Below the pieces are notes generated by a model. It searched no databases. It had not been told where the DNA came from and was given only the letters and a program-made list of their open reading frames with translations. The translations under genes were made by a program, and so were the position numbers. Below, piece by piece: positions 1 through 64,000 of a DNA stretch of 64,000 nt (the stretch's first letter is position 1; each line of letters opens with the position of its first letter). The stretch spans positions 14,330 through 78,329 of the forward strand of contig JAKLFP010000010.1 of the NCBI GenBank assembly GCA_022711115.1, written 5' to 3'. The stretch comes from Candidatus Omnitrophota bacterium. Lineage in GTDB: Bacteria > Omnitrophota > Omnitrophia > Omnitrophales > Aquincolibacteriaceae.

Positions 1-1
1 C

Positions 2-2682
<2,681 letters not shown>

Positions 2683-2685
2683 GCC

Positions 2686-3420
2686 ATGGATACTCTTAAT
2701 CCCATTCCCCAGCACGTTGCGATCATCATGGATGGCAATGGCCGTTGGGCCAAACAGCAGGGATTGATGCGTGTAAAGGGGCATGAGATCGGGGCTCAGC
2801 GAGCCGAAGAAATCATGAAAGCGGCTCAGGACAAAGGTATCCGTTTCCTGACGCTTTACGCCTTTTCCAAAGAAAACTGGCGCCGACCCAAAATGGAAAT
2901 AGAATTTTTAATGGGGCTTCTTTCTTCCTATCTGGATAGTCGGTTGGAAAAGATTGTTCAAAACAATATCGTATTTAATGTGATTGGCGAAATTCAAGAC
3001 CTTCCGGATTCCTTACAAAAAAAACTCATCAAGACCATGGAAGCCTCAAAAAATAACACAGGTCTTGTTGTGACCTTCGCCTTAAGTTATTCAAGCCGTC
3101 GGGAGATTTTGCTGGCCTGCCGGAAGATTGCAACCCAGGCGGCGCAAGGGGAGTTGAAGCCTTCGGAGATTTCGGAAGAGACGATATCCGGGAATCTTTA
3201 TACTGCCAACATGCCGGACCCAGACCTCTTGATTCGTACCAGCGGGGAATATCGGATCAGCAATTTTCTTTTATGGCAGATTTCTTACGCGGAACTTTAT
3301 ATCACGTCGAAATTCTGGCCGGATTTTACCCGCGAGGAATTTGATAAGGCCATCGAAGATTACCAAAAACGGGAAAGACGTTTCGGACATACATGCGCGG
3401 CGGGTGGAGGAAATCCATGA
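2686..3420 (+). CDS. uppS: undecaprenyl-diphosphate synthase (cis-isoprenyl transferase)
   Basis: HVAIIMDGNGRWA and FSKENWRRP motifs typical of UPP synthase. Confidence 0.93.
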   Translation: MDTLNPIPQHVAIIMDGNGRWAKQQGLMRVKGHEIGAQRAEEIMKAAQDKGIRFLTLYAFSKENWRRPKMEIEFLMGLLSSYLDSRLEKIVQNNIVFNVIGEIQDLPDSLQKKLIKTMEASKNNTGLVVTFALSYSSRREILLACRKIATQAAQGELKPSEISEETISGNLYTANMPDPDLLIRTSGEYRISNFLLWQISYAELYITSKFWPDFTREEFDKAIEDYQKRERRFGHTCAAGGGNP

Positions 3421-4214
3421 ACCAGCTCACAAAACGATTGCTAATTTCCTTGGTTTTTATTTCCATAGCGATTGCGGCTATTTTTTTTATGCCTCATTGG
3501 TTCTTTTTTCTGGTCATCGAGGCATTTATTTTGTTGGGGCTGAATGAATTTTTTTCGCTTGCGGAACAAAAAGGACTCATTATCCATCGCGGGTTCGGGC
3601 TTTTCTTCGGTGCGATTCTCCCGTTTTCCGGATATTCGTCGATGCAACCCACCGTTTTATTGATGGTTTGCGTGGCGCTTTTCATATTTCTTTTCCACCG
3701 CCGCTCTCCGGATCGTACGATCACAAGTGTTTCCGTCAGTGTTTTCGGGATCATCTACGTGTCCTGGTTTTTCTCTTATCTGATTAAGATCAAGCTCCTT
3801 CCAGAGGGTTCGGCCTGGGTGTTCTATACCCTCCTGCTCGTCAAGGCCGGAGACGCCGCGGCCTATTTTATCGGGAAAAAATTCGGAAAAACAAAACTTC
3901 TCGAACATGTCAGCCCGAAAAAGTCCATGGAAGGTGCTGTCGGCCAGATGCTGGCGACCATTTTATTGTCCGTTTGTTCCGGTGTTTATTTGAATGTGTC
4001 GGTCATCCATCTTTTAATTCTCGGGGTCTTGGTTGGAGCTTTGTCTCTTTTAGGGGATCTTGCGGAAAGTCTGATCAAACGCGATGCCGGGGTGAAAGAT
4101 TCCGGCGCGATTCCAGGGCTCGGTGGCATGCTGGATATCATGGACAGTTTGCTTTTTACGGTTCCATGCGTTTATTTTTATCTGACCGTTATTCTTGGTC
4201 TTGAAAAACTATGA
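3417..4214 (+). CDS. cdsA: phosphatidate cytidylyltransferase
   Basis: Polytopic membrane protein directly after uppS. Start reassigned to the ATG at 3417 (GGTGGAGG RBS, ATGA overlap with the uppS stop). Conserved uppS-cdsA-dxr-rseP synteny. Confidence 0.85.
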   Translation: MNQLTKRLLISLVFISIAIAAIFFMPHWFFFLVIEAFILLGLNEFFSLAEQKGLIIHRGFGLFFGAILPFSGYSSMQPTVLLMVCVALFIFLFHRRSPDRTITSVSVSVFGIIYVSWFFSYLIKIKLLPEGSAWVFYTLLLVKAGDAAAYFIGKKFGKTKLLEHVSPKKSMEGAVGQMLATILLSVCSGVYLNVSVIHLLILGVLVGALSLLGDLAESLIKRDAGVKDSGAIPGLGGMLDIMDSLLFTVPCVYFYLTVILGLEKL

Positions 4215-5353
4215 AAAACCTCGTTATCCTCGGATCTTCGGGTTCAGTGGGAGAGAATGCTCTCCATGTTGTGCGGATTCACCCGGAACGTTTTTCTGTT
4301 AAGGCGCTGGCGGTCAAAAAGAACATCGAAAAACTCTACGAACAGGCCCGCGAATTCCATCCCAAGCTTGTTTGCATCTATGATCCTCAAAAAGCCAAAG
4401 AGGCCGCTTCCAGGTTCAGGAGGTTGGGCATTCGCGTCGTTTCCGGGGATGATGGCCTTTTGGAAGTCGCGACGCTTTCCGGAGTGCATGAAGTGATCTG
4501 CGCCATGGTGGGGGCGGTGGGGTTGAGGCCGATTTTCGCCGCGGTCCATGCGAAAAAAAATGTGGCAATAGCAAACAAAGAGCCTCTTGTCATGGCGGGG
4601 AAGCTGCTTTTGAGCGAAGCGAAAAAATGCGGTGTGGGGGTGCTTCCGATCGACAGCGAACATTCCGCGTTGTGGCAATGTCTTGAAAAACAGGATCCGG
4701 CTTTTGTTAAAAAACTTATCATCACATCTTCGGGCGGACCTTTCCGGAATCGCAAAGGGTCTTTGTCCGGGATCACGCCGTTGCAGGCGTTAAAACATCC
4801 GAAATGGAAAATGGGGCCGAAGATTACGATTGATTCTGCGACGCTCATGAACAAAGGGCTGGAAGTGATCGAGGCTTCGAATCTCTTTCATGTGCCCACG
4901 GAAAAGGTCGAAGTGGTAATCCATCCGGAAGCGATCGTGCATGCCTTAGTGGAGTTTGTGGATGGATCGCATTTTGCCCATCTCGGCGTGACGGATATGT
5001 GCCTTCCGATTCAGTATGCCATGAGCTATCCGGAGAGGCTGGTCAATCACTTGCCGCATCTGGATCTTGTGCGTCTGAAGGCGTTTCACTTTGAAAAGCC
5101 GGATCCGAAGCGTTTCCCGTGTCTTGAACTGGGTTACACCGCAAGCCGTATCGGCGGGACGATGCCGGCTGTGCTGAATGCGGCCAATGAGATTGCCGTG
5201 GAGGCTTTTTTAAACCGGCATATTGGATTTTTGGAAATCCCAAAGATCATTGAAAAAACCATGAGCGCACATCATTTAATCAAAACGCCAACACTTGCGG
5301 ATATTTTTGCGGCAGATGCCTGGGCCCGCGAAACCGCTGAGGAATTACAATGA
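4211..5353 (+). CDS. dxr: 1-deoxy-D-xylulose 5-phosphate reductoisomerase
   Basis: ILGSSGSVG NADPH-binding N-terminus and DXR-family core; 380 aa. Confidence 0.95.
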   Translation: MKNLVILGSSGSVGENALHVVRIHPERFSVKALAVKKNIEKLYEQAREFHPKLVCIYDPQKAKEAASRFRRLGIRVVSGDDGLLEVATLSGVHEVICAMVGAVGLRPIFAAVHAKKNVAIANKEPLVMAGKLLLSEAKKCGVGVLPIDSEHSALWQCLEKQDPAFVKKLIITSSGGPFRNRKGSLSGITPLQALKHPKWKMGPKITIDSATLMNKGLEVIEASNLFHVPTEKVEVVIHPEAIVHALVEFVDGSHFAHLGVTDMCLPIQYAMSYPERLVNHLPHLDLVRLKAFHFEKPDPKRFPCLELGYTASRIGGTMPAVLNAANEIAVEAFLNRHIGFLEIPKIIEKTMSAHHLIKTPTLADIFAADAWARETAEELQ

Positions 5354-6537
5354 ATCATTTGCCGCAAATTTTGAATTTCTTAATTTCTATTCTACCGGCT
5401 CTTATCGTTTTTGGAGTTTTGATCATCGTTCATGAGTGGGGCCATTTCATCGCTTGTCGTTTATCTAAGGTTCGGGTCGAAAAATTCTCGATCGGTTTCG
5501 GTCCGGAACTTTTCCATTGGCAATCCAAAGAAACGCGATTTTCTCTTTCCATTCTCCCTCTGGGAGGTTTTGTCAGTCCTGCGGGGGAAGAGGCTTCTAA
5601 GGTCGGTCCTGAAGGGCCGAAACCCGGAGATTTTCTAGCCGCCTCCACCCTTTCAAGGATCTTTATTATTGCTTCCGGGGTGTTGATGAATTACGTCCTT
5701 GCCTTCGTTGTTTTTTGGTGTGTTTTGATGATCGGACAGCCTGTTCCGGGCACCGTGGTGGGCGGTTTTGTAAAGGGTTATTCTGCCGAGAACAGTTTTC
5801 TTCGCGTGAACGATAAGATTCTGAAAGTGAACGATCAATCGGTGACGACTTTTAAAGACATTTTGGATCAACTGAATAATGCTCAAACTGAGATGATCAA
5901 GCTGAATGTTGAACGACCCCAAACGAACGGAACACCGGAGTTTTTAATCATTCAGATCAAGCCTAAAGTTGAGACCGTGACAGATGTTTTTGGCAAAAAA
6001 GGTCAGCTTAAGAGGATGGGAATTATGCCTGACGGAAAAGCGGTTGTTTATGAACGGTATGAACCTTTTCCGGCCCTGAAGAAAGCTTGGGAACTGGAAG
6101 TTTTTCATACGGTGTTGACCCACAAAGCGATTTTTTATCTGATCACAGGTCAACTTTCAACCAAAAATCTTATGGGACCGCTTGGAATTATCCAAATAAG
6201 CGGTCAAGCGGCAAAAGCGGGGATTGTGACTTTGCTGCAGCTTTTAGCGATCTTGAGTATTTCGCTCGCTGTGATCAACCTTTTACCGTTTCCGGCGCTG
6301 GACGGCGGTCATTTGATCTTTCTTTTAATCGAACTCGTTACGGGGAAACGCATCAGCCCCGTGGTGCAGGAAAAGATCACCACCGTTGGTTTTTTTCTGC
6401 TGATGGCTCTGATGGTTTTTGTGATTTATAATGATCTCGACAATATGCGCGTGATCGACGGAATAAAAAATGCTTATCAATTTGTGGTAGGGGAAATAGG
6501 AAAGTTTTATGCGCTGGTCCAAAACACTCATTCCTAG
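5350..6537 (+). CDS. rseP: RIP zinc metalloprotease (site-2 protease)
   Basis: HEWGH (HExxH) within TM1, an internal PDZ-like region, and a C-terminal LDGG motif; 395 aa membrane protein. Confidence 0.9.
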   Translation: MNHLPQILNFLISILPALIVFGVLIIVHEWGHFIACRLSKVRVEKFSIGFGPELFHWQSKETRFSLSILPLGGFVSPAGEEASKVGPEGPKPGDFLAASTLSRIFIIASGVLMNYVLAFVVFWCVLMIGQPVPGTVVGGFVKGYSAENSFLRVNDKILKVNDQSVTTFKDILDQLNNAQTEMIKLNVERPQTNGTPEFLIIQIKPKVETVTDVFGKKGQLKRMGIMPDGKAVVYERYEPFPALKKAWELEVFHTVLTHKAIFYLITGQLSTKNLMGPLGIIQISGQAAKAGIVTLLQLLAILSISLAVINLLPFPALDGGHLIFLLIELVTGKRISPVVQEKITTVGFFLLMALMVFVIYNDLDNMRVIDGIKNAYQFVVGEIGKFYALVQNTHS

Positions 6538-8191
6538 TCTTCGAAATGTTCCGAAGGATGCCGAGGCGATCAGCCATCAGCTTGCGTTGCGGGCAGGATT
6601 GATCCGGCAACTGTCTTCCGGGGTTTATAGTTATCTGCCGCTTGGTTTTCGCGTATTGCTCAAGATCATTCAAATCATCCGTGAAGAAATGAATCGCGCG
6701 GGTGCTTGTGAAGTCCTGCTGCCGGCGCTTCATCCTGCCGAGATCTGGAAGAAATCCGGGCGATACGAAACGCTCGGAGAAGACAAAATCGCATTAAAAA
6801 ATCGTGCAGGGCATGAGTTTGTGCTTGGCCCCACGCATGAAGAAGTCATTACAGATCTTGTCGGTACCAACATCAAATCTTTCCGCGACCTGCCGCTCAA
6901 TCTCTATCAGATCCAGACCAAATTTCGCGATGAGGCCAGGCCGCGTTTTGGTGTGATTCGAACCAAAGAATTCATCATGAAGGACGCGTATAGTTTTGAT
7001 GCCGATGAAAAAGGTCTGGATGTGAATTATCAGAAAATGTCCGAAGCCTATCACCGGATCTTCACCCGCTGCGGCTTGAAGTTTCAAGTCGTGAATGCGG
7101 ATACGGGAATGATGGGCGGCAAGATGAGTCAGGAATTTATGGTGATTTGTCCTTATGGAGAGGATCGTGTAGCGAGCTCTGAACATGGATATCTGGCAAG
7201 TCAGGATATTGCCATGCGAGGAAACCCAAGCCTCACAACTCCCGCGCCGAAATCCGGAAAACCCGAAATGTTTGATACGCCCAATCTTCGGACAATTGAT
7301 GAGATTTCGCATCGTTACAAAATCCAACCATCGCATATGATCAAGACCTTGATCTATATGGCAGATGGCAAGCCCATCGCGGCTCTTGTGACAGGGGATA
7401 GTGAAGTCAATGAAGGAAAGCTTCGTAAGCTATTATCATTAAAAGAGTTGCGTCAAGCTGACGGGCATGAAATTTTAGAAGCGACAGGTGCTCCTGTTGG
7501 ATTTGCCGGTCCTGTTGGCCTCAAAATTCCTGTTTATGCGGATTGGGATATTCTCGGGATTGCGGATGCTGTGACAGGTGCGAATCAGAAAGATAAGCAT
7601 TTGAAAAATGTCACGATCGGCCGTGATTTTAAGCCGACAGCGACCGGTGACATCCGTTTTGTGAAAGACGGGGATTCTGCCCCGGATGGCAAAGGCAAAC
7701 TGGTACTTACGACCAGCATGGAGATCGGGCATATTTTTAAATTGGGAACACGCTATACCGAATCCATCGGAGCCTTTTTCTTAGATGAAAAAGGTGAGCG
7801 GAAACCCGCGATCATGGGTTGTTATGGCATTGGCGTGAATCGCATTCTTGCCGCAGCGATCGAACAACATCATGATATCAAAGGCATTCAATGGCCGGAA
7901 GCGATTGCTCCTTTTCATTGCGAAATCATTACCATCAATCAAACCGATGAGAAAGTTGTGAAGGTCGCGAGTGATCTTTATCACGAGCTTACGGCTGCCG
8001 GTAGAGAAGTCCTTTTTGACGACCGCGATGAGCGTGCCGGCGTCAAATTTAATGATGCGGATCTTGTCGGTATTCCCAAGCAGATTATTATCGGTGAACG
8101 TAACCTTGCGCAAGGAAAAGTCGAGATCAAAAATCGACGGACAGGCGAAACCCAACTTGTAGATATTGCTTCACTGAAATCCCACCTTTAA
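6509..8191 (+). CDS. proS: proline--tRNA ligase
   Basis: Class II aaRS motifs. N-terminus MRWSKTLIP...SHQLALRAGLIRQ is typical of ProS. 560 aa, with a C-terminal anticodon-binding domain. Confidence 0.95.
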   Translation: MRWSKTLIPSLRNVPKDAEAISHQLALRAGLIRQLSSGVYSYLPLGFRVLLKIIQIIREEMNRAGACEVLLPALHPAEIWKKSGRYETLGEDKIALKNRAGHEFVLGPTHEEVITDLVGTNIKSFRDLPLNLYQIQTKFRDEARPRFGVIRTKEFIMKDAYSFDADEKGLDVNYQKMSEAYHRIFTRCGLKFQVVNADTGMMGGKMSQEFMVICPYGEDRVASSEHGYLASQDIAMRGNPSLTTPAPKSGKPEMFDTPNLRTIDEISHRYKIQPSHMIKTLIYMADGKPIAALVTGDSEVNEGKLRKLLSLKELRQADGHEILEATGAPVGFAGPVGLKIPVYADWDILGIADAVTGANQKDKHLKNVTIGRDFKPTATGDIRFVKDGDSAPDGKGKLVLTTSMEIGHIFKLGTRYTESIGAFFLDEKGERKPAIMGCYGIGVNRILAAAIEQHHDIKGIQWPEAIAPFHCEIITINQTDEKVVKVASDLYHELTAAGREVLFDDRDERAGVKFNDADLVGIPKQIIIGERNLAQGKVEIKNRRTGETQLVDIASLKSHL

Positions 8192-8250
8192 AATCATCGT
8201 CAAAAGGCTTCTCCGCTTTGTTTTCCCCGGATGCATGATAAAATGAATTT

Positions 8251-9354
8251 ATGATGCGTCAGAAAACATCCTCGTTTTATGGATCCAAAAAAATCATCCA
8301 TATCGACATGGATGCATTTTTTGCGGCCGTCGAACAGCGAGATCAGCCGGCACTTAAAGGCAAGCCTGTGATCGTGGGCGGGAACCCTCAAAGCCGCAGC
8401 GTGGTAAGCACTTGCTCTTACGAAGCCAGAAAATTCGGCATTCATTCCGCAATGCCAACCGCTCAAGCCAAGCGTCTCTGTCCCCAAGGAATTTTTTTAT
8501 ACCCGAATTTTGAGAAATACAGAGCTGTTTCCAAAACCATTATGTCCATTTTGAATACTTATACACCTTTGGTGGAACAAGTCTCTCTGGATGAAGCGTA
8601 TTTGGATGTTACGGAGAACCGCTTTAACATCGAAGATCCCGTGACGCTCGCAAAACTGATCAAACAACACATCTTTGCAGTCACACACCTGACAGCGTCC
8701 GCGGGTGTGGCCCCCAATATGTTTCTTGCGAAGATTGCGTCGGATATGAAAAAGCCCAATGGAATCACCGTTGTTCCCCTGGAAAAAGTGCCGGATTTTC
8801 TCCGGGACCTACCAGTGCGAAAAATACCCGGTGTGGGGCCCCGTACTGAGGAAATCCTGAGCAAGATGAATATTAAAACCTGCGGGGAACTCAAAGATGT
8901 TCCCTTCAAGAGCCTTTGTGAAAAGTTCGGGAAATGGGGCATGGAGCTTCACCGCAAAGCACATGGCGAAGAGGACCGTGAAGTCAACCCCTTTTGGGAA
9001 CGTACTCAACTAAGTGCCGAAGAGACCTTTGCGAAAGATATAACCGACATTTCCTGGCTTAAGAGAAAACTGGCGCAACTTGCGGAGAATGTTTTTCATG
9101 ATTTACAGCAAGAGGGTCGGACAGGCAAGACGATCGTGCTCAAAGTGAAATACCATGATTTTGAACAGATTACGCGTTCGAAAACTTTGTCGTTGCCGCC
9201 GCGGGATTGGTATGTTCTTCATGAAACCGCCTGTGATCTGCTGAAAAAGAAAACCTTGGCCGGCAAAAAACCGATTCGGCTGCTTGGACTGGGGGTTAGC
9301 GGTTTGAAAAGCCCAAAGGAAGCAGCTCTCACCAGTCAAAAAGAACTATTTTGA
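8251..9354 (+). CDS. dinB: DNA polymerase IV (Y-family)
   Basis: IIHIDMDAFFAAVEQRD and SLDEAYLD catalytic motifs; 367 aa. Confidence 0.93.
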   Translation: MMRQKTSSFYGSKKIIHIDMDAFFAAVEQRDQPALKGKPVIVGGNPQSRSVVSTCSYEARKFGIHSAMPTAQAKRLCPQGIFLYPNFEKYRAVSKTIMSILNTYTPLVEQVSLDEAYLDVTENRFNIEDPVTLAKLIKQHIFAVTHLTASAGVAPNMFLAKIASDMKKPNGITVVPLEKVPDFLRDLPVRKIPGVGPRTEEILSKMNIKTCGELKDVPFKSLCEKFGKWGMELHRKAHGEEDREVNPFWERTQLSAEETFAKDITDISWLKRKLAQLAENVFHDLQQEGRTGKTIVLKVKYHDFEQITRSKTLSLPPRDWYVLHETACDLLKKKTLAGKKPIRLLGLGVSGLKSPKEAALTSQKELF

Positions 9355-9538
9355 TTTCCTTCCCATTCCCCGCAACGGGTAACAAAACAGTTTTTCCCGC
9401 AAACAGTACGCCGTGAAGCAATACACCAATAATTTTGAAAGATAAAATCTTCTCGATAAAAACCGTCTCTTTGTTGAAAAAAAGAAGAGGATTTCCTGAA
9501 AGCATTTAAAAAAGGTATGAATATAAAACACTCTCGTT

Positions 9539-11236
9539 TCAAGATTGTGGAAATTCCGCTGCTGCGATTGCTTTTTCAAAAAGACGCATAGCCTCTTTTT
9601 CTTGTCCTGCATCACGGCGAATATACCCGAGCAGAACATAAAAAAAAGGATTTTGGGGATCCCTTTGGATCGCATTTCTAAGCAACTGGGTAGCTGAGGA
9701 GGTTTGCCCTGTTTTTCTTAAAGAAATAGCCCAATCGGGAAGAAATGTTTTTGAATCGAGATGTTTGATTAACAACGCGGCAAGGGAAGCTGATTCTTGA
9801 TAAAAAAGTTTTTTTGTGTCGGTGTCTAATCGGGAGTAGCAATTGGTCATGTTGTTTAAAACGGCAAGATCGCCTAGTCCCAATGCGATCGCTTTATGAT
9901 AATGCATGAGAGCCAATCGATCATTTTTAATGCCTTCCCCGGCGTAAGCCTCTCCTAAAGCAACATGAGGCAGTATTTTTTCAGAGGATTCTTTAAGGTC
10001 ATTTCCCCATAACGCGAAAGGACTTCTCCAGAACTCATTTCTGGAATAAGTTAAAAAAGAAAAGACCAAAATGATCAATAAAGCAATCGCTAAAAAGCGT
10101 GTGGCAGAGCGGATGATGGCCCATAACGCGAATGATAAAAAAAGAGTGAATCCAAACATCGGGAGATAAAGACGGTGTTCAAAAATGACGTCGCGGATAG
10201 GAATAATCGAAGATTCAACGCTTAAGGTCAAAAAAAACCAGAGAATGCCAAAAGCGAGCAGCGGTTCTTTTTTAAAAAGAGCGATGGCGAATAAAAAAAT
10301 ACTTCCAAGAAGCAGCAAGGCCGACCACGTGTCCGGATCTCCGGGGAAAACGGAAGGGAGGTAACCGTGACTGACGCATTGGTGGATCGGTAGAAGAAGA
10401 AGTCGCAGATAGGTCCTGAGAACTCGGAATTGAGTTAAAAGATAATCCCAACGGGACATGTCCGTGTCTGCTTTTGGAAGGATATTCGTCATGGTTTCTG
10501 GATGAAAGAAGGGCAAGATAAATTTCCCGCTGAAAAAAATCGGGATGACCGGCAAAAGAACGGCAAAAGGCAACCAGCGGAAGAATTTTTTTGTGAGGGA
10601 TTCTTTTTGGGAAAGCGGGAAAAAACAAAAATCCGCAAGGAGAATCATAAAAGGAATTGTAAAACTGATTTCCTTGGTAAGCATGGCCAATCCAGTGAAG
10701 ACGAGAGAAAAGATGTAAAACCTTTTTTGTTCAAGTCTCGCTTTCAAGTACATCAGAAGGGCTGTGATGTAAAAGAGGGTTGCCAGTGTAGCTGTCCGTT
10801 GGACAATATAAGTAACCGCCTGGGTTTGAAGCGGGTGCACTGCAAAAAAGAGGGCCGTGATTAGTGAGAAGGCATTTTGCTGTGATGAAGGGAGACGGTC
10901 CTGCATGGCGGGTGTGCGGAGAATCATGCGTGTCGTTTCGAAGACCGCGAGTGAAGCAAGCAAATGGATCAACAAATTGATGAGATGATAGCTCCAAGTG
11001 TTTTCACTGGCGAAAGCATATTGCAAGGCGAAGCTAAAGGCTGTGATGAATCGGGCATGAGTGAAATCCCAGATTAATCCCAGGTTTAGCGGTGAATGTA
11101 CGATGGGATAATTGGTTAAGATGTAATGAAAGTCGTCCAAATGAAAAGGCACAATCAGTGTGTTGCTGTAAACAGCGATTCCGAAGAGAACGATGAGGAG
11201 GATAGCTGTTTGGAAGCGTATGATTTCTTTTTGCAT
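9539..11236 (-). CDS. TMTC-like polytopic membrane protein (PMT_2/DUF1736-type N-domain) with C-terminal TPR repeats
   Basis: About 10 predicted TM helices in the N-terminal 400 aa, followed by TPR-like repeats. Paralogous to the next gene. Confidence 0.6.
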   Translation of the reverse strand: MQKEIIRFQTAILLIVLFGIAVYSNTLIVPFHLDDFHYILTNYPIVHSPLNLGLIWDFTHARFITAFSFALQYAFASENTWSYHLINLLIHLLASLAVFETTRMILRTPAMQDRLPSSQQNAFSLITALFFAVHPLQTQAVTYIVQRTATLATLFYITALLMYLKARLEQKRFYIFSLVFTGLAMLTKEISFTIPFMILLADFCFFPLSQKESLTKKFFRWLPFAVLLPVIPIFFSGKFILPFFHPETMTNILPKADTDMSRWDYLLTQFRVLRTYLRLLLLPIHQCVSHGYLPSVFPGDPDTWSALLLLGSIFLFAIALFKKEPLLAFGILWFFLTLSVESSIIPIRDVIFEHRLYLPMFGFTLFLSFALWAIIRSATRFLAIALLIILVFSFLTYSRNEFWRSPFALWGNDLKESSEKILPHVALGEAYAGEGIKNDRLALMHYHKAIALGLGDLAVLNNMTNCYSRLDTDTKKLFYQESASLAALLIKHLDSKTFLPDWAISLRKTGQTSSATQLLRNAIQRDPQNPFFYVLLGYIRRDAGQEKEAMRLFEKAIAAAEFPQS

Positions 11237-11253
11237 AAAGATCCTACAATTAT

Positions 11254-13182
11254 CTAACGCGGGTTTTCTTTATTTGTCTGAATTAATCGGTATAGTCTCT
11301 GCGCTATTTCTTTTTGCCCTATAACTTCCATTTTTTTAATTTGTTCTTTTACCAAATGGATATCGCCTTGCTGTAAATAAATTTCTCCCAATGCTAACAC
11401 GGGGTCCGGATAAGTCGGGTCCAAAGCGCATGATTTTTTTAAAAACCGGACGGCTTCTTCCGGTTTTCCGTTATTTTTAAAAATGATCCCAAGCTGGCAA
11501 TAAGCCGGGGCATAATAGGGATTTATTCTCATTACTTTTATAAACTGCGTCACTGAATTTTTAATGTCACCTTTTTTTTGGTAGGCCACACCCAAATTGT
11601 AATGTCCGATTGCAAAATACGGCTTGATTTTTATAGCTTTTTGCAAGTTCGCAATGGCACGGTCGACGTCATTTTTTTCGCTATAAAGAACTGATAAATT
11701 ATTTAAAACATCGGCTTGCTGCGGATCAATTTCAATAGCTTTGTTGTAGAGCATTAAGGCTTTTTCTTTATCACCTTCAGTGTTGTATAAAATGCCTAAG
11801 TTGTAATAACCCCGGGGATCTAAAGGATCTTTTTCTATTATTTTCTCATAGTATTCTCTGGCTTTTTCGAAATCCTTTTTTTCCAAATAAGCCCTGGGTA
11901 AATTAATATAGCCCCTTTTTTTATCGGGTGATTTTTGCATCACATCTTCCCAGAGCGAAACTTCCGTTCTCCAAACATAGTTTCGGGCATAAGTGAGCGA
12001 GGAAAAGGTGAGAATCATCATGGCGGCAATGGCAACGAAAAGCGGGGTCTTTAGAAAGAAAAATAGTGTGGTGGCTAGAAAAATCGCACACCCGGCAAGG
12101 GGAAGATACATGCGATGTTCGGCGATGACGTCATTAAGCGGAATGATAGTTGATTCCACGCTTAAGGTCAGGAAAAACCAAAATAGGGTGAATGCAACCA
12201 ATCGGTTTTTCTTAATCATCCAGATTCCCATGAGGAACAATCCTGATAGTAATAAAAAACATAATAAAGTTTTTGGTTCCAGCAAAGAATGGGCAATCGG
12301 ATAGTCGTAATCAACATTTTGATGAATGGGGAATAGCAATAGCCTTAGATACGTGCATAAGACGTTAAATTCCGTTAACAAATATTCCAGGCGTGAAAAT
12401 ACATTTTTTTGAGCTAACGGGTTCGGAAAAAATTGATGGGGTGACGTGTACAAGGTGTTCCCGCTGCTCATAAGGGTCAAGCAGGGTATGATGATTAACA
12501 GCAATAGAAAAGGGAATAATTTTGTAAAAATCTTTCTTTTATTACCCGAAAATCCGAAAAATAAACATTCAATGAGTCCCAGCATCAAAGGTAAGGTGAA
12601 TGCGATCTCCTTGCAGAACATGGCCAAAACAGCCATGGCAAAGGCTAAATAAAAATGCACTTTTTTTCCATCTAGCCTTTCTTTTAAATAAAAAATGATC
12701 GTTCCAAGATAAAAAAAAGTCGCCAGAGAAGTTGAGCGTTGAAAGATGTAGGTGACAGCCTGGGTTTGAAGCGGATGTGAGAGAAATATCAAAGCGCTGA
12801 AAACAGACAAATAATGTGAAGCGTTCTGAGAATATTTTCCAAGCATTTGGGGGGTCGACAGAAGCAATAAAACCAAAAAATAAACCAAAAACGAGTTTGA
12901 CATATGTATGGCAAAATTTAAGAGATGGAAACCGAAAACTTGGTGCAGACTTATGCAGTTGTTGAGTGCGAACGATAGATGACAGAGGAACCTTGTCTTC
13001 TCATTAAAGTTCCATATGGCCGGGATATTCGAAAGGTTATAAACGGTCCAGTTTTTTAAAATGCGTGGGATGGCATCAAATTGAAAAGGAACATTCCAAG
13101 AGTTGGAGTAGATAAGAGCGCCTAATCCTAGAAGAAGCGCCAGGATCATGTAGTGCCTTATTTTTTCTGAAAATTCTTTCAT
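11254..13182 (-). CDS. TMTC-like polytopic membrane protein with C-terminal TPR repeats (paralog)
   Basis: Same architecture as 9539-11236. The C-terminal about 230 aa has clear TPR repeats (YYNLGILYNTEGDKEKAL..., HYNLGVAYQKKGD...). Separated from its paralog by 17 bp on the same strand. Confidence 0.65.
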   Translation of the reverse strand: MKEFSEKIRHYMILALLLGLGALIYSNSWNVPFQFDAIPRILKNWTVYNLSNIPAIWNFNEKTRFLCHLSFALNNCISLHQVFGFHLLNFAIHMSNSFLVYFLVLLLLSTPQMLGKYSQNASHYLSVFSALIFLSHPLQTQAVTYIFQRSTSLATFFYLGTIIFYLKERLDGKKVHFYLAFAMAVLAMFCKEIAFTLPLMLGLIECLFFGFSGNKRKIFTKLFPFLLLLIIIPCLTLMSSGNTLYTSPHQFFPNPLAQKNVFSRLEYLLTEFNVLCTYLRLLLFPIHQNVDYDYPIAHSLLEPKTLLCFLLLSGLFLMGIWMIKKNRLVAFTLFWFFLTLSVESTIIPLNDVIAEHRMYLPLAGCAIFLATTLFFFLKTPLFVAIAAMMILTFSSLTYARNYVWRTEVSLWEDVMQKSPDKKRGYINLPRAYLEKKDFEKAREYYEKIIEKDPLDPRGYYNLGILYNTEGDKEKALMLYNKAIEIDPQQADVLNNLSVLYSEKNDVDRAIANLQKAIKIKPYFAIGHYNLGVAYQKKGDIKNSVTQFIKVMRINPYYAPAYCQLGIIFKNNGKPEEAVRFLKKSCALDPTYPDPVLALGEIYLQQGDIHLVKEQIKKMEVIGQKEIAQRLYRLIQTNKENPR

Positions 13183-13281
13183 CTTTGGCGTTTTCCCCGG
13201 CGTTGCTTGTTGCCGAAATTCTAATTCATGAGAGAATCTTTAGTTGCGAATTTAAAGTAAAATATTATACTAAACAAACTT

Positions 13282-14697
13282 ATGGAACAAACGTTATTCG
13301 AAAAAATATGGAACACCCATGTCGTAAAGACCTTCCCGGACGGAACGGTGCTTCTCTACATCGACCGCCAATTGGTCCATGAGGTGACGAGTGCGCAGGC
13401 TTTTGAAGGCTTGCGTCTTTCGGGACGCAAGGTACGTCATCCGGAATTGACGTTTGCGACCATGGATCACAATGTGCCGACCGATGCTGATCGTTTCCAT
13501 ATCAAGGATTTGGTTGCGAAGGCGTCACTGGAAGCGCTTTCCAGAAATTGTAAGGAATTTGGCATTACCCTTTATGACTTGCACAGCGACAAACAAGGTG
13601 TGGTCCACATCGTCGGGCCTGAACTTGGAATCACTTTGCCGGGGACTACGATCGTTTGTGGTGATTCTCATACGGCCACGCACGGAGCCTTCGGGGCCTT
13701 AGCGTTCGGGATCGGAACTTCGGAAGTGGAACATGTGCTTGCCACCCAGTGTCTTTTACAGAAAAAGCCGAAAACATTTAAAGTGGAATTTACAGGCCAA
13801 GCAAAATATCCGGTCACGGCCAAGGACCTTATTTTGAAGCTGATCGGGATGATCGGCACTGCCGGAGGGACTGGTTTCGTTATCGAATTCTGCGGGGAAG
13901 CGATTCGCGCTCTTTCCATGGAGGCCCGTATGACCCTTTGCAACATGGCCATTGAGGCCGGGGCGCGTGCTGGCATGATCGCACCAGACGATGTCACTTT
14001 TCAATATATCGCTTCAGGCAATCGACCTTTTGCGCCAAAGGGAAAAGACCTTGAGAAATGCATGGCTTATTGGAAAATGCTGCCGACCGATGCAGGCGCG
14101 AAATTTGATCGTGAACTTTCGATCAATGCCTCCCAAATCGCTCCACAAGTGACTTGGGGGACGAGTCCGGGTATGGTTGCAGATGTGACGGATTGCGTTC
14201 CAGAACCGGATCAGGTTAAAGGGTACAGTTGCGCGGATGTGGAAAAGGCTTTGAAATACATGGGGCTCAAGGCAGGTATGCCGATCACAGATATCAAAAT
14301 CGATACGGTTTTTATCGGGAGTTGTACCAACGGTCGCATTGAAGATCTGCGAGCTGCGGTCAAATACCTCAAAGGTCAAAAAGTTGCTTCGGGAGTTCGC
14401 GTCTTAGTGGTGCCGGGTTCGCAGCAGGTAAAGAGACAAGCGGAAGCGGAAGGTCTGGATAGGATTTTCCTGGAAGCCGGTTGCGAATGGCGCGAAGCTG
14501 GTTGCAGTATGTGTCTTGCCATGAATCCGGACCAATTGAAACCTGGAGAGCGTTGCGCCTCAACATCCAATCGTAATTTTGAAGGACGGCAAGGGAAAGA
14601 TGGGCGAACGCATCTTGTGAGTGCTGAGATGGCCGCTGCGGCTGCGGTCGCGGGGCATTTTGTGGATATTCGAAAATGGCCGGAGGTGCATTCATGA
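13282..14697 (+). CDS. leuC: 3-isopropylmalate dehydratase large subunit
   Basis: Aconitase-family motifs ([41 protein letters not shown]); 471 aa. Confidence 0.95.
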
Positions 14698-15335
14698 AAG
14701 CCTTTGAAAATTTCCGGGGTTTGATCTTGCCTTTGGATCGTGCCAACGTGGATACCGATGCCATTATCCCGAAGCAATTCCTGAAGTCCGTTTCCCGAAC
14801 AGGGTTTGGTGAAGCCCTTTTTCATGACTGGCGGTATCTTCCTGACGGGAATCCCGATCCTCAATTTGTCTTGAATCAGGAAGATTACCAAAATGCGACC
14901 ATCCTGCTTGCCAGGAACAACTTTGGTTGCGGTTCCAGCCGCGAGCATGCGGTCTGGGCTATTTGTCAGTATGGCTTTCGAGTTGTGATTGCACCTTGGT
15001 CCGGAGAAGGCAAACATCGAATTCCGGGTTTTGCAGATATTTTTCGCAATAACAGTGTCAAAAACGGCCTTTTGACCATCGAGCTTTCTCCGGAAAACGT
15101 AGAAAAGATTTTTCAGTCTATTTTTCAAAACCCTGGTTTGGAGGCAACGGTCCATTTAGAAGAGCAGACCGTTACCTTGCATGTTCCCCAGAACCAGACA
15201 TTTCATTTCGACATCGATCCCACCGTCAAAGCACGTTTTCTTCAAGGGCTTGATGACATCGGTATTACCCTTAAAGAGGAGAAGTGCATTGCTGCTTTCG
15301 AAAAAAAGCATCAAACGCAATTCTTTCCCATTTGA
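14694..15335 (+). CDS. leuD: 3-isopropylmalate dehydratase small subunit
   Basis: LeuD/aconitase swivel domain ([11 protein letters not shown]). Start reassigned to the ATG at 14694 (GGAGGTG RBS, ATGA overlap with the leuC stop). Confidence 0.9.
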
Positions 15336-15486
15336 TCTGAGCTTCAAAGCCATCGGAAAAAGTCGCAACTCCAATTCTATCTTTTGTTAAGAAAAGCCTC
15401 AGTACAGCCGAAAAATGAATACGCCTATCTATGGCAGATCTCTCGGTAGGTCTGTCCTAGTGTCCTGAACCATTGACGGCAAAGGG

Positions 15487-16689
15487 ATGACTTTTATGGA
15501 AAAACTCAAAGATAAGACTACGCAAAGCAATCTTACTAATTCACAAGGTGTTTCAGCCCATCGGGTTTCAAAAAAATCCTTTTCTTTATGGGGATTTTTA
15601 AACGTTGCAGGACCGATGGCAGGCAGTGGAGAACATGGGAAGACGCTTTTGAAGGAACCTTCCAAGGGACCCGTTTTTCAAAACAGCCCCTCTAGCAATA
15701 CTTCCAAAGTGAGAAAGTGGGTGGGTTTGGAAGAGAAGGTTGTTCGGGATTATAAGAGGAAAAGCTTGTTCCCTTTTGAAAAATCAGTTCCGGCAACTAA
15801 GCCGGCGGCAAATGTTATAAAATCCCCGGCGTTGGAAAAACAAAAGACTGCGGATGCCTTTATCGCTCAAACAGTCACACTATCTTCAAGCCCACTTTCG
15901 AGACCTATAGGTCCAGTGACAAAAAAAAAGGAATCTGTCGTATGGATCTTTTTAACGTTTTTAATTCTAGCGGGACTTCCGATCGGGACTTTTGTTTTAT
16001 TTCATCCCGAAAAATTCCGCATTAAGACGGAAAGGATTTCGCAGGAAATGCTGGCAACACTAGCTTCAACGCAGGCTGAGAATAAAAAGCTGGAGAACGT
16101 CTACAGCAAACTTCAAAATGTGTCTACAGATCAACGCAATGAGATCCGTCGGCTCAATTTCGAATTGAGAAATTTATCAGAAGAGCTGAAATCGGTTCGG
16201 AAGAAAGAAACAGTTCTAAGCGCCAACGAGAAAAGCTATCGCAGTGAATTAATGCGGATTACGGCCCAATATGAGATTCAGCTTGATACGATGCGCCAGC
16301 AAATAGCGGGTCGGGATGAAATTATTATGGCGCTCAAAGCGCAGATAAAAGCTTTTGAAAAAATAATCGATGAAAGCGGTTTTGCCGGAGTGGCGGGAGC
16401 TGCTTCTCATATGGCTGTGCGCGGGCAGGCTTCAATGTCTTTCCAAGATAACCCTTCTGCAAACGGGAAAGTGACTCTCATTCACGACCGATATCGTTTC
16501 ATTGTGATCAATATGGGGGCCCAACAAGGCGCCCGTTTCGGGCAGAGGGTGAATATTTATCAAGAAGGAAGAAAAATTACGGAAGGTGTTGTGGACAGGG
16601 TCTATCCGACGATTTCTGCCGTCACGATTTCGGACCGATTTGGTTTGAGTATGATACGGGAAGGGGATGCCATTTCTTTTTCGAATTAA
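15487..16689 (+). CDS. hypothetical single-pass membrane protein with a long coiled coil; possible pilus-locus accessory
   Basis: One TM segment (WIFLTFLILAGLPIGTFVLF), a heptad-rich coiled-coil region, and a conserved-looking C-terminal beta-rich domain. Lies immediately upstream of pilM. Confidence 0.45.
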   Translation: MTFMEKLKDKTTQSNLTNSQGVSAHRVSKKSFSLWGFLNVAGPMAGSGEHGKTLLKEPSKGPVFQNSPSSNTSKVRKWVGLEEKVVRDYKRKSLFPFEKSVPATKPAANVIKSPALEKQKTADAFIAQTVTLSSSPLSRPIGPVTKKKESVVWIFLTFLILAGLPIGTFVLFHPEKFRIKTERISQEMLATLASTQAENKKLENVYSKLQNVSTDQRNEIRRLNFELRNLSEELKSVRKKETVLSANEKSYRSELMRITAQYEIQLDTMRQQIAGRDEIIMALKAQIKAFEKIIDESGFAGVAGAASHMAVRGQASMSFQDNPSANGKVTLIHDRYRFIVINMGAQQGARFGQRVNIYQEGRKITEGVVDRVYPTISAVTISDRFGLSMIREGDAISFSN

Positions 16690-16711
16690 AAAGATCTAAA
16701 GGCTAAGGGAT

Positions 16712-18238
16712 ATGGGAAAAGGTGTTGGTGTTTATATCGGCTACAGTGAGATAGTCGCCGTCTCTGTGGAAAAAAAATCGAGCGGCACGAAGGTTAAGAA
16801 TTTTGTGATCGAACCCATCCAGGCTGAGGGGATGCCAGAATCTGATGGCGGAAAATCCAGCAAAATCAAAAAAGTCAGTATTGTATCGAGTGCGATTAAA
16901 AGAGCTCTAGAAAAGATTAAAGAGCCCGGGGCGTATGTCAATGCGGCCCTGAGTCCTTCTCAGTCGGTGACGCGTCATTTTATCATGCCGACTGTACCGA
17001 AAAAGGATGAGGCTGGAGCGGTTTTTTTTGAGGCTAGCCGTTATATTCCTTTCAAACTTTCCGAATCTATTCTTGATTATTATGCGCAGTTGACCCATAA
17101 GAATGTTTTTTCTGTGATGGTGACAGCCGTGAGGCACGAGATTCTTCAAGCATGCCTTGAAGATCTTCGCGGGGCTTCAGCCAATGTGCTCATGATCGAA
17201 CCCGTTTATTGTGCTGTTGGCCGCGCGCTTCGGGCGTTTAACATGATCGGCAAGACCAAAACTTACGGTTTCATTGTGTTGCAGCAAGACGGAAACGTCA
17301 ATATCACGCTTACAGCCAATGGAATTGTTTATCTTTCCCGGGATTTTATTTTGAGTGGAAATATAGACGAAGATAAAAGTCGTTTCTATGAAGAAGTCAA
17401 AGCTTCGATTGATTACTTTTATAAAATGACCGGAGGCGAGGCGGTCGGGCAGATTTTTTTAACAGGTTCCGGAAATTTAACAACGTGGGTGGAGCATCTT
17501 GAAAGTTCTTTTGGTTATAAGATCCGGTTTGACGTTGCTCATTTTCCCAATGAAAAGAATATTTCTCAGGAAAAACAAAATGTCATTCTTATCGCTTATG
17601 GTTTAGCGCTTTGGTCTCTCAAGTATCCTTCTCCGTTAGGGAATATTAAACTTCTTCCCAAAGACGAACGAAAATCATCACTATCAAGCTTTCTGAGTTT
17701 TCTTTTCTTGGAATGTCTCGCAATCTTTTTAATATTTCTCTTCGTTCGCTTTGTTGCTTTTGAAACCTATTTTTTTCAGCTCAAGGGACAAAATAATTCT
17801 ATCTTAGAACCTTTAAGACGAGAAGACCCTCAAATGATTTCTCTGCCGCTTGCGGAGCTTCAGTCCGAAAAAAGCAAGCTCGATTCGCGGGCAAAACAAT
17901 TGAGTAATTTTTTAGCGAGCAAAACACTCTATTCGTCATTTTTTTCAGCGCTCGGGCACGGTGTGCCCAAAGCTATTTCAGTGGATTACATAACCTTTGA
18001 GAATGGAGAAGGTAAAACGCATGGGAAAAAAGGGAAACCCAAAAAACGCATGAACTTAAAAGGGCTTTGTTTTCTTCAAAGCGCCGAGAAAGAAGTGGCG
18101 ACTATCAATGCTTGGATAAAAAAAGTTTCCGAACAAAAAGTAATGGCCGAATATTTCACAGAAATCAAAATAGAAGAAATTGCGCGCGAAAAGTACAAGG
18201 ACAAAGATTTGACCAAATTCCAGATTTTAGCGGAGTAA
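16712..18238 (+). CDS. pilM: type IV pilus assembly protein PilM fused to a PilN-like TM/coiled-coil module
   Basis: N-terminal about 300 aa actin-like PilM fold. It is followed by a TM helix (FLSFLFLECLAIFLIFLFV) and a coiled-coil periplasmic segment typical of PilN. No separate pilN gene is present. Confidence 0.75.
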   Translation: MGKGVGVYIGYSEIVAVSVEKKSSGTKVKNFVIEPIQAEGMPESDGGKSSKIKKVSIVSSAIKRALEKIKEPGAYVNAALSPSQSVTRHFIMPTVPKKDEAGAVFFEASRYIPFKLSESILDYYAQLTHKNVFSVMVTAVRHEILQACLEDLRGASANVLMIEPVYCAVGRALRAFNMIGKTKTYGFIVLQQDGNVNITLTANGIVYLSRDFILSGNIDEDKSRFYEEVKASIDYFYKMTGGEAVGQIFLTGSGNLTTWVEHLESSFGYKIRFDVAHFPNEKNISQEKQNVILIAYGLALWSLKYPSPLGNIKLLPKDERKSSLSSFLSFLFLECLAIFLIFLFVRFVAFETYFFQLKGQNNSILEPLRREDPQMISLPLAELQSEKSKLDSRAKQLSNFLASKTLYSSFFSALGHGVPKAISVDYITFENGEGKTHGKKGKPKKRMNLKGLCFLQSAEKEVATINAWIKKVSEQKVMAEYFTEIKIEEIAREKYKDKDLTKFQILAE

Positions 18239-18248
18239 AAAGATTTAA

Positions 18249-18785
18249 ATGGCGCTATTACAAATAAAAGAACGACAAAAAGAAATCCTGGTTAAAGGCG
18301 CTGCAGGTGTCCTGACGCTTGTGCTCTGCTATCTTTTTATGATCCATCCCGTATTCAGCCAAATCAGGTTTCTCAAGGGAAATATCTCCGAATCTCAGGA
18401 AAGAATAAAACTTAGTGCCGCGATAAAAGAACAAAAGAAAAAGATGGTGAAAATGGAAGAAGGTTTAGCCTCGCTTCAAGAGCGGGCTATGATTCTTGGA
18501 AGAATTTCAGATCTGGCCAATAAAGCTAAAATGGATGTGCAATCTCTTACCCCTAAAACTCAGGCAGAAGGTAATTATACGAAGTTGACCGTGGAAGTGG
18601 ATGGTAAATCATCCTTTCTGGCCTTCCATCGCTTTTTACAAGAAGTGGAGAAAGCAGATCTTCCGCTTAATGTTAGAGATGTGTCGGTGCTCCGACAGCG
18701 TTTCGAAAATCAACCAAAAGAATCCCGGAATTTACAAGTGCACTTGATATTGGAAACCTATCTGATGCAAAACAAGAAAAAATAA
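18249..18785 (+). CDS. pilO: type IV pilus assembly protein PilO-like
   Basis: N-terminal TM helix plus coiled coil; 178 aa; position between pilM/N and pilP. Confidence 0.65.
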   Translation: MALLQIKERQKEILVKGAAGVLTLVLCYLFMIHPVFSQIRFLKGNISESQERIKLSAAIKEQKKKMVKMEEGLASLQERAMILGRISDLANKAKMDVQSLTPKTQAEGNYTKLTVEVDGKSSFLAFHRFLQEVEKADLPLNVRDVSVLRQRFENQPKESRNLQVHLILETYLMQNKKK

Positions 18786-18786
18786 A

Positions 18787-19290
18787 ATGTCTAGAAAAAA
18801 ATTGTGGTTTTTTTTAATTGTGTTCATGGGGGTGATGTTGCGGACTGTTTTTGTATGCGCAGAGTTGCCGGAGCCTTTACAGAAACAAAATGATGCTGAG
18901 GGGAAGGCAGACGTTGAGAGTTTTATCCAAAATGTTTCAGGACAGGTGCTGCAGGATCCTTTTGCGGATAGTTTCGGTATAGATGAACCTGTTGTTGCCG
19001 CAACCGACAAACCTGCAACCCCACAGATCACCGCGGTTCTTCAGGGGATCGGATCTGGCCAGGAGGATGCTTATGCTATCATTAGCGGAGACATTTACTA
19101 CTTGGGGGAAGAAAAAAATGGTATTAAATTGCTTGAGGTTCACAAGGGATGGGTCGATGTACTACTGAACGGTATTTCGAGCAAGCTCCAGTTGTATCCG
19201 GAGGAAGATCTTAAGAAGGCCCGCAGGGGACGCGTGAAAAGAGCGGCTGCGGGAGCTTCATCTTCGAATAATTCTGGAAATAAATTTTAA
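18787..19290 (+). CDS. pilP: type IV pilus assembly protein PilP-like (signal peptide/lipoprotein-like)
   Basis: Signal peptide with a Cys (VFVCAELPE); 167 aa; precedes the secretin. Confidence 0.55.
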   Translation: MSRKKLWFFLIVFMGVMLRTVFVCAELPEPLQKQNDAEGKADVESFIQNVSGQVLQDPFADSFGIDEPVVAATDKPATPQITAVLQGIGSGQEDAYAIISGDIYYLGEEKNGIKLLEVHKGWVDVLLNGISSKLQLYPEEDLKKARRGRVKRAAAGASSSNNSGNKF

Positions 19291-19319
19291 AAATAAAATA
19301 AATCGGGGTATTTAAAAAA

Positions 19320-21137
19320 ATGAAAAAACAAATGTTGCAGACAAGAAAAAGTCTTCTTTTTTTGTTTTTTCTTCTTGTCATTCTTTCCGGTATTTTAAAA
19401 ACGGAAAGTGCCCTGGCAGAAGAAAAAAAATCAGCTTCTGCTTCGGATGCGATGTCGCAAGTGATGCCGGATGTCAAAGCGGAAAAGACGGTTCAGGGGA
19501 GATATTACCTGGATTTCAAGGCGGCTTCTCTGATCAATGTTCTCAATGTGCTTTCTTCCTTAAGCGGTATTAATTTTGTGGCAGGACGTGAATTAACGGA
19601 CAGACAGGTCAATATGATTCTGGATAATGCCAGTCTTGACGATGTTTTGCAGGCCATCGCTAGAGGCTGTAATGTGGACTATGATTTTCTTCCCGGAAAG
19701 AATATTTATCTTTTTAGGGCAGCCGCGGATGGGCCTGAGAAACCGGCGCTGGTGACGCGAGTATTCAAGCTTTATTATCTTCAGGTGAGTGAGATGAAAG
19801 AAATTTCCGTTTCAGATTCCTCTTCCGGCAGTAGTTCCGACTCCAGTTCCGGTTCCGGTTCCAGTTCTGGCTCCGGCTCTTCTTCGGGCGGTGCTATGGG
19901 AGGCACATCGTCTTCAAGCTCGGAAAATGACCTCACCAGTTCTGCAATCTATAAAGCGATTGAAAAAATACTCTCTGAACGCGGGAAAGTATCCGTGGAT
20001 GATCGCTCCAACAGTTTAATTGTTACCGATAGCGAGGACCGGTTAAGGATGATTGAGGCTGCGATCGTGCAATTGGATCGTCCTCTTGATCAAGTGCTTA
20101 TTAACGTGATTCTCGTGGAAACCTTTGAGGACTTGGACAGGGAACTTGGGATCCAATGGGGAGACCCTCAAACGGGTGTTTTTGGAACGATCAGTGGCGG
20201 ATCACAGACAACCACCTTTCCATTCTTATCTGAAGGCGATACGACCTTGAATAACTCTATGTATGGCAGGGATATATGGAGCGGTATATGGAAAGGAGCT
20301 CAGCAGATACCCAAGCAATTCAATCCCGGCCATGCCACAGGGGATGTCACTGATGGAACACGAGATTTCACTTCTTTTCAGATTCAGATTAAAGCCATGG
20401 AGAATGCTACCAAGCTGAAAATTCTGGCGAAGCCAAAGATCCTTGTGCTGGACAATCATCCGGCGCTTGTCAAAATTGCAACGGACACGGCGATTGGCAC
20501 CACTTCGACGACAGCCTCGGCAGGAGGGTCAGCAGGGACATCGACCCAGAGCGCCGAAAGAACGGAGACCGGGACGATTCTTCGCGTGACACCGCTTATT
20601 AATACCGGAAACCGCATTACGATGACAGTGGAACCGATTTTTTCGACGGTAGATGTTTCCGCCATTCAAGTGGGTGATTTCCCAGCGCAGGATCCCACGG
20701 TGCGCACGGCTCGTACGACGATGATGGTCAATGATGGCCAGACGATCGCACTTGGGGGGCTTTTGATGAGTAACCAGTCTAATGAAAATCGAAAAGTACC
20801 TTTTTTTGGAAATATCCCTGGGATCGGAAAAGCCTTTTTTACTAGTAATTCCAAGAAACTCAAAGACCGGGAACTCATTCTTTTTGTAACGCCCTATATT
20901 ATTCGCGATCCATCCGTGCTTGAGACGTCCAATGCGCCTGAGAAACGAATGAGTTTTGATAATGAGACAGCGCCATTTTGGAAAGTGAAACAAAAGGAAT
21001 GGTATAGAGAAATGAAAGACGGCGCACCCAAATCGACGGAATTTGACCAGTATTTTGATGTTCGAAAAAAGGTCATGGATTCGGTGCTGACGACGCTGAA
21101 CGACGGCGGGCAGGTAGCAGCCAAGGCGTCTAAGTAA
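19320..21137 (+). CDS. pilQ: type IV pilus secretin PilQ
   Basis: Secretin C-domain motifs (GGLLMS...VPFFGNIPGIGKAF...ELILFVTPYIIRD), signal peptide, N-domains, and a Ser/Gly-rich linker. Confidence 0.9.
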   Translation: MKKQMLQTRKSLLFLFFLLVILSGILKTESALAEEKKSASASDAMSQVMPDVKAEKTVQGRYYLDFKAASLINVLNVLSSLSGINFVAGRELTDRQVNMILDNASLDDVLQAIARGCNVDYDFLPGKNIYLFRAAADGPEKPALVTRVFKLYYLQVSEMKEISVSDSSSGSSSDSSSGSGSSSGSGSSSGGAMGGTSSSSSENDLTSSAIYKAIEKILSERGKVSVDDRSNSLIVTDSEDRLRMIEAAIVQLDRPLDQVLINVILVETFEDLDRELGIQWGDPQTGVFGTISGGSQTTTFPFLSEGDTTLNNSMYGRDIWSGIWKGAQQIPKQFNPGHATGDVTDGTRDFTSFQIQIKAMENATKLKILAKPKILVLDNHPALVKIATDTAIGTTSTTASAGGSAGTSTQSAERTETGTILRVTPLINTGNRITMTVEPIFSTVDVSAIQVGDFPAQDPTVRTARTTMMVNDGQTIALGGLLMSNQSNENRKVPFFGNIPGIGKAFFTSNSKKLKDRELILFVTPYIIRDPSVLETSNAPEKRMSFDNETAPFWKVKQKEWYREMKDGAPKSTEFDQYFDVRKKVMDSVLTTLNDGGQVAAKASK

Positions 21138-21155
21138 GAAAGGAATTAGAAAGGC

Positions 21156-22856
21156 ATGCGACTCAATGTCCTTTTGGGAGAGTTGCTCATTGAGCGGAAG
21201 CTCATTACTTCCGCGCAACTTCAAAGGTCTCTTGAGGAACAGAAAACTTCCAAGGAACCTATCGGACAAATCCTCATCAAGAATAAGTTTATCACCGAAG
21301 AAGTTCTTCGTCGGGTTCTTGCCGAGCAGCTGGGCGTTTCTTTTCTTGCCCCCGAACAATTAAAACCGCGGACGGACCAGCGCCTTAAAGAATACTTTTC
21401 TATGGAATTTGCCCTGCAGCATATGGTGCTTCCTCTGGAACGAAAGGGACGCGTTCTGAAAGTGGCGTTGGCCAAAATGCCGGACATGATCTTTATTGAT
21501 AATCTGCGCAAGATCACAGGACTAGATATTCTCACCGTACTATCCTCGGAAAACGAACTTAAAAAAGCCATTGAGGCTTATTACCAAAGCACGAATCTTC
21601 AAGAGGCTATTTCTTCCTCCGCGGTCGACGAGCTGATCGAAAAAGAATATGTCCAGGAAAGGGTGATTGACGACCAGGTGCAGCTTGAAGCGACGATTGC
21701 AGAAGCCGAAAAAGCGCCTGTGGTCAGACTTGTGGATATGATGATTAAAAAAGCGTTGGAAGATCGTGCCAGCGATATCCATATTGAACCTTCAAGAGAT
21801 AAAATCACCATTCGTACCCGCATCGATGGTGTCCTCTACGAACTGCCCCCTCCTCCCAAGCAACTTCATAATGCCTTGGTTTCACGCATCAAGATTCTTT
21901 CCAAAATGGACATTGCAGAAAAGCGTATCCCGCAAGATGGCTCTTTTTCTCTTAAGTATGAGGATCGCAGGATAGATGTCCGCGTATCCACCATCCCGAT
22001 TATTTTTGGAGAAAAAGTCGTCATGCGTATTTTGGACAAACGTATGGAACTTTTGAACATGGAAAGCCTTGGTTTTGAACCCGACCAGCTGCGGCTTTTT
22101 GAGGAAGCCATCAACAGGCCGTATGGACTTATTTTTGTGACGGGCCCGACAGGAAGCGGTAAAAGTACGACACTTTACGCGGCTTTAAACAAATTATATT
22201 CTCCGGAGACAAACATTCTTACCATTGAAGATCCGGTGGAGTATCAGATCGCAGGTATCAATCAAGTCCAGGTGAAATCCGAAATCGGACTTACTTTCGC
22301 GGCGGGTCTTCGTGCATTTCTACGTCAGGATCCCGACGTGATTCTTGTGGGAGAAGTGCGTGATCTTGAGACTGCTGAAATTTGCATCCGCGCATCACTG
22401 ACAGGTCATCTTGTGCTTAGTACGTTGCATACGAATGATGCCATCAGTGTCCCGACGCGTCTTATTGACATCGGCATCCAACCTTATCTTGTGGCGGGAA
22501 GTTTAGGACTTGTCGCAGCCCAGCGTCTGATCCGTGTTCTTTGTCCGGATTGCAAAGAGCCTTACAAAGTCGATTCCAAAATAAAGGATGACTATAAGCT
22601 CAAAGCCGACACACTTTATAAAATGAAGGGTTGTCCCAAATGCCGAGGAATTGGTTATTGGGGACGCGCGGCTATTTACGAAGTTTTTCTGGTGGATGAA
22701 GACGTCCGCCGGCTCATTAATAAGGACTCCAATCTTGTGCAGATGAGGCAGCTTCAAAAAGAAAAAAAATATGATACCCTTTTCCAGAATGGCCTCAAAA
22801 AAGTGGAAAAAGGCATTACGACTTTGGAAGAAGTGTTGAGCGTGGCGTATGAATGA
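21156..22856 (+). CDS. pilB: type IV pilus assembly ATPase PilB (GspE family)
   Basis: N-terminal MshEN/GSPII domain; Walker A GPTGSGKST; Asp/His boxes; C-terminal tetra-Cys (CPDC...CPKC); 566 aa. Confidence 0.93.
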   Translation: MRLNVLLGELLIERKLITSAQLQRSLEEQKTSKEPIGQILIKNKFITEEVLRRVLAEQLGVSFLAPEQLKPRTDQRLKEYFSMEFALQHMVLPLERKGRVLKVALAKMPDMIFIDNLRKITGLDILTVLSSENELKKAIEAYYQSTNLQEAISSSAVDELIEKEYVQERVIDDQVQLEATIAEAEKAPVVRLVDMMIKKALEDRASDIHIEPSRDKITIRTRIDGVLYELPPPPKQLHNALVSRIKILSKMDIAEKRIPQDGSFSLKYEDRRIDVRVSTIPIIFGEKVVMRILDKRMELLNMESLGFEPDQLRLFEEAINRPYGLIFVTGPTGSGKSTTLYAALNKLYSPETNILTIEDPVEYQIAGINQVQVKSEIGLTFAAGLRAFLRQDPDVILVGEVRDLETAEICIRASLTGHLVLSTLHTNDAISVPTRLIDIGIQPYLVAGSLGLVAAQRLIRVLCPDCKEPYKVDSKIKDDYKLKADTLYKMKGCPKCRGIGYWGRAAIYEVFLVDEDVRRLINKDSNLVQMRQLQKEKKYDTLFQNGLKKVEKGITTLEEVLSVAYE

Positions 22857-24174
22857 ATCTGGGGATATCTTGGGGCAGGGGAGCCATCCGCCCGTGAGCC
22901 ATATCACTTATCTTTGCATGGTTCGGCTTCGCCATATGCCCGATCAGGTCAAAAAAATTGTCATTGAGGCCCAAAGCAGGGAAGAAGCTGTCCAGAAGCT
23001 TATTAATCAGGGGCTGGTTGTGGTGTCCGTCAAGGAAACAAGTAAAAAGGCTTCCGGTATTTTGGATATCTTCTCATTCGGAGTTTCTACCGACAGTAAA
23101 AAACCGATCGCGAAATTTTCAATGCCGTTACTTCAAAAAGTGAACACGCGCGAGGTAATTTTTTTCGCCATTCAACTTTCGACGTTGCTCAAGGCAGGCG
23201 TCCCGCTGCTGAGGTCTCTCGACATTATCCAAAAAGGACTTTCGAATGTTTCCTTTAAAGCGATTATCCAATCCATGAAAAAAAGAGTTTCGGCAGGCAC
23301 CACTTTGAGTTTGGCGATTCGGGACTATGAGAATGTGTTTCCATGGGTCTGGGCGAATATGATTGAAGTCGGGGAGGCGACAGGAAAACTCCCGCAGTGT
23401 CTTGATGAAATTGCGGCGTATCAAGAATCCGCGGCGCGTATCAAGGGCAAGGTGATCACGGCATTTATGTATCCTGGGATACTATCGGTGGCGGTAGTGT
23501 GTGCTCTGATTTTTTTAATGATTGCGGTTGTCCCAAAATTTACCATTATCTTTACGGAGCAGAAATTGCAATTGCCATTTATCACGCAAGTGGTAATAGG
23601 GATCAGTAATTTAGTAAGGAATAATTTTCCCATTGTGGCTATTTTTGGCACCGTGATGACAATCTCCATTATTTATTTAAAAAAAATACCAAAGGTGCAG
23701 TTATTAATTGATACAGCCGTTCTTAATCTGCCTGTTTTTGGGACTATTTTTGTAAATGTTGCCGTAGTCCGGTTTTCCAGATCGCTCGGGACACTTCTTC
23801 GTTCAGGGGTGCAAATCCTGAGAGCGCTTGAGATAAGCGGGCGGCTTGTTGAAAATGAATTTATTGAGACGAGGATTAAGCAGGTTGCCGAGGCAGTGAA
23901 GAGCGGGCAGGGGCTTGGGGGCCAACTTGAGTCAAAAAAAGTTTTTCCGGTATTCATGTCACAGCTTATTACAGTCGGTGAAGAAAGCGGCGACTTAGAG
24001 CGATTCCTGGATCTTTTAGCTAATTACTATGAAGAAGGGGTCGATACATTTCTTGCCAGATTGACCACCTTGCTAGAACCATTTCTTCTGATTTTTATGG
24101 GAGGCATTATAGGGACCATTGTTATTTCCTTATTTTTGCCCATTGTTCAACTATCGACAGGAGCAGGAGTATAG
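22849..24174 (+). CDS. pilC: type IV pilus platform protein PilC (GspF family)
   Basis: Two T2SSF repeats and 3 TM segments; 441 aa; overlaps the pilB stop. Confidence 0.88.
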   Translation: MNESGDILGQGSHPPVSHITYLCMVRLRHMPDQVKKIVIEAQSREEAVQKLINQGLVVVSVKETSKKASGILDIFSFGVSTDSKKPIAKFSMPLLQKVNTREVIFFAIQLSTLLKAGVPLLRSLDIIQKGLSNVSFKAIIQSMKKRVSAGTTLSLAIRDYENVFPWVWANMIEVGEATGKLPQCLDEIAAYQESAARIKGKVITAFMYPGILSVAVVCALIFLMIAVVPKFTIIFTEQKLQLPFITQVVIGISNLVRNNFPIVAIFGTVMTISIIYLKKIPKVQLLIDTAVLNLPVFGTIFVNVAVVRFSRSLGTLLRSGVQILRALEISGRLVENEFIETRIKQVAEAVKSGQGLGGQLESKKVFPVFMSQLITVGEESGDLERFLDLLANYYEEGVDTFLARLTTLLEPFLLIFMGGIIGTIVISLFLPIVQLSTGAGV

Positions 24175-24206
24175 TTAGCTTTAGAATTTATATTTTATCT
24201 CAAATA

Positions 24207-24234
24207 TTGCTTTTTCGCTATAAGGTGCTATACT
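24207..24234 (+). promoter_or_regulatory. candidate sigma70-type promoter for the pilin operon (-35 TTGCTT, 16-nt spacer, -10 TATACT)
   Basis: Hexamers read directly in the AT-rich 130-bp gap upstream of the first pilin gene. A palindrome TTGAATAATTCAA follows at about 24247-24259. Confidence 0.3.
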
Positions 24235-24303
24235 TTGAATAAGAAGTTGAATTATTCAAAGCTTCTTAAATAAATATAAAATATAGAATTAGGGAGGATA
24301 AAG

Positions 24304-24762
24304 ATGAATAGAAAGAGAAAAAATCCAAAAGGTTTTACGCTTGTTGAAATTTTGATTGTGGTTGTTATCTTGGCTATTTTGGCAGCGATGCTTTTGCCGA
24401 GGTTCATAAACCAATCTGAAAATGGGTATATCGCGGACGCCCAAAACATGCTTGGTTCACTGAGAAGTTCTTATATCACGGTTGTGGACTCAAGTCTTGC
24501 AACTCCTGTGGCTTTTGGAAATGCGAGTCTTATCAATGCGGCCACCATGGCGACGTGGGGCATGAAACCACTGACTGCGGTTCCAACGGTATGGACCTAT
24601 GCGTGTACTGCTGCAGGAGCTTGTACGGCGACAAGAGTAGGGGGTACTGAAAATGGCGGGACCATTAGGCTGGATGTGAATGGCACTTGGACTTGCACTA
24701 ATGCTGCAGGAGTCGGCTATACTGCCCAGGCAGATCCAACGAAAGGTTGTAAGCCGGCTTAA
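24304..24762 (+). CDS. type IV pilin (prepilin, class III signal peptide)
   Basis: Leader MNRKRKNPKG followed by FTLVEILIVVVILAILAA (G-F cleavage site, Glu5); C-terminal Cys pair; strong AGGGAGGA RBS. Confidence 0.9.
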   Translation: MNRKRKNPKGFTLVEILIVVVILAILAAMLLPRFINQSENGYIADAQNMLGSLRSSYITVVDSSLATPVAFGNASLINAATMATWGMKPLTAVPTVWTYACTAAGACTATRVGGTENGGTIRLDVNGTWTCTNAAGVGYTAQADPTKGCKPA

Positions 24763-24925
24763 GGAAATATCTAGGATGTGATTCAGGCAAGTTGGCAACA
24801 AGGTCCATCGGTGATTTTATAAGACATGTTTTTAACAAAAACGTGCAGTGGGGTGGCAGTACTAAGATGATTTTTGGGAAAAATTAAAATTATTTCAGCA
24901 GAATATTGCGGAAAGAAGGTGCTCA

Positions 24926-25381
24926 ATGGCAATAAATAAGAAACAGAGGTATCAACGTGGTTTTACGCTTGTTGAAATTCTGATTGTTGTTGTTATCCTG
25001 GCTGTTTTGGCAGCGATGGTCGTGCCGAGGTTTATAGACAAATCTGAAAACGGATTTATTGCAGATGCACAAAACTTGCTTGGCTCGCTGAGGAGTTCCT
25101 ATGTAATGGTGACGGATTCAGATTTGACAACGCCGTTGGCTCTAGCAAACGCCGATCTTGCAAGTACAAGCGCTATGGCGACGTGGGGCATGCAACCACT
25201 GGCAGCTGCGCCGACTAGATTTAGTTTTGCCTGTACTGCTGCAGGAAGTTGTACGGCGACAAGGACGGGGGGTAGTTACACAGGAGGCACCATCAATTTA
25301 AGTGAAAGTGGGACTTGGACTTGCGGTGGCGGCAGATATGTTCTTCAGTCAGATCCAAGGAAGGGTTGTAAGCCTGTTTAA
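24926..25381 (+). CDS. type IV pilin (close paralog of the preceding gene)
   Basis: MAINKKQRYQRG leader then FTLVEILIVVVILAVLAAM. The C-terminus DPRKGCKPV matches DPTKGCKPA of pilin 1. Followed by a strong terminator. Confidence 0.9.
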   Translation: MAINKKQRYQRGFTLVEILIVVVILAVLAAMVVPRFIDKSENGFIADAQNLLGSLRSSYVMVTDSDLTTPLALANADLASTSAMATWGMQPLAAAPTRFSFACTAAGSCTATRTGGSYTGGTINLSESGTWTCGGGRYVLQSDPRKGCKPV

Positions 25382-25400
25382 AAAATTGTCCGGCATTGTG

Positions 25401-25436
25401 GCAGGCTGACCATATGGTCAGCCTGCTTTTTTTTTG
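25401..25436 (+). terminator. rho-independent terminator after the second pilin gene
   Basis: Perfect 11-bp stem GCAGGCTGACC/GGTCAGCCTGC with a 4-nt loop, followed by a T9 tract. Confidence 0.75.
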
Positions 25437-25716
25437 TTGACTGCTTGTAACTTTGAGAAAGTGTCTAGATTAGAACAATATCATTCTTACTAATACCAAT
25501 ATGGAATTTAAAAACACGATAATGCGATTTGGAAGTGTCCTTTATCCAGTTAAGCGTCGATGCGGATAGAGCCAATAATGAGCATAGGTGAGGAATTGCA
25601 AAGCATGGTTTCTTTATCTAGCTTATGTCAATGTGAATAAATTTAAGCTGTCAACTAGTAAAAACAATCAAAATGTGTTATTATTCTTATAGGCCTTTAT
25701 ATAAAAGGGGTGGAAT

Positions 25717-26127
25717 ATGGAAAAACTAAATAAGGGTTTTACACTAGCGGAGCTTTTAATTGTGGTGGTCATTATTGGCATTTTAGGCGGGATGGCGCTC
25801 CCACGCTTTTATCCTCAACAGGAAAAAGCACAAGTCGCAGAGGCGGTATCGATATTAAGTGCTATCCGTCAAGGAGAAGCGGCCTATGCGCTAGAACATA
25901 ACGGAAGTTTTCTGGCTCTCAGCAGTGCATCGGCTAATACTGAGTGGGTGAAAATTGGCATAGAAAAGCCTAACATGACCAAATTTACTTATTCGGTCAA
26001 TAGTGCTACTCGTACGGCAACCGCAACACGGGCTGCGGCAGTGGCGACTTATGGGAATACTACCATCACATTAGCTGAAGATGGGACATGGGGCGGGAAC
26101 CATGTTTTTAAACCGACTAATGTTTAG
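25717..26127 (+). CDS. type IV pilin / minor pilin
   Basis: MEKLNKG leader then FTLAELLIVVVIIGILGGMALP; 136 aa. Confidence 0.85.
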   Translation: MEKLNKGFTLAELLIVVVIIGILGGMALPRFYPQQEKAQVAEAVSILSAIRQGEAAYALEHNGSFLALSSASANTEWVKIGIEKPNMTKFTYSVNSATRTATATRAAAVATYGNTTITLAEDGTWGGNHVFKPTNV

Positions 26128-26163
26128 AGTTTGAGAGGCTTCTTTCAGTTAAAAGAGGACCCT

Positions 26164-26589
26164 ATGCGTTTGCAAAGGAAAAAAGGTTTTACGTTGGTTG
26201 AGCTTCTTATCGTGACGGCAATTTTAGGCCTTTTGGCGGCCATGGCGCTTCCAAGAATCCTTGATCCCACCGGCAAGGTAAAGACAACGGAAGCGATCAA
26301 CATTATGAGTGCTATCCGGCGTGGTATGCTGGTCTATTATGATGCGAATCGTTCATGGCCGAATATCTCGGTAAGTACTGATTTCCCAAGAATCTTAGGT
26401 GTTACTTACAGTACGCCTAATTGCGGATGGACTTTTTCCACGGCTGCATCTGGCGCAACTGCTGTTGTGACGGCCACTCATGATGGCGGTACTGGGACGC
26501 TGACGCTTGATGTGGTGAGCGGCGGATGGGGTGGCACCGGTGATTATAATCCGGTCAACGGAAAATACTGGCCCAACTTGGGAACATGA
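26164..26589 (+). CDS. type IV pilin / minor pilin
   Basis: MRLQRKKG leader then FTLVELLIVTAILGLLAAMALP. Start moved to the internal ATG so that the leader length is typical of prepilins. Confidence 0.8.
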   Translation: MRLQRKKGFTLVELLIVTAILGLLAAMALPRILDPTGKVKTTEAINIMSAIRRGMLVYYDANRSWPNISVSTDFPRILGVTYSTPNCGWTFSTAASGATAVVTATHDGGTGTLTLDVVSGGWGGTGDYNPVNGKYWPNLGT

Positions 26590-26691
26590 ACCTATGCAGG
26601 GAAAAAACTCAAGTTTTTTAATGATTAAAAATTTTTTTCGCTTTTTCTTTTTTATGCTAACCACTTTTCCTAAAATCATCTGTTCCACACT

Positions 26692-27429
26692 ATGCCCGAG
26701 AACGCTATCCTGATCCTCGAACAGGATTCGGGAAATTGGCGGAAATTTCTTGTCGATTACTTCGCGGATGTTCCCGCAGTTGTCAGGACTGTTTCGCAAC
26801 TCACGCAAGGGGCCGTTTTGATGGACCGGATGTTACCTCAAGTGATGTTTGCGGAACCTGCTTTTTTGAATCGGTCTTTTCTTCAGAAGGTCAGGGTTCG
26901 TAAAAATACGGATCCTTCTTTCCGCAGTTATCTCCTCGGGGCCGATGCTTTAAAATATAAAGACATTTCTTTCGACGGGATTTTTCCCGTCATCCCGTCT
27001 GTTGCTGAATTTAACAAACGGTTTGTCGATACGCTTCCCATGCCGGAAATCATCAGGCTTTTGGTTGTTGATGACGAGGAGGAGATCGGGGCCCTTGTCC
27101 GTGATTATTTTGAGGGGCGTAAAGGTCCTGCTTTTGAGATTGATTGTGTCCCGAATGGGGCAAAGGCGCTGGCGGTCCTCGCGCATCAAAAACCTCATGT
27201 GATCGTTCTGGATGTCAAAATGCCGGTGATGGATGGCCGGGAATTTTATGCGAAATTCAAAGAAAGAAAACAGGATATTCCGGTGATTGTTTTCTTTGAT
27301 TCTGTTTCCGGGGAAGAGCTGATAGAGATTCGCAAGTTCGGAAATCCTGCCGTGCTCGAAAAAGGATGCCAGGGAAGTTCGCTCCACGCGTTGATGATGC
27401 TGGTCAAAAAACTCGTCTATTTCTCATGA
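26692..27429 (+). CDS. response regulator with canonical C-terminal receiver and degenerate N-terminal receiver-like domain
   Basis: The C-terminal half reads LLVVDDEEEIG...VLDVKMPVMDG...K, a CheY-like REC. The N-terminal 120 aa looks receiver-like but lacks the acidic pocket. Last gene of the pilus locus. Confidence 0.7.
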   Translation: MPENAILILEQDSGNWRKFLVDYFADVPAVVRTVSQLTQGAVLMDRMLPQVMFAEPAFLNRSFLQKVRVRKNTDPSFRSYLLGADALKYKDISFDGIFPVIPSVAEFNKRFVDTLPMPEIIRLLVVDDEEEIGALVRDYFEGRKGPAFEIDCVPNGAKALAVLAHQKPHVIVLDVKMPVMDGREFYAKFKERKQDIPVIVFFDSVSGEELIEIRKFGNPAVLEKGCQGSSLHALMMLVKKLVYFS

Positions 27430-29366
27430 AAAAAGTTGTTTTTATTCTCCTTGGATTTCTCCTTTCAGCCTCCCAGCCATTGTGGGCACAAGAAAAAATC
27501 CTGGATCGCAATGATTTCCTGGAGATGGTTCAGGAACAGGCATTCCGGTTTTTTGAGAAGGAGCATAATCCGGAGAACGGTCTTGTCCATGACCGTGCCT
27601 CCAACCAGGAAGGCGGCCATGAAAATTCTCCCGCGAGTATTGCCGCGACTGGATTTGCACTGACGGTTTATCCTGTGGCGGTGGAAAGGGGATGGATGAA
27701 CCGTGCTGCAGCATATGCCTTGACGGTTCGGACGCTCGAATTTTTTCTGAACGATGCGCCGCAGCACAACGGATTTTTTTATCACTTTTTGAATAGGCAG
27801 ACCGGCGAGCGCGTCAACCATTCGGAGCTTTCGCCGATTGACACAGCGCTGTTTCTGGCCGGCGCGCTTTTTGCGGCGGAATATTTTGATGATACCAAGA
27901 TCCGGGAGCTTGTCCAAAAAATTTACGAGCGAGTTGATTTCCCTTGGATGCTCAATCACGGCAAGCATTTTGCGCTTGCCTGGAGTCCTGAAGCGGGTTT
28001 CAGCAGGCAGCGGTGGGATCATTTTGACGAATCCATCCTGCTTTATGTGCTTGCCATAGGTTCCCCGGCCCATCCGGTTTCGGCAGACAGCTGGCATACG
28101 ATTTTACGGCCGGTAGGGAGTTATCAGAATTACCGGCTGATACAAATGCCGCCGCTTTTTGTACATCAGTATCCCCACATCTGGCTCGATCTTCGCAATA
28201 AAAACGACGGCACTGTAGACTATTTCCAGAATTCCGTGAACGCCACCCTCGCAAACCGGGCTTTTTGCATGGAGCAGGCAGCGAAGTTTTCGGGTTATGG
28301 GCCGAATTTTTGGGGATTAACGGCGTCAGAAGGTCCTGCCGGTTATCGGGCATATGGCGCCCCGCCGGGTTGGACGGCAGCTTTTGACGGAACGATCGCA
28401 CCGACGGCATGCGGAAGTTCGATCGTTTTTACGCCGGAAGAGTCGATGGCATGTCTTGAAAATATCTACAATCAGTACGGAGATAAAATGTGGGGAAGGT
28501 ATGGTTTTGCGGATGCCATCAATGTAGGGAAAAATTGGGTGAGCGATAAGGTGTTAGCTATTGACCAAGGACCTTTGCTCTTGATGATCGAGAATTATCG
28601 CACCGGATTCATCTGGAAATTTATGAGCCAGAGTGAACCGGTTCAAAAAGCATTTGAAAAAATCGGTTTTCGAAACGGCACACGGCCTATTCCTTGGCCT
28701 GATCCTCCGGAGTATCATGCGCGCTATGTGCCGGAGGGTATCCGAGTGGACGGATTTCTCAAAGATTGGCCTCACACCGAATTGATTGTTTTAAGGCCTG
28801 CGACACATCGGGAGTTCGGCGATTTCTCAGGAACTGAAGATCTCACGGCTACGATTCGCTTTGTATGGGACCAGGAACATCTGTATTTTGTAGCGAAAGT
28901 GAATGATCCTGATGTGGTCGTCAAAAGGTCTGCTAAAAACATCTGGCGGGACGATCTTTTCGAGATTTTTGTAGATCCGGAAGGGGATGGTTTTTTTTGG
29001 CAGGATTCGCGTGATTTCCAGCTGGGGTTCCGTCCCGGTAAGGGCGATCGCCCTGTTGAAGTTTGGTCATGGTTCCAGGGCGGTGAAGATCCGTCTCAAA
29101 ACGGGAAGGTTCTTGTAAAAAGTTATACGGATGAAAAAGGTTATATTGTGGAAGGTGCAATTCGCTGGGACTATTTGGGGATGAACCCGAAAACCGGGGA
29201 TGTTCTAAGAATCAGTCCGGCGCTCCATGAGGTTGATAGAAAAGGGGCGGATGGAAAACTGCAGTGGTTTTTCCGGAATGAAGAGAAATTTCAGCGTTTT
29301 GCTCTCGGGAAAATCATGCTCACTCAAGAAGGGCGGCTTCAAGATGCGAAAAACAAAAATCTCTGA
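27426..29366 (+). CDS. secreted six-hairpin glycoside hydrolase (DUF3131/GH144-like) with C-terminal CBM9-like domain
   Basis: Signal peptide MKKVVFILLGFLLSASQPLWA. Central region resembles the DUF3131 / endo-beta-1,2-glucanase family (pattern recall, not searched). C-terminal about 190 aa resembles CBM9/DOMON-like domains. Start set at the internal ATG 27426, overlapping the upstream stop. Confidence 0.55.
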   Translation: MKKVVFILLGFLLSASQPLWAQEKILDRNDFLEMVQEQAFRFFEKEHNPENGLVHDRASNQEGGHENSPASIAATGFALTVYPVAVERGWMNRAAAYALTVRTLEFFLNDAPQHNGFFYHFLNRQTGERVNHSELSPIDTALFLAGALFAAEYFDDTKIRELVQKIYERVDFPWMLNHGKHFALAWSPEAGFSRQRWDHFDESILLYVLAIGSPAHPVSADSWHTILRPVGSYQNYRLIQMPPLFVHQYPHIWLDLRNKNDGTVDYFQNSVNATLANRAFCMEQAAKFSGYGPNFWGLTASEGPAGYRAYGAPPGWTAAFDGTIAPTACGSSIVFTPEESMACLENIYNQYGDKMWGRYGFADAINVGKNWVSDKVLAIDQGPLLLMIENYRTGFIWKFMSQSEPVQKAFEKIGFRNGTRPIPWPDPPEYHARYVPEGIRVDGFLKDWPHTELIVLRPATHREFGDFSGTEDLTATIRFVWDQEHLYFVAKVNDPDVVVKRSAKNIWRDDLFEIFVDPEGDGFFWQDSRDFQLGFRPGKGDRPVEVWSWFQGGEDPSQNGKVLVKSYTDEKGYIVEGAIRWDYLGMNPKTGDVLRISPALHEVDRKGADGKLQWFFRNEEKFQRFALGKIMLTQEGRLQDAKNKNL

Positions 29367-29982
29367 TTCTGAAGAAGAAAAAATCCAGACAACGGCAAGT
29401 ATTGATATAGGGACAACGATCCGGTATTTGCGCGAAGAAAATAAATTGAGCGGTATCGCGCTTTGCCGCCGGGCGAAAGGGCTTAATCCCAAGACGTTGA
29501 CAGCGCTCGAAAAGGGCCGGATCAAAAATCCTTCCATCGCGACATTAGAGCTTCTGGCGAAGGGGTTCGGCGTGACCGTGAGCGGTCTTTTTCGCCAGGC
29601 GGAACTTCGACAGCAGGAATATTTTTCATTGGGTTCCCCAAAAGGATATTACAAGATCGATTTCTCTTCGCAGGGTATTCAGCTGATTTCTTTTACGCCG
29701 ATTGCGGAAGATTTCTTTTGTGGGAAAATGATCGTTGAAGGACAAAGAGGATTCGGTGAAAAGCTTTTGGGGAACATCGGGACTTTTTTTGCCATGACTT
29801 TAATCGGACAATTGGAAGGGAAGGTTGAGGGGAAAAGCATCTTGCTGAAGGAAGGGGATAATCTTTTTGTAAAAGGGGGTATGAAATTTCAGATGACGAA
29901 CACTCTTCAGCGAAATGCGACACTTCTTTTAGTTGCAGTCCCTTCCTGTTTTAAAGGGAAAACTTTTTTAAAAAATAACTGA
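29344..29982 (+). CDS. XRE-family HTH transcriptional regulator with C-terminal cupin domain
   Basis: HTH_3-like segment IRYLREENKLSGIALCRRAKGLNPKTLTALEKG, then a beta-rich C-terminus. Start moved to the internal ATG (MRKTKISD); the upstream part of the ORF overlaps the preceding gene in another frame. Confidence 0.7.
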   Translation: MRKTKISDSEEEKIQTTASIDIGTTIRYLREENKLSGIALCRRAKGLNPKTLTALEKGRIKNPSIATLELLAKGFGVTVSGLFRQAELRQQEYFSLGSPKGYYKIDFSSQGIQLISFTPIAEDFFCGKMIVEGQRGFGEKLLGNIGTFFAMTLIGQLEGKVEGKSILLKEGDNLFVKGGMKFQMTNTLQRNATLLLVAVPSCFKGKTFLKNN

Positions 29983-30144
29983 TAAAAACTGGTTATGCTC
30001 TAGCAGTACTTTACAGGATCGAGCAAAATGGATCCGGGAAGGTTGTAAGTGTTTTTGTCATCAAGACATGGCATCTTTCTGTCGATAAATTACCAGCGAT
30101 GTATTGTGTCTCAACTTGTGATAAAATTATATTAATAAAAACTT

Positions 30145-32223
30145 ATGAAAAAAGCCTTTTTACTTCTTTTAGGGTCTTTTAGTTTTTTTACGCTATCGGT
30201 TTTTCCTCTAACGCTAGAGGCCGCCGAATCTCCTGTCAATCCCTCCACAGTTCATGTAGTGACCGAAGATGAAATGCGGGTGAGTCCGGGCCTAAGCAGT
30301 TTTTCTTCCGGACAAAGCCCCCAGATTTATTCTCCGGTCCAATCCCAAGGTGCTAATGACATCCAAGTCGGTTATGTGGCCTCTCAACATGAGACAAAAA
30401 GTGCCAATCCTCAAGCCAGGAAAAAGGAAAAGACGGAGCTGGTGAAACAGGAAAAGGAGAATAAGAAACGAGAAAGAATGGAGAAAGCCGCAAGGAAAAA
30501 AGAAAAAAGGGAACGCATCAAGGCAGAGCGGCAGGAAAAAAGAGGAAAATTCAAAAAAAACCGTGAGGAAAAAAACAAAAAAAGATTGAGCGACAAAGCC
30601 ATGCAGCAGGCCATTGAAATGCAGGTCGCGGCTTCTCGTGCGGAACGAATCCAGCAAATGCCTTATCTTGACAAGATTTATATCCAGTCACAAATCACCC
30701 CGCTTAAGATCCAGCAAAAGGAAGAGTTCCTGAAAGGCGGACCCAAGGACCTTCAAGACATCATTGCGCGCGCCCGATCGGTCAACACGAAGGCAAAAGC
30801 CGATTATGAAAACATTGCGTTATACCATCGTCGCTTGATTCAATCTTTCCGGAAGCTTTTTCCGGATGTTTCTCTGAATATGAATAACAGAGAAGGCAGC
30901 TTGAGCGGGTTGCCAGGGATTCCTGAGACTTATACCGGCGTTGATTGGCATGTGGTGCTTCGGCAGCCTCTTTTCAACGGAGGGATTCTTTGGAACACGT
31001 TTCTTCAGGAAAAGGCGAATCTAGAAGCGGCCAAAAAGAATTTTGACAAAACCAACACGGAGATTGTATACGACCTTTCCCGTGTTTATTTTGAATATCA
31101 GCGGACGCTCCAAACGGTGGAAGAACATAAGGCCATGGTAGAAAAAATGAAGCGCTTTGCGGAGATGTCGGAGAATAAATTCCAGCAAAAAATTATTTCC
31201 GAGATCGAACATCTGAATGTGCAGTCACTTTACAGCCAGATGCAGTTTGATCTCGAATCTGCCCATCAGGAACTTGAGCTCGCAAAGCTGGACGTCCAAA
31301 AGAACCTTGATCTTTCTCCGAACGACGCATTATCCATGGCGAAGGTTTATGACTTAAGCCCTCTGTTTCAGAATGTTTCTTCGGGACCGGAGGGGAAGAT
31401 GCTGGAAGATGCTGCTAAGGTATTGCCGAGTGTGTTTAAGGGGGATGAAAAAGCGCCGGAACTTTCCAAAATGATCGATCTTTCTTACGGGAATCGTGCC
31501 GAACTCCAGGTGGAAGCCGCCAAACTTCAGGCTGCCCGTCTTGGAGAAAAAATCCGATGGGGAGAATTCCTGCCCAAAGCCTATTTAACTTACGAAATCG
31601 GAGCTCTGGGAGAGGCCGATCAAAAGGGCCCATACAGTGATATCACGCATGCTGCCAATCCGATATATTCCAACAAGCCTACTCCGAAAAGAGATTGGCG
31701 GTTTCTGATCGAAATGAACTGGAATCTTGGCGGAAATAAAGTAGGCTATACCTATGAGAGGACATCGAAAGCACCTTCTCTTACTCAATATGAATCCCAA
31801 CGCGGTACGCAAGCGAGAACCAATGGCATGACCTTTGGCGTGTTGGATGGATTAGATGCGTTTGTCACCACGAAACAGGCGGAGGTTGATAAACTGAACC
31901 AGGTTTTTGAACTGGAAAAAGCCGAAAAACAGGTGCTGCAGGATGTGAAACAGGGTTATTACGATTTTCAGAAGGCCGCGATCCAGATGCGTTCGACGGT
32001 CAAACGGCTGGAATATCGGAAACGCTTGCGTGATTTTGCGGAGCACCGGCTGAGTAAAAAAGAAATCGAATTGTCCGAATACCTGCAGGCAGAATCGGAT
32101 CTGACCCGCGAAAAAGCGGAGCTTCATAAGGCCCTCAGGGATTATTTTATGGCGAAAGCGTCATTGAATCATGCCATCGGGATTCAAGATTTTTATAGTA
32201 TTGAGATTCCCGATAAACAATAA
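30145..32223 (+). CDS. outer-membrane efflux factor (TolC/OEP family) with long N-terminal extension containing a Lys/Glu-rich charged segment
   Basis: Signal peptide. About 150-aa extension including KKEKTELVKQEKENKKRERMEKAARKKEKRERIKAERQEKRGKFKKNREEKNKK. The C-terminal about 450 aa has the two-repeat OEP architecture. Followed by MFP and RND genes. Confidence 0.75.
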   Translation: MKKAFLLLLGSFSFFTLSVFPLTLEAAESPVNPSTVHVVTEDEMRVSPGLSSFSSGQSPQIYSPVQSQGANDIQVGYVASQHETKSANPQARKKEKTELVKQEKENKKRERMEKAARKKEKRERIKAERQEKRGKFKKNREEKNKKRLSDKAMQQAIEMQVAASRAERIQQMPYLDKIYIQSQITPLKIQQKEEFLKGGPKDLQDIIARARSVNTKAKADYENIALYHRRLIQSFRKLFPDVSLNMNNREGSLSGLPGIPETYTGVDWHVVLRQPLFNGGILWNTFLQEKANLEAAKKNFDKTNTEIVYDLSRVYFEYQRTLQTVEEHKAMVEKMKRFAEMSENKFQQKIISEIEHLNVQSLYSQMQFDLESAHQELELAKLDVQKNLDLSPNDALSMAKVYDLSPLFQNVSSGPEGKMLEDAAKVLPSVFKGDEKAPELSKMIDLSYGNRAELQVEAAKLQAARLGEKIRWGEFLPKAYLTYEIGALGEADQKGPYSDITHAANPIYSNKPTPKRDWRFLIEMNWNLGGNKVGYTYERTSKAPSLTQYESQRGTQARTNGMTFGVLDGLDAFVTTKQAEVDKLNQVFELEKAEKQVLQDVKQGYYDFQKAAIQMRSTVKRLEYRKRLRDFAEHRLSKKEIELSEYLQAESDLTREKAELHKALRDYFMAKASLNHAIGIQDFYSIEIPDKQ

Positions 32224-32340
32224 CGAACTTTTATACTAACTACTGCGTTATTGCCATTTTATGGGTTCGCAGGAAGGTACCGTTAACCCATAAAAGTAAC
32301 CGTTAAGCGGTACTAAAAAGAATCAAACGCGGAGTCCAAA

Positions 32341-33756
32341 ATGGAAATCAATAAACCTGAAGGATCAGAAAGTGACAAGCCTCAATTCCAGGAGAAACCT
32401 TTTTTAAAAGACCCGTTAAAACAACCGGGACCGTCCGTGGAAGGACCTTCCGGGTATCCCTTTTCCCCGAATAAAAAACGTCTTGTGATTATCGGCGTTA
32501 GTGTTGCTTTAATTGTCCTTCTTTTTGCCGGGAAAATGGTGATGGATCTTTTTAAGGGTCCCAAGGTTCCGTTGACCCAGACCATGGCGCAACAACAGCA
32601 GGCAGTGAAGGATGCGCCCGTAGCGGTGAAAGGTTTCAAGGCCGGACGATTTAATTATGAGGATACACTCAATGTTCTTGGGAACATCAAAGGATCGATG
32701 GAGCTCAAGCTTAGTTTCGAGATTCCCGGCGTGATCAGTTCGATTAATTACAAAGAAGGGGAGCATTATGAAGAAGGCGCCCTTCTTGTTTCTTTGAAGC
32801 AGGATGATATTCTTCTGAGACTTAAACGCGCGCAGGCGGGTCTTAACAAAGCGGAATCTCAAGCCAAGGTCATTGAAAATGAAGTTGCGGAGAATGAAAA
32901 ACTTCTCAAGATGGGAGCTATCCCGCAATCCACTGTGGACAAGAAAAAGCTTGAACTGGATGCGGCAAAGTATGAGACCGAAGCTCAGAGGCTTGAAATG
33001 AAAGCAAACGAGTCCTTTCTTGAGAAGTCCAATCTTTATGCCCCCTCTTCGGGGATGTTGGGAGAATTGAACATTGAAGAAGGGGAAAACATCAGTCAGA
33101 GCACGTTGATCGGGACTCACATTAATACGGAATACGTCTACGCAGAGTTTGGCATCGTAGAACGCGATGTGCAAAAAATCACATTGGGCCAGAAGGCCAA
33201 GGTCTTTGTCGATGCGTTTCCGGATAAAACTTTTGAAGGTGTGATTGAAAATATCGCACCGCAGATCAGCGGGACAAGCCGCACGTCAACAGCCAAAGTC
33301 CGTGTGGAAAATCCGGAAGGAGTGTTAATACCGGGTATGTTTGCCCGTGTCAGGATCATGCTCTACAGCAAAAAAGACGCCTTGGTTATTCCGACGGACG
33401 CCATTCAGGGCGGGGAAGGCGAAAAATTTATTTATGTGGTAAAGCAGAAACAGCTCGAAGGGGGTGCCATGCCGGAGGCCCTTGTGGCTCCTGCTGAGCC
33501 TGTCGCCAAAGGCATCAGAGACATGTTTACTTCTAAAAAAGACCAGAAGAAACAGTTGTCTGAAAAAGCGGCTTCTCAAAAAATTGAAGACGGTACGGTC
33601 GAAAAAAGGCCCGTAACGGTCGGATACACGCGTTCGGATTATTCCCAGATCGACGCCGGGCTGACCGAAGGTGAAATTGTTGTCATGACCGGTTTTGAAA
33701 GACTGGAGGATGGAAAGAAGGTCCGCCTTGTTGAGACCCAAGAAGCGGAGCTTTAG
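32341..33756 (+). CDS. RND efflux membrane fusion protein (periplasmic adaptor, HlyD family)
   Basis: N-terminal TM anchor, coiled-coil hairpin, and lipoyl/beta-barrel domains (VRVENPEGVLIPGMFARVRI); 471 aa. Confidence 0.85.
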   Translation: MEINKPEGSESDKPQFQEKPFLKDPLKQPGPSVEGPSGYPFSPNKKRLVIIGVSVALIVLLFAGKMVMDLFKGPKVPLTQTMAQQQQAVKDAPVAVKGFKAGRFNYEDTLNVLGNIKGSMELKLSFEIPGVISSINYKEGEHYEEGALLVSLKQDDILLRLKRAQAGLNKAESQAKVIENEVAENEKLLKMGAIPQSTVDKKKLELDAAKYETEAQRLEMKANESFLEKSNLYAPSSGMLGELNIEEGENISQSTLIGTHINTEYVYAEFGIVERDVQKITLGQKAKVFVDAFPDKTFEGVIENIAPQISGTSRTSTAKVRVENPEGVLIPGMFARVRIMLYSKKDALVIPTDAIQGGEGEKFIYVVKQKQLEGGAMPEALVAPAEPVAKGIRDMFTSKKDQKKQLSEKAASQKIEDGTVEKRPVTVGYTRSDYSQIDAGLTEGEIVVMTGFERLEDGKKVRLVETQEAEL

Positions 33757-33759
33757 GCA

Positions 33760-36700
33760 ATGAGTTTACCGGAATTTTCGATCAAGAAAAAAGTAACCGT
33801 TTTCATGATGACGGCTTTGCTTTTCTTGATGGGAGTCTTGTCGTTTGTTCGTCTTCCGCAAGAACTTTTCCCTCCTATTACTTTTCCGCAGGTGACGGTC
33901 GTCACGGATTATTCGAACGCTGCGCCGGAAGAGATTGAAACGCTTATCACCCGCGTGATCGAAGAAGCGATCGGATCTGTTGCCGGCATGAAACGCAGCG
34001 AATCGATCTCGAGAGAAGGCCGCAGTACGATCACCGTGTCCTTTAATTGGGGGCAGGACATTGATTTTGCGGCCCTTGCGCTCAGAGAAAAAATCGATCT
34101 GATCAAGGAGAGACTTCCCAAAGAGGCTTCGGACCCCGTAGTTTTAAAGTTCGATCCGCTCTCCAAACCTATTTTGATTATTTCCGTGACCGGACCTGAG
34201 ATCCCGCCCGTGCGTTTGAAATTTTTAGCTGAAAAAATGATCAAGGACCGTCTGGAAAAAGTGGAAGGGGTTGCCTCGGTCAGTATTTCCGGCGGTGTGA
34301 ACCGTGAAATTCTTGTGGATGTGGATCAGCCGCGTCTTCAGGCGAACAATCTTTCACTTCTTGAGATCGTGAATTCCCTGGATGAAGCGAATGTGTCCTA
34401 TCCGGCCGGGAGTATCAAAAAAGGCCTTTATGAATATCTGATACGTACGGTTGGAGATTTCCGTTCGCCGAATGAGATTGGTTATGCGGTAGTCGGTGTT
34501 GATACCGTTGATAAAGGAAGACGTGAAGACACCAGCTTTGTGGAACGTGACAAGAGCGAGGGCCCTCGTGAGACGATCGAAAGGTTTCGTGAGGAAGTCA
34601 TCAAGAGGATGCTGGAAAAACGGCTTGTGCTCGTCAAGGATGTTGCGAAGGTCACCGACGGTCGAGCTGAGATCACCAGTATTTCCCGTTATAACGGTGA
34701 AGCCAATATTTCTCTTTCGATTCAGAAACAATCCAATGCGAATACGATCAAGCTGGTGGAGCAATTAAAAAAGGAATTGGCCGGTTTACAGGATGACCTT
34801 ACGTCGCGGGGCCTCAAAGCAAAAATTATTTATGATCATTCTATTTTTATCAGGAATAGCCTGGATGACCTGGCCATGCAGGCCATGTTGGGAAGTGTTT
34901 TTGCACTGATCTCGTTGTTTCTTTTTTTAAGGTCTTTCGCCATGGCGGTGCTGGTTGTCTTTTCGGTGCCCATGACGATCCTTGGTGTTTTTTTGTGTAT
35001 GTCGCTTGGGAAGGTGACGTTGAACATGATGTCCCTTGGAGGTCTTGCGCTCGCGATCGGTATGATCACCGATACGAGTATTGTCGTGTTGGAAAATATT
35101 TTTCGCAAACGTCAAGAAGGCGCAAAACCGGAAGAAGGAGCGATTGAAGGTGCTACCGAGGTCATTTGGCCGGTGGTATCTTCGAACTTAACATCGATCG
35201 CTGTATTTTTCCCTCTCATTGTGTTCGTGCCGGGTATTGCCGGGCAGTTCTTTAAAGACCTTTCCTGGGCCATCATTTTTTCCCAGATCTTTTCCACGAT
35301 CATCCCGCTGACGCTGATCACCATGCTTTCGATCTATGTGATAGTCAAACAGCAGGAATATAAACCTATCAGCTTAACGGGTTCCCTGGATCAGTACCTC
35401 TTGAGCCTCCCGACGCCGCAGATGCAGAACCAAACCATGATTGCCATCCTTGTCGCGGCGTTTATTTTACTGGCATCCACTTTTCTGATCGTTCCGACCA
35501 TGGATTGGGAAGTGCTGCCCAAGGTGGACCAGGGGCAGCTTTATGCGAAAGTGGATATGCCGCTTGGCACAAGGCTTCAGATTACGGATGAGCTTTGCCG
35601 GAAATTGGAAGAGATCATCAGCGATGAACCTGAGGTCAGAGACATTGCGGTGGCTGTGGGGAGCGAACGAGGTGCCAAGGGCAAGGGGGAGATCAAGATT
35701 GAAGCGCTGCGGCCTTCACAGGCGATGATCCTGATAAGTTTGCACGAAAAAAGAAAGCGATCTTCGGCGCGTGTCATGGCCTCGATCGCCAAAAAAATGA
35801 AAAAACTTGAAATAGAAAAAAAGAACATCCGTATTGAATTGGCCCTTCAAGGGAATGAGTTCGCAACGGTTGGGACATCGATCAAACCGATTATTCTGGA
35901 AGTGAAGGGTTATGATTTTCAAACCATGGAAGCGACCGTGGAGCACTTGAAGAGGCGTTTGGCCGAAATCCGCGGGGTAATTGATATCGGCAGTGATATG
36001 GGAGAGAAGTCTCCGGAGACAAAACTGGATATTAAGAAAGATCGAGCGGCTCTTTACGGGATCTCCGCGATGGATATCTCTTTGACCGCGAAGGCTGCTA
36101 TTGAAGGAGTGGTCGCAACGGAATATCGTGAAGCAGGACGGGAAGTGGATGTACGCGTGCGTTTGTCCAAAGAGGACCGTGCCAATATCAGTAATTTAAG
36201 CAATCTTCTTCTTTATTCAAAAACATTGGATATTCACGTCCCTCTCAAAGAGATTGCGAAGATCAAACAAGGGCTTGGTCCCAGTGAGATCAAGCGTCTC
36301 GACCAGGAAAGAACGGTCACGATCTCCGCAGACATCGATAGGAGCCGGCAGGACAAAGATGTCCTCTCGGACGTTCGTAAGCTGCTGGCGAGTCTCAAGA
36401 TTCCTGAAGATATTCCCCAGGATTTTCAGGTCAAACTCTCCGGCAAGGCAAAAGAGATAAGCGAGAATTTTGGAAGCGTGATCTTCGCGTTTATTCTGGC
36501 AGTATTGCTTGTTTATATGATCATGGCGGCTCAATTTGAGTCCTTTCTCCAGCCGCTGATCATTATGGTGACCGTTCCGCTTTCTTTTGGCGGCGCGATC
36601 ATCGCCTTGAAAATTACCGGAAACTCCTTGAATGTGATATCGCTTTTGGGTCTGGTTCTTTTGGGCGGTGTGGTCGTCAACAACGGTATCATCCTCATGG

Positions 36701-37017
36701 AGTACATCAACCAGTTGCGGGCCGAAGGGATGGAGCTTGTCGAAGCGGTTTGGCTTTCGGTGCGGACCCGTACCCGGCCTGTCTTGATGTCATCCGTGAC
36801 GACTATTCTTGGCATGCTGCCGGTTGCGGTAGGGATCGGGACCGGTGGGCCTGCCATTCTGTCGCCGCTTGCCGTAACGGCCATGGGCGGTCTTTTTTCT
36901 TCGACGCTTTTAACCTTGATTGTCCTGCCTTGCCTGATGATCCTTGTGACTCGGTTTATAGAATCCCATTTTGGCATCGAGGAGGAAACCATAGAGGGGG
37001 AAGCGGGCGCTTCTTAA
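33760..37017 (+). CDS. RND multidrug efflux transporter (AcrB/HAE1 family)
   Basis: 1085 aa, 12 TM helices, two large periplasmic loops; N-terminus FSIKKKVTVFMMTALLFLMGVLSF is typical of AcrB. Confidence 0.9.
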   Translation: MSLPEFSIKKKVTVFMMTALLFLMGVLSFVRLPQELFPPITFPQVTVVTDYSNAAPEEIETLITRVIEEAIGSVAGMKRSESISREGRSTITVSFNWGQDIDFAALALREKIDLIKERLPKEASDPVVLKFDPLSKPILIISVTGPEIPPVRLKFLAEKMIKDRLEKVEGVASVSISGGVNREILVDVDQPRLQANNLSLLEIVNSLDEANVSYPAGSIKKGLYEYLIRTVGDFRSPNEIGYAVVGVDTVDKGRREDTSFVERDKSEGPRETIERFREEVIKRMLEKRLVLVKDVAKVTDGRAEITSISRYNGEANISLSIQKQSNANTIKLVEQLKKELAGLQDDLTSRGLKAKIIYDHSIFIRNSLDDLAMQAMLGSVFALISLFLFLRSFAMAVLVVFSVPMTILGVFLCMSLGKVTLNMMSLGGLALAIGMITDTSIVVLENIFRKRQEGAKPEEGAIEGATEVIWPVVSSNLTSIAVFFPLIVFVPGIAGQFFKDLSWAIIFSQIFSTIIPLTLITMLSIYVIVKQQEYKPISLTGSLDQYLLSLPTPQMQNQTMIAILVAAFILLASTFLIVPTMDWEVLPKVDQGQLYAKVDMPLGTRLQITDELCRKLEEIISDEPEVRDIAVAVGSERGAKGKGEIKIEALRPSQAMILISLHEKRKRSSARVMASIAKKMKKLEIEKKNIRIELALQGNEFATVGTSIKPIILEVKGYDFQTMEATVEHLKRRLAEIRGVIDIGSDMGEKSPETKLDIKKDRAALYGISAMDISLTAKAAIEGVVATEYREAGREVDVRVRLSKEDRANISNLSNLLLYSKTLDIHVPLKEIAKIKQGLGPSEIKRLDQERTVTISADIDRSRQDKDVLSDVRKLLASLKIPEDIPQDFQVKLSGKAKEISENFGSVIFAFILAVLLVYMIMAAQFESFLQPLIIMVTVPLSFGGAIIALKITGNSLNVISLLGLVLLGGVVVNNGIILMEYINQLRAEGMELVEAVWLSVRTRTRPVLMSSVTTILGMLPVAVGIGTGGPAILSPLAVTAMGGLFSSTLLTLIVLPCLMILVTRFIESHFGIEEETIEGEAGAS

Positions 37018-37022
37018 AATCG

Positions 37023-40000
37023 ATGGGTCTTCCCAGTTTTTCAATTAAACGCCCGGTTTTGACCGGGATTTTGTATGCCGCTATCGTCATTTTAGGTCTC
37101 ATCTCTCTTTCCCGACTCAAGGTGGAACTTTACCAAGGCCAAAGCATGAGTATCATCAGCATTGTGGTTCGTGCGCGCGGCGGTCTTCCATCCGAGGATG
37201 TCGAAAAAATGATCACCAAACCCATCGAAGAAGCCATCGGAACCGTCGGCCACATGAAGGGTCTTTATTCCAGTTCCCGTGAAGCGGAATCGCGCGTGAC
37301 CATGGAATTTGAGCCTGGAACGAACATGAATTTTGCCTCCCTTGAGATTCGAGAAAAATTCGCGCGCGTCAAGCCGTTATTGCCCAAAGAAATCGAAAAA
37401 CCGGTCATTGCCAATTACGACGATGCCCAATCCGCCATTGTATCTTTTGCCGTGACATCGGAGACGTTGTCGCCGGAGCAGATCCGCGAGGTGGTGGATG
37501 TGAAGCTCAAACCTGTGGTGAGCCGTGTGGATGGCGTGGCAAGTGTGGAAGTGTACGGTGGCCGCGAACGAAAGATTCTTGTGGAACTCGATCGGGACAA
37601 GATGGTGGCCTATAACATTTCCATTGAAAGGGTGATGGATGTTCTCGGGCAGAGCAATATCAATCTTCTTGCCGGCAATGTGGGCACCGGAAAATACGAA
37701 TTTGCGATCCGGAGCATGGGGGCCTTTTTGTCCGTGGAAGATATCGGGGAAATCGGAGTGAAGGCGACCCGCCAGGGTTCGATCATTCCTCTCAAAGAGA
37801 TAGCGACCATCAAAGATTCTTACATGGAAGCTACGGATCAGGCGCGCCTGAACCTTGAACAGAATGTGACCGTCTATATCAAAAAGGCGAGTCTTGCGAA
37901 CACGCTTGACGTTGCAAAAAATCTGGACAAGGTTCTGGATGCTTTTGAAGAGGATCAACACGGAAATTTAAAGATCGTTTATGTCAGCAACAAAGCGGAA
38001 ACCATCGAACGTGCCATCAACGATGTCAAAGAGGCCCTTTACATCGGACTTTTCCTGACCATGGGAGTGATTTATGTCTTCATCCGCAACTGGGTCCTTT
38101 CAGCGATCATTCTTGTGGTCATTCCGTGTTCTTTGATCACAACCTTTATCTTTATGGCGGCTTTCGGGATCAGCCTTAATGTGATGACGCTGAGCGGGCT
38201 TGCCTTGTCGATCGGGATTTTGGTAGATACCGCAGTCGTGATCATGGAGAACATCTTTTCCAAAAAGGAAAAAGGGCATGCGGACCTTTATGCGATCCGC
38301 GAGGGCAGCGAAGAGGTGTGGTTGCCCCTGTTGACTTCGCTTTTGACCATGCTGGTCGTGTTTTTGCCGCTTGTCCTGATCAACAAAACCATCCAGCTGA
38401 CCTATTGGGGATTTGCCTTCACGATATGCGTGTCCTTGATTGCATCTTTTTTTGCCGCGCTGATGCTTATTCCCATGATGATCCGTCAGTTCGGGATTGC
38501 GGCGCTGAACAGACACCGGCCGGACACAGCCAATACTTTTATTGAGAAATCACGCGAAAGGTATGTGAAAGCCATACGCTGGTGCATTGCCAAGCGGAAG
38601 CTTGTGGTTTTAACGGTGATTCTCCTTTGCGGGATAGCCGTGTGGCGTCTTATCAAGACTCCTTTCGATCTTCCCTCAACTTTTGAAGAAAATGAATTTG
38701 CGGTCGTGACTTTCCCTTTGGCTGGCGCCCGCCTGGAAACTAATGATGAGGTCATGAAAAAACTCGAGGGCATTTTAAGCCAGATTCCGGATGTGACGCT
38801 TTTTTCCACGACCGTCAGCAGGGATGATCTCCGTCTTTTTATCCGTCTCAAACCCGCCCGAAAAAGGACCTATTCGAAAGATGAGATTATGAAGCTGATC
38901 GACGAAAAGGGAAATGCGGCCATCAAAGAGGTCCATCCGGACTATAGTCTGATTGTGGATGAAGGGGCAGGTTCTTCGGAGTCTAAAAAACTGATCGTAA
39001 ACATCTATGGGCAGGACGGCGACGAACTTGAAAGACTTGCCAAGGCCTTTGCGCAAAAAATGTCCAAGGTTCCGGGGCTTACCAATCTTGTGATGACCGA
39101 CCTTCGCAAACGGCCGGAATATGCACTGGTGGTGGATAAAGGCAAGGCGGCCATGTATGGACTTTCGGTGAGGAAGGTGGCAGATACCATGCATGCCCAA
39201 ATCCGAGGCATGAGGCCCACCAAATTCCATGAACTGACCAAAGGGCAGGAGATAGAAACCATCACGCGCCTGCAAGCGATCTATCGGCAAAAACTGGAAG
39301 ATCTCGGGCAGATCTATGTGGAGACGAAGGATAATACCACGATTCCGATTAGTGAGATTGCCAATTTCTATCCCAGCACAGGCCCGCAAACGATCGACCG
39401 GAGGGATAAACACCGGTACGTGTTTGTCAAAGGGGATATGAAAAAGCCCATGGAGCAAATCGCTCAAGACGTGAAAAAGGCATTGAAGGATGTCAAACTT
39501 CCCGATGATTATTACTGGCGTTTTGCCGGTTCCTATGATGATATGATGGCCAGCAAGAGCCAATCGACGCTGGCGTTGCTGCTGACTTTCTGTCTGGTTT
39601 ATATGGTGATGGCCTGTCTTTTTGAAAACTATCTTTATCCTCTTCTCATTATGAGCAAAATTCTTCTGAATTTTATTGGTGTTTGGATCGCTCTAGCGGG
39701 TGGCCCGATCGGGGCGTTACAGCAAATGGCTCATGGCGCCAGCAGTTTTCCTTTATTCGGAGGGCTCTTTGTCCCATTGGATTTGATGCTCCAGAAAACC
39801 TTGGAATTTTTTCAGCAAATCCCTTTTTTCGGGGGCCTTTTCATCCAAAGGCCCTTAAGCACGCAGGCTTTGATCGGGATGATCATGTTGGCGGGGTATT
39901 CGGTGAATGCCGCGATCCTCTTGGTGGATCATGCGCTCCATCTGTCTAAAGAAGAAAGCAAGGAAGAGCGTTTTATCCAGGCGGGAGTCGACCGTCTTCG

Positions 40001-40262
40001 GCCGATCATGATGACAGCACTTGCCGCGATTCTCGGATTTTTGCCGATGGCATTAAATTTGGGATCTGCCAGTGATCTATGGTCGCCTTTGGCGGTAACG
40101 ATCATCGGCGGACTCATCAGTTCGACGACCCTGATTCTTTTTGTTTTGCCCGCGTTGGTCATGCTGACGGATGACATTCAGAAATTTATAAAAACTTTTT
40201 TTGCGGCAATCATCGAGAGACTTCCTTTTCATCAAGTTCGCAGAGTAGCTTCCAGTTCTTAA
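37023..40262 (+). CDS. second RND efflux transporter (AcrB-like paralog)
   Basis: Start reassigned to the ATG at 37023 (MGLPSFSIKRPVLTGILYAAIV...), 6 nt after the stop of the first pump. 1079 aa RND topology. Confidence 0.88.
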   Translation: MGLPSFSIKRPVLTGILYAAIVILGLISLSRLKVELYQGQSMSIISIVVRARGGLPSEDVEKMITKPIEEAIGTVGHMKGLYSSSREAESRVTMEFEPGTNMNFASLEIREKFARVKPLLPKEIEKPVIANYDDAQSAIVSFAVTSETLSPEQIREVVDVKLKPVVSRVDGVASVEVYGGRERKILVELDRDKMVAYNISIERVMDVLGQSNINLLAGNVGTGKYEFAIRSMGAFLSVEDIGEIGVKATRQGSIIPLKEIATIKDSYMEATDQARLNLEQNVTVYIKKASLANTLDVAKNLDKVLDAFEEDQHGNLKIVYVSNKAETIERAINDVKEALYIGLFLTMGVIYVFIRNWVLSAIILVVIPCSLITTFIFMAAFGISLNVMTLSGLALSIGILVDTAVVIMENIFSKKEKGHADLYAIREGSEEVWLPLLTSLLTMLVVFLPLVLINKTIQLTYWGFAFTICVSLIASFFAALMLIPMMIRQFGIAALNRHRPDTANTFIEKSRERYVKAIRWCIAKRKLVVLTVILLCGIAVWRLIKTPFDLPSTFEENEFAVVTFPLAGARLETNDEVMKKLEGILSQIPDVTLFSTTVSRDDLRLFIRLKPARKRTYSKDEIMKLIDEKGNAAIKEVHPDYSLIVDEGAGSSESKKLIVNIYGQDGDELERLAKAFAQKMSKVPGLTNLVMTDLRKRPEYALVVDKGKAAMYGLSVRKVADTMHAQIRGMRPTKFHELTKGQEIETITRLQAIYRQKLEDLGQIYVETKDNTTIPISEIANFYPSTGPQTIDRRDKHRYVFVKGDMKKPMEQIAQDVKKALKDVKLPDDYYWRFAGSYDDMMASKSQSTLALLLTFCLVYMVMACLFENYLYPLLIMSKILLNFIGVWIALAGGPIGALQQMAHGASSFPLFGGLFVPLDLMLQKTLEFFQQIPFFGGLFIQRPLSTQALIGMIMLAGYSVNAAILLVDHALHLSKEESKEERFIQAGVDRLRPIMMTALAAILGFLPMALNLGSASDLWSPLAVTIIGGLISSTTLILFVLPALVMLTDDIQKFIKTFFAAIIERLPFHQVRRVASSS

Positions 40263-40315
40263 AATCTAAAATCGGCTTTTCAACCCGTTTTGAAGGACGG
40301 TGAGAGGAGAAAACA

Positions 40316-40909
40316 ATGAAAGAAGATCAGAAGATTGAAGCAATTCGACGGTCCAATCAAAGGAAGGTGAGAAATATTCTTATTCACCGGCCCATGCAGC
40401 GGGAATTTTCATTTATGCTGATCGCGCTTTTCATGGTGTCTTCCGCGGCCATTGCGTGGGTGATCCATCAAACCATCCGGGATGCCGCGTTCGGCGGCGG
40501 GTTCTATTTCGGGAAGGTGAATCCTTTTCAGATCCTTTCGGATGTCAGCTACCAGATCATCATCAGGGTCACATTGGTGTTGATTTTCACGCTCATCCTG
40601 ATCGGCAGCTACGGGATCACTTTCTTGCATCGTGCGGCCGGTCCGGTTTTTCGCTTTCGTCAAACCCTGCTGAAGATCAATCGCGGAGAATTACCCTCCG
40701 AGATTACTCTTCGCGAGGGAGACTTTTTTCATGAAGTGGCGCAGGACATCAATGTCATTATCAAGCGCCTGAAACTAACCCACGAGAAGATGACAGAACT
40801 TAAAACGAAATTAAACGATGCCCATCATCTGGCCACTTCCGATGAATTGAGACGAAAAATCGAAAATATGCAAGCCATGCTTGATTCTTTTTCCAAAGAA
40901 GCTATTTGA
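40316..40909 (+). CDS. small membrane protein with two TM helices and a HAMP-like domain
   Basis: Two TM helices, then an amphipathic AGPVFRFRQTLLKINRGELP...FFHEVAQDINVII segment resembling HAMP. No output domain. Confidence 0.5.
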   Translation: MKEDQKIEAIRRSNQRKVRNILIHRPMQREFSFMLIALFMVSSAAIAWVIHQTIRDAAFGGGFYFGKVNPFQILSDVSYQIIIRVTLVLIFTLILIGSYGITFLHRAAGPVFRFRQTLLKINRGELPSEITLREGDFFHEVAQDINVIIKRLKLTHEKMTELKTKLNDAHHLATSDELRRKIENMQAMLDSFSKEAI

Positions 40910-41128
40910 AATGATGTGAAGATGGAGCCATGAGTGTGGTTTTTTTTTGGATAGAGCCACAAAACTTCAGAGCTTTTCATCGATAAAAAAGTCTTTCAAG
41001 ACTATTTTTTGCTATATTTAAGTCAGTTTTGATATTTGGCTAAAAGCTTTTCCTAGAATGAACGATCATCTTTCTTCCATAAAAAGCAATTCATAAAAGC
41101 AGAAGCAACTAATTTTTTTTCTGCTCTT

Positions 41129-41160
41129 GCAAATAAGTTTTTAAAAGGGTATACTTCACA
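41129..41160 (+). promoter_or_regulatory. candidate sigma70-type promoter (TTGCAA ... TATACT) for the secreted-protein gene
   Basis: Hexamers in the AT-rich 295-bp gap; AAGGAG RBS 8 nt before the ATG at 41205. Confidence 0.3.
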
Positions 41161-41204
41161 CAACCCTCGCCAATAAGTAATTTCCATGAAAGGAGTAACA
41201 ATAA

Positions 41205-41831
41205 ATGAAGAAGCTGAATTTGATTGCAATGCTGTTGTTTGTTGCGGTGATAGTTCTCGGTTTTGGGGCTATCGCGCATGCGGCTGATCCTGTAGTGCCT
41301 GCTGCGAGTTCCGGTAATGAGCTGATGCTCGCGGATTTCGATACTGGAGATAAGCCGAATAATGTCGGCGGTGATTTCGGTGCTTGGGATAAGGACCCTA
41401 ACGATGATACCCAAGGATGTCAGTTGTCCTTCGAGACGGATGATGCCAAGGGGGAAACGGGCGGCTATTCGATCCGTTTGAACTATGATGTCGACTCTCC
41501 GAATCCTGCTTATAACGGTTTCTGGATGAAATTGAATGGCGAGGATGCTACCGCTTACAACACCCTGAATTTCTTTGTGAAGGGTGACGCAAAAGTCGGT
41601 TTCACCAAACGCTTCAAGATCGAACTCAAGGATATGACCAACAAGCCTTCCGCTTACATTGTGAGCGGTGTGACGGATCAGTGGCAAAAGGTTTCGATCC
41701 CGTTCGAAAAATTCCGCAGAATTGAAAACTGGAATTCTTTGAACGAATTTGTCATCGTTTTTGATGACATCAACACGAGTCCGAAGACCGGCTCCATTTT
41801 GGTTGACGATATCTCGCTTTCGAAGCAATAA
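41205..41831 (+). CDS. secreted hypothetical protein (signal peptide; beta-sandwich-like)
   Basis: Signal peptide MKKLNLIAMLLFVAVIVLGFGAIAHA; Asp/Gly-rich beta-strand-like sequence; monocistronic with its own terminator. Confidence 0.6.
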   Translation: MKKLNLIAMLLFVAVIVLGFGAIAHAADPVVPAASSGNELMLADFDTGDKPNNVGGDFGAWDKDPNDDTQGCQLSFETDDAKGETGGYSIRLNYDVDSPNPAYNGFWMKLNGEDATAYNTLNFFVKGDAKVGFTKRFKIELKDMTNKPSAYIVSGVTDQWQKVSIPFEKFRRIENWNSLNEFVIVFDDINTSPKTGSILVDDISLSKQ

Positions 41832-41864
41832 TCGAAGCGTTTTACGTTATCGACGGTTTTTAAA

Positions 41865-41898
41865 ATAGCCGACCCTAAAAAGGTCGGCTATTTTATTT
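41865..41898 (+). terminator. rho-independent terminator
   Basis: Stem ATAGCCGACC/GGTCGGCTAT with loop CTAAAAA, followed by TTTTATTT. Confidence 0.75.
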
Positions 41899-41997
41899 GG
41901 AGCTCAAGTTTTCTTAGAGACTTTTTTTACGTAACCTGTTGTTAAATTTAGACTTAAAACTTTAAAAAGGCCGTTTTTTGTCGATAATAAAAATACC

Positions 41998-43581
41998 ATG
42001 ACTGACACCGGGGAAAAGGGAAAATCCGAGAACGAATTTGTTGTCAAGGCAAGCCGGATCTTGCTGGCCAAACGCTGGCAGGTGCTCCGTCTGATCACGC
42101 AGGTCCAGGACTATTCCCGCTATATGCCCAACGTGAAAGAGTGTAAGGTCTTGAGCCGCAATCGCAATCGCGTCGTGACTCTTTGGAAAGTCGAGATGGG
42201 GAGGATCCCGATCTCCTGGCAAGAAGAAGATACCTTGGACTTCCGGGATTTCCAAATTCACTTCAAAACCATCGATGGGGATCTGGAGAAATTCGAGGGC
42301 TATTGGAAACTCCAGGAGCATCCTTCGGGAGGTACCGAGGTTTTTGTGGAAGCGACCATCCGTCTGGGCATTCCCATCGTTGAAAATATTGTCGGGGGTA
42401 TGGTCGCGGAACGGGTCAAAAAGAATTTAGAAGCCATCCTCCGGGCTTTCGAAGAAGCCCTCACGGCCCGCCGTTATCAAAAAATCCGTTCCCGAGGCAG
42501 TCATGATATCAAAGGTTTTGGGGTGATCGGTCATCCTTACAATTTGAAGCATCTTGTCCAATACCTTAAATCCTTCAATCCGGCAATGCGGGTCCCGTCG
42601 CCGGAATTTCTTTCGAAAGTTTTTGAATTGATGCCGTCTTATGTGACGCATGAAATTAAAAAGTTCCAGGCGGCGAGCGGGAAAAATGTCCATGGCTCTT
42701 TCATCATGTGCAATATCATTCCCGATATGCTGGATAAGGATATCGAGCAAGTCGTCCGCAAAGTAGTGGAATCCTGCAAGGTGGCGGAAAAACTCGGCCT
42801 GGGCATCGTTGCGCTCGGAGGGTTTACTTCGATTGCGGGTGAAAAATACGGCGATCAGTTTCGACAACTTATCAATGTCCCGGTGACAACCGGGAACACC
42901 CTGACGGCTGCCATGGCGGTCGAAGGTGTCTTGAAAGCGGCGCGTTTGCGGGGTTTAGATCTTTCCCAAGCCAAGGTGACTGTGATCGGGGGCGTTGGCG
43001 ATATCGGAAGTGCCTGTGCTCGTTCTTTTGCGCGCAAAGTTAAAGAGATAACCATTACAAGCCGGAGTGCCGAACATCTTGAAAAAGCCCGCTTCATGCT
43101 GGACGGTTTTCCCGCTAAATTTTCCGGCAGTCACGACAATAATGCGGCCGTGCGGGATGCGGACATCGTCATTGCCGCCGCGAGCGCGTCGCAATCGATT
43201 GTGGAGATCTCCAGTTTTAAGTCAGGGGCCATTGTGTGCGATATCGGCTATCCAAAAAACATCGCTTACGCCGATACGGATCGAGAGGACATTCTTATTT
43301 TTGCGGGCGGGATTTGTTCCTTGCCGCAGGAATTGAATTCGGGTTTTGATATCGGTCTGCCTTCTTCCAAGGTACTCTACGGCTGTTTCTCGGAGGCCAT
43401 TGTCCTTTCCCTGGAAGAGCGTTACGAGAATTATTCGTGGGGAAAAGGCAATATCACCGAGGAAAAGATGGCGGAGATCCTTGCCATGGCCCGCAGGCAC
43501 GGTTTTGAGCTGGCGCCCTTTTTCTGGGGGCACCGGCAATTGAGCGACGAAGAGATTCAGGCCATTAAGGTAAAATCATGA
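41998..43581 (+). CDS. SRPBCC (polyketide-cyclase/START-like) domain fused to an acyl-ACP reductase (AAR)-like NAD(P)H-dependent domain
   Basis: N-terminal 140 aa has a Polyketide_cyc2-like pattern. C-terminal about 340 aa shares a run of motifs with cyanobacterial AAR as I recall it: GVIGH, ALGGFTSI, TTGNT, VIGGVGDIGSA, DIGYPKN, YGCFSEA and YSWGKGNITEEKMAEILAMARRHGF. No search was run. Confidence 0.65.
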   Translation: MTDTGEKGKSENEFVVKASRILLAKRWQVLRLITQVQDYSRYMPNVKECKVLSRNRNRVVTLWKVEMGRIPISWQEEDTLDFRDFQIHFKTIDGDLEKFEGYWKLQEHPSGGTEVFVEATIRLGIPIVENIVGGMVAERVKKNLEAILRAFEEALTARRYQKIRSRGSHDIKGFGVIGHPYNLKHLVQYLKSFNPAMRVPSPEFLSKVFELMPSYVTHEIKKFQAASGKNVHGSFIMCNIIPDMLDKDIEQVVRKVVESCKVAEKLGLGIVALGGFTSIAGEKYGDQFRQLINVPVTTGNTLTAAMAVEGVLKAARLRGLDLSQAKVTVIGGVGDIGSACARSFARKVKEITITSRSAEHLEKARFMLDGFPAKFSGSHDNNAAVRDADIVIAAASASQSIVEISSFKSGAIVCDIGYPKNIAYADTDREDILIFAGGICSLPQELNSGFDIGLPSSKVLYGCFSEAIVLSLEERYENYSWGKGNITEEKMAEILAMARRHGFELAPFFWGHRQLSDEEIQAIKVKS

Positions 43582-43691
43582 GACTGTTAGCCAATGGCTT
43601 ATCGCCTATAGCCCATAGCACGTAGCCGCCAATCGCCTCAATCTTTGACTAGAGTCTATAGGCTAGGAGCTAAGATCGAGAGTCTGATCTT

Positions 43692-46157
43692 ATGACAAAC
43701 ATCATGCATGTTTTTGAACTCAACTTCTATGCCGTGCCCCTTGTCGTGGTCGGGCTTCTGATGTTTCTGACCGGGCTTTACATTTTTCTCCACAACAAAC
43801 ACTCCCGCGCGAACTTCTCCTTTTTCCTGATCTGCCTTTGCGGTCTTTTTTGGTTTTTCGGAAATGCCGCGACCTATTCGGCGCGCACGCCGGAAGCCGC
43901 GCTCGCTTTTTACAGGGCGGTCACGTTTTTGGGCGTGGCCCTGATCGCGCCCTGTGTTTATTATTTTTCCGCAAGCTGGTTGAATCTTTTTGATAAGCAA
44001 AAGGCCGGCGTGCGGACCGCGCTTTTCTTGGGGGCTGCTTTTTATATTGTAGGGCTTTTTTCTCCAAGAAGTTTCCCCGGCGTCCGGCATTATTTTTGGG
44101 GCTACTATCCGGTCTATGGGCCGCTGAATTACTATTTTCTCGGCTATTTTTATCTGGTGCTGGCCAATGCGTTCTATAATTTTTTCAGGGCCTATTTCAA
44201 AGAACCGCGGGGTGTTCGCCGTACCCAGATCCGATTGATCACGCTCAGCTTTGTGGTGGCCTTTTTCAGCTCGCTTGATTATCTGCCGAAGCTGCTCTCT
44301 TATCCGGTTTATCCGCTGGGTTTTCTCCTCGTCTTTTTGTGGATCCTGATCGTGGCCTACGCCATCATCAAATACAGGGCCATGGATATCGAAACCGTGG
44401 TCCACAAGACCTTGATGTGGCTGGCCACCTCGGCGGTGGCGGTGGTGCCGTTCCTGGCAGTGATCTACGGGTTTGAAAAGATCCGGAATCCTTCCTCGAA
44501 CTTGCTTTCGACACTTTATTATTTTACGGTTTCGATCGCTTTTTATTTTTATTTCCGGGCCATCCAGCCGCGGCTGGACCATTGGTTCCAGCGCCGGCGC
44601 ACGAACCTGCTGGCGATTCTTGAGCAATTCTCCAAGGAGCTCGTGCATTTGAAGAACCTGCGCGACCTTCTGCAAAACTTCGCCCGCATGCTCCGGAACA
44701 AACTTTTTGTCCGCAGGCTTTCGGTCTACCTGTTGGATGAGAAAAAAGGGGAGTTTGTTCCCGCGATCGCCAAGGGGCTGCGCAGCTTAAAACCCTTTCC
44801 CAAGGGGCATCCCTTTTTTTCGTGGCTCGAGAAAACGGATGCCGTGGTGGTTGGGGAACTTGTGCTGGCGGATCCCTCCGTCGAAACGTTCAAAAAAGAA
44901 TTAGAAGATTATTTTCAGGCAACCCAATCCTTTTTAAGCGTGCCCTTTGTGCTCGGCGGGAAATTGATCGCCCTAGCGAACCTCGGCAAAAAAGCAAATC
45001 TGCGCCGGTATGGTTTTGAAGAAGTCCAATTTTTCGCCAAACTGAAAGCGCCGCTTACCATTGCCTTTTCGAATTCCATGCAGTTTGAGAATATTTCCGA
45101 ACTTTACAACCAGGTCCGCAAGATGAGCGAAGAACTGAAGCAATGGAACATCGAGCTGGAACAGCGCGTGGAAGATCGGACGCGCGAGTTGGTGAAAACC
45201 CAGGACCAGCTAGTGCAGGCCGAAAAACTCGCGACGCTCGGCACGCTTGCCGGCGGCGTGGCGCATGAGATCAACAATCCCTTGACGGCAGTTCTGACCA
45301 ACGCGCAGATCCTCAAAATGACGGCGGACGAAGATGTCCGGGAATCGCTGGACCTGATCGAGGAGGGCGCGAAGCGGTGCCAGCAGATCGTCCAAAAGCT
45401 CATGAAATACGCGCGTAAGACCGCGGAAGAGGCGCCGCACAAGGAAGTGGATCTGAATGAAGTGGTGCAAGGGACGTGCGCGCTTCTGGGGTTTCAATTT
45501 CAGCAAGAGAATATCGAGATTGAGACCAAGCTGGGCCAGATCCGCCGCGTGATGGGAATCGGCAATGAGCTGGAGCAGGTGCTTACGAACCTTCTTGTGA
45601 ACGCCCGGGATGCCATTAAGTCCAATCCTCAATCAAAAGATTTAAAGGTTAATGGGACTAGTCCTGGCAACCTTCAGTCAGAAGAAGATAGATGCCAGGG
45701 CAAATCCCATTCTCCATCAAAAGATTTAAAGGTTAATGGGACTAGTCCTGGCAACCTTCAGTCAGAAGAAGATAGATGCCAGGGCAAATCCCATTCTCCA
45801 TCAAAAGATTTAAAGGTTAATGGGACTAGCCCTGGCAACCTTCAGTCAGAAGAAGATAGATGCCAGGGCAAGTCTGCAAGAAGCCAAGGCCGGATTGTGG
45901 TCGAAACCCGCGGGAAGGGAGCCATGGTGGAACTTGTGGTCACGGACAACGGCATCGGTATTCCCAAAGGAAACCTCAAAAAGATCTTCGATCCCTTTTT
46001 TACGACCAAAGAGGTCGGTTCCGGTACTGGGTTGGGGCTTGCGGTCAGTTACGGCATCCTGAAGCGGCATAATGCTTCCGTGAGCGTTGATTCTTCGCCC
46101 GGCAAAGGTACTACCTTTGTGCTTTGCTTTCCCCGAAAGCAACAAGGTGAATCATGA
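43692..46157 (+). CDS. sensor histidine kinase (7TM N-terminal sensor, GAF-like, HisKA, HATPase_c) carrying an in-frame 3x28-aa repeat insertion
   Basis: 7 TM helices N-terminally; H-box [13 protein letters not shown]; N-box [10 protein letters not shown]; G-boxes DNGIGIP and GSGTGLGL. Three copies of [28 protein letters not shown] lie between the N box and G1 box. Confidence 0.85.
45633..45884 (+). repeat. 3 x 84-bp near-perfect in-frame tandem repeat inside the kinase ATP-binding domain
   Basis: Units start at about 45633, 45717 and 45801. A single T/C difference (actagtcct vs actagccct) separates copy 3 from copies 1-2. Confidence 0.9.
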
Positions 46158-46199
46158 AATGTCCTAGTGTTCAATTGGGATTTCATGTCCAATTCGCCA

Positions 46200-46255
46200 T
46201 TAAAAATTCAAAGGTTAATTGGACTAGCCCTGGTGACCTTCAGTTAGATGAAAAA
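46200..46255 (+). repeat. diverged partial copy of the 84-bp repeat unit in the intergenic region
   Basis: caaaggttaattggactagccctggtgaccttcagttagatg aligns to the intragenic unit aaaggttaatgggactagtcctggcaaccttcagtcagaag at about 80 percent identity. Confidence 0.6.
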
Positions 46256-46319
46256 AAACAGGGGCATAACACTACCTTCACGCTCCGGTTTCCTGCGGCT
46301 CATTCATCCACCCAAAAGT

Positions 46320-47807
46320 ATGAATCCGTATAATTTTTCCATTTTGTGCTTTGGTTTTTGTTCCCTCCTCTTGGGACTTTTTGTCTGGCTCAAACGGCAG
46401 GATCGTGTCGGCCAATTGTATTTTGTGTTGTCTTTTTTTTATGCTGGTTGGGCGCTGCCATTTTCTATAAAAATCAGTGATAATATTTCCTATGCTGCGG
46501 CGTTATACGCAGCACGCATGGCGAATTGTTCCGCGGCATTTATCCCAACTGTTTGGCTTCATTTTTGTTTGGTTTATACCAAAAGAGATGAAACCCATAA
46601 AAAAATACTTAAACTTTTTTACGCAATACCGCTGCTCATTCTTGCTGTTTCTTTTACACCGTGGTTTGTCCCGGGGCTCAGACCTATTCTCAGTTTTAGA
46701 CACTATGCAACCCCGGGTATTTTTTATTATTTGATGACATTGAATTATTTTATAGTTATTCCGCTGGGCTTTAACCAGTTATTTGACAAGATGAAAGAGG
46801 TTTCAAGAGAAGAAAGGGAACAACTTTTAGGACTTTTTTTCTCGGCCTTTATTGGCTATTTGGGAGGCGCCTTAACTTTTTTGCCGATCTATGGCATTTC
46901 ATTCCCTCAAGAAGGTATGTTTCTGTTGCCGATTTATCCCTTTGCTCTGACGTACTTTATGATTAAGCAGAAGATCTTCGACATCGAGGAGTTGGCCCAG
47001 GCGGCTCATCGGGACAAGTTAACAGCGATCGGGGTTTTGGCGGCGAGCATCAATCATGAGATCAAAAATCCGCTTTTTATTATCAAGGGACTCGCGGAGA
47101 ATTGTCTGGAGCGGCAAAAGGAAGGTGTTTTTTCCAATAAAGAAAAAGCCCTGGAGAGCGCCAACGACGCGATGAAAAGGAGCGTCGAGCAAGCGGACCG
47201 GGCGATGGATATCATCCGTAGGTTGTCGCTTTTTGCCAAGGCCGGGATCGACAGTGAGATCAAATTCGAGTTTGTGAAGATCGCGGAAGTGCTTGAAAAT
47301 ATTTTGCCGCTGATCCGTTATGAACTAGCAGCGAAAAATATCGTACTGACCCGTGACATTCCGCCCAATATTCCCGAAGTCCGCGCGGACCGGCGTTATC
47401 TTGAGGAGATTCTTTTCAACCTGCTAGTGAATGCCTGCCAGGCTGTCAGGGAAACCGGACGGGAAGGGGAGATCAAAGTGACCGCGGCCGTCATTGCGAG
47501 GGAACGAAGCGACCGAAGCAATCTCCCAATTCCGGACCTTAATAAAACGGGATCGCTGCGGCCCAAAAATGGCCTCGTGATGACAACTCCTGACAAGGTC
47601 CTTATCACGATCCAGGACAACGGCCCCGGGATCCCTGAAGATAAAATCAAAGACGTTTTCCGCCCCTTTTACACCACCAAAGCCGAGGGCACCGGTCTAG
47701 GTCTTTACATCACCAAACAGCTTGTTGAAAAAATCGGTGGACGGATATCTGTTGAGTCCCAGCAAGGCATTGGCACGACTTTTAAAGTTATCCTGAAGGC
47801 AGCCTGA
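46320..47807 (+). CDS. sensor histidine kinase (7TM N-terminal sensor, HisKA, HATPase_c), paralog
   Basis: Start set at MNPYNFSILCFGF by analogy with the next paralog. H-box LAASINHEIKNPL; G-boxes DNGPGIP and GTGLGLYI. Confidence 0.85.
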   Translation: MNPYNFSILCFGFCSLLLGLFVWLKRQDRVGQLYFVLSFFYAGWALPFSIKISDNISYAAALYAARMANCSAAFIPTVWLHFCLVYTKRDETHKKILKLFYAIPLLILAVSFTPWFVPGLRPILSFRHYATPGIFYYLMTLNYFIVIPLGFNQLFDKMKEVSREEREQLLGLFFSAFIGYLGGALTFLPIYGISFPQEGMFLLPIYPFALTYFMIKQKIFDIEELAQAAHRDKLTAIGVLAASINHEIKNPLFIIKGLAENCLERQKEGVFSNKEKALESANDAMKRSVEQADRAMDIIRRLSLFAKAGIDSEIKFEFVKIAEVLENILPLIRYELAAKNIVLTRDIPPNIPEVRADRRYLEEILFNLLVNACQAVRETGREGEIKVTAAVIARERSDRSNLPIPDLNKTGSLRPKNGLVMTTPDKVLITIQDNGPGIPEDKIKDVFRPFYTTKAEGTGLGLYITKQLVEKIGGRISVESQQGIGTTFKVILKAA

Positions 47808-47810
47808 GCC

Positions 47811-49187
47811 ATGAATCCGTATAACTTCTCAGTCCTGTGTTTCGGTTTTTGCAGTTTGCTTCTCGGAATTTTCGTTTGGCTTAAGCGGCAAGATTATGTT
47901 GGGCGACTTTATTTTGCTTTATCCTTTTTTTATGCTGGTTGGGCAATTTTTATATCGATTAATCTTAATAATGACATTTCGCCGGACCTCGGTCTTCTTA
48001 TGGGGCGATTAGGGAATGGCTTTGCTATTTTTATTTCCATTATTTGGTATCATTTTGTTTTGGTTTATACAGGATTTATTGAAAAACATTACAAGTTGGT
48101 GAAGTTTTTTTACATCATCTCGATACTAACATTTTGTTTTGTGTTTTCACCTTGGTTTATTCCAAAGACAGCAACTATAGTTGGTTTTAAGCATTACTCG
48201 CAAGCTGGACCAATCCATTATTTTTTTTCATTCTTATTTTTCATTCTAGTCACACTAAGTTTTATTGAATTGCACCGGAAAATAAAGAACTCTTTCGGAT
48301 ATGAAAGAGCGCAATTCAAAGGACTTTTTTGGACAGCCCTTTTGGGGTATCTCGGAGGGAGTCCGGCTTTTCTTCCGATTTATGGGATTCCCATGCCCCA
48401 ATATTGTCTCTTTTTAATGCCCCTTTATCCATTCATGTTGGCTTACTTCATGACCAAACAAAAACTCTTCGATGTGGCGGAATTGGCCCAAGCGGCGCAT
48501 AGGGATAAACTTTCGGCAATTGGTTTATTGGCAGCCAGTATAAATCACGAGGTCAAAAATCCATTATTTGTCATTAAAGGCATGACAGAAACACAGTTGG
48601 AACGTTTGCATGACCCGACGCAGTCAACAGAAAAGTTAAGAGAAATGCTAGAAAAAACCCTTCAGCAGGCGGATCGGGCGCTTGGAATTATTCGAAGCTT
48701 TTCTGAGTATGCAAAAAGGCAAAGCTCGCGAACATTCGATAAACAAATGCTCGATATTCGAGAAGTTATTGACAATATTATTCCGTTTGTGCGCAGCGAG
48801 TTGGCTTTGGACTCTATTCACCTAGAGTTGAATATACCGGCAAAAACCATGATCTGTGCGGACCAGCAATCCATGGAAGAAATCTTTCTGAATTTAATCG
48901 TGAATGCCTGCCAGGCGATAAAAAGCACTAATAAAACGGGTGAGATTGAGATTTCATCAGAGAAAGAAGATCCGTGGATCAGGATTGCAGTGCGAGATAC
49001 CGGGCCGGGATTGTCACAGGATCAGCTTTCAAGGATCTTTGAGCCATTTTACACAACAAAAGTATCAGGGACAGGCCTTGGACTTTATGTGGTCAAGCAG
49101 CTTGTCGAGAAAAATCAAGGCAGGATTGAGGTAGTTTCAAAGATCGGCGTTGGGACCACCTTTACCCTTATCTTTTCGCAACACTAG
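47811..49187 (+). CDS. sensor histidine kinase (7TM N-terminal sensor, HisKA, HATPase_c), tandem paralog
   Basis: MNPYNFSVLCFGFCSLLLGIFVWLKRQ is almost identical to the N-terminus of the preceding gene. H-box LAASINHEVKNPL. Noticeably lower GC than the upstream paralog. Confidence 0.85.
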   Translation: MNPYNFSVLCFGFCSLLLGIFVWLKRQDYVGRLYFALSFFYAGWAIFISINLNNDISPDLGLLMGRLGNGFAIFISIIWYHFVLVYTGFIEKHYKLVKFFYIISILTFCFVFSPWFIPKTATIVGFKHYSQAGPIHYFFSFLFFILVTLSFIELHRKIKNSFGYERAQFKGLFWTALLGYLGGSPAFLPIYGIPMPQYCLFLMPLYPFMLAYFMTKQKLFDVAELAQAAHRDKLSAIGLLAASINHEVKNPLFVIKGMTETQLERLHDPTQSTEKLREMLEKTLQQADRALGIIRSFSEYAKRQSSRTFDKQMLDIREVIDNIIPFVRSELALDSIHLELNIPAKTMICADQQSMEEIFLNLIVNACQAIKSTNKTGEIEISSEKEDPWIRIAVRDTGPGLSQDQLSRIFEPFYTTKVSGTGLGLYVVKQLVEKNQGRIEVVSKIGVGTTFTLIFSQH

Positions 49188-49352
49188 TTAATTCAATGGG
49201 TTATAGGACTTTTCTTTAAGGGATGGCTCTATTTAGCCGATATAACACTAGTGAGTTTTGTTTAATTTGGTGTGCTGACGATACAATCAACAAGAGAAGT
49301 TATTTAACATTTCGTTTAAAAAACCTTTGATAAATTACAATTTAAAAACAAT

Positions 49353-50180
49353 ATGTTGTTCGAAAATATGAAAACAGCCATAGAGGATTTTTTTTATAAA
49401 AAAGTTATTCGCAATATATTAATGCTCAGCAATTTTGGGCGACGTAGCGTTTTAGGAGAAGCTGCTTCGGGTTATAATTTTGACTATATGTATGAAAATA
49501 AACCGCACGGTTTTTTAGGAATAGGATATTTAATTGATAAAATGTTGCTTAATTTACCAGCTGTTCAAGCAACCAGACTCCGGCGTGTAAATATTGTCAA
49601 AATTGTAAGCAACGAGATCGAAAACCATAGGTTACAAGGAAAAACAACGAAAATTTTAGATTTAGCATGTGGCGCAGGCCGATATCTGTCAGATATTGTA
49701 AAGATTTTTTCCAAGAATAAGATAGAGATTGTAGGAATTGATTACGATAATAAATCATTAAAATTAGCTAAAAATCTCAGTGAAAAAGAAGGTATCTCAA
49801 AGGAACAAATCAGATTTGTTAAAGGGAATGTCTTTAGGCTGAGTATTCTAAAAAAATTGGGAAAACGAGTTGATTGGCGACCTAACATTGTTATTGCATC
49901 AGGGCTGACCGTTTATATTGATGATGATGAAGTGATAAATATGCTAAAACAAATTTATGAAGGGTTAGCTCACGATGGATGCATATTAATCGATAGCCAG
50001 GAAAGCAATCCAAGTCGCAAGTTGATGGAAAAGGTTTTAAAGACCAAGCAAGGAGCTTGGATTCTTTACTATAGGTCTCCAGCACAATGGCGGCATTGGT
50101 TACATAAATGTGGGTTCAGAGATATCGTTATTAGTTGTGATCAATGGAAAATGTACAACCTATGTTCAGCGCGAAAATGA
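49353..50180 (+). CDS. class I SAM-dependent methyltransferase
   Basis: Motif I ILDLACGAGRYL plus downstream acidic and IASG motifs. Low-GC gene. Confidence 0.7.
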   Translation: MLFENMKTAIEDFFYKKVIRNILMLSNFGRRSVLGEAASGYNFDYMYENKPHGFLGIGYLIDKMLLNLPAVQATRLRRVNIVKIVSNEIENHRLQGKTTKILDLACGAGRYLSDIVKIFSKNKIEIVGIDYDNKSLKLAKNLSEKEGISKEQIRFVKGNVFRLSILKKLGKRVDWRPNIVIASGLTVYIDDDEVINMLKQIYEGLAHDGCILIDSQESNPSRKLMEKVLKTKQGAWILYYRSPAQWRHWLHKCGFRDIVISCDQWKMYNLCSARK

Positions 50181-50554
50181 TGGCAGTATCAAAACCAACA
50201 ATTTTATTAATAGATGATGATCAATTGGTGTTGCGCTCCTTGGCAAAAGCCTTGGAAAAGGCTGGTTATAATGTGTTAGCAGTAGATGGGTACGATACAG
50301 CGATGGCTGCCATTCATGATAAAAATTTTGACTTAGTTTTGTCGGATATTCGTATGCCAGGAAAGAACGGTGTTGATACTGCGAAAGAAATCCAAGATAG
50401 TTTAATTGCAAATGGTAAGAAAGATTTACCGATTATATTTATAACGGGCTATAGTGGCGATGAAGAAAAGTTGCAGACGCCTTTATTGGGAGAAACATTA
50501 TACAAACCTGTAGATATAAATCGTTTACTAACTATAATTCGGGATTATCTATGA
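50177..50554 (+). CDS. single-domain response regulator (CheY-like receiver)
   Basis: ILLIDDDQLVLRSL...LVLSDIRMPGKNG...K. Start moved to the ATG overlapping the methyltransferase stop (ATGA). Confidence 0.8.
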   Translation: MMAVSKPTILLIDDDQLVLRSLAKALEKAGYNVLAVDGYDTAMAAIHDKNFDLVLSDIRMPGKNGVDTAKEIQDSLIANGKKDLPIIFITGYSGDEEKLQTPLLGETLYKPVDINRLLTIIRDYL

Positions 50555-51798
50555 AAAATCGGGTTGCTGTTACAGGAATAGGCATTGTGAGTCCCATCGG
50601 AATTGGGATTGATAATTTTTGGAAGGCGACAATTTCTGGTGAATCTGGAGCAGGAGAAATTACATTATTTGACGCGTGTAATTATGCTACAAAAATTGCG
50701 GCAGAAGTGAAGAATTTTAATCCAGCGGACTTTATGCTTCCGGAAGTTTACAGAAAAACTGATAGGTTTGCTCAATTTGGAGTTGCTGCTGCAAAAATGG
50801 CTATTGAGGAATCAAGATTAGAAGGAGCTTATGATCTGCAACAGAATCGCATACCAGTTATTATTGGCTCAGGGTTAGGTGGAAGTTTATTTCATGAGGA
50901 ACAAATTTTTCAATTGATTGGGACTCAAGAGCCAAAAAAAGTGCTTTCGAGCTCTGTTCCCCGAATTACTCCAAATGCCGTATCAGCGTTTATTGCCATG
51001 CAATATAAATTTCGCGGAACTAATTTGACTATTTCAACGGCATGTTCTTCAGCAGGGAATGCGATTGCCTTGGCTGCCCAACAGATTGAAAATGGAAAAA
51101 CGGATATTGTGATTACAGGGGGAGTAGAATGTCCCATAACCCCCTTTACTTATGCAGCCTATCAATCTCTTCGGGTATTATCAAAGGGCTTACAAGGGGC
51201 CAAGAAGGCGTCTCGGCCGTTTGATAAAAAAAGAGATGGCTTTGTGTTAGGAGAAGGTGCTGGCATTTTAGTGTTGGAGAACTATGAAAAAGCGTGTTCA
51301 AGAAAAGCTATTATTCATGCCGAACTAAAAGGTTATGGAAGTAATTGTGGCGCTTTTCATATGGCTGCACCTGATCCTAGTGGAGCAGATGCAGCCGCAG
51401 TTATGCGTGAAGCTATAATGCATGCTGGGATTTCAACAGTAGAAATTGACTATATTAATGCACATGGGACAGCTACTCAAGCGAATGATGTATGTGAAGC
51501 AAAAGCTATTAATATGGTTTTTGAAGAAGGTGGGAAAAAACCTTTTGTTAGTAGCACAAAATCTCAAATAGGTCATACGATAGGAGGTGCAGGAGCAATA
51601 GGTGCTATTGCGGCTATTTTGGCTGTCAAAAATGATATTATTCCTCCTAATATTAATTGTGATGAGTTAGATGACCAATGCAATATTAATGTGGTTCAAG
51701 AAAAAGCGTTGCACGCTCGTACGATCAATGCCATTTCAAATTCTTTTGGTTTCGGATCTAATAATACGGCCTTAGTTTTTGGAAAAGCGGAATACTAA
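50551..51798 (+). CDS. beta-ketoacyl-ACP synthase II-like condensing enzyme (KAS, FabF/FabB type)
   Basis: Active-site TACSS Cys, plus His motifs NAHGTAT and GHTIGGAGA; 415 aa. Confidence 0.88.
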   Translation: MKNRVAVTGIGIVSPIGIGIDNFWKATISGESGAGEITLFDACNYATKIAAEVKNFNPADFMLPEVYRKTDRFAQFGVAAAKMAIEESRLEGAYDLQQNRIPVIIGSGLGGSLFHEEQIFQLIGTQEPKKVLSSSVPRITPNAVSAFIAMQYKFRGTNLTISTACSSAGNAIALAAQQIENGKTDIVITGGVECPITPFTYAAYQSLRVLSKGLQGAKKASRPFDKKRDGFVLGEGAGILVLENYEKACSRKAIIHAELKGYGSNCGAFHMAAPDPSGADAAAVMREAIMHAGISTVEIDYINAHGTATQANDVCEAKAINMVFEEGGKKPFVSSTKSQIGHTIGGAGAIGAIAAILAVKNDIIPPNINCDELDDQCNINVVQEKALHARTINAISNSFGFGSNNTALVFGKAEY

Positions 51799-51826
51799 AA
51801 TCATGAATGTGAAGGGAGTTACGATT

Positions 51827-52108
51827 ATGACGGATTCACTGCAAAGAAAAGAAATTTTACAAAGACTGGAAAAAATTTTTAGTAACCTTTTGCGATCAAT
51901 GCAGGAAAAAGATCTTAAAAAGCGTCCTATTATTTCTTTTGATACTGACATAGCAAAGGATCTTTCAATTGATTCTGTAGAAACACTCGATTTACTCAAT
52001 AGCATAGAAGAGGAATTTGAAGTGAGTCCTGATTTACATGTAGCTAACACAAAGCGGAAAGTCGGCCAGATTGTTGATTACATAATAGAATTGCAAGAGC
52101 AAAAATAA
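51827..52108 (+). CDS. acyl carrier protein (dedicated, ACP-like)
   Basis: DLSIDSVETLDLLNSIEEEF phosphopantetheine-attachment Ser in a DSxE context. Start chosen at the ATG preceded by a GAAGGGAG RBS. Confidence 0.7.
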   Translation: MTDSLQRKEILQRLEKIFSNLLRSMQEKDLKKRPIISFDTDIAKDLSIDSVETLDLLNSIEEEFEVSPDLHVANTKRKVGQIVDYIIELQEQK

Positions 52109-52131
52109 ATTTTGTTAAATGAGAAAATAAA

Positions 52132-52911
52132 ATGGCTATTAATAAAAAAGTTGAAGAAGAGAATAAGATTTGGATATTAGAAATCGATAATCCTCCGATG
52201 AATAATTTAAATCCTGTTGTGGTCGACGGACTTAGTCGAGAAATTAAAAGTTTTAATGAAGATGCTGTCGCTCGTTCAATGGTCATAACAGGGGCTGGTG
52301 AAAGAGTGTTTATCGGTGGGGTAGCGATTGAGGAGATTAGGAAAATAAAGTCTTCAGATCAAGGGATGATTCTAGCGAAAAAAGGACAAGAATTATGTAA
52401 TCAGATAGAAAATTCCGAAAAACCTATTATTGCAGCTGTAAATGCCCTGTGCATTGGTGGAGGGACAGAAATCCTTTTGGCTTGCCATCTCCGTGTGGCT
52501 TCCGAGAAAACAAAATTTGGTCAACCAGAAATTGCGATGGGTTTTATGCCTGGTTTTGGTGGGACTCAACGATTGCCACGTGTAGTTGGAATTTCACAAG
52601 CGCGTCGCCTTATTTTATTGGGGGAAACTATCGACGCTCAAGAAGCATATCGAATAGGGTTAATTGATTTTCTTGTTTCTAAAGAAAAACTGCTATCAAC
52701 AGCTATGAATCTGGCCAAAAAAATAGCTGAAAAAGGACCAATAAGCATTTTAATGGCACAGCGCTCTATTCAAAAAGGCTATCAAATGAATTTAAAAGAC
52801 GGTCTTGATTTGGAACTGAAGTTATTCGGAGAGCTTTGCAAAACTGAAGACATGAAAGAAGGATTACAGTCTTTTATTGATCATCGAAAAGCTATTTTTA
52901 AGGGACGATAA
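52132..52911 (+). CDS. enoyl-CoA hydratase/isomerase (crotonase) family protein
   Basis: Crotonase oxyanion-hole region ALCIGGGTEILLACHLRVA and FGQPEIAMGFMPGFGGTQRL; 259 aa. Confidence 0.85.
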   Translation: MAINKKVEEENKIWILEIDNPPMNNLNPVVVDGLSREIKSFNEDAVARSMVITGAGERVFIGGVAIEEIRKIKSSDQGMILAKKGQELCNQIENSEKPIIAAVNALCIGGGTEILLACHLRVASEKTKFGQPEIAMGFMPGFGGTQRLPRVVGISQARRLILLGETIDAQEAYRIGLIDFLVSKEKLLSTAMNLAKKIAEKGPISILMAQRSIQKGYQMNLKDGLDLELKLFGELCKTEDMKEGLQSFIDHRKAIFKGR

Positions 52912-52917
52912 AATCTG

Positions 52918-53541
52918 ATGATAAGTGGAGTAATCTGCTTTGGTGATAGTATTTTAGCTGGGACAGGAGCATCATTTCGCGATAAAGGATGTGCCAAGCT
53001 ATTGAAGGCAAGATTAAAAATACCAGTCTCTTTGAAAGGAATTAATCGTAATACCAGCCAAGATGGTTTAATTCGCTTACAGCAAGATGTGCTAGACCAG
53101 AAGAATTTATCTCATGTGATAATCCTTTTTGGGAATAATGATTGTCGTTTTGTAGATTCTAACCGCTTTTCTGTTTCCCAAGATCATTTTATTGAAAATC
53201 TCAAAGAAATGGCCGCTAGCATTAAACGCAACCATCAAATCCCCATGTTTTGTAATTTACAGCCAATAGATTTTCCAATGCTATTTCAATTCATGCCGGA
53301 AGTTCAAAAAATTTATAGTGAAAACAAAATAAACCCCGAAGAACTTCAAGGGACATATAGTGATTTGATTGAAAATTTTGCTAAGAAGAGCGCCGAAATC
53401 TTAATCGATATTAGAACTCCATTAAAATGTAAAAAAAATGAAATTTTGGCAAAAGATGGACTGCATCCCAATGATTATGGCCATGAGATAATTGCGCAAA
53501 AGATTTTCGCTGAATTAAAAAAATACGATTCTACAATTTAA
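52918..53541 (+). CDS. SGNH/GDSL hydrolase (TesA-like thioesterase/lipase family)
   Basis: N-terminal block I ICFGDSILAG (catalytic Ser) and C-terminal DGLHPN block (catalytic Asp/His); 207 aa. Confidence 0.75.
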   Translation: MISGVICFGDSILAGTGASFRDKGCAKLLKARLKIPVSLKGINRNTSQDGLIRLQQDVLDQKNLSHVIILFGNNDCRFVDSNRFSVSQDHFIENLKEMAASIKRNHQIPMFCNLQPIDFPMLFQFMPEVQKIYSENKINPEELQGTYSDLIENFAKKSAEILIDIRTPLKCKKNEILAKDGLHPNDYGHEIIAQKIFAELKKYDSTI

Positions 53542-53577
53542 CTTTTGATTTATAACGAAACTCAGGAAAGCATCTCA

Positions 53578-55875
53578 ATGGCATTCTATATCCTGATAAC
53601 GGGACTTATTACCGCATCATATGCAGGCCTGGGCCTTTTCGTTTTTTTAAATGATCGAAGGAAATTTCTTTTTCGAATTTTTTTGTTATTTTGTTTGTCC
53701 GTCGCCTTATGGGCGTTTGGATATTTTATAACTCTCTTATCTCATATTACTTATCCAGTCGCAATTTTATCTAGCCGTATTTCGCATGCCATTGGGGCTT
53801 TTATTCCGATTACCTTTTTGCACTTTGTCTTGTCGTTTCTTCGCATTGATACTAATCATCGCCGACTTTTGCAAAACGGTTATATTGTATCCACAATTAT
53901 GTTCGGCATTGCACTAACACCATATGTGGTAAGCGATGTGGTGCAAAAGATGGATATTCGATTTTATCCCGAAAAAGGGTTATTTTATCCAATATATGCG
54001 GCGCTTTATTTGGTTTATGCGCTTGGATTTGCTCAGTTTTATCTATTTAAATCTTTTTTGAGCGCTACCGGAATTAATAAAAAGCGACTTCTTTTCTTTA
54101 TAGTTTCAACATTTGTAGGTTTTATCGGTGGTGTTTCGCTTTTCTTGCTAATATTTAATATTCCTGTTCCTCCTTATGCTAGTTCACTTATTGTAATTTG
54201 GCCATTTGCAATGGCGTATACGATTATTAAATATCGCGAATTTAATATAGAAGTTATTATTAAAAGGACATTGGTTTTTACTGGAGTTTTTGGTTCAATC
54301 ATTGGCATTGTTGCTATTGTGACAACACTTGCTCAAAATTATTTGGGGCAATATCTTGGTATAGGGCTGTTGGCGCGACAGATTTTTAGTGTTTTGATTG
54401 CCATCTTGCTTTTTGATCCGATTCGAAAACTGCTGATTAATCTCACGGACAAATACCTTTTTCAGAAAAAGTACGACTACCACAAGCTGCTCAAGGACGC
54501 GTCGCGGGGGATGTCGAACATCGAGAGCCTGGAGCGGTTGCTGGGTCTGGTCGTGCACTTCGTGACCATGAAGATGCGCGTGAAGAACGCGGCGGTGTTG
54601 ATGCGGGAAGGGGGCATGGATCAGTTTCATCTGGTGTATCAGCGCGGGTACGATAAAAAACACGTTGCCCTGACGCTCTACAGTAATGACCCGCTGATCC
54701 ATTACCTGGAGAATCATCAGGAGGCCGTGGACATCGAAAGGGTGAAAGAACAAGTCGAATCCGCCTCCCACCAGCGCGACAGAAGCGAGGTCGCGTATGA
54801 TTATGAAGCGATTCGCGAACGGATGATCCAGTTGCAGGCCAGCTGTTGCGTGCCGAGTTTTTTGGGCAAGGAGCTCAAGAATGTTCTTCTGCTCGGCGAA
54901 AAAAAATCCGGCGAATATTATTCCAACGAAGACCTGAATCTGCTTTACACGCTGGCGCAGGAATCCGCGATTGCGATCGAGAATGCCTGGCTTTATGATG
55001 AGGCCAAGAAAAAATCCCGAGAACTCGAACACATCAATGAGCAATTGGAACATTCCAAAACGCTTTTGATGAAAGCCTTGCAAGAAGCCGAAGGCGCGAA
55101 CAAACAGCTTCAGGACACACAGGCACAGTTGATCCACGAGCAGAAAATGGCGACCCTGGGCCGTCTGGCCGCGTCCGTGGGGCATGAAGTCAACAACCCA
55201 CTGACCATTCTGTCCATGAACGTGTCGCGCGTGATCCTCAAGTACCGGAAAAACCCGGATATGAAAGTGATCGAGATCCTGGATGTTTTTGACAAGATGG
55301 AAAAAAATATCGAGCGCATCAAAGCCGTGGTGAACACACTGACCGGGCTCCTCAAGAAATCCGAAAAAGGAAAATTCGAACCGCTGTCGCTCAAGCTGAT
55401 CCTGGAAGAAACCCTGCCGCTCGTGCAGTTCCAGACCTATCTGGACAATCTTTCGGGCACGGAAGTGGATTTCAACGTGCCGGGCAATATCCCGCTTATT
55501 CGCGGCGATCTGGAGCGTTTGCAGGAGGTATTTCTCAATCTTTTCATCAATGCCTATCATGCCATGGCCGGGAAGCGGCACCGCAAGATCGCGGTGGCTG
55601 CCGAGATCGACCCGCAGGACTCAAAGATGGTGGCGATCCATTTCAGGGACAACGGTTCGGGCATGACCGAAGATGTCATCAAAAAGGTCTTCAATTACGG
55701 TTTCACCACCAAACCGCTAGGCAAAGGATCAGGGCTCGGCCTGTATATGTGCAAGTACATCATTGAGCTTCACGGCGGGACGATTGTGGTGCAAAGCAAA
55801 GTCGGGGAGGGGACGACGTTCACGCTGACGCTGCCGATCTACGAGGAGTCTCCGGCGCTGAAGGCGCGAAGCTAG
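53578..55875 (+). CDS. sensor histidine kinase (7TM N-terminal sensor, GAF-like, HisKA, HATPase_c); compositionally chimeric
   Basis: ATG at 53578 with an AGGAAAG RBS; the ORF-track start at 53545 is a TTG. H-box LAASVGHEVNNPL; G-boxes DNGSGM and GSGLGLYM. GC jumps from about 35 to about 60 percent near nt 54450. Confidence 0.85.
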   Translation: MAFYILITGLITASYAGLGLFVFLNDRRKFLFRIFLLFCLSVALWAFGYFITLLSHITYPVAILSSRISHAIGAFIPITFLHFVLSFLRIDTNHRRLLQNGYIVSTIMFGIALTPYVVSDVVQKMDIRFYPEKGLFYPIYAALYLVYALGFAQFYLFKSFLSATGINKKRLLFFIVSTFVGFIGGVSLFLLIFNIPVPPYASSLIVIWPFAMAYTIIKYREFNIEVIIKRTLVFTGVFGSIIGIVAIVTTLAQNYLGQYLGIGLLARQIFSVLIAILLFDPIRKLLINLTDKYLFQKKYDYHKLLKDASRGMSNIESLERLLGLVVHFVTMKMRVKNAAVLMREGGMDQFHLVYQRGYDKKHVALTLYSNDPLIHYLENHQEAVDIERVKEQVESASHQRDRSEVAYDYEAIRERMIQLQASCCVPSFLGKELKNVLLLGEKKSGEYYSNEDLNLLYTLAQESAIAIENAWLYDEAKKKSRELEHINEQLEHSKTLLMKALQEAEGANKQLQDTQAQLIHEQKMATLGRLAASVGHEVNNPLTILSMNVSRVILKYRKNPDMKVIEILDVFDKMEKNIERIKAVVNTLTGLLKKSEKGKFEPLSLKLILEETLPLVQFQTYLDNLSGTEVDFNVPGNIPLIRGDLERLQEVFLNLFINAYHAMAGKRHRKIAVAAEIDPQDSKMVAIHFRDNGSGMTEDVIKKVFNYGFTTKPLGKGSGLGLYMCKYIIELHGGTIVVQSKVGEGTTFTLTLPIYEESPALKARS

Positions 55876-56055
55876 ACTTCAGACCACGGACGACAGACTA
55901 TAGACTGCAGACCCTAGATGGCAGATTTCAGAGCTGGAGGAAGTTGTCATTGCGAACGTTCCCCGCAATTCGTTGGACGAATCCGTCCGAGAAATTTGGC
56001 AGAAAGTGAAGCAATCTCGCAATATTCAGGCTTAAAGAATTAATAAAAAATAAAA

Positions 56056-56096
56056 AAGAGATTGCCATGCCATCAAAACGAGGCTCGCAATGACAG
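56056..56096 (+). repeat. hairpin repeat family copy A (GAGATTGCCAYGYC...CTCGCAATGACA)
   Basis: aagagattgccatgccatcaaaacgaggctcgcaatgacag, 9 nt upstream of the GIY-YIG start codon. Confidence 0.6.
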
Positions 56097-56104
56097 AGTA
56101 ACCT

Positions 56105-56386
56105 ATGTCAAAAAAAGGTTATGTTTATATTTTATCGAACTCTTCCAATACAGTTTTATATACCGGGGTAACATCAGATCTTTGGGCGCGAGTGGGTGAG
56201 CATAAACAAAAGTTAGTGAAGGGATTCACAAAACGGTATAATGTTACTAAGCTTGTCTGGTTTGAAGAATTTGGATCGATTCATGAGGCAATTGCGTCAG
56301 AAAAGAAAATAAAAGCAGGATCCAGAGCTAAAAAAATAAAATTGATTAAAACTCTGAATCCTGAATTTAGAGATTTAGCATTATAG
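56105..56386 (+). CDS. small GIY-YIG nuclease-domain protein (YhbQ/UPF0213-like)
   Basis: KGYVYIL...LYTGVT...FTKRYNVTKLVWFEEF is a GIY-YIG core; 93 aa. Confidence 0.8.
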   Translation: MSKKGYVYILSNSSNTVLYTGVTSDLWARVGEHKQKLVKGFTKRYNVTKLVWFEEFGSIHEAIASEKKIKAGSRAKKIKLIKTLNPEFRDLAL

Positions 56387-56390
56387 TTTT

Positions 56391-56433
56391 AAGAGATTGC
56401 CACGCCCCTCAAAACGGGGCTCGCAATGACAAA
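56391..56433 (+). repeat. hairpin repeat family copy B
   Basis: aagagattgccacgcccctcaaaacggggctcgcaatgacaaa, 5 nt after the GIY-YIG stop. Confidence 0.6.
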
Positions 56434-56479
56434 CAGGAGAAAAGTCGCAGTTTGTGGTTAGCGGTCTGGAGTTTTTAGT

Positions 56480-56836
56480 ATGAAAAAAATACTGATTGTG
56501 GATGATGAAGTCGGGATCGTGCAGGAGATCAAGGAATTCCTGACCGAAGAAGGCTATGACGCTTATACGGCGGATACAGCCAAGGAAGGGATCCGTCTGA
56601 TCCAGGAATTGAAACCGGATGTGGTTTTTATTGATGTGAAACTGCCGGATGCGTCCGGGATCGACGTGCTGAAGGCGTGTAAGGAAGAGTCTCCCAGAAC
56701 CAAGACCGTCATGGTGACGGGCTATGTGGATCAGAATTTGATGGATGAGGCCGAAGCGGTCGGGCGTGACGCGTTTCTTCAAAAACCTTTTGACCTTGTC
56801 CGCATCACCGAAGAAATCGAACGGTTGCTTGGCTAG
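56480..56836 (+). CDS. single-domain response regulator (CheY-like receiver)
   Basis: ILIVDDEVGIV...VVFIDVKLPDASG...K; 118 aa. Confidence 0.85.
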   Translation: MKKILIVDDEVGIVQEIKEFLTEEGYDAYTADTAKEGIRLIQELKPDVVFIDVKLPDASGIDVLKACKEESPRTKTVMVTGYVDQNLMDEAEAVGRDAFLQKPFDLVRITEEIERLLG

Positions 56837-56929
56837 ACTATAGGCCATCACTATAGACTGGAGACGGCAGACTGAGGCATGTCATCGCGAGCGAAGCGTG
56901 GCGATCTCCTGGCTATCGAAGTCGGTAAA

Positions 56930-57208
56930 ATGAAAAAAGGTTATGTCTATATTTTAGCAACTCCCTCCAACAAAGTTCTTTATACGGGCGTTACCGCAGA
57001 TCTTTGGGATAGGGTGACTCAACATAAAGACAAAACGGTCGAAGGGTTCACAAAACGTTACAACGTTACCAAATTGGTTTATTTTGAAGAATTCACATCC
57101 ATCATGGATGCGATCTCAGCGGAGAAAAAAATAAAAGCTGGATCCAGAGCTAAAAAAATAGAGTTGATTAAAACATTGAATCCTGCATTTAAGGATCTAG
57201 CGCAATAA
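56930..57208 (+). CDS. small GIY-YIG nuclease-domain protein (YhbQ/UPF0213-like), paralog
   Basis: MKKGYVYILATPSNKVLYTGVTADLW...FTKRYNVTKLVYFEEF. Start moved to the internal ATG to match its paralog. Confidence 0.8.
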   Translation: MKKGYVYILATPSNKVLYTGVTADLWDRVTQHKDKTVEGFTKRYNVTKLVYFEEFTSIMDAISAEKKIKAGSRAKKIELIKTLNPAFKDLAQ

Positions 57209-57210
57209 TT

Positions 57211-57253
57211 AGGAGATTGCCACGCCCTAAAAGACAGGGCTCGCAATGACAAA
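57211..57253 (+). repeat. hairpin repeat family copy C
   Basis: aggagattgccacgccctaaaagacagggctcgcaatgacaaa, immediately after the GIY-YIG stop. Confidence 0.6.
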
Positions 57254-57285
57254 AAGGGAAAAGCTTCAGACGGAGGTTTTCAATT

Positions 57286-57822
57286 ATGAATTTTATTCAA
57301 ACAGAAATTCCGGGTGTGATCCTGATCGAGCCCAAGGTCTTTCATGACCCGCGCGGCTTTTTTTATGAAAGTTACCGCAGAAAACTTTTCGCGGCCAACG
57401 GGATCAAGGACCATTTTGTCCAGGACAACATCAGCTCGTCGGCCAAAGGAGTTTTGCGCGGCCTTCATTATCAGATTGCGCCACGGGCTCAGGCGAAGCT
57501 GATGCGTGTGATCAAAGGGTCTGTTTACGATGTTGTTGTGGATATCCGGCCACGGTCCAAAACTTTCGGCAAATTTGTCGCGGTCACGCTTTCTGCGGAA
57601 AACAGAAAGTTACTTTATATCCCCAAAGGTTTCGCGCACGGTTTTTGCGTTCTGGAAGACGGCACGGAATTCATGTACAAGGTTTCGGACTATTATTCAC
57701 CCGAACACGAGCGAGGCATCCTCTGGAGTGATCCGGGTCTGGCGATCCCTTGGCCGAAGTTGGATCGCGCATTCATCCTTTCCGAGAAAGACAAAAAATA
57801 CCCTACCCTCAGCAGCTTATAG
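57286..57822 (+). CDS. rfbC: dTDP-4-dehydrorhamnose 3,5-epimerase
   Basis: Cupin RmlC motifs (FHDPRGFFYESY, RGLHYQ, DGTEFMYKVSDYY); 178 aa. Confidence 0.92.
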   Translation: MNFIQTEIPGVILIEPKVFHDPRGFFYESYRRKLFAANGIKDHFVQDNISSSAKGVLRGLHYQIAPRAQAKLMRVIKGSVYDVVVDIRPRSKTFGKFVAVTLSAENRKLLYIPKGFAHGFCVLEDGTEFMYKVSDYYSPEHERGILWSDPGLAIPWPKLDRAFILSEKDKKYPTLSSL

Positions 57823-57898
57823 CCGATAGCTCATGGACAATAGCTAATAGCTCATAGCTTTTAGCTATAAGCTAGAGTCTAGGGTCTCAAGTCTAGAG

Positions 57899-58330
57899 CT
57901 ATAGGTTTTCTTTCGGCGTGATATTCCAGTGATACAGGATTATGGAGGAACCTTGGGGGCCGATGTCGAGGGTGATTTGGGTTTCCGGTTTATCCTGAAA
58001 ACACATTTTGGAAGATTTTTGGCAGTAATAAATATCCGCCTTGAGCGCGAGGATGGCATGTCCCGGTCTTGTCTTGAGCGTGATCTTAAAAGTATTGCCG
58101 GAGAGTTTTGGCAATGGCTTCGGAATTTCAACAATGTCGGGATTGGCGGTCTGGCAGGCGATTGAATGAGGGGCCTGCGGGATGAGCTCGTAGCCCTTGG
58201 GAAGATAAAGCTTCACCGTTAAGGTTGTGTCTCCTTGCTGTACCTGAAAAGCCGTTGCCTCTGTCTGTGTGATTGACAGAAGCAACAGGAACAAACTTGA
58301 AAGGATGATTTTCCCGAAATATTTTTTCAT
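57899..58330 (-). CDS. secreted hypothetical protein
   Basis: Signal peptide MKKYFGKIILSSLFLLLLSITQTEA; 143 aa. Confidence 0.55.
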   Translation of the reverse strand: MKKYFGKIILSSLFLLLLSITQTEATAFQVQQGDTTLTVKLYLPKGYELIPQAPHSIACQTANPDIVEIPKPLPKLSGNTFKITLKTRPGHAILALKADIYYCQKSSKMCFQDKPETQITLDIGPQGSSIILYHWNITPKENL

Positions 58331-58480
58331 TTTAAGGAACCTTTAAAGTATTATCAATGGAATGAGAAGCTTTCTCAAGGAGAAAAACAACAGGCGACAG
58401 ACTGGCGACTCAAAGTCTGCCATCGCGAGCCGAAGGCGAAGCGATCTCTTATCAATGATTAAAATAATAAGGAATTAATA

Positions 58481-58533
58481 AAAGGAGATTGCCACGTCGC
58501 TCCTTTGGAGCTTCTCGCAATGACAAAATGACC
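58481..58533 (+). repeat. hairpin repeat family copy D (longer inner stem GGAGC/GCTCC)
   Basis: aaaggagattgccacgtcgctcctttggagcttctcgcaatgacaaaatgacc, upstream of the DUF167 gene. Confidence 0.55.
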
Positions 58534-58571
58534 GATTCCGTCTTCGCGAGCCAAATGCGGCAAAAGACGCC

Positions 58572-58802
58572 ATGAAGCTGACGATCAAAGTTAAAACGAA
58601 CGCTAAAGAGAACAGAGTAGAGAATACTGCGGACGGGGGATGGCGCGTTCTGGTGAAGGCCCCGCCGCAAGAAGGGCGCGCGAATGAAGCGGTCATCGAG
58701 GCGCTCGCGGGCCATTTCCGCGTTCCTAAAAGCCGGATTGCGATCATCGGGGGTTTCAAAAGCAAAACTAAAGTTGTTCGAGTCGGAGCGTGCGAGTGCT
58801 GA
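58572..58802 (+). CDS. DUF167 (YggU-like) family protein
   Basis: IKVKTNAKENRVE...VKAPPQEGRANEA...L...IIGG..S..K is a typical DUF167 pattern; 76 aa. Confidence 0.75.
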   Translation: MKLTIKVKTNAKENRVENTADGGWRVLVKAPPQEGRANEAVIEALAGHFRVPKSRIAIIGGFKSKTKVVRVGACEC

Positions 58803-58921
58803 TTTTTAGACCACAGACGGCAGACCACAGACAAGAGGCCCAACATCTCAAAAGAGCTTTCAGACTGCAGTCATCAGTCTGTAGTCTGATGGCAATAGTA
58901 TTTATGGTAAAATAGATTCAT

Positions 58922-61270
58922 ATGTTCCGACAGATTGCAGAATTTATCTACCATTTTCGCTGGCCCGTTTTTCTGGCCATGATCCTCAGCCTTTTTTTTG
59001 CCGGCATCGCGCTTTCCCATCTGACGGTGGATCCCTCCATGGAGCCGCTTTTCATCAAAAAATCTCCCGAATACAAGTATTATCAGGAATACCGCCAGAA
59101 ATACGGCAGCGACCAGATGATCGCCGTTGCAATGTCGACGAGCGACCTGTTCACGGAACCGAACCTCAAGGTGCTCAAGAACATTACGGAAGGCATTTCA
59201 AGCTACGAACAAGTAGAACGTGTCATGAGTCTCGCGAACATTCAGGACATCAAGCATAAAGGGCTCGGGGTCAAGATGGTCCCGGCGCTTCAGGGGGTTT
59301 TTGAGAAAGAAAGGACGTTTGAAGAGGCTAAAAGGGACATCCTCCGCAATGAACTTTATCTCAATAACCTGGTTTCCAAGGACGGGAAGATCGCCAATGT
59401 CCTGGTCTATCTGAAGCCGGCGGAAAAGGATTCCGTGACCGGTGATATTTTTATTGAAAAACTCAAAGATTATCTCAATGATTTTGAGCGGCCGGACCTG
59501 AAATTCTACATGGCCGGGGCGCCGGTTGAACAATATGAATTTATCAGGCTGATCCAACGCGACCAGCTTGTTTTTGTGCCTATGATCGCTTTGGTCCTGA
59601 TCGTGATGACCTTCTGGATCTACCGGAGTTTTACGTGCATGATCCTTTCGATGTCGATCGTTTTTATAACCCTTCTCTGGACGCTTGGGACCATCGCGGG
59701 TTTGGGGCAGCAACTCAATCTGATGACGTCGCTTCTCGCGCCCGTGATCATGATTGTCTCGGTGATCAATTCGACCTACCTGATCAATCTCTTTTTTGAG
59801 ATCCGTCCGCATCACACGAGCCTTAAAGAATCCGTGATCCGGACCATCGAACAACTCGGCTTGCCGTGTTTTCTGACGCATTTTACGGCGATTCTGGGGT
59901 TCGGATCGCTCGCTTTGAATCCGATCCCCGCCATCCAGAGTTTCGGGATTTTTGCCGCGCTCGGGACGTTTTATTCTTACATCGTGGAGATCATCATGAC
60001 CACGCTGTTGCTGCCGATCTTGCCATACCGGCCGCTGAAAGTGGATCTGCGCAGCGATCGGCACTTTTTTAACCGGGTTTTTCTTGGGTTTCTCGAGAAA
60101 TTCGAATACCGGTGGAGGTGGTGGATCCTGATCACCACTTTTCTTGTGCTTGTTTTTTCCCTCGAGGGGATCCGGAAGATCGAAGTGGACACGAACATCG
60201 TCAAGCAGATGAAGCCGGACCTGCCGCTGGCGGTCGCGACCAAATTTATCGATGATCGTCTTACGGGCGTCTATTCCCTCGGATTTGTTTTCCGGCGCAA
60301 GGACGGTGAGAGCATGGTGGATTACAAGGCCCTGACCCTCCTGGATCAATTCAAAACCTATCTTGAGAAAGAGCCGGGGATCGCGAAGGTCAACAGCATC
60401 ACCACGCTTATCAAAAAGATCAATGAAGCCCGCAAGGACGATCCTGACGCCTATCTCATTCCCGATAAATCCATTCTTCTCAAGCTCTATTTTAAAGGGA
60501 TGGTGGCTTCCGAGGACCCGGAGCTTTATAAAATGATCTCCCCGAATTTTAAAGAGATCCGGATGGAGGCGCGGATGCGCGCGATCGGAACCACGCAGGG
60601 AGCTTTATTAGAAGAACGGGTCCGTGAATATCTGGAAAGGAATCTGAGCGGTTTCTTCGAGTATAAGTTGACGGGCAATGTGGTGCTGCTTGGAAAGATC
60701 GCCAAGAGTCTTGTGCATGAGCAGACACGAAGTTTTTTGTTTGCCTTTATTTCGATTCTGATCGTGATTGTCTTGATCTTCCGTTCGATCCGTTTGGGTC
60801 TTTTGGCGGCCATCCCGAATGTTTTTCCGATTCTGGCGGTCTATGGGATCATGGGGTTTGCCGGGATCGAGCTTTCGACCGCGACGGCCATGATCGCGAG
60901 CATCGTCTTGGGTCTGGTGGTGGATGCCTCGATCCAGTTCCTGTACCGGTTTCGCAAGGAATTCCAGCACCGTTCGCATTATATCCAGTCCCTGCATCAT
61001 ACTTACCGCAATATGGGGCTGTCTATGGTCGTTTCGACGCTGATCCTTTGTCTTGGTTTCGCTTCGAGCGTGTTCGCCAGTTTTCGCATCACGGTTCATT
61101 TCGGAGCCCTGACGAGCCTGACGATCTTTTTGGCGCTCTTGTGTTCGCTTTTGGTGCTTCCGGTGTTTTTGACCATGGTCAAACCCTTCGGCCCGCAGCG
61201 GCTTTTTAAGCGAAAGGTTTCGGGCAAGGAATCTATTTCGGAGCATGCGGGGCCGGTGAAGGACGTTTAG
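58922..61270 (+). CDS. MMPL/RND-superfamily exporter (two 6-TM bundles with periplasmic domains; HpnN-like architecture)
   Basis: 782 aa with 12 predicted TM helices in a 1+5 / 1+5 arrangement; RND/MMPL-like TM4 region. Confidence 0.75.
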   Translation: MFRQIAEFIYHFRWPVFLAMILSLFFAGIALSHLTVDPSMEPLFIKKSPEYKYYQEYRQKYGSDQMIAVAMSTSDLFTEPNLKVLKNITEGISSYEQVERVMSLANIQDIKHKGLGVKMVPALQGVFEKERTFEEAKRDILRNELYLNNLVSKDGKIANVLVYLKPAEKDSVTGDIFIEKLKDYLNDFERPDLKFYMAGAPVEQYEFIRLIQRDQLVFVPMIALVLIVMTFWIYRSFTCMILSMSIVFITLLWTLGTIAGLGQQLNLMTSLLAPVIMIVSVINSTYLINLFFEIRPHHTSLKESVIRTIEQLGLPCFLTHFTAILGFGSLALNPIPAIQSFGIFAALGTFYSYIVEIIMTTLLLPILPYRPLKVDLRSDRHFFNRVFLGFLEKFEYRWRWWILITTFLVLVFSLEGIRKIEVDTNIVKQMKPDLPLAVATKFIDDRLTGVYSLGFVFRRKDGESMVDYKALTLLDQFKTYLEKEPGIAKVNSITTLIKKINEARKDDPDAYLIPDKSILLKLYFKGMVASEDPELYKMISPNFKEIRMEARMRAIGTTQGALLEERVREYLERNLSGFFEYKLTGNVVLLGKIAKSLVHEQTRSFLFAFISILIVIVLIFRSIRLGLLAAIPNVFPILAVYGIMGFAGIELSTATAMIASIVLGLVVDASIQFLYRFRKEFQHRSHYIQSLHHTYRNMGLSMVVSTLILCLGFASSVFASFRITVHFGALTSLTIFLALLCSLLVLPVFLTMVKPFGPQRLFKRKVSGKESISEHAGPVKDV

Positions 61271-61438
61271 CACAAGCGACTGTCATCCAAAATTGAATAC
61301 GGCAGACGAAGGCCCGGCAACGGTTCTTTTCCAGAAAAAAGTAGCAGAGGATTTGAGGAATCGCTATAATGAATTCTCCTCAGGACAATCTGCAGCGGAT
61401 CGAGCCTCTGGATATCTTGCTTGAAGTCATGAGAAAGG

Positions 61439-62980
61439 ATGTCGATGTTATATTTTTTTCATCAAAAAACCGTTAGCTGGGTTCTTTTGTTTTTTGTTGC
61501 CGGAACCCTGTTGCTTTTTCCCGGGTATGCGGTGGCAGCGCAAAGAAGTTCCGATTTCATGAACGTGACATCGAACAAGGATTCGATCGAGGGGACGATG
61601 GGATGCCAGGGCCTTACATCTTCCGACAACGTCCTTTGTGTTGAAAAAGTCATGCCGAAGAAAATCCAGGTCGGGAAGCAGTTCGATTACACGATCAAAG
61701 TGACCAATCTTGCCGAATGCGGTGTTGACGATGTTGTGATTACTGAGAGAATTTTGGAGAAATTCGCCATCCTGAATGCCAATCCCGAATCGACCAAGAG
61801 CGGCGGAAATACCGCGGAATGGGCGCTGGGTTATTTGGGGCCCAAAGAATCAAAGCTCATCACGATTACAGGTTCGACGCAAGATCCTAAAGTGACGACC
61901 GCTTGCACGAAAGCCGTCTATCATCCGCTTCTTTGCCTTCGTCCTGAAGTCCTTGAATCGGATTTGAAGGTGACCCTCAAGGCGCCGGAACGGACTCTTA
62001 TCTGTGATCCCATCCCGGTAAACATCACGGTGGCGAATACCGGGAAGGTCGCAACGGAAAACGTCAAAGTGACGCTGGTGCTGCCGCAAGGACTGACCAT
62101 GAGTGACGATAAAGCCGGTCAGACCATCATGATCGGGACATTGCCGGGAGGTGGCGCGTCTAAAAGCTATGACCTGAGCCTGAAGGCTTCGAAGCCTGGG
62201 ACTTATCCCCATAAAGCGACTGTCGAAGCAGAAGGTGGCTTGATTATGACGGCGGTTCCTTCGACGACGGTGGTGGCTCAACCCGTGATCAAAGTAAGCA
62301 TGACCGGTCCGGCGAAAGTTCTTGTCAGTAAAGATGCGGAGTATAAGGTCACCGTTGAAAATGCGGGGAATGCGGATGCCGCGAACACCCTGGTCACATC
62401 GCAAGTGCCTTTCGGCATGAAGTTTGTATCCGCCAGTAACGGCGGCGTCATGGCGGACGGTAAAGTGACTTGGAATCTGGGGATTCTCGGCAGTCAGAAA
62501 TCCGTGAGTGTTCATATGCTCTACCGGGGGGAGAAAGAAACCTCAGCGCAACCCAAAGTGACGGTCGCAGGGACCTGTTGCCAGGAGACTTCGGCAACGG
62601 TCAAGACCGAGGTGCAGGGGATTCCGGTCCTTCTTTTTGAATCCGGGGATAGTGAGGACCCGGTGGCGGTCGGCGGTTACGAAAATTTCCATGTCACGCT
62701 TGAGAATCAGGGCTCCGCGGCTGCAAAAAATGTGGTGGTCAAAATCAATCTGGAAAAGAATTTCGAGTATGTCTCTTCCAAAGGCCCGACGGTCGCGAAG
62801 GCCGAGAACTCCAAAGAGATCGAGTTCGCTCCTTTGGCCTCACTGGAACCGAAGCAAAAAATGACCTGGGAGATCCGGGCCAAGGCTGTGGAAGAAGGGG
62901 ACCATCTTTTCCGGGTCAAGGTCAAAAGCGATTCGAATGAAAGGCCGATCGAAAAAACAGAATCCACGCATGTCTTTTGA
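61439..62980 (+). CDS. secreted DUF11-repeat (conserved repeat domain) protein
   Basis: Signal peptide. At least three DUF11-like Ig-fold repeats (VTVANTGKVATENVKVTLVLPQGL, VTVENAGNADAANTLVTSQVPFGMKFV, VTLENQGSAAAKNVVVKINLEKNFEYV). Confidence 0.7.
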   Translation: MSMLYFFHQKTVSWVLLFFVAGTLLLFPGYAVAAQRSSDFMNVTSNKDSIEGTMGCQGLTSSDNVLCVEKVMPKKIQVGKQFDYTIKVTNLAECGVDDVVITERILEKFAILNANPESTKSGGNTAEWALGYLGPKESKLITITGSTQDPKVTTACTKAVYHPLLCLRPEVLESDLKVTLKAPERTLICDPIPVNITVANTGKVATENVKVTLVLPQGLTMSDDKAGQTIMIGTLPGGGASKSYDLSLKASKPGTYPHKATVEAEGGLIMTAVPSTTVVAQPVIKVSMTGPAKVLVSKDAEYKVTVENAGNADAANTLVTSQVPFGMKFVSASNGGVMADGKVTWNLGILGSQKSVSVHMLYRGEKETSAQPKVTVAGTCCQETSATVKTEVQGIPVLLFESGDSEDPVAVGGYENFHVTLENQGSAAAKNVVVKINLEKNFEYVSSKGPTVAKAENSKEIEFAPLASLEPKQKMTWEIRAKAVEEGDHLFRVKVKSDSNERPIEKTESTHVF

Positions 62981-63033
62981 GCAGAAGGTTGAAACTGTGA
63001 AGGATTTTCTAACCAATAAGGGAGGGTAAATAT

Positions 63034-63207
63034 ATGAACACCATTTTAGGACTGATTGTTTTGGCGCTCGACATCATTGCGATCGTCGATTGTGCAAAAA
63101 GCGGGGTCTCCACAGGCAAAAAGGTCCTTTGGATCATTTTGATTCTGGTCCTGCCGTTGATCGGTATGATTCTGTATTTCCTTGTGGGTAAGAAAAAGGC
63201 CGCATAA
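63034..63207 (+). CDS. small PLDc_N-domain membrane protein (57 aa)
   Basis: MNTILGLIVLALDIIAIVDCAKSGVSTGKKVLWIILILVLPLIGMILYFLVGKKK has the PLDc_N hallmarks (D..AI...W..L.LPLIG..YF). AAGGGAGGG RBS; below the ORF-track size cutoff. Confidence 0.7.
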   Translation: MNTILGLIVLALDIIAIVDCAKSGVSTGKKVLWIILILVLPLIGMILYFLVGKKKAA

Positions 63208-63224
63208 AAAAGTTACACCACAAA

Positions 63225-63265
63225 GGCCGTGGCGGGGAAATGCCTGTCACGGCCTTTTTTCTTTT
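63225..63265 (+). terminator. rho-independent terminator
   Basis: GGCCGTG...CACGGCC stem followed by TTTTTTCTTTTT. Confidence 0.65.
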
Positions 63266-63333
63266 TGGGATGTCTTTATTTTTTAAAGGGTTTCCTGTAG
63301 AATGTGCCACCTTGTTGCAGTTATTATCAGGAT

Positions 63334-63408
63334 GCTGGTGTAGCTCAGGGGTAGAGCAGCTGTTTTGTCCGCCAGAGGCGGATGCGTCCTTTGGCGCATA
63401 AACAGCGG
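63334..63408 (+). pseudogene. tRNA-Thr 5'-half fragment (acceptor 5' strand through anticodon) with 31-nt hairpin insertion; lacks T-arm and 3' acceptor strand
   Basis: GCTGGTGTAGCTCAGGGGTAGAGCAGCTGTTTTGT matches the intact tRNA-Thr 37 nt downstream except in the D-loop. It is followed by CCGCCAGAGGCGGATGCGTCCTTTGGCGCAT, then AAACAGCGG, then unrelated sequence. Confidence 0.6.
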
Positions 63409-63440
63409 AATGATTTTAGCTTTATTATTTCGGTTTAATT

Positions 63441-63513
63441 GCTGGTGTAGCTCAGTTGGTAGAGCAGCTGTTTTGTAAACAGCGGGTCGGGGGTTCAAAT
63501 CCCTCCACCAGCT
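63441..63513 (+). tRNA. tRNA-Thr (anticodon UGU)
   Basis: Cloverleaf folded by hand: acceptor GCTGGTG/CACCAGC, D-arm GCTC-AGTTGGTA-GAGC, anticodon stem GCTGT/ACAGC with loop TTTGTAA, T-arm GGGGG-TTCAAAT-CCCTC. Confidence 0.85.
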
Positions 63514-63602
63514 GATATGGCGTTCATTGAAAGTTAATTTTTGCACTTGCACATGAAGTGCAAGTGCGGCTTCGGCAGAACCTAGAAGGTTCTATCCGAT
63601 CC

Positions 63603-63686
63603 GGGGAGTTGCCCGAGCGGCCAAAGGGGACAGACTGTAAATCTGTTGGCTTTTAGCCTTCAGTGGTTCGAATCCACTACTCCCCA
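63603..63686 (+). tRNA. tRNA-Tyr (anticodon GUA), type II with long variable arm
   Basis: Acceptor GGGGAGT/ACTCCCC, anticodon stem ACAGA/TCTGT with loop CTGTAAA, long variable arm, T-arm AGTGG-TTCGAAT-CCACT. Confidence 0.85.
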
Positions 63687-63843
63687 GTCTTATTTTAAAA
63701 TATTCTGAAAACAAAAGCGGAAAAATGGCAGTCCTGCAACAAACAGTAACTGTCATCCCATATTCAGAATTTCTTCAGCGGGACCGATACACTATCCGTA
63801 GAGAAGTTGAGGTGCCGTTGGGTCTCAAGCGAGGGAGGAGCTT

Positions 63844-64000
63844 ATGGAAAGTGCCAATGATCAAGCGCCCGGAATTTTGACTAGGGAAGACATCATGAAT
63901 GATCCATACAAACGGGAACTTATTTTGAAGCTTCACGAAGAACTTTTTGAGTTTTGCCAGCCGCCGGAAAAAGCTTCCGAATCAAAGCTTTTCGACGGTT
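63844..64000 (+). CDS. hypothetical protein, 5' portion (runs off window end)
   Basis: GGGAGGAG RBS 5 nt before the ATG; open to the end of the window. No recognisable motif. Confidence 0.35.
   Translation, partial: MESANDQAPGILTREDIMNDPYKRELILKLHEELFEFCQPPEKASESKLFDG

Follow-up and report, generated by a model that had tools for sequence, protein, structure and literature searches.

[quoted passage not shown] The cyanobacterial long-chain AAR (EC 1.2.1.80) uses NADPH to reduce C16-C18 acyl-ACP to fatty aldehyde. AAR gives its aldehyde directly to bound ADO, the exit of its tunnel lying at M21/Y23/Y26 in the N-terminal region. PigE and KecF carry the reductase fused to a transaminase, and in the structure of the TAD of NRPS/PKS enzymes the Thr-Thr-Gly motif contacts the catalytic Cys. 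Among membrane signalling systems, CqsA/CqsS, LuxM/LuxN, RpfF/RpfC and PhcB/PhcS are pairs of a signal synthase with a multi-pass receptor kinase. Here we analyzed a locus from the Omnitrophota, which have almost no cultured members. The window, i.e. the whole stretch of DNA analyzed, comprises 64,000 nt of Candidatus Omnitrophota bacterium (GCA_022711115.1, contig JAKLFP010000010.1, positions 14,330 to 78,329 forward); coordinates below refer to the window, and all features given lie on its forward strand.

Exploring the ORFs of the window, we found that 41998..43581 is one uninterrupted frame with an ATG start encoding a protein of 527 aa, an identical copy of which NCBI lists as 'SRPBCC family protein [Candidatus Omnitrophota bacterium]'. 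The first-pass annotation had read this gene as an SRPBCC domain fused to a C-terminal AAR-like reductase; profiles and predicted fold bear out the fusion, and all motifs that it had listed are found in the protein, including GVIGH (aa 175-179), ALGGFTSI (aa 272-279), DIGYPKN (aa 415-421), YGCFSEA (aa 461-467, holding Cys463), YSWGKGNITEEKM (aa 479-491) and RHGF (aa 500-503). The AlphaFold2 (AF2) model of the fusion protein reached a pLDDT of 89 and a pTM of 0.86, the latter suggesting that the two domains are packed in a fixed arrangement. Beyond the reductase domain, a 22-aa extension (LAPFFWG..., 43513..43578) continues past the end of S. elongatus AAR in alignment A2; it is common to fusions and stand-alone relatives, and its residues P507 and W510 do not vary among 50 homologues. 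Within the window we found neither a second copy of the fusion gene nor the 886-aa SDR protein present in relatives.

Analysis of the C-terminal domain (aa 174-505; 42517..43512) by profile, sequence and structure searches placed it with AAR. Its best NCBIfam match was AAR (TIGR04058; E = 3e-49, aa 174-504), the best sequence match in the PDB by phmmer was S. elongatus AAR (6jzq, aligned over aa 197-504, E = 1e-38), and Foldseek matched the domain to AAR 6jzy_A (E = 3e-25, TM 0.84). AAR chains overall matched the AF2 model at TM 0.82-0.86 and TAD chains at E ~1e-16. The model shows the AAR/COG5322 superfamily fold, in which an N-terminal domain is followed by a Rossmann domain in the middle and by a helical C-terminal domain that bears the Cys. 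Glutamyl-tRNA reductase (hemA, E = 2.4e-9) and shikimate dehydrogenase (aroE, E = 7e-4), against which the first-pass annotation had proposed to weigh AAR, matched no more than the Rossmann region (aa 321-434), their E-values being weaker than that of AAR by some 40 orders of magnitude, and both identities were rejected. The TIGR04058 score of 168.2 bits missed the equivalog cut-off of 449.7 bits, and the N-terminal part of the PigE-type profile NF053554 scored about equally (E = 4.4e-47, 160.9 bits), that match covering profile positions 2-354 of 837 only and missing the bar of 850 bits; Pfam detected no aminotransferase domain in the fusion protein. Identity to cyanobacterial AAR was ~31%, and at least 150 cluster representatives (50% clustering) were nearer to the query than S. 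elongatus AAR (at least 154.3 vs 136.7 bits), the relatives in the reductase branch numbering 2,551 representatives at this clustering level. Judged by source names and contexts, the nearest representatives were mostly non-cyanobacterial. Thus, the AAR-like assignment stands at the level of the superfamily and fails at the level of orthology: the C-terminal domain belongs to the AAR/COG5322 superfamily of thioester reductases.

Inspection of the catalytic residues supported this assignment. Cys463 (codon 43384..43386), the predicted acyl-enzyme nucleophile, shared a column with C294 of S. elongatus AAR (C294S entry, 6jzz) in the phmmer/HMMER alignment, and a MAFFT alignment with nine stand-alone relatives gave the same pairing, so that the conserved Cys picked out previously does occupy the catalytic position of AAR; it was invariant in 50 fusion proteins as well as in the 11-sequence alignment A2. 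The TTGNT motif (aa 297-301; 42886..42900) is positioned where the N-terminal domain meets the Rossmann domain, with T297, T298, G299 and N300 invariant in 50 homologues. In the dinucleotide-binding loop GGVGDIGSA (aa 331-339; 42988..43014), which matches 162-GATGDIG-168 of AAR, residues G331, G332, G334, D335, I336 and G337 were likewise invariant. The basic 2'-phosphate pocket is kept at two of its three positions (R356 = AAR R189 and K483 = R314, with H360 at R193), and judging from these residues the reductase probably uses NADPH as its cofactor. By analogy with AAR and PigE, we infer that the domain would reduce a thioester to an aldehyde; with a score this far under the equivalog cut-off of AAR, chain length and even the release of an aldehyde are extrapolations.

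The absence of an ADO partner, which had been reported from the ORF list, held upon a search: tblastn with an ADO query validated beforehand against ADO of the PDB matched neither the window nor any of nine relative loci. Of the residues with which AAR contacts ADO, R79/K80/Y247 are retained as R254/K255/Y418, but Asp249 stands at the position of R73. These findings bear on whether the protein could be a cyanobacterial AAR orthologue working in an alkane pathway, with its partner gene elsewhere in the genome. What it shares with such an orthologue is only the fold and the catalytic residues; against it are the gap between 168 and 449.7 bits, the at least 150 nearer representatives, the failure to find ADO in the window and nine relative loci, and the O2 needed by ADO, which is at odds with Omnitrophota MAGs inferred to be obligate fermenters. 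We therefore consider the alkane reading effectively refuted and leave it practically no probability. The MAGs inferred to be fermenters come from one study of an Antarctic lake, and the host is probably an anaerobic heterotroph.

The N-terminal domain, a helix-grip SRPBCC fold with a long C-terminal helix (aa 14-161; 42037..42480), was identified by profile and predicted fold in agreement, as anticipated in the first-pass annotation. Polyketide_cyc (PF03364) matched aa 28-147 with E = 3.9e-20 and 72.8 bits vs the Pfam cut-off of 23.4 bits, the AF2 secondary structure runs beta-alpha-alpha-beta6-long alpha, and the leading Foldseek match was TTHA0849 (2d4r; TM 0.89, 26% identity), followed by START, PR-10, PYL and ARO/CYC folds. 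Residues R31, W63, W74, F89, G94, D95, L96, G101, W103, G124 and P126 of this domain were invariant in 50 homologues. The label 'RatA toxin' carried by homologues (JGI) was discarded as a generic PF03364 tag, given that NF007999 matched at E = 1.3e-3 and 18.9 bits vs 258.

As noted before, a cassette lies about 7 kb downstream of the fusion gene: at 50551..53541 a FabF-like KAS, an atypical ACP, a crotonase and a GDSL hydrolase (the thioesterase of the first-pass annotation) are encoded (Pfam, NCBIfam). Homologues of these four genes were detected downstream in 7, 0, 0 and 2 of 40 loci, respectively (tblastn), marking them as variable cargo, and the stretch is low in GC (0.33-0.41). A functional link of the fusion to this cassette was rejected, since the genes recur at 0-7 of 40 loci and differ in GC content. 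The same counts weigh on a polyketide-type explanation, according to which the SRPBCC domain would be a catalytic cyclase/dehydratase like the ARO/CYC domains of TcmN or ZhuI, acting on a chain supplied by the nearby KAS, ACP and crotonase, and the reductase would release the product. ARO/CYC domains (3tfz, 2rer) are indeed the next structural neighbours after TTHA0849, the SRPBCC domain has an invariant Arg and Asp, and the KAS, ACP and ECH genes are 7 kb away; identity to ARO/CYC domains is only 13-16%, KAS, ACP and ECH occur in 7, 0 and 0 of 40 loci with a deviating base composition, and minimal loci contain no condensing enzyme. We judge this explanation very improbable.

To place the fusion among its relatives, we compared its occurrence and its variants across genomes. 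The full fusion was present in more than 120 protein clusters among the matches listed and in at least 80 species genomes of GTDB, almost all of them bearing an Omnitrophota label; of 155 species genomes encoding a relative, the best 80 had the SRPBCC domain fused. In locus L010 the SRPBCC domain has a gene of its own, 6 nt upstream of the reductase gene, in a Desulfobacterales locus it is separate and two genes upstream, and in more distant lineages the SRPBCC-reductase is extended by PilZ. One motif set is common to fused, split and PilZ-containing forms. The SRPBCC domain is thus an obligate partner of the reductase, either fused or as an adjacent gene. The architecture had been called unusual; literature searches (the fusion, AAR in Omnitrophota, COG5322) found no description of the architecture or of the locus, but the fusion is a conserved Omnitrophota family and not rare. 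One homologue, P0150, keeps the architecture but retains neither the catalytic Cys nor the TTGN motif nor the nucleotide loop, and catalysis is therefore dispensable in at least one lineage. The contig carrying P0150 stops 354 nt past the gene.

Upstream of the fusion gene are an RND efflux operon (OEP, MFP and two ACR_tran genes by Pfam; 30145..40262) and two small conserved ORFs (40316..41831), unkA with two TM segments and a HAMP-like part and unkB with a signal peptide and a weak CBM_11-like part. The RND operon is frequently linked: 17 of 54 species loci have it upstream, and L008 and Desulfobacterales L092 likewise contain an RND set. The window copies of unkA and unkB had no Pfam or NCBIfam match; both genes are 65-79% identical in L001, L005, L007 and L009, and unkB was found upstream in 29 of 68 loci and is 75% identical in the split-gene locus L010. 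This upstream unit is closed by a predicted intrinsic terminator (41862..41898; hairpin of -22.9 kcal/mol, z = -5.7, followed by UUUUAUUU), and a promoter-like site, by consensus match only, precedes the fusion gene (41961..41988; TTTAAA-16-GATAAT, 9/12). The spacer of 110 nt between the fusion gene and the next gene is unstructured and no terminator was found in it; searches of leader and spacer for riboswitches and other known RNA elements returned only sub-threshold sRNA matches on the terminator hairpin. The fusion gene is thus the first of a predicted transcription unit that runs into 7TM(-GAF) kinases and receiver-only regulators.

The sensor kinase gene directly downstream of the fusion was recovered at 43692..46157 and encodes HK1, a 7TM histidine kinase (HisKA_7TM + HisKA + HATPase_c). 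It is followed by HK2 and HK3, paralogous 7TM histidine kinases with the same domains (46248..49187) that are 54-55% identical to the L007 pair and 31-36% to the L003 pair, and, beyond the cargo, by HK4, a 7TM-GAF histidine kinase (53545..55875; HisKA_7TM, GAF_3, HisKA, HATPase_c). All 6 sampled loci had an HK1 orthologue downstream of the fusion, and so did 47 of 61 species loci, the median gap being 62 nt. When homologues of each of the four kinases of the window are counted, 60 of 61 species loci have a 7TM(-GAF) kinase that starts on the same strand no more than 5 kb downstream. HK4, the second conserved kinase, had orthologues in 5 of 6 loci (52-69% identity) and in 20 of 40 species loci. 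The linkage extended to relatives at 30-36% identity (L010, L011, L093, L094), with a 4-nt overlap in L093; a kinase was not found near the Desulfobacterales split version. These counts were drawn from MAG-derived genomes, and adjacency is to be read as linkage and not as mechanism. Together, the data indicate that a 7TM kinase is the conserved partner of the reductase gene, and because kinases almost always follow this gene across the phylum, they point to an undescribed lipid-based signalling or membrane-control system.

The tight adjacency, down to the 4-nt overlap in L093, could be taken to mean that the protein works as an accessory input of the kinase: the SRPBCC domain would sense small molecules as PYR/PYL proteins do, and the protein as a whole would bind the kinase and so inform it of the acyl-ACP, NADPH or lipid state, catalysis being secondary or absent. 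P0150, with its architecture kept and its Cys, TTGN and nucleotide loop gone, agrees with such a role, as does the fact that SRPBCC, PilZ and receiver domains take comparable add-on positions on acyl-ACP enzymes of these lineages. In the Omnitrophota family, however, the catalytic residues are all invariant and mean pairwise identity is higher in the reductase domain (60-66%) than in the SRPBCC domain (47%), which argues for selection on catalysis, and the SRPBCC-reductase pairing persists in the kinase-less biosynthetic cluster of Desulfobacterales. We consider this co-sensor role improbable.

To characterize the possible outputs of the kinases, we examined the remaining genes of the unit and their counterparts in relative loci. 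A Methyltransf_20-type SAM methyltransferase (49353..50180; PF12147, E = 4e-33) is variable cargo with homologues at 7 of 40 loci. It is followed by a receiver-only response regulator (50144..50554; PF00072) whose stop overlaps the start of the KAS gene by 4 nt; receiver and KAS form a single protein in L007 and in 57 of the clusters listed. A second receiver-only regulator is encoded at 56480..56836 (PF00072, E = 7e-26), with an equivalent after the HK4 orthologue in L001, L005 and L010. In the window and the relative loci the response regulators have no DNA-binding domain, the outputs across loci being a receiver alone, receiver-KAS or receiver-nucleotide cyclase, and fusions of PilZ to KAS and of PilZ to SRPBCC-reductase occur. 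Cargo across loci includes methyltransferases, thioesterases, KAS/ACP/ECH, a ThDP enzyme, a GMC oxidoreductase and acyltransferases; RND pumps, a FadL-type porin and an HAE3/MMPL transporter are found in the neighbourhoods, as are PlsC-type acyltransferases and a HAD hydrolase. In minimal loci such as L008, another lipid enzyme, a condensing enzyme and a transporter are all absent inside the unit, and the Desulfobacterales split locus is a biosynthetic cluster with an acyl-AMP ligase and a carrier protein.

This inventory suits a model in which the 7TM kinases would sense the membrane or the environment and switch on lipid remodelling through receivers or, in other lineages, c-di-GMP/PilZ, in the manner of DesK/DesR but at the protein level, with the SRPBCC-reductase as one of the regulated enzymes, making an aldehyde or alcohol for an envelope lipid exported by RND/MMPL transporters. 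The receiver-KAS fusions in 57 of the clusters listed and the overlap of receiver and KAS genes in the window, the PilZ fusions, the regulators devoid of DNA-binding domains and the acyltransferases, HAD hydrolase, RND pumps and HAE3/MMPL transporter nearby are all in line with it. On the other side, what stays constant beside the kinase is the reductase, while the receiver outputs vary (none, KAS, nucleotide cyclase), and minimal loci such as L008 lack any other lipid enzyme or transporter in the unit. We know of no fatty-aldehyde-derived envelope lipid in Omnitrophota. On balance this model appears rather unlikely. Nonetheless, given the receiver-KAS, PilZ-KAS and PilZ-SRPBCC-reductase fusions, control of the enzyme by the kinase fits at least as well as the opposite direction.

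The pairing of enzyme and kinase is observed; for the direction of their relationship we infer, as the best reading, that the enzyme acts with the membrane kinases either as a ligand synthase or as a regulated output. The explanation that we tentatively favour, as a possibility somewhat short of probable, is that a two-domain aldehyde-making reductase supplies a membrane-soluble lipid ligand to the adjacent 7TM kinases. According to this explanation Cys463 would take over an acyl chain from an acyl carrier protein (or from CoA), the thioester would be reduced by hydride transfer, and a hydrophobic aldehyde would be set free. The SRPBCC domain is attached at the N-terminal end of the reductase, the region in which the acyl tunnel of AAR opens toward ADO, and by analogy it may take the place of ADO (AAR) or of the aminotransferase (PigE, KecF) as the receiver of the aldehyde, binding and carrying the product without converting it. 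Hand-off or sequestration of an aldehyde by this domain, for signalling or lipid synthesis, as the first-pass annotation had suggested, is plausible. The 7TM kinases would sense this aldehyde, either as such or after tailoring by the products of the variable neighbours, and the fused PilZ of some lineages may put the enzyme under c-di-GMP control. A more far-reaching version, which we regard as doubtful, is a new class of lipid-signal synthase whose SRPBCC domain delivers a fatty aldehyde or tailored derivative to cognate 7TM-GAF kinases in a phylum-wide system. The signal would then act between cells or within the membrane, outputs would fall on enzymes (receiver-KAS, receiver-cyclase) and not on transcription, the synthase would be under c-di-GMP control in some lineages, and other uncultivated lineages would be included.

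The locus represents a large uncharacterised branch of the AAR-type family with a predicted lipid-binding domain, SRPBCC, as a putative aldehyde-receiving partner. In the literature searched we found no ligand described for HisKA_7TM, a catalogued sensor domain; if the coupling is functional, the locus gives a candidate source of such a ligand. The receiver-KAS and PilZ-KAS proteins are examples of two-component and c-di-GMP signalling wired straight to fatty-acid enzymes. An ADO-independent, possibly self-chaperoning producer of fatty aldehydes from anaerobes could also serve oleochemical engineering.

Compared with the described systems, the protein resembles AAR (Synpcc7942_1594; 6JZQ/6JZU/6JZY) in its three-domain fold (TM 0.84), the catalytic Cys column, TTGN, the GxGDIG loop, two of three pocket residues and the retained R79/K80/Y247. 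It differs from AAR in identity (~31%) and in a score far under the TIGR04058 cut-off, in the added SRPBCC domain and C-terminal extension of 22 aa, and in its histidine-kinase context without ADO, whereas AAR has an alkane operon. With PigE/TamH (prodigiosin, tambjamine) and KecF (koreenceine) it shares a COG5322-type reductase domain (4ppm, E = 7e-26), and in those proteins the reductase is covalently joined to the aldehyde receiver; here the partner is an N-terminal ligand-binding fold of non-enzymatic appearance instead of a PLP aminotransferase, and a pigment or alkaloid gene cluster is absent. The TAD of NRPS/PKS (CarI; 9E4S-9E56) has distantly the same fold (Foldseek E = 6.5e-17), with an invariant Cys and a Thr-Thr-Gly motif beside the nicotinamide, but is only 17-20% identical, NAD-specific and embedded in megasynthases, its chemistry being other than simple reduction. 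TTHA0849 (PDB 2D4R) and PF03364 proteins share the helix-grip fold (TM 0.89, 26% identity, above the Pfam threshold); those stand alone, whereas the domain here is an obligate partner of the reductase, fused or adjacent, and has a conserved motif set of its own (W63, W74, F89, GD94-95, GxW101-103, P126). Pairs of the CqsA/CqsS type likewise have an acyl-thioester enzyme gene beside a membrane kinase without a large periplasmic domain, and tailoring enzymes that vary by species; their synthases and receptors are not homologous to those described here, and the receivers here are alone or fused to enzymes. DesK/DesR-des of Bacillus also has a multi-pass sensor kinase gene beside a lipid-modifying enzyme, but DesR is a transcription factor, whereas the receivers here have no DNA-binding domain and some of them are fused to a ketoacyl synthase.

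The fusion is encoded by one ORF with an ATG start (41998-43581, + strand) specifying 527 amino acids. Every AAR motif that the first-pass annotation had listed was located between residues 175 and 503: GVIGH (aa 175-179), ALGGFTSI (aa 272-279), TTGNT (aa 297-301), GGVGDIGSA (aa 331-339), DIGYPKN (aa 415-421), YGCFSEA (aa 461-467), YSWGKGNITEEKM (aa 479-491) and RHGF (aa 500-503). In Pfam, the N-terminal part matched PF03364 (Polyketide_cyc; aa 28-147, E = 3.9e-20, 72.8 bits vs a 23.4-bit threshold) and the reductase half gave only a generic Rossmann match (Shikimate_DH, aa 321-426). The top NCBIfam match was the AAR model TIGR04058 (aa 174-504, E = 3e-49), nearly equalled by the N-terminal reductase part of PigE (E = 4.4e-47), whereas the matches to glutamyl-tRNA reductase (2.4e-9) and shikimate dehydrogenase (7e-4) were confined to the nucleotide-binding core, and both of these identities were rejected. 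A PDB sequence search aligned aa 197-504 with S. elongatus AAR (E = 1e-38), placing the Cys of YGCFSEA opposite C294, which is mutated in PDB entry 6jzz; the position stayed invariant when S. elongatus AAR and nine stand-alone relatives were aligned with the fusion by MAFFT, in agreement with the proposed catalytic role. The AlphaFold2 model of the fusion, built on 50 homologues (mean pLDDT 89, pTM 0.86), was compared with known structures by Foldseek. Its C-terminal two thirds resemble AAR 6jzy_A (E = 3e-25, target TM 0.84, 31% identity), with the NRPS terminal amidation domain as a more remote match, and its N-terminal domain resembles the SRPBCC protein TTHA0849 (2d4r; TM 0.89, 26% identity), followed by ARO/CYC, START, PR-10 and PYL folds, so that profile and predicted fold both uphold the SRPBCC assignment.

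The reductase belongs to the AAR/COG5322 thioester-reductase superfamily. Orthology to cyanobacterial AAR was rejected, as it scores 168 bits with TIGR04058, for which the curated cut-off is 449.7. When the reductase domain by itself was searched exhaustively against 1.84 billion cluster representatives, 2,551 relatives reached E <= 1e-3 and 314 of them E <= 1e-30; each of the 150 matches listed scored at least 154 bits, compared with 137 bits for S. elongatus AAR. Since at least 150 relatives outscore it, the cyanobacterial enzyme is, by these scores, a remote branch of a large and mostly uncharacterised family, whose other described branches are the PigE/TamH and KecF reductase-transaminase fusions and TAD. 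A 22-residue C-terminal extension (LAPFFWG...) that reaches beyond the end of S. elongatus AAR in the alignment is common to the fusion and the stand-alone relatives.

AAR forms an acyl-Cys294 intermediate that is reduced with NADPH, and its aldehyde passes to bound ADO via a tunnel with its exit at M21/Y23/Y26. C463, T297-T298-G299-N300 and G331/G332/G334-D335-I336-G337 were invariant in the 50 fusion homologues. The expected match to the NADPH-binding residues of AAR held for two of the three basic residues of the 2'-phosphate pocket (R189 as R356, R314 as K483) and failed for R193, which is H360 in the fusion. On the basis of these residues and of the family chemistry, we infer an NADPH-dependent conversion of an acyl-thioester to an aldehyde via Cys463. 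P0150, an SRPBCC-reductase relative with 34% identity in the reductase domain (locus L095, 4427-5935), has lost the catalytic Cys, with Ala at its position (IYSAFAEA), shows a degenerate TTGN motif and nucleotide loop, and is probably a non-catalytic derivative; its contig ends too soon after the gene to take in any following kinase. This Cys-less protein prompts the reading that the fusion acts as a co-sensor or pseudoenzyme, a minor alternative that we consider unlikely.

The fusion had been described as lacking an ADO partner, and a search with an ADO probe, validated beforehand against PDB ADO entries, likewise found no ADO gene either in the window or at the nine relative loci screened. 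A cyanobacterial-type alkane pathway can in effect be ruled out. One Antarctic-lake study inferred that its Omnitrophota MAGs represent obligate fermenters, a lifestyle in keeping with the lack of this O2-dependent partner.

The architecture, first taken as unusual, turned out to define a conserved family. NCBI lists an identical protein under the name 'SRPBCC family protein [Candidatus Omnitrophota bacterium]', and a word-indexed search gave 627 matches, of which 120 clusters were listed; nearly all of these were full-length two-domain fusions (50-79% identity), from Omnitrophota wherever the source of a listed match named an organism. With one genome scanned per GTDB species, 155 species proved to have relatives, and the best 80 all carried full-length fusions (44-75% identity) under titles almost all reading Omnitrophota or Omnitrophica. 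The names that databases give to the family ('SRPBCC family protein', 'Long-chain acyl-ACP reductase', 'RatA toxin') are either generic or too specific, and literature searches for an SRPBCC-AAR fusion, for AAR homologues in Omnitrophota or for the locus returned nothing.

Mean pairwise identity within the family is 47% for the SRPBCC domain vs 60-66% for the reductase, and R31, W63, W74, F89, G94, D95, L96, G101, W103, G124 and P126 of the SRPBCC domain are invariant in the 50 homologues. The module also occurs far from the family, at 33-36% reductase identity, as plain fusions (P0166, P0171, P0174), as PilZ-SRPBCC-reductase (P0154, P0192) and as HTH-PilZ-SRPBCC-reductase (P0148). It is split in locus L010, where a 160-aa SRPBCC gene is followed 6 nt on by a stand-alone reductase, and in a Desulfobacterales genome (locus L092) with the order SRPBCC, GMC oxidoreductase, reductase, acyl-AMP ligase, carrier protein. 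Given this recurrent pairing and the one SRPBCC motif set common to fused, PilZ-bearing and split forms, the SRPBCC domain is, on sequence grounds, an obligate partner of this reductase clade. Since the AAR tunnel opens in the extreme N-terminal region, where the SRPBCC domain is attached in a model of high pTM, this domain plausibly receives the product, replacing ADO or a transaminase.

Other enzymes were seen beside the reductase. A ThDP-dependent enzyme adjoins it in L010 (9123-10901), recalling the PigD/PigE pairing of prodigiosin synthesis, and a GMC-family oxidoreductase does so in the relative loci L011 (3281-4579) and L092 (6722-7999), the latter also with an acyl-AMP ligase, a carrier protein and a radical SAM enzyme. 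In L010, a giant ORF of 8,849 aa starts (14303 onward) roughly 1 kb downstream from the split genes; giant genes are reported for Omnitrophota in a preprint (bioRxiv 10.1101/2023.11.21.568195).

In the window, the fusion follows an RND efflux operon (30145-40262) and two small unannotated ORFs, unkA (40316-40909) and unkB (41205-41831). A strong intrinsic terminator (41862-41898; -22.9 kcal/mol, z = -5.7) and then a promoter-like site lie in the gap before the fusion, and the 110-nt spacer between it and the first kinase, HK1, is free of terminators and of unusual structure; the fusion thus seems to be the first gene of a unit continuing into the kinases. Downstream lie three HisKA_7TM kinases (43692-49187), a Methyltransf_20 methyltransferase (49353-50180), a receiver-only regulator (50144-50554), a FabF-like KAS, atypical ACP (51779-52108), crotonase and GDSL hydrolase (together 50551-53541), the 7TM-GAF kinase HK4 (53545-55875), a second receiver (56480-56836) and, further on, a HAE3/MMPL transporter (58922-61270). 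In the literature found, HisKA_7TM appears solely as a catalogued sensor domain.

Several features of this region were noted in passing. In the RND operon, whose arrangement is kept in relatives, one MFP and one OEP gene precede two consecutive ACR_tran permease genes (33760-40262); the ORF listed at 36750-40262 overlaps the first permease and probably starts near 37020. Neither unkA, where two TM helices are predicted beside a HAMP-like segment, nor unkB, with a signal peptide and a weak CBM_11-like match in homologues, has a family assignment; both are 65-79% identical in four relatives, and unkB also occurs in L010. In HK1 an 84-nt unit is repeated in tandem, with three copies (97% matching; aa 649-732, 45621-45871) inserted ahead of the HATPase_c match (aa 730-816), their near identity suggesting a recent in-frame expansion. 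A 109-aa GIY-YIG nuclease-domain ORF (56879-57208) between the second receiver and dTDP-sugar epimerase genes is absent from the syntenic region of the relative locus L005, which makes a mobile insertion possible. Two tRNA genes (63441-63686) come after the gene for a 513-aa protein with DUF11, CARDB and Chlam_OMP6 repeats (61439-62980) that is probably located at the surface.

The neighbourhood as first described, a sensor kinase directly downstream and a KAS/ACP/crotonase cassette nearby, was conserved in its first element only. An HK1 orthologue followed the fusion in all six relative genomes compared (51-70% identity) and an HK4 orthologue was present in five of them, with variable genes between the two. 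In a survey drawing on 80 species loci, with 61 or 40 loci as denominator per feature, an HK1 orthologue lay downstream in 47/61 (median gap 62 nt) and any homologous 7TM kinase started within 5 kb downstream on the same strand in 60/61, whereas methyltransferase and KAS were each found in 7/40, GDSL in 2/40, and ACP and crotonase in 0/40. The conserved neighbour of the fusion is a sensor kinase and the fatty-acid cassette is not conserved. The absence of the KAS/ACP/crotonase cassette from most loci weakens the reading of the SRPBCC domain as a cyclase-type catalytic domain acting on a polyketide chain, which we regard as very improbable. Moreover, GC content falls to 0.33-0.41 at about 49000-54300, vs about 0.47-0.55 in the flanks, across the methyltransferase, receiver, KAS, ACP, crotonase and GDSL genes, exactly those missing from most relatives' loci, suggesting an acquired cassette; its downstream edge is blurred by the low GC that the 7TM-coding stretches of the kinases share.

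The kinase link outlasts deep divergence. In locus L093 a PilZ-SRPBCC-reductase gene and the 7TM-GAF kinase gene after it share 4 nt, in L094 the fusion precedes a 7TM-GAF kinase and a receiver-nucleotide cyclase, in L011 a GMC oxidoreductase and then a 7TM kinase follow it, and in L010 7TM kinases flank the split pair; among the distant loci examined, only the Desulfobacterales cluster is without a kinase. Separately, three relatives (L001, L007, L009) encode, directly after the fusion and ahead of HK1, a protein of ~886 aa (e.g. L007 11654-14314), absent from the window, with an N-terminal extended-SDR/NAD_binding_4 (fatty-acyl-reductase-like) domain and about 560 unassigned residues, which might reduce the aldehyde further.

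The receiver-only regulator of the window overlaps the start of the KAS (50551-51798) by 4 nt (ATGA), and Response_reg and ketoacyl-synt form one protein in 57 of the clusters listed (e.g. L007 19556-21235), from Omnitrophota wherever a listed match names an organism. Members of the KAS clade are also found fused to PilZ (PilZ-KAS) or bearing an SRPBCC domain at the C-terminus (P0360, P0369). Receiver-KAS and PilZ-KAS proteins would place a condensing enzyme under direct two-component or c-di-GMP control. These receiver-KAS fusions, together with the PilZ-KAS and PilZ-SRPBCC-reductase proteins, back the main rival reading, that kinases or c-di-GMP control a lipid-remodelling pathway, which we hold to be possible but doubtful.

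An intact AAR-type catalytic apparatus with an obligate SRPBCC partner is linked near-universally to 7TM(-GAF) kinases, while receiver outputs and lipid-tailoring neighbours vary. It is a robust, unexpected pattern, and what it says on function, as opposed to family membership and gene linkage, we infer. The reductase would make a hydrophobic aldehyde, the SRPBCC domain would hold it, and enzyme and kinases would belong to one pathway. As to direction, we tentatively favour that the product of the enzyme is sensed by the kinases, because it is the enzyme that accompanies the kinase constantly while the receiver outputs differ (none, KAS, nucleotide cyclase), because the sensor regions of the kinases are membrane-embedded and suited to a lipid ligand, and because tailoring enzymes and hydrophobe transporters vary by genome as in lipid-signal systems. 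Sensing of the product and control of the enzyme are compatible, since a regulated signal synthase would display both features. This conserved, uncharacterised signalling context could, though we would not count on it, turn out to represent a lipid signalling system of a new type. In the known lipid-signal systems CqsA/CqsS, RpfF/RpfC and PhcB/PhcS the neighbouring tailoring enzymes and transporters vary, and the fusion loci are alike in this respect, with methyltransferases, thioesterases, a ThDP enzyme, a GMC oxidoreductase and acyltransferases as variable tailoring neighbours and RND, FadL-type porin and MMPL as variable transporters.

Follow-up and report, generated by a model that had tools for sequence, protein, structure and literature searches.

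An 84-bp in-frame tandem repeat in an Omnitrophota sensor kinase probably belongs to a dispersed family of frame-neutral miniature elements

We analysed a stretch of Candidatus Omnitrophota DNA 64,000 nucleotides long (the whole of it is referred to below as the window), in which a sensor histidine kinase gene, kinase 1, is followed by a short spacer ORF and by two paralogous kinase genes. As the initial annotation had claimed, an 84-bp unit is tandemly triplicated in frame within the HATPase_c domain of kinase 1, at 45621-45872 of the ORF 43692-46157. The features of the locus are as follows.

43692-46157, plus strand: sensor histidine kinase 1 (7TM-GAF-HisKA-HATPase_c), from the ORF list with its translation and from Pfam domains
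45618-45620, plus strand: left flanking direct repeat AAG, a Lys codon (...DAIK), with its duplicate closing the array at 45870-45872
45621-45704, plus strand: copy 1 (unit A), the 81-nt element plus AAA, with 5′ end TCCAATCCTCA and T at position 42
45705-45788, plus strand: copy 2 (putative recombinant unit), with the 5′ end of unit B (TCCCATTCTCC) and a T at position 42 like that of unit A
45789-45872, plus strand: copy 3 (unit B), with a consensus-like 5′ end and C at position 42, ending with AAG
46154-46333, plus strand: 59-codon ORF in the spacer between kinases 1 and 2, annotated by gene callers (called in the related contig L045)
46188-46268, plus strand: diverged full-length member of the element family, by end-to-end family alignment, with the usual open frame and CATG/CATA flanks
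46269-46333, plus strand: remnant of the original syntenic kinase 1 3′ end (..NTTFTLRFPAAHSS..), abutting the kinase 2 start
46320-47807, plus strand: paralogous kinase 2, with a HATPase_c match 30 residues longer than the profile
47490-47584, in the plus-strand kinase 2 gene: unrelated TIR-type miniature element in the loop between the N and G1 boxes, GTCATTGCGAGG..CCTCGTGATGAC
47811-49187, plus strand: paralogous kinase 3, with the same loop empty in the window

Tandem Repeats Finder reported the array at 45621-45871, with a period of 84, 3.0 copies, 97% matches and a score of 474. The three copies were also returned by a second repeat search of the window, and the 84-nt pattern was found in two exact copies, with none expected from 100 shuffles. 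The triplication thus stands as first described, but its phase does not: the copies had been placed at about 45633, 45717 and 45801, whereas the true ends of the element set their starts at 45621, 45705 and 45789. Nor are the copies identical save for one T/C change. Copy 1 differs from copies 2 and 3 in its 5′ end, at unit positions 4, 7 and 11, and between copies 2 and 3 there are changes at positions 42 (T/C) and 84 (A/G). The third peptide repeat accordingly ends with KSARS, not with KSHSP. The array as a whole holds a 114-bp exact repeat at a shift of 84.

Kinase 1 is 821 amino acids long, the array included, with HisKA_7TM, GAF, HisKA and HATPase_c domains by Pfam, and its sequence is exactly that of HOW59302.1, from a Candidatus Omnitrophota metagenome-assembled genome (MAG). 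It had been proposed that the kinase remains intact despite the 84-residue insertion, and this was confirmed: the frame is open, both catalytic domains are recognized (Pfam HATPase_c 1.1e-23 and HisKA 6.7e-15), neither the N, G1, F and G2 boxes nor the fold around the insert is disrupted, and a GSGTGLGLA motif is present. The translation also bears out the proposed position of the array after the N-box motif and before the G1 box (DNGIGIP). Alignment of kinase 1 with ZraS (9jfj) breaks at the 2-residue turn that follows the N-box helix, and AlphaFold2 modelling of a kinase 1 fragment gave a pLDDT above 90 on either side of the insert and below 50, as coil, in the insert itself (residues 158-227 of the fragment). 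In the predicted structure a disordered surface loop takes the place of the 2-residue turn that joins the N-box helix to the next beta-strand, and, on this model, the 84 residues of the insert are a tolerated loop. The ATP lid of histidine kinases lies between G1/F and G2. The suggestion that copy-number change would alter the ATP-lid region therefore fails, because the insert, between the N-box helix and the following beta-strand, lies upstream of G1.

The unit is not confined to the kinase. Exact-core scans found the element (81 bp plus a 3-bp flanking duplication, that is, net 84 bp or 28 codons) at 2 loci in genomes and 42 in metagenomes; these represent more than 12 host genes, and the named records carrying it belong to Omnitrophota. 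The two genome loci, in two other Omnitrophota MAGs, are an FtsK linker (L001) and an AroE N-terminus (L002). Long open frames contain 37 of the 42 metagenome loci, with one strand and one phase common to all 37, and the hosts confirmed by Pfam are KsgA, PFK, CMD, a heptosyltransferase, GltX, UbiD, a DEAD/DSHCT helicase, TrpE/PabB, XerD and UvrA. Copies in these other genes (FtsK, AroE, UvrA, GltX, KsgA, XerD and others) are 73-91% identical to copy 2. In GltX, TrpE/PabB and the helicase the insert stands between Pfam domains, and it is N-terminal in XerD, PFK, CMD, UbiD and AroE. Many unrelated housekeeping genes carry the element on the coding strand and in a single frame, at loops, linkers or termini. 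A profile search, which did not require the exact core, recovered further family members, and most of these too occupy phase 0 of long ORFs. A phmmer search with the 31-aa peptide gave three matches, which were a false positive (P0130), a kinase in another genome (L018) and one new helicase host, and neither the core of this family nor that of a sibling family had a match in viral contigs. Despite 10-30% divergence the frame is open in about 37 of the 42 copies, while the clearly intergenic ones have acquired stops. The single phase and strand may mean that selection removes other insertions, or that a target preference (GRC AAG, as codons) sets the phase.

The flanks of the element behave as a target duplication would. 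The flanking triplets covary between the two sides (AAG/AAG, ATG/ATG and CTG/CTG, mostly (C)AAG), and each insertion would add 81 bp and a 3-bp target duplication, hence exactly 28 codons. In orthologous kinases the site is empty in L052 and L053 and filled, by exactly 84 bp, in L050, L049 and the window; the empty ortholog L053 reads GCG ATT AAG followed directly by GTG, whereas at filled sites the triplet stands on either side of the insert. The L049 insertion is an independent one, 7 codons downstream, and in L051 the insertion has suffered a 66-bp microhomology deletion. A sibling 81-bp family, with its own flanking triplets (TAG/TAG and TGG/TGG), nests inside the element. Left flanks often match the right end of the element beyond 3 bp (up to 10 bp, in L028), which is a poor fit to a staggered cut of a fixed 3 bp and may indicate that insertion is guided by homology. 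An IS200/IS605-type mechanism was considered and dropped: the flanking triplets covary with the target, whereas insertion of that type is not known to duplicate its target. Long terminal inverted repeats are absent from the listed ends, judged by eye; only the terminal TCC...GGA is inverted, with 7 of 11 positions matching. We infer mobility from the distribution, the flanking duplications and the empty and filled sites. The presence of the unit in unrelated genes of other Omnitrophota, and its presence or absence in orthologous kinases, upholds the earlier view of it as an independent repeat element.

A further copy lies between kinases 1 and 2. It had been described as a diverged partial copy outside any gene; it is indeed diverged (86% identity over 51 nt, and about 72%, or 70-75%, overall; nhmmer E=1.5e-13), but it is full-length (46188-46268) and lies inside the spacer ORF 46154-46333. 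This ORF overlaps its neighbours on both sides, its ATG with the kinase 1 stop (ATGA) and its 3′ end with the kinase 2 start; its product had no Pfam match. The inverted fragment suspected just upstream of the copy was not seen by any tool as an independent inverted copy, and comes down to a 7-8-nt match from internal complementarity (TCCCATT/AATGGGA). To the right of the spacer element, the remnant can be aligned with the 3′ ends of kinase 1 in L050 and L048, in both of which the end of kinase 1 overlaps the kinase 2 ATG directly; kinase remnant was found on this side only, and the 35 nt to the left matched nothing assigned. We considered whether the spacer copy is a relic of a kinase CA domain, as its "gccattaa" resembles the end of an N box, and dropped this since the family alignment places the stretch at the left end of the element. 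The spacer copy would instead be an independent, older insertion, with what is left of the original kinase 3′ end on its 3′ side.

To understand how one unit became three, we compared the array in related contigs. Unit counts of 1, 2 and 3 occur in near-identical contigs, all of them from short-read assemblies in which the 2-copy state may be a collapse and the true number may exceed 3. L046, a SPAdes NODE contig with 3 copies, is identical to the window. L045 and L047 (the latter a MEGAHIT k141 contig) have 2 copies, reading A(T)-B(C), and differ from the window over about 8.3 kb only in the array, from which copy 2 is missing. In L048, which is 99.3% identical upstream, the array is a single copy that contains a nested sibling element, and in L054 a second tandem copy is truncated. 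A and B have a kinase-lineage signature (GAAGATAGATGC) in common, but unlike 5′ ends. From these sequences we read the triplication as secondary, since unequal crossover between A and B, the two units of the otherwise identical 2-copy assemblies, should yield a recombinant exactly like copy 2. In an ancestor, one copy of the element would have entered the turn between the N-box helix and the beta-strand of kinase 1 (a single orthologous copy is kept in related species, and the site is empty in others). A second unit would then have arisen beside the first, either by duplication followed by divergence of its edge or by a second insertion followed by conversion, and unequal crossover or replication slippage between A and B would have given A-(B/A recombinant)-B in this strain. 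Such an array would expand and contract, leaving 1, 2 and 3 units in near-identical strains. The earlier claim that the expansion is recent or variable is borne out to this extent, with the caveat that a 2-copy contig is what de Bruijn collapse of the 114-bp exact repeat is expected to produce.

The difference between 2 and 3 copies, and possibly the number 3 itself, could quite plausibly be an effect of assembly, though we lean against it: the population would be clonal, with a fixed copy number, and the assemblers would resolve the repeat differently. The 2-copy contigs (L045 and L047, MEGAHIT for L047) and the 3-copy sequences (L046 and the window, SPAdes for L046) differ in nothing but the array over about 8.3 kb, and at k up to about 113 the 114-bp repeat at a shift of 84 closes into a cycle, the shortest path through which gives precisely A(T)-B(C). 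For the 3-copy path, however, some k-mers must span the 31 nt between a B-type 5′ end and the T variant. Since no 2-copy genome contains such k-mers, at least 3 units must have been present in at least one data set. Furthermore, the related strain L048 is truly different (one copy and a nested element), and the second copy of L054 was truncated independently.

Alternatively, the tandem units may have arisen by repeated self-targeted insertion, with no need for recombination, as the right end of the element together with the duplicated triplet (CCAGGRC-AAG) recreates the target GRCAAG and new copies would land head-to-tail. The consensus of left flanks, RRRGRCAAG, does resemble the element's own right end. 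The 5′ ends of A and B come from two subfamilies (CCAAT and CCCAT), whose order is reversed in L054 (CCCAT, then CCAAT), and copies 1 and 2 have their three differences crowded into the first 11 of their 84 nt, a clustering that simple divergence is unlikely to give. We nevertheless consider this route rather unlikely as the source of the array, because the kinase-site signature GAAGATAGATGC is present in both A and B and lacking in most other family members, because insertion cannot yield a precise A/B chimera such as copy 2, and because none of the 42 metagenome loci holds another head-to-tail array, only the kinase locus being tandem.

We noted that the element folds, as a single strand, into two adjacent conserved hairpins, with fold z-scores of -3.1 to -4.5. 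In hairpin 1 the left end, YCCMATT, pairs with AATKGGR, and in hairpin 2 GYCCTGGC pairs with the right end, GCCAGGRC, where C42 of copy 3 makes a Watson-Crick pair. Across the copies 89.7% of cells are paired; sliding the partners lowers this to 18-48%. One pair covaries (C-G in 21 copies, A-U in 15). A single central palindrome (AAGGTT..AACCTT around GGACTAGTCC) had been considered, and was replaced by the two-hairpin fold, which has the support of covariation. Rfam gave only sub-threshold miRNA-hairpin noise on the element, at 21-27 bits compared with gathering scores of 57-150; the hits at gathering level in the whole window were two tRNAs. In most copies examined only one of the six frames is free of stops, and the family consensus also has an open frame on the reverse strand. 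The stop-free forward frame encodes a hydrophilic peptide, and a reading of its 28 residues as a protein module was set aside on the variability of codon positions: across copies the third position is the least variable (entropy 0.40), compared with 0.75 at the first and 0.48 at the second. Judged from this pattern, constraint on the element is at the level of nucleotides and not of amino acids.

It had been suggested that copy-number change acts as a contingency or phase-variation-like switch, with copy number tuning kinase output under selection. In favour of this, 1, 2 and 3 units are found among near-identical strains or assemblies, and the loop has been hit repeatedly, in the three paralogs and in orthologs. 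Because the unit is a multiple of 3, however, all variants stay in frame and copy changes cannot switch the gene off, so an ON/OFF frameshift is impossible. In addition, the insert, predicted to be disordered, is not part of the ATP lid, the peptide is without amino-acid-level constraint, the element is also present in many housekeeping genes in which switching is implausible, and the recurrent hits are explained by target similarity (GCC ATT AAG, CAG GCC ATG) and by the tolerance of the loop. We therefore regard a length switch as improbable.

In bacteriophage T4 gene 60, the gap bypassed by ribosomes is about 50 nt. It is very improbable that the kinase insert is likewise left untranslated and the kinase unaffected, in the manner of T4 gene 60 or mitochondrial byp elements. 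Although the flanking codons are identical (AAG...AAG), strong hairpins follow the take-off codon and the peptide is free of amino-acid-level constraint, bypass does not need the open frame that is kept in about 37 of the 42 copies (and broken by stops in the clearly intergenic ones), no stop codon follows the take-off codon, and a gap of 84-252 nt is far above known bypass distances. An ordinary lineage-specific duplication of a variable kinase loop, without a mobile element and with the spacer copy as a duplicated piece of kinase, is barely conceivable: orthologs do have a homologous single loop at the same site and a kinase 3′-end remnant does follow the spacer copy, but the same 81-bp sequence with flanking duplications stands in FtsK, AroE, UvrA, GltX, KsgA, XerD and other genes, other orthologs have clean empty sites, and one ortholog has its insertion at a different codon.

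The above results are most probably explained by a family of miniature non-coding mobile elements in Omnitrophota, of which the 84-bp unit is one insertion, in frame and 28 codons long, with the array a secondary product and the spacer copy an independent event. Dispersed units of comparable size are known from the MIRU-VNTR loci of Mycobacterium, reportedly first found, by Supply et al. in 1997, in a two-component-system operon. MIRUs, like the present element, are 40-100-bp dispersed units that also form head-to-tail arrays; their copy number differs between strains, as that of the kinase array may, and their spacer copies make small ORFs that overlap the upstream stop and the downstream start, as the window ORF 46154-46333 does. 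MIRUs, however, are intergenic, whereas the kinase array is intragenic and in frame, and the present family is tandem at one locus only; sequence similarity is not expected. With the intragenic VNTRs and contingency loci of surface or regulatory proteins the array shares in-frame tandem repeats whose number is changed by slippage or unequal recombination, but its unit comes from a mobile element and lies in a cytoplasmic catalytic domain.

The closest likeness is to the Rickettsia palindromic elements (RPEs; Ogata et al. 2000 Science 290:347; Ogata et al. 2002 Genome Res 12:808; as summarised in PMC10969869). Both are short, non-autonomous dispersed repeats found in frame in many unrelated, often essential genes, where they add a peptide at positions compatible with the fold, and both form hairpins. 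The element differs from RPEs in being shorter (81+3 bp against about 105-150 bp) and in another phylum, so that homology is not expected. It also has two side-by-side hairpins instead of one long palindrome, a clear 3-bp flanking duplication, nesting of siblings and a tandem array, and about 88% of its sampled copies are intragenic in a single frame, compared with roughly half for RPEs (PMC10969869). Canonical MITEs (Correia, ERIC, Nezha and Chunjie; PMC10969869, PMC3184786) are, like the element, small and dispersed in many copies without transposase coding, with target-site duplication, empty and filled orthologous sites and occasional in-frame fusions. The element, in contrast, lacks long terminal inverted repeats and keeps a strict single orientation relative to host genes, and no related autonomous IS with the same ends and a transposase was seen in the recovered loci. 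REP/BIME elements and the palindrome-associated elements derived from IS200/IS605 share with it a hairpin architecture, a conserved left-flank sequence and possibly a single-strand DNA chemistry; REPs themselves are 20-40 bp, extragenic and GTAG/CGTC-tagged (PMC3733652). From its sequence, we read the element as an RPE-like, frame-neutral miniature mobile element, apparently undescribed; papers linking Omnitrophota with such elements were not found in the literature searched, coverage of which was incomplete.

More tentatively, it is possible that Omnitrophota harbour a whole superfamily of frame-neutral elements (81 nt plus a 3-nt duplication, with two hairpins joining both ends, nested siblings and a 21-nt hairpin mini-insert), living in the coding sequence of gene-dense genomes. 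The GRC-AAG target would set phase and orientation, and the right end would regenerate the target and so seed tandem arrays. Were this so, the RPE phenomenon would have an independent second example, and a more extreme one, with a possibly undescribed hairpin- or homology-guided single-strand insertion. Colonisation of essential genes in frame by selfish repeats has been treated as near-unique to Rickettsia (PMC10969869), and an unrelated Omnitrophota family doing likewise suggests a general strategy of mobile DNA in compact genomes. The family would also be a tractable sequence set for how such elements choose phase. In practice, arrays of this kind are collapsed or expanded differently by different assemblers, and the element may explain many odd loop insertions and length variants in MAG proteins, variable regions of sensor kinases included, that could otherwise be over-interpreted as functional. 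In another genome (L018/P0131), a kinase closely similar to kinase 3, and probably its ortholog, carries the 84-bp element in the loop between the N and G1 boxes that is empty in kinase 3 of the window.

Tandem Repeats Finder shows a single strong array in the window, at 45621-45871, with a score of 474 for 3.0 copies of period 84 (97% matches). It lies in the open reading frame 43692-46157 (+), which encodes an 821-aa sensor histidine kinase (kinase 1; HisKA_7TM, GAF, HisKA and HATPase_c by Pfam) identical to HOW59302.1 of a Candidatus Omnitrophota MAG. The 90% cluster of this protein also contains members of 793, 789, 788 and 817 aa. As the initial annotation had it, the triplication is in frame and precedes the G1 box: three 84-bp units preserve the reading frame between the N-box side and DNGIGIP. 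The copies are not identical save for one T/C change, as had been stated; copies 1 and 2 differ at unit positions 4, 7 and 11, copies 2 and 3 at positions 42 (T/C) and 84 (A/G), and exact identity at a shift of 84 extends over at most 114 bp. The 84-nt pattern has two exact matches in the window versus none expected in shuffles, and a repeat search of the window returned the three copies, spaced 84 bp, together with a fourth, diverged one (46202-46252, 86% over 51 nt). Phased on the true ends of the element (81 nt plus a 3-bp flanking duplication), the array reads:

45621-45704: copy 1 (unit A)
45705-45788: copy 2
45789-45872: copy 3 (unit B)

Comparison with syntenic orthologs, all of which have the polyketide-cyclase/shikimate-DH gene upstream, revealed both empty and filled sites, which differ in length by exactly 84 bp at the DNA level.

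State of the kinase 1 loop in related proteins (P) and their loci (L)
Empty: P0003, P0007, P0011, P0013, P0014, P0020
One unit: P0002, P0004, P0005, P0006
66-bp deletion between AAGGTT and AAAGTG, leaving a 10-residue remnant: P0031/L051
Short footprint: P0008
Independent insertion 7 codons downstream, GGC AAG flanking both sides: P0018/L049
Entirely different inserts in the same loop: P0009, P0010, P0017, P0023

Using a degenerate core pattern, we scanned genomes and then metagenome contigs. The unit recurs in two further Omnitrophota genomes, each time in an unrelated setting: the FtsK linker (L001) and the first AroE codons, immediately after the leuA stop (L002). In metagenome contigs it occurs at 42 loci. 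Core-aligned copies have ~81 nt in common (consensus YCCMATTCTCCATCAAAAGAAT-AAAGGTTAATKGGRCTAGYCCTGGCAACCTT-N6-AAAGAAAATRGAKGCCAGGRC) and carry the same triplet on both sides, mostly AAG, with ATG/ATG and CTG/CTG at independent loci; the left flank has the longer consensus RRRGRCAAG, similar to the right end of the element itself. Long open frames contain 37 of the 42 metagenome copies, always on the ORF strand and always in one reading frame. The clearly intergenic copies (L007, L009, L041) have stops, and two others (L011, L021) lie in a different frame, within open stretches that are short. Pfam confirmed the following hosts: KsgA, phosphofructokinase, a CMD-family protein, heptosyltransferases, GltX, UbiD, a DEAD/DSHCT helicase, TrpE/PabB, XerD and UvrA, in which the element occupies termini or interdomain positions. 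Searching the collected loci with a profile, which did not require an exact core, added further members, again mostly in phase 0 of long ORFs. Frame +0 alone is stop-free in most copies examined, including window copy 1; the reverse-strand frame is also open in the family consensus, and no copy examined lies in reverse orientation within a gene. The occurrence in unrelated genes and the empty and filled sites strongly support the proposal that the unit is an independent, mobile element. The main interest is to be sought beyond the kinase, in what is apparently an undescribed superfamily of frame-neutral, hairpin-structured elements colonising coding sequences across Omnitrophota. No Rfam family matches the element, and a literature search of an incomplete collection returned no paper linking Omnitrophota to such elements.

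As single-stranded DNA, every copy folds into two adjacent hairpins (z-scores -3.1 to -4.5). Hairpin 1 joins the left terminus to AATKGGR, which lies immediately left of the centre; hairpin 2 joins GYCCTGGC, immediately right of the centre, to the right terminus GCCAGGRC. Across 38 copies 89.7% of cells are paired, versus 18-48% when the 3′ partners are slid. In the covariation-tested structure, which was taken from a family member, one pair is C-G in 21 copies and A-U in 15, and none of 500 shuffles reached the covariation score; two subfamilies could explain much of this signal. The T/C change that separates copy 2 from copy 3 affects a stem position of hairpin 2 (T.G versus C-G). Entropy is lowest at third codon positions (0.40, versus 0.75 at first and 0.48 at second), which argues that the nucleotide sequence, not the peptide, is conserved. 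The two-hairpin design also makes the array pseudo-palindromic: each unit junction, read as its reverse complement, shows weak similarity to the element profile (E=5e-4; 45661-45740 and 45745-45824, - strand), which accounts for the previously noted 'inverted fragment'.

Elements of this kind are themselves nested:

L048 4459-4539: sibling 81-nt element, target duplication TAG at 4456-4458 and 4540-4542
L003 ~1587-1670: sibling-family copy
L042 ~6148-6062 (- strand): sibling-family copy
L003 ~2556-2576 and L017 ~1829-1849: 21-nt hairpin inserts

The kinase of locus L048 has one unit, with the sibling (TCCCAATTCC..CAATTTCC..GGAAATCGGGGCAAT..GTCAGGA, flanked by TAG/TAG) at the unit's central CTAG, adding 28 more in-frame codons. 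The sibling family follows the pattern TCCCAAT..CAATTTCC..GGAAATTGGGGCAAT..GTCAGGA with a 3-bp duplication, TAG or TGG, and its hairpin 2 shows a compensatory change relative to the 84-bp unit (type 1), TGGC/GCCA to TGAC/GTCA. Siblings also lie within type-1 copies located in aroE, ksgA, pfk, uvrA and pabB, near the right end, at ..AATAG or ..AATGG with flanks TAG/TAG or TGG/TGG. The 21-nt GC-rich hairpin (CCTGCCTGYCGGWAGGCAGG), near the centre of some type-1 copies, contributes seven codons (LPAGRQG or LPVGQAG) and may represent a third nested element of very small size. UvrA of L017 (~1107 aa open stretch) has at least four element insertions, some doubly nested, and its frame is still open.

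Near-identical contigs differ in the number of units. Locus L046 (SPAdes contig, ERZ761563) has three and is 100% identical to the window across 8.45 kb; L045 (JGI 3300009838) and L047 (MEGAHIT, ERZ27257456) have two and depart from the window solely inside the array. The two-unit form is A (5′ TCCAATCCTCA; T42) followed by B (5′ TCCCATTCTCC; C42), and the extra middle unit joins the 5′ end of B to T42 of A. Read from these markers, it is precisely what would result if B on one chromatid recombined unequally with A on the other, the crossover falling between positions 11 and 42 of the unit; the opposite exchange would return three units to two. The three-unit assembly requires sequence linking the 5′ end of B with T42 over a distance of 31 nt. 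A two-unit genome cannot supply this junction; therefore, one or more of the data sets must genuinely contain three or more units. The two-unit contigs could be genuine two-unit genomes or could reflect collapse of the 114-bp exact repeat, and the true number could exceed three. Recent expansion or a variable copy number, as initially suggested, is plausible, given one, two and three units in near-identical contigs, with the difference between two and three possibly due to assembly. The three positions at which copy 1 departs from copy 2 cluster within the first 11 nt of the 84-nt unit, the 5′ end of B is the family consensus, and A and B have the kinase-site signature (GAAGATAGATGC) in common. 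These features fit an older array, its interior homogenised by exchange and its outer edge diverging; a second insertion followed by conversion may instead have occurred. Locus L054 contains a full unit and the first 19 nt of a second, so tandem states at this site are either old or recurrent.

The diverged copy between kinase 1 and kinase 2 (46320-47807) is real; it is not partial or outside genes, as had been thought, but full-length:

46154-46333: 59-codon ORF spanning the 162-bp spacer, its ATG overlapping the kinase 1 stop and its end the kinase 2 start
46188-46268: spacer element, aligned end to end with the family at 70-75% identity, CATG/CATA flanks

Gene callers annotate this ORF, which has no Pfam match. 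The end-to-end alignment, identity and separate flanks indicate an independent, older family member and not an array fragment. The stretch to the right of the spacer element (ACTACCTTCACGCTCCGGTTTCCT..., TTFTLRFP in translation) can be aligned with orthologous kinase 1 genes at their 3′ ends, and these genes directly adjoin the kinase 2 ATG in L050, L051, L052 and L048. This stretch is a remnant of the original kinase 1 3′ end, and we infer that the current one was acquired by rearrangement or allelic replacement. This agrees with the comparison to L048, which matches the window at 99.3% identity upstream of the array and at 86% downstream; identity falls at the element (window 45664 onward) and remains low across kinase 2 and kinase 3 (47811-49187), placing a recombination breakpoint at or near the element.

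Alignment of kinase 1 to solved kinases breaks exactly at the insert; in ZraS (9jfj) the N-box helix ends at residue 152 and the next strand begins at 155. AlphaFold2 modelled the DHp-CA fragment as a confident domain (pLDDT 89-96 either side of the insert) with residues 158-227 as coil (pLDDT <50) between helix 123-142 and strand 232-241. The insert is thus predicted to be a disordered excursion from a surface turn, and is probably tolerated rather than functional. Histidine kinases have their ATP lid between G1/F and G2, a region downstream of the insert, which agrees with a low-confidence segment at ~residues 262-278. The insert, in the turn between the N-box helix and the next strand, gives no support to the suggested alteration of the lid, nor is a contingency switch supported. 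The same turn is filled by the 84-bp element in L018/P0131, a kinase from another genome that is closely similar to, and probably an ortholog of, kinase 3. The N-box coding sequence (GCC ATT AAG; CAG GCC ATG) resembles the preferred insertion target.

The kinase 1 array, a tandem built from a dispersed unit, may behave like VNTRs of the MIRU type, reportedly described by Supply in 1997 (listed in PMC3184786) as a dispersed unit also forming such arrays. The element fails the terminal-inverted-repeat test, unlike canonical MITEs. IS200/IS605 insertion causes no target duplication, which the element does not fit. Like the Rickettsia palindromic elements, presented in PMC10969869 (citing Ogata 2000, 2002) as selfish repeats in frame within unrelated genes, it lies in frame inside unrelated genes. 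REPs are 20-40 bp, extragenic and GTAG-tagged (PMC3733652), whereas the element is none of these.

The window has further repeats:

47490-47584: miniature TIR-type element in the same turn of kinase 2, unrelated to the 84-bp unit, with 12-nt imperfect inverted ends GTCATTGCGAGG / CCTCGTGATGAC
55946-56095, 56105-56386, 56391-56431, 56879-57208, 57209-57262: two GIY-YIG genes and their borders
10770-10837 and 12710-12777: 68-nt sequence repeated directly at a distance of 1.9 kb (75% identity); Rfam gave no hit at the gathering threshold

The kinase 2 element is in frame in the N-box/G1 loop and reads VIARERSDRSNL..GSLRPKNGLVMT. The GIY-YIG nuclease genes are both small (93 and 109 aa), share 73% DNA identity and are each bordered by AGAGATTGCCAYGCC..CAAAACGRGGCTCGCAATGACA, with a GTCATTGCGA end upstream. 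The border motif is the terminal motif of the kinase 2 element, which suggests a GIY-YIG-associated mobile family. The window contains four paralogous 7TM-receptor histidine kinases (43692-49187 and 53545-55875), three in tandem; casual inspection showed no response regulator next to them. Short, degenerate 7-nt periodic tracts (AGACTAC, AGCTAAT, CTAGAGT, AGACCAC) occur at 55873-55918, 57814-57898 and 58808-58886, around the GIY-YIG and dTDP-sugar epimerase genes.

What the first reader, a model, noticed from the sequence alone, without database searches (positions are those of the whole stretch)
43692..55875. Four paralogous orphan 7TM-sensor histidine kinases within 12 kb, partnered only by single-domain receivers
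The genes at 43692, 46320, 47811 and 53578 all begin with the same kind of about 300-aa seven-helix sensor domain. Two of them share an almost identical N-terminus, MNPYNFS(I/V)LCFGFCSLLLG(L/I)FVWLKRQD. All end in HisKA plus HATPase_c, and two also carry a GAF-like segment. No DNA-binding response regulator is encoded nearby. The only receivers are stand-alone CheY-like proteins (50177-50554, 56480-56836). This looks like a locally amplified family of lipid- or membrane-facing sensors feeding a phosphorelay or a CheY-like output. Its interleaving with lipid-metabolic genes (AAR fusion, KAS cassette) is non-random enough to suggest a functional link.
Basis: partly seen in the sequence, partly recalled or inferred. 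Interest (0 to 1): 0.55.

Follow-up and report, generated by a model that had tools for sequence, protein, structure and literature searches.

The report
Swappable lipid-enzyme cassettes with matched sensors
The four membrane sensor kinases are real, but they are old, conserved parts of a locus found across the uncultivated phylum Omnitrophota, in which a block of fatty-acid enzymes, a small phospho-receiver and the membrane sensor of one kinase are exchanged together as a unit, suggesting that the sensor detects what the enzymes make.

Summary
Four + strand genes (43692, 46320, 47811, 53578) encode HisKA_7TM–HisKA–HATPase_c kinases, two with a confirmed GAF domain. The only receivers nearby are single-domain.

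The genes are not a recent local amplification. Each has a positional orthologue in other Candidatus Omnitrophota genomes that is closer than any paralogue in the window. They are also not orphans. In about 60 species the frame is AAR-like – HK1 – (0–8 short kinases) – RR1 – variable enzymes – HK4 – RR2 – RmlC – MMPL, and minimal loci read HK1–RR1–HK4–RR2.

Two new points stand out:
- RR1, the enzyme cassette and the 7TM part of HK4 form one low-GC replaceable module. HK4's cytoplasmic part is 82–100% identical between relatives, but its sensor only 15–45%. Sensor similarity follows cassette type (permutation p ≤ 0.0002), not core similarity.
- At the RR1 position, other species fuse the receiver to KAS, PlsC-type acyltransferase, aldehyde dehydrogenase, HMG-CoA reductase or an α/β-hydrolase.

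Best model (inferred, not shown): the cassette makes a fatty-acid-derived product, HK4's sensor is its matched receptor, and RR1 gates the enzyme by phosphorylation. The pattern resembles comQXPA and agr pherotype loci and the Ralstonia phcBSRQ operon.

The parts
41998..43581 (+). SRPBCC (Polyketide_cyc) domain fused to an acyl-ACP-reductase-like domain; conserved left neighbour of HK1
   Evidence: Pfam. NCBIfam TIGR04058 scores 168 bits, below its cut-off of 449.7, and the protein also resembles the N-terminal part of PigE. It is present upstream of HK1 in most orthologous loci.
43692..46157 (+). HK1: 7TM - GAF - HisKA - HATPase_c kinase, part of the conserved frame
   Evidence: Pfam; GAF confirmed. 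Orthologues L004_HKa and L005_HKa are 55-85% identical along the whole length. GC3 is uniformly high.
45621..45871 (+). In-frame tandem repeat of 3 x 84 bp inside HK1's HATPase_c, between the N and G1 boxes; copy number varies between samples
   Evidence: TRF. L001 has 84 nt less and an HK1 of 789 aa instead of 821 aa.
46320..47807 (+). HK2: short 7TM - HisKA - HATPase_c kinase; conserved core joined to a divergent low-GC3 sensor
   Evidence: Pfam. Against L005_HKb the core is 75-93% identical and the sensor 33-57%. GC3 is 0.30-0.44 in the first 600 nt and 0.58-0.68 afterwards.
47490..47590 (+). In-frame insertion of about 100 bp in HK2's HATPase_c, with ends like the repeats that flank the GIY-YIG genes
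   Evidence: GTCATTGCGAG...AAGCAATCTCC...CTCGTGATGAC.
47811..49187 (+). HK3: short 7TM - HisKA - HATPase_c kinase, starting 3 nt after the HK2 stop
   Evidence: Pfam. The AF2 model shows 7 TM helices, with TM7 leading almost directly into the DHp helix. Orthologues L004_HKb and L005_HKd are about 60% identical. GC3 is 0.42.
49353..50180 (+). SAM-dependent methyltransferase (Methyltransf_20), first gene of the low-GC module
   Evidence: Pfam 115 bits; GC3 0.30.
50177..50554 (+). RR1: stand-alone receiver overlapping the methyltransferase and the KAS by 4 nt each
   Evidence: Pfam; coordinates. The closest homologues (57-80% identity) are all stand-alone. In three of three contexts looked up, the homologue sits directly in front of, and overlaps, a KAS gene followed by ACP. 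Receivers at this position are fused to enzymes in other species.
50551..51798 (+). FabF-like beta-ketoacyl synthase
   Evidence: Pfam. NCBIfam fabF scores 464.5 bits against a cut-off of 493.75. GC3 0.26.
51803..52108 (+). Acyl carrier protein
   Evidence: PP-binding; gene call.
52132..52911 (+). Crotonase / enoyl-CoA hydratase family enzyme
   Evidence: ECH_1, 199 bits.
52918..53541 (+). GDSL/SGNH hydrolase, possibly an esterase or thioesterase
   Evidence: Lipase_GDSL_2. Weak similarity to TesA-type thioesterase I.
53578..54400 (+). HK4 sensor: 7TM module, low GC3, part of the replaceable module
   Evidence: It is 15-45% identical to orthologues whose cores are 82-100% identical. GC3 is 0.20-0.36. 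Nucleotide homology to L004, L005 and L008 resumes at 54256-54427. It is 80% identical to L016 and 57% to L026, which carry the same type of cassette.
54415..55875 (+). HK4 cytoplasmic part: GAF - HisKA - HATPase_c, highly conserved across Omnitrophota
   Evidence: 60-92% identical in about 60 species, essentially one copy per genome. The DHp region is almost invariant in 62 orthologues. Synonymous-codon identity is like that of neighbouring genes, so the conservation reflects purifying selection.
56105..56386 (+). Small GIY-YIG gene with a 3' hairpin repeat, inserted between HK4 and RR2
   Evidence: Pfam; repeats; GC3 0.28.
56480..56836 (+). RR2: stand-alone receiver, conserved partner position after HK4
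   Evidence: Pfam. It is 77-78% identical to the L004 and L005 copies. 61 receivers downstream of HK4 orthologues matched RR2 best, and most share the alpha1 motif DDE.GIV.E[IV]K.F..EEGY.
56879..57208 (+). Second GIY-YIG gene copy, 73% identical in nucleotides to the first
57286..57822 (+). dTDP-4-dehydrorhamnose 3,5-epimerase, conserved right-hand frame
58922..61270 (+). MMPL / HAE3-type RND transporter with a sterol-sensing-like domain, conserved right-hand frame

Best explanation
The region is one copy of a locus conserved across Candidatus Omnitrophota.

**Conserved frame.** SRPBCC/AAR-like reductase, HK1, the cytoplasmic GAF-kinase part of HK4, RR2, RmlC and an MMPL transporter.

**Replaceable module.** This is a compositionally distinct block inside the frame. 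It consists of the stand-alone receiver RR1, a cassette of fatty-acid or thioester enzymes, and the seven-helix membrane sensor of HK4. In this window the cassette is methyltransferase, KAS, ACP, crotonase and GDSL hydrolase. The short kinases HK2 and HK3 are optional extra inputs placed between HK1 and RR1.

**Proposed mechanism.**
- Inferred: the cassette makes a hydrophobic fatty-acid-derived product.
- Inferred from co-inheritance: the HK4 sensor is embedded in the membrane and joins the kinase helices through a GAF domain. It is the matched receptor for that product and signals through the invariant HK4 core to RR2.
- Inferred from adjacency in minimal loci and from the conserved alpha1 helix of RR1: HK1, and probably HK2 and HK3, phosphorylate RR1.
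- Inferred from fusions: RR1 binds the neighbouring enzyme (here the KAS and/or the methyltransferase) and switches it by phosphorylation, with no transcription step.

The data do not decide whether the product is a diffusible signal (as with comQXPA, phc or DSF) or a membrane lipid under homeostatic control (as with DesK).
For: **Shown.**
- The domain architectures are confirmed.
- Synteny holds in L004-L006 and in about 60 species from the GTDB scan. Minimal loci read AAR-HK1-REC-HK4-REC.
- Receivers fall into two positional classes, each with its own alpha1 motif. Kinases fall into three DHp classes.
- HK4 orthologues show a median pairwise identity of 0.26 in the sensor and 0.70 in the core, with correlation 0.13. 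HK1 orthologues do not show this split.
- Sensor similarity follows the type of upstream cassette. Same-type pairs average 0.385 (maximum 0.82). Different-type pairs average 0.261 (maximum 0.38). Label permutation gives p <= 0.0002. Core identity does not differ between the two groups (0.709 against 0.709, p = 0.51).
- HK4 sensor GC3 is lower than core GC3 in 41 of 44 species (0.44 against 0.63). Cassette genes and RR1 are 0.14-0.28 lower in GC3 than frame genes; the same is seen in the window.
- In close relatives whose flanks are 85-92% identical in nucleotides, homology stops just upstream of RR1 and resumes at about residue 230-255 of HK4. In the window it resumes at 54256-54427.
- Receivers at the RR1 position are fused to KAS, PF01553 acyltransferase, aldehyde dehydrogenase, HMG-CoA reductase or an alpha/beta-hydrolase.
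- The REC-KAS architecture occurs in 57 clusters from independent assemblies. Related KAS proteins are fused to PilZ or SRPBCC domains instead.
- RR1 overlaps its upstream and downstream genes by 4 nt each. Its closest homologues lie in front of KAS-ACP in three of three contexts looked up.
- The AF2 model shows only short loops and TM7 leading into the DHp helix.

**Analogy from the literature.**
- In comQXPA the N-terminal membrane domain of ComP is variable, the cytoplasmic domain is conserved, ComA is the least variable protein, and some ComP proteins lack the membrane domain (PMC4008528).
- The phc operon combines a methyltransferase that makes methyl 3-hydroxymyristate, the sensor kinase PhcS, and receivers without a DNA-binding domain (PMC8578825).
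Against: - No product, ligand, phosphotransfer or protein contact has been measured. Everything mechanistic is inferred from gene order, fusions and covariation.
- Co-inheritance of sensor and cassette could reflect physical linkage alone.
- Cassette categories were defined by me from gene content after I had already seen some of the most similar sensor pairs. Two categories (REC-h332 and REC-KAS-ACP) are heterogeneous in their sensors, with means of 0.33 and 0.25.
- The fused REC-KAS of L009 is only 35-37% identical to the window's RR1 and KAS. The fusion is analogous, not orthologous.
- Some HK4 orthologues have no 7TM domain at all, so the conserved core can work with another input or with none.
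- The low GC3 of the module persists even though synonymous sites are near saturation between species. A single old transfer does not explain this.
- RR2 has no identified target.
Confidence: 0.5

Rival explanations
1. A recent local amplification produced four orphan lipid-facing kinases, which feed a phosphorelay or a CheY-like motor or adaptor output through the two single-domain receivers.
For: - Four paralogous HisKA_7TM kinases lie within 12 kb, and the only receivers nearby are single-domain.
- Tandem expansion of short kinases does occur in some lineages, with at least 8 copies in L006.
- Single-receiver proteins often act as relays or phosphate sinks (discussed in PMC8578825).
Against: - Each window kinase is closer to a positional orthologue in another species than to any paralogue in the window.
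- The HK2/HK3 N-terminal identity is a motif shared by the whole family, and its synonymous sites are saturated.
- In minimal loci the kinases sit next to receivers.
- No Hpt, CheA, CheW or MCP domain was found among the proteins scanned.
- RR1-type receivers are fused to enzymes.
Confidence: 0.1
2. Linkage without function. The segment between HK1 and the HK4 core is a recombination hotspot or flexible island. The HK4 sensor, RR1 and the enzymes travel together only because they are neighbours. The kinases sense something unrelated, such as envelope stress or membrane state, and the enzymes act independently of them.
For: - The module is low in GC3 in nearly all species, as flexible islands often are.
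- Mobile GIY-YIG genes and MITE-like repeats lie in and around the locus.
- Some cassette categories have heterogeneous sensors.
- Some HK4 orthologues lack the 7TM domain.
Against: - The right breakpoint falls repeatedly at the sensor/cytoplasm boundary inside HK4 rather than in the spacer in front of the gene.
- Within one cassette type the sensor stays 55-82% identical even where the cores are only 63-88% identical, so it is under constraint within a type.
- Receivers are fused to five different enzyme families at the same position.
- RR1 overlaps both of its enzyme-gene neighbours.
Confidence: 0.25
3. Assembly artefact. The jumps in composition and the mosaic genes come from chimeric metagenome contigs.
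For: The window comes from a metagenome. GC3 changes sharply inside two genes.
Against: - The same gene order and the same proteins are found in independent JGI, ENA and Logan assemblies.
- The same cassette and sensor occur in a different species, recovered both as a GTDB MAG and from an ENA assembly (L016 and L086).
- The reading frames are intact across the junctions.
- The same pattern recurs in 41 of 44 species.
Confidence: 0.02

Closest known systems
Bacillus subtilis comQXPA (and Staphylococcus agr) pherotype loci
   Same: - The signal-making gene or genes and the N-terminal multi-helix membrane sensor of the kinase are hypervariable and vary together.
- The cytoplasmic kinase part and the response regulator are conserved.
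- Some kinases lack the membrane domain (PMC4008528).
- Here the enzyme cassette and the HK4 7TM domain vary together, while the HK4 core and RR2 are conserved.
   Different: - The known systems use a modified peptide and a DNA-binding regulator (ComA, AgrA).
- Their polymorphism is seen within a species.
- Here the enzymes are of fatty-acid type, no peptide gene was seen, and both receivers lack an output domain.
- Variation is shown only between species or between relatives with about 90% nucleotide identity.
Ralstonia phcBSRQ quorum-sensing operon
   Same: One operon combines a SAM methyltransferase that makes a fatty-acid methyl ester signal, a membrane sensor kinase, and receiver proteins without a DNA-binding domain (PMC8578825).
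   Different: - Homology of the window methyltransferase to PhcB was not tested.
- PhcS is not known to me to be a HisKA_7TM kinase.
- PhcR carries a kinase domain.
- The phc operon has no dedicated KAS, ACP, crotonase or hydrolase genes.
DSF signalling (RpfF crotonase synthase, RpfC membrane kinase, RpfG REC-HD-GYP) in Xanthomonas
   Same: From general knowledge: a crotonase-family enzyme acting on acyl-ACP makes a diffusible fatty acid. A kinase with several membrane helices senses it. The receiver is attached to an enzyme rather than to a DNA-binding domain.
   Different: - RpfC is a hybrid kinase with its own receiver and Hpt domains.
- The enzymatic output there is a c-di-GMP phosphodiesterase, not a lipid enzyme.
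- No sequence comparison was made here.
DesK-DesR membrane-fluidity thermosensor of Bacillus subtilis
   Same: From general knowledge: the sensor consists only of membrane helices with minimal loops, joins directly to the kinase helices, and controls a lipid-modifying enzyme.
   Different: - DesK has five helices and a HisKA_3 DHp.
- It acts through the DNA-binding regulator DesR on transcription of the desaturase gene.
- Here the sensors have seven helices, the DHp is of HisKA type, and the control is probably post-translational.
Pfam HisKA_7TM (PF16927) sensor family
   Same: All four kinases pass the family's gathering score.
   Different: The family is listed only as a sensor domain with no known ligand, in censuses of archaeal two-component systems (PMC5847659 and PMC6944256). 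No solved structure matched better than a generic GPCR-like bundle.
Multi-kinase networks converging on a single-domain receiver (KinA-E to Spo0F; DivJ/PleC to DivK)
   Same: Several kinases are encoded with stand-alone receivers. The short kinases look like added inputs to RR1.
   Different: No Hpt protein or terminal transcription factor was found. The receiver class is fused to metabolic enzymes in relatives.

Membership tests
HisKA_7TM sensor histidine kinase (PF16927 + HisKA + HATPase_c) | N-terminal region matches PF16927 above the gathering score | tested here: met
   59.0, 61.0, 34.7 and 41.1 bits against a cut-off of 28.6
HisKA_7TM sensor histidine kinase (PF16927 + HisKA + HATPase_c) | Seven transmembrane helices | tested here: met
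   The AF2 model of HK3 residues 1-236 (pLDDT 90.2) has 7 helices plus one beta-hairpin. Not modelled for HK1, HK2 or HK4.
HisKA_7TM sensor histidine kinase (PF16927 + HisKA + HATPase_c) | Phospho-acceptor His box and the N, G1, F and G2 boxes are intact | tested here: met
   The motifs are readable in the translations. HATPase_c scores 82-90 bits in all four. HisKA is above its cut-off in HK1-3 and below it in HK4 (21.4 against 26.9). HK1 and HK2 carry in-frame insertions between the N and G1 boxes.
GAF-containing kinase | GAF fold between the sensor and the DHp in HK1 and HK4 | tested here: met
   A profile of the regions from orthologues hits GAF structures: 3o5y E 4e-8, 4mcw 7.6e-8, 5w10, DevS. 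Pfam alone was sub-threshold.
Orphan histidine kinase | No cognate receiver encoded next to the kinase | tested here: not met
   RR2 follows HK4 in the window, with a GIY-YIG gene inserted between them, and in nearly all orthologous loci. RR1 directly follows or overlaps HK1 in loci without short kinases.
Recent tandem paralogue amplification | The copies are each other's closest relatives | tested here: not met
   About 24 proteins from other organisms rank above HK2 in the HK3 search. Each window kinase groups with positional orthologues.
Phosphorelay (Spo0F/Spo0B type) | An Hpt or Spo0B-like phosphotransferase and a terminal output regulator in the system | tested here: not met
   No Hpt domain was seen in the proteins scanned with Pfam between 24.3 and 63 kb or in related loci. 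Window positions 1-24 kb and the rest of the genome were not scanned, so one encoded elsewhere is not excluded.
CheY-type chemotaxis receiver | Encoded together with CheA, CheW or MCP genes | tested here: not met
   None was seen among the neighbours scanned. No further kinase-like ORF was found in the window by phmmer.
Pherotype-type signalling locus (comQXPA / agr pattern) | The kinase sensor domain varies together with the adjacent synthesis genes, while the kinase core and the regulator stay conserved | tested here: met
Pherotype-type signalling locus (comQXPA / agr pattern) | Alternative types coexist within one species | tested here: inconclusive
   No pair of loci had 92-99% core nucleotide identity. 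The closest pairs with different modules share about 90-92%.
Pherotype-type signalling locus (comQXPA / agr pattern) | The adjacent genes make a secreted signal that the kinase senses | not testable with these tools
   This needs chemistry and kinase assays.
Response regulator with an enzymatic output | Receiver covalently joined to a catalytic domain | tested here: not met
   RR1 in the window is stand-alone, 125 aa. Receivers at the same position in L009, L044, L012, L017 and L036 are fused to KAS, acyltransferase, Aldedh, HMG-CoA_red or an alpha/beta-hydrolase. The window therefore may work like such a regulator but is not one.
Cyanobacterial acyl-ACP reductase (TIGR04058) | Score above the equivalog cut-off | tested here: not met
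   168 bits against a cut-off of 449.7. It is AAR-like only.

The most novel reading that the evidence does not exclude
Omnitrophota may carry a lipid-based analogue of peptide pherotype systems.

- Interchangeable cassettes would each make a different fatty-acid-derived signal.
- Each cassette travels with its own seven-helix receptor module, which plugs into an invariant kinase core (HK4) and receiver (RR2).
- Signal synthesis itself would be gated after translation by a phospho-receiver (RR1) that binds, or in some species is fused to, the synthesising enzyme.

If so, this would give the first candidate ligands for the HisKA_7TM sensor family. It would also define a new class of response-regulator outputs: KAS, PlsC-type acyltransferase, aldehyde dehydrogenase and HMG-CoA reductase.
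Probability: 0.25. Interest if true: 0.8.

Novelty: new variant of a known kind. Interest (0 to 1): 0.6.

Why it matters
- **A route to a ligand.** HisKA_7TM is a widespread sensor domain with no known ligand. Here the sensor varies together with a defined enzyme cassette, which points to a concrete class of candidate ligands that can be tested by expressing the cassette.
- **A direct route from signalling to lipid synthesis.** Receivers fused or coupled to KAS, acyltransferase, aldehyde dehydrogenase and HMG-CoA reductase suggest that a two-component system can control lipid or fatty-acid synthesis directly, without transcription. As far as I know, and as far as the papers I searched show, this is not an established class of regulator output.
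- **A feature of an uncultivated phylum.** The locus is conserved across Omnitrophota, which has no cultured representative, so it is probably important for their envelope or their cell-to-cell interactions.
- **Domain swapping inside a gene.** It is a clear natural case of a sensor module being replaced within a gene at the boundary between sensor and cytoplasmic domains.

Tried and rejected
- **Recent gene conversion between HK2 and HK3.** I tested this as an explanation for their shared N-terminus and rejected it. Only 37-46% of the codons for identical residues match, and the motif is found across the whole family.
- **Recent recombination as the cause of HK4 core conservation.** Rejected. 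Synonymous-codon identity in the core (0.52-0.56) is like that of RmlC, MMPL and RR2.
- **Promoter and terminator scan of 41.8-59 kb.** The counts were close to what shuffled sequence gives, so the scan was uninformative.
- **Intraspecific polymorphism.** I tested this by combining the genome and metagenome scans. No pair of loci fell in the 92-99% identity range, so the test was inconclusive.
- **Genome-wide census of HisKA_7TM kinases.** It could not be done because only the window and ±10 kb pieces of the 230 kb contig are accessible, and the species is not among the GTDB representatives recovered (best core identity 92%).
- **Phosphorelay idea.** No Hpt domain was found among the proteins scanned.
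- **Orthology of the REC-KAS fusion to the window's RR1 and KAS.** Rejected at 35-37% identity. The fusion counts as an analogous link only.

Full report
**1. What is in the window**

Between 41.9 and 61.3 kb all genes but one (the 143-aa ORF 57899-58330) lie on the + strand. Pfam and NCBIfam give this order:

| Coordinates | Gene |
|---|---|
| 41998-43581 | SRPBCC + acyl-ACP-reductase-like protein |
| 43692-46157 | HK1: HisKA_7TM, GAF-like, HisKA, HATPase_c |
| 46320-47807 | HK2 |
| 47811-49187 | HK3 |
| 49353-50180 | Methyltransf_20 methyltransferase |
| 50177-50554 | RR1, a receiver only |
| 50551-51798 | FabF-like KAS |
| 51803-52108 | ACP |
| 52132-52911 | crotonase |
| 52918-53541 | GDSL hydrolase |
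| 53578-55875 | HK4: HisKA_7TM, GAF-like, HisKA, HATPase_c |
| 56105-56386 | small GIY-YIG gene |
| 56480-56836 | RR2, a receiver only |
| 56879-57208 | second GIY-YIG gene |
| 57286-57822 | RmlC |
| 58922-61270 | MMPL/HAE3 transporter |

- RR1 overlaps both of its neighbours by 4 nt. From the methyltransferase to HK4 the gaps between genes are at most 36 nt.
- Homology searches with the four kinases and two receivers find no other kinase in the 64 kb. They find one more receiver-containing ORF at 26692-27429, next to pilin-like genes.

**2. Origin**

The same proteins occur on JGI, ENA and Logan assemblies. NCBI names them Candidatus Omnitrophota. The arrangement is not an assembly accident.

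**3. Not a recent amplification**

- HK3's best relatives (54-56% identity) come from other organisms. HK2, on the same contig, ranks about 25th at 48%.
- Neighbour-joining trees of the sensor and of the kinase core were built from the window and loci L004-L006. They place HK1 with L004_HKa and L005_HKa, HK2 with L005_HKb, HK3 with L004_HKb and L005_HKd, and HK4 with L004_HKc and L005_HKe.
- The near-identical N-termini of HK2 and HK3 share only 37-46% of codons at identical residues. The motif MNPYNFS.LCFGFCS begins nearly all of 48 sampled members of the family.
- The duplications are therefore old. Copy number does vary between lineages: L016/L086 has no short kinases, and L006 has at least eight.

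**4. A conserved locus, and kinases that are not orphans**

A scan of one genome per GTDB species with the HK4 cytoplasmic part returned orthologues at 60-92% identity from about 60 Omnitrophota species. There is essentially one per genome, and nothing above 39% identity outside the phylum.

I mapped all loci with the window proteins. The recurrent order is:

[h197 – h208 – AAR-like] – HK1 – (0-4 or more short kinases) – receiver – variable enzymes – HK4 – receiver – RmlC – h143 – MMPL

- Minimal loci (L035, L045-L047, L053) read AAR-HK1-REC-HK4-REC.
- Receivers fall into two positional classes:
  - After HK4, 61 receivers matched RR2 best, and most carry the motif DDE.GIV.E[IV]K.F..EEGY.
  - After HK1 or the short kinases, the RR1 class is more variable overall but keeps a recognisable alpha1 helix, DD[DE].[LI]L..[KR][ST].
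- Kinases fall into three DHp classes, each with its own conserved helix 1. The HK4 DHp is almost invariant in 62 sequences.
- I infer the pairings HK4-RR2 and HK1(+short kinases)-RR1 from position and conservation. They are not shown.

**5. The mosaic**

*In the window.*
- GC3 is 0.56-0.67 in the frame genes, 0.25-0.30 from the methyltransferase to the GDSL gene, and 0.42 in HK3.
- GC3 jumps inside HK2 after about 600 nt and inside HK4 after about 750-900 nt.
- HK4 residues 280-765 are 82-100% identical to L004_HKc and L005_HKe. Residues 1-270 are only 15-45% identical. HK1 is uniformly 55-85% identical to its orthologues.

*Across species.*
- In 44 HK4 orthologues, median pairwise identity is 0.26 for the sensor and 0.70 for the core, with correlation 0.13. 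HK1 orthologues show no such split.
- The sensor has lower GC3 than the core in 41 of 44 species. RR1 and all cassette genes are 0.14-0.28 below the frame genes.
- In close relatives (L008, L011, L013; flanks 85-92% identical in nucleotides), homology ends just upstream of RR1 and resumes at about residue 230-255 of HK4.
- In the window, homology to L004, L005 and L008 resumes at 54256-54427. L016/L086, which has the same cassette, is collinear from 49383 to 55848.

*Timing.* Synonymous-codon identity in the HK4 core equals that of RmlC, MMPL and RR2. The core is therefore held by purifying selection, and the exchanges are not recent.

**6. The sensor follows the cassette**

I grouped loci by the genes between RR1 and HK4.
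- Same-type pairs have mean sensor identity 0.385, up to 0.82.
- Different-type pairs have mean 0.261 and never exceed 0.38.
- Label permutation gives p ≤ 0.0002.
- Core identity is the same in both groups, 0.709 (p = 0.51).

The window's sensor is 80% identical to that of L016 and 57% to that of L026, which both carry a KAS-ACP-ECH-GDSL(+MT) cassette. It is 24-31% identical to the sensors of loci whose cores are 88-90% identical to the window's.

Caveat: I drew the categories from gene content after I had already seen some of the top pairs, and two categories are heterogeneous.

**7. RR1 and the enzymes**

At the RR1 position, Pfam confirms these fused proteins:

| Locus | Architecture |
|---|---|
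| L009 | REC-KAS |
| L044 | REC-acyltransferase (PF01553) |
| L012 | REC-aldehyde dehydrogenase |
| L017 | REC-HMG-CoA reductase |
| L036, L023, L040 | alpha/beta-hydrolase-REC (Pfam on L036; L023 and L040 share the architecture) |
| L005 | REC plus an unknown 390-aa domain |

- REC-KAS occurs in 57 clusters at 90% identity, drawn from NCBI, JGI, ENA and Logan. Neighbouring KAS relatives carry PilZ or SRPBCC domains instead.
- The window's RR1 and KAS are only 35-37% identical to the L009 fusion, so this is an analogous link and not an orthologous one.
- RR1's own close homologues are all stand-alone. In three of three contexts looked up, the homologue sits directly in front of, and overlaps, a KAS followed by ACP and a hydrolase or thioesterase, then an HK4-type kinase and RR2.

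**8. Sensor structure**

- The AF2 model of HK3 residues 1-236 (26-sequence alignment, pLDDT 90.2) gives seven helices, very short loops and one periplasmic beta-hairpin. TM7 is followed within a few residues by the helix that carries the phospho-acceptor His.
- There is no sizeable extracytoplasmic domain. This suits a ligand that sits in the membrane, or sensing of the membrane state.
- The PDB search gave only generic 7TM matches.
- The GAF domains of HK1 and HK4 are confirmed by a profile search against the PDB.

**9. Model and rivals**

The simplest reading of sections 4-8 is a two-part system.

- **Replaceable specificity module.** It consists of RR1, the enzymes and the HK4 sensor. The enzymes make a hydrophobic product, and the co-inherited sensor detects it. 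RR1 is phosphorylated by the conserved HK1 and the optional short kinases, and it switches the enzyme it contacts.
- **Conserved transmission part.** It consists of the HK4 GAF-kinase core and RR2, whose target is unknown.

This matches the evolutionary signature of pherotype loci. In comQXPA the ComP N-terminal membrane domain is variable, its cytoplasmic domain is conserved, ComA is the least variable protein, and some ComP proteins lack the membrane domain (PMC4008528). In gene content it resembles Ralstonia phcBSRQ, which combines a methyltransferase that makes a fatty-acid methyl ester, a sensor kinase, and receivers without a DNA-binding domain (PMC8578825).

A crotonase with a hydrolase and an ACP also recalls DSF synthesis. 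That comparison rests on my own knowledge and was not tested.

A homeostatic, DesK-like reading, in which the product is a membrane lipid, fits equally well, particularly for the cassettes that carry an acyltransferase.

The main rival is linkage without function. The evidence against it is the repeated breakpoint at the domain boundary, the conservation of the sensor within each cassette type, and the fusions.

**10. Known or new**

- HisKA_7TM is mentioned in the searched literature only as a sensor domain of unknown specificity.
- Nothing was found on Omnitrophota kinase arrays.
- Two-component systems, stand-alone receivers, tandem kinases and pherotype-style mosaics are all known kinds.
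- What I did not find described:
  - a fatty-acid-type cassette combined with a co-varying 7TM sensor;
  - receivers fused or coupled to KAS, PlsC-type acyltransferase, ALDH, HMGR or a hydrolase;
  - conservation of this arrangement across a whole phylum.
- I rate it a new variant of a known kind.

**11. Limits**

- Nothing functional was measured.
- The kinase count for the whole genome and polymorphism within a species could not be tested.
- Window positions 1-24 kb were not annotated with Pfam.

Noticed in passing
window 45621-45871: A tandem repeat of three 84-bp units (28 aa each, [28 protein letters not shown]) lies in frame inside HK1's ATPase domain, between the N and G1 boxes. Another sample's assembly (L001) has one unit fewer, so copy number is variable. 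A 35-nt partial copy lies at 46210-46244 in the HK1-HK2 spacer.
   Followed up: partly
window ~47490-47590: HK2 carries an in-frame insertion of about 100 bp at the same loop of its ATPase domain. The ends of the insertion (GTCATTGCGAG ... CTCGTGATGAC) resemble the inverted repeats found next to the GIY-YIG genes. It looks like a miniature mobile element tolerated within a coding sequence.
   Followed up: partly
window 55940-58540: Two small GIY-YIG genes (56105-56386 and 56879-57208; 73% identical in nucleotides, low GC3) each carry a 3' hairpin repeat, GAGATTGCCACGCCC...GGGCTCGCAATGAC, and they bracket RR2. Solo copies of the hairpin lie at 56058-56095 and 58485-58536. Similar GIY-YIG genes sit in or near the HK4-RR2 spacer in L005, L012 and L063.
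   Followed up: partly
window 57899-58330 (- strand): A 143-aa protein with a signal-peptide-like N-terminus and no Pfam match is conserved between RmlC and MMPL in most loci. It lies on the opposite strand here and in several other loci, compared with L004 (28% identity), which suggests local inversion or replacement.
   Followed up: partly
proteins P0313-P0333: KAS proteins related to the REC-KAS fusions carry a PilZ (c-di-GMP-binding) domain or an SRPBCC domain in place of the receiver. This KAS group has therefore been joined repeatedly to signalling or lipid-binding domains.
   Followed up: no
L006 13021-17097, L033, L034: In more distant Omnitrophota, the AAR-like gene is followed by a class III aminotransferase and a GNAT acetyltransferase, with a FadL/Toluene_X outer-membrane channel upstream. 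Reductase plus aminotransferase is a split version of the PigE arrangement, and it hints at fatty-amine-type products.
   Followed up: no
L028, L043, L045, L047-L049, L054, L056, L058, L064; also L034, L048, L052 (receiver hit) and L054, L058 (by length): Some HK4 orthologues have no 7TM domain and consist of GAF plus core only (500-600 aa). Some HK1 orthologues are much longer, about 1150-1180 aa. In L034, L048 and L052 they contain an internal receiver-domain hit, so they are hybrid kinases; L054 and L058 are of similar length but showed no receiver hit.
   Followed up: no
window 24304-27429: Four pilin-like genes with N-terminal methylation motifs are followed by a 245-aa protein with a C-terminal receiver domain and an unassigned N-terminal half. 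This is a separate signalling element, about 16 kb upstream of the kinases.
   Followed up: no
L065 and L074 (same MAG, CAYLXA01): One genome holds a second, divergent copy of the REC-methyltransferase-HK4-like-REC arrangement on another contig (28% core identity). The module architecture can therefore be duplicated within a genome.
   Followed up: no
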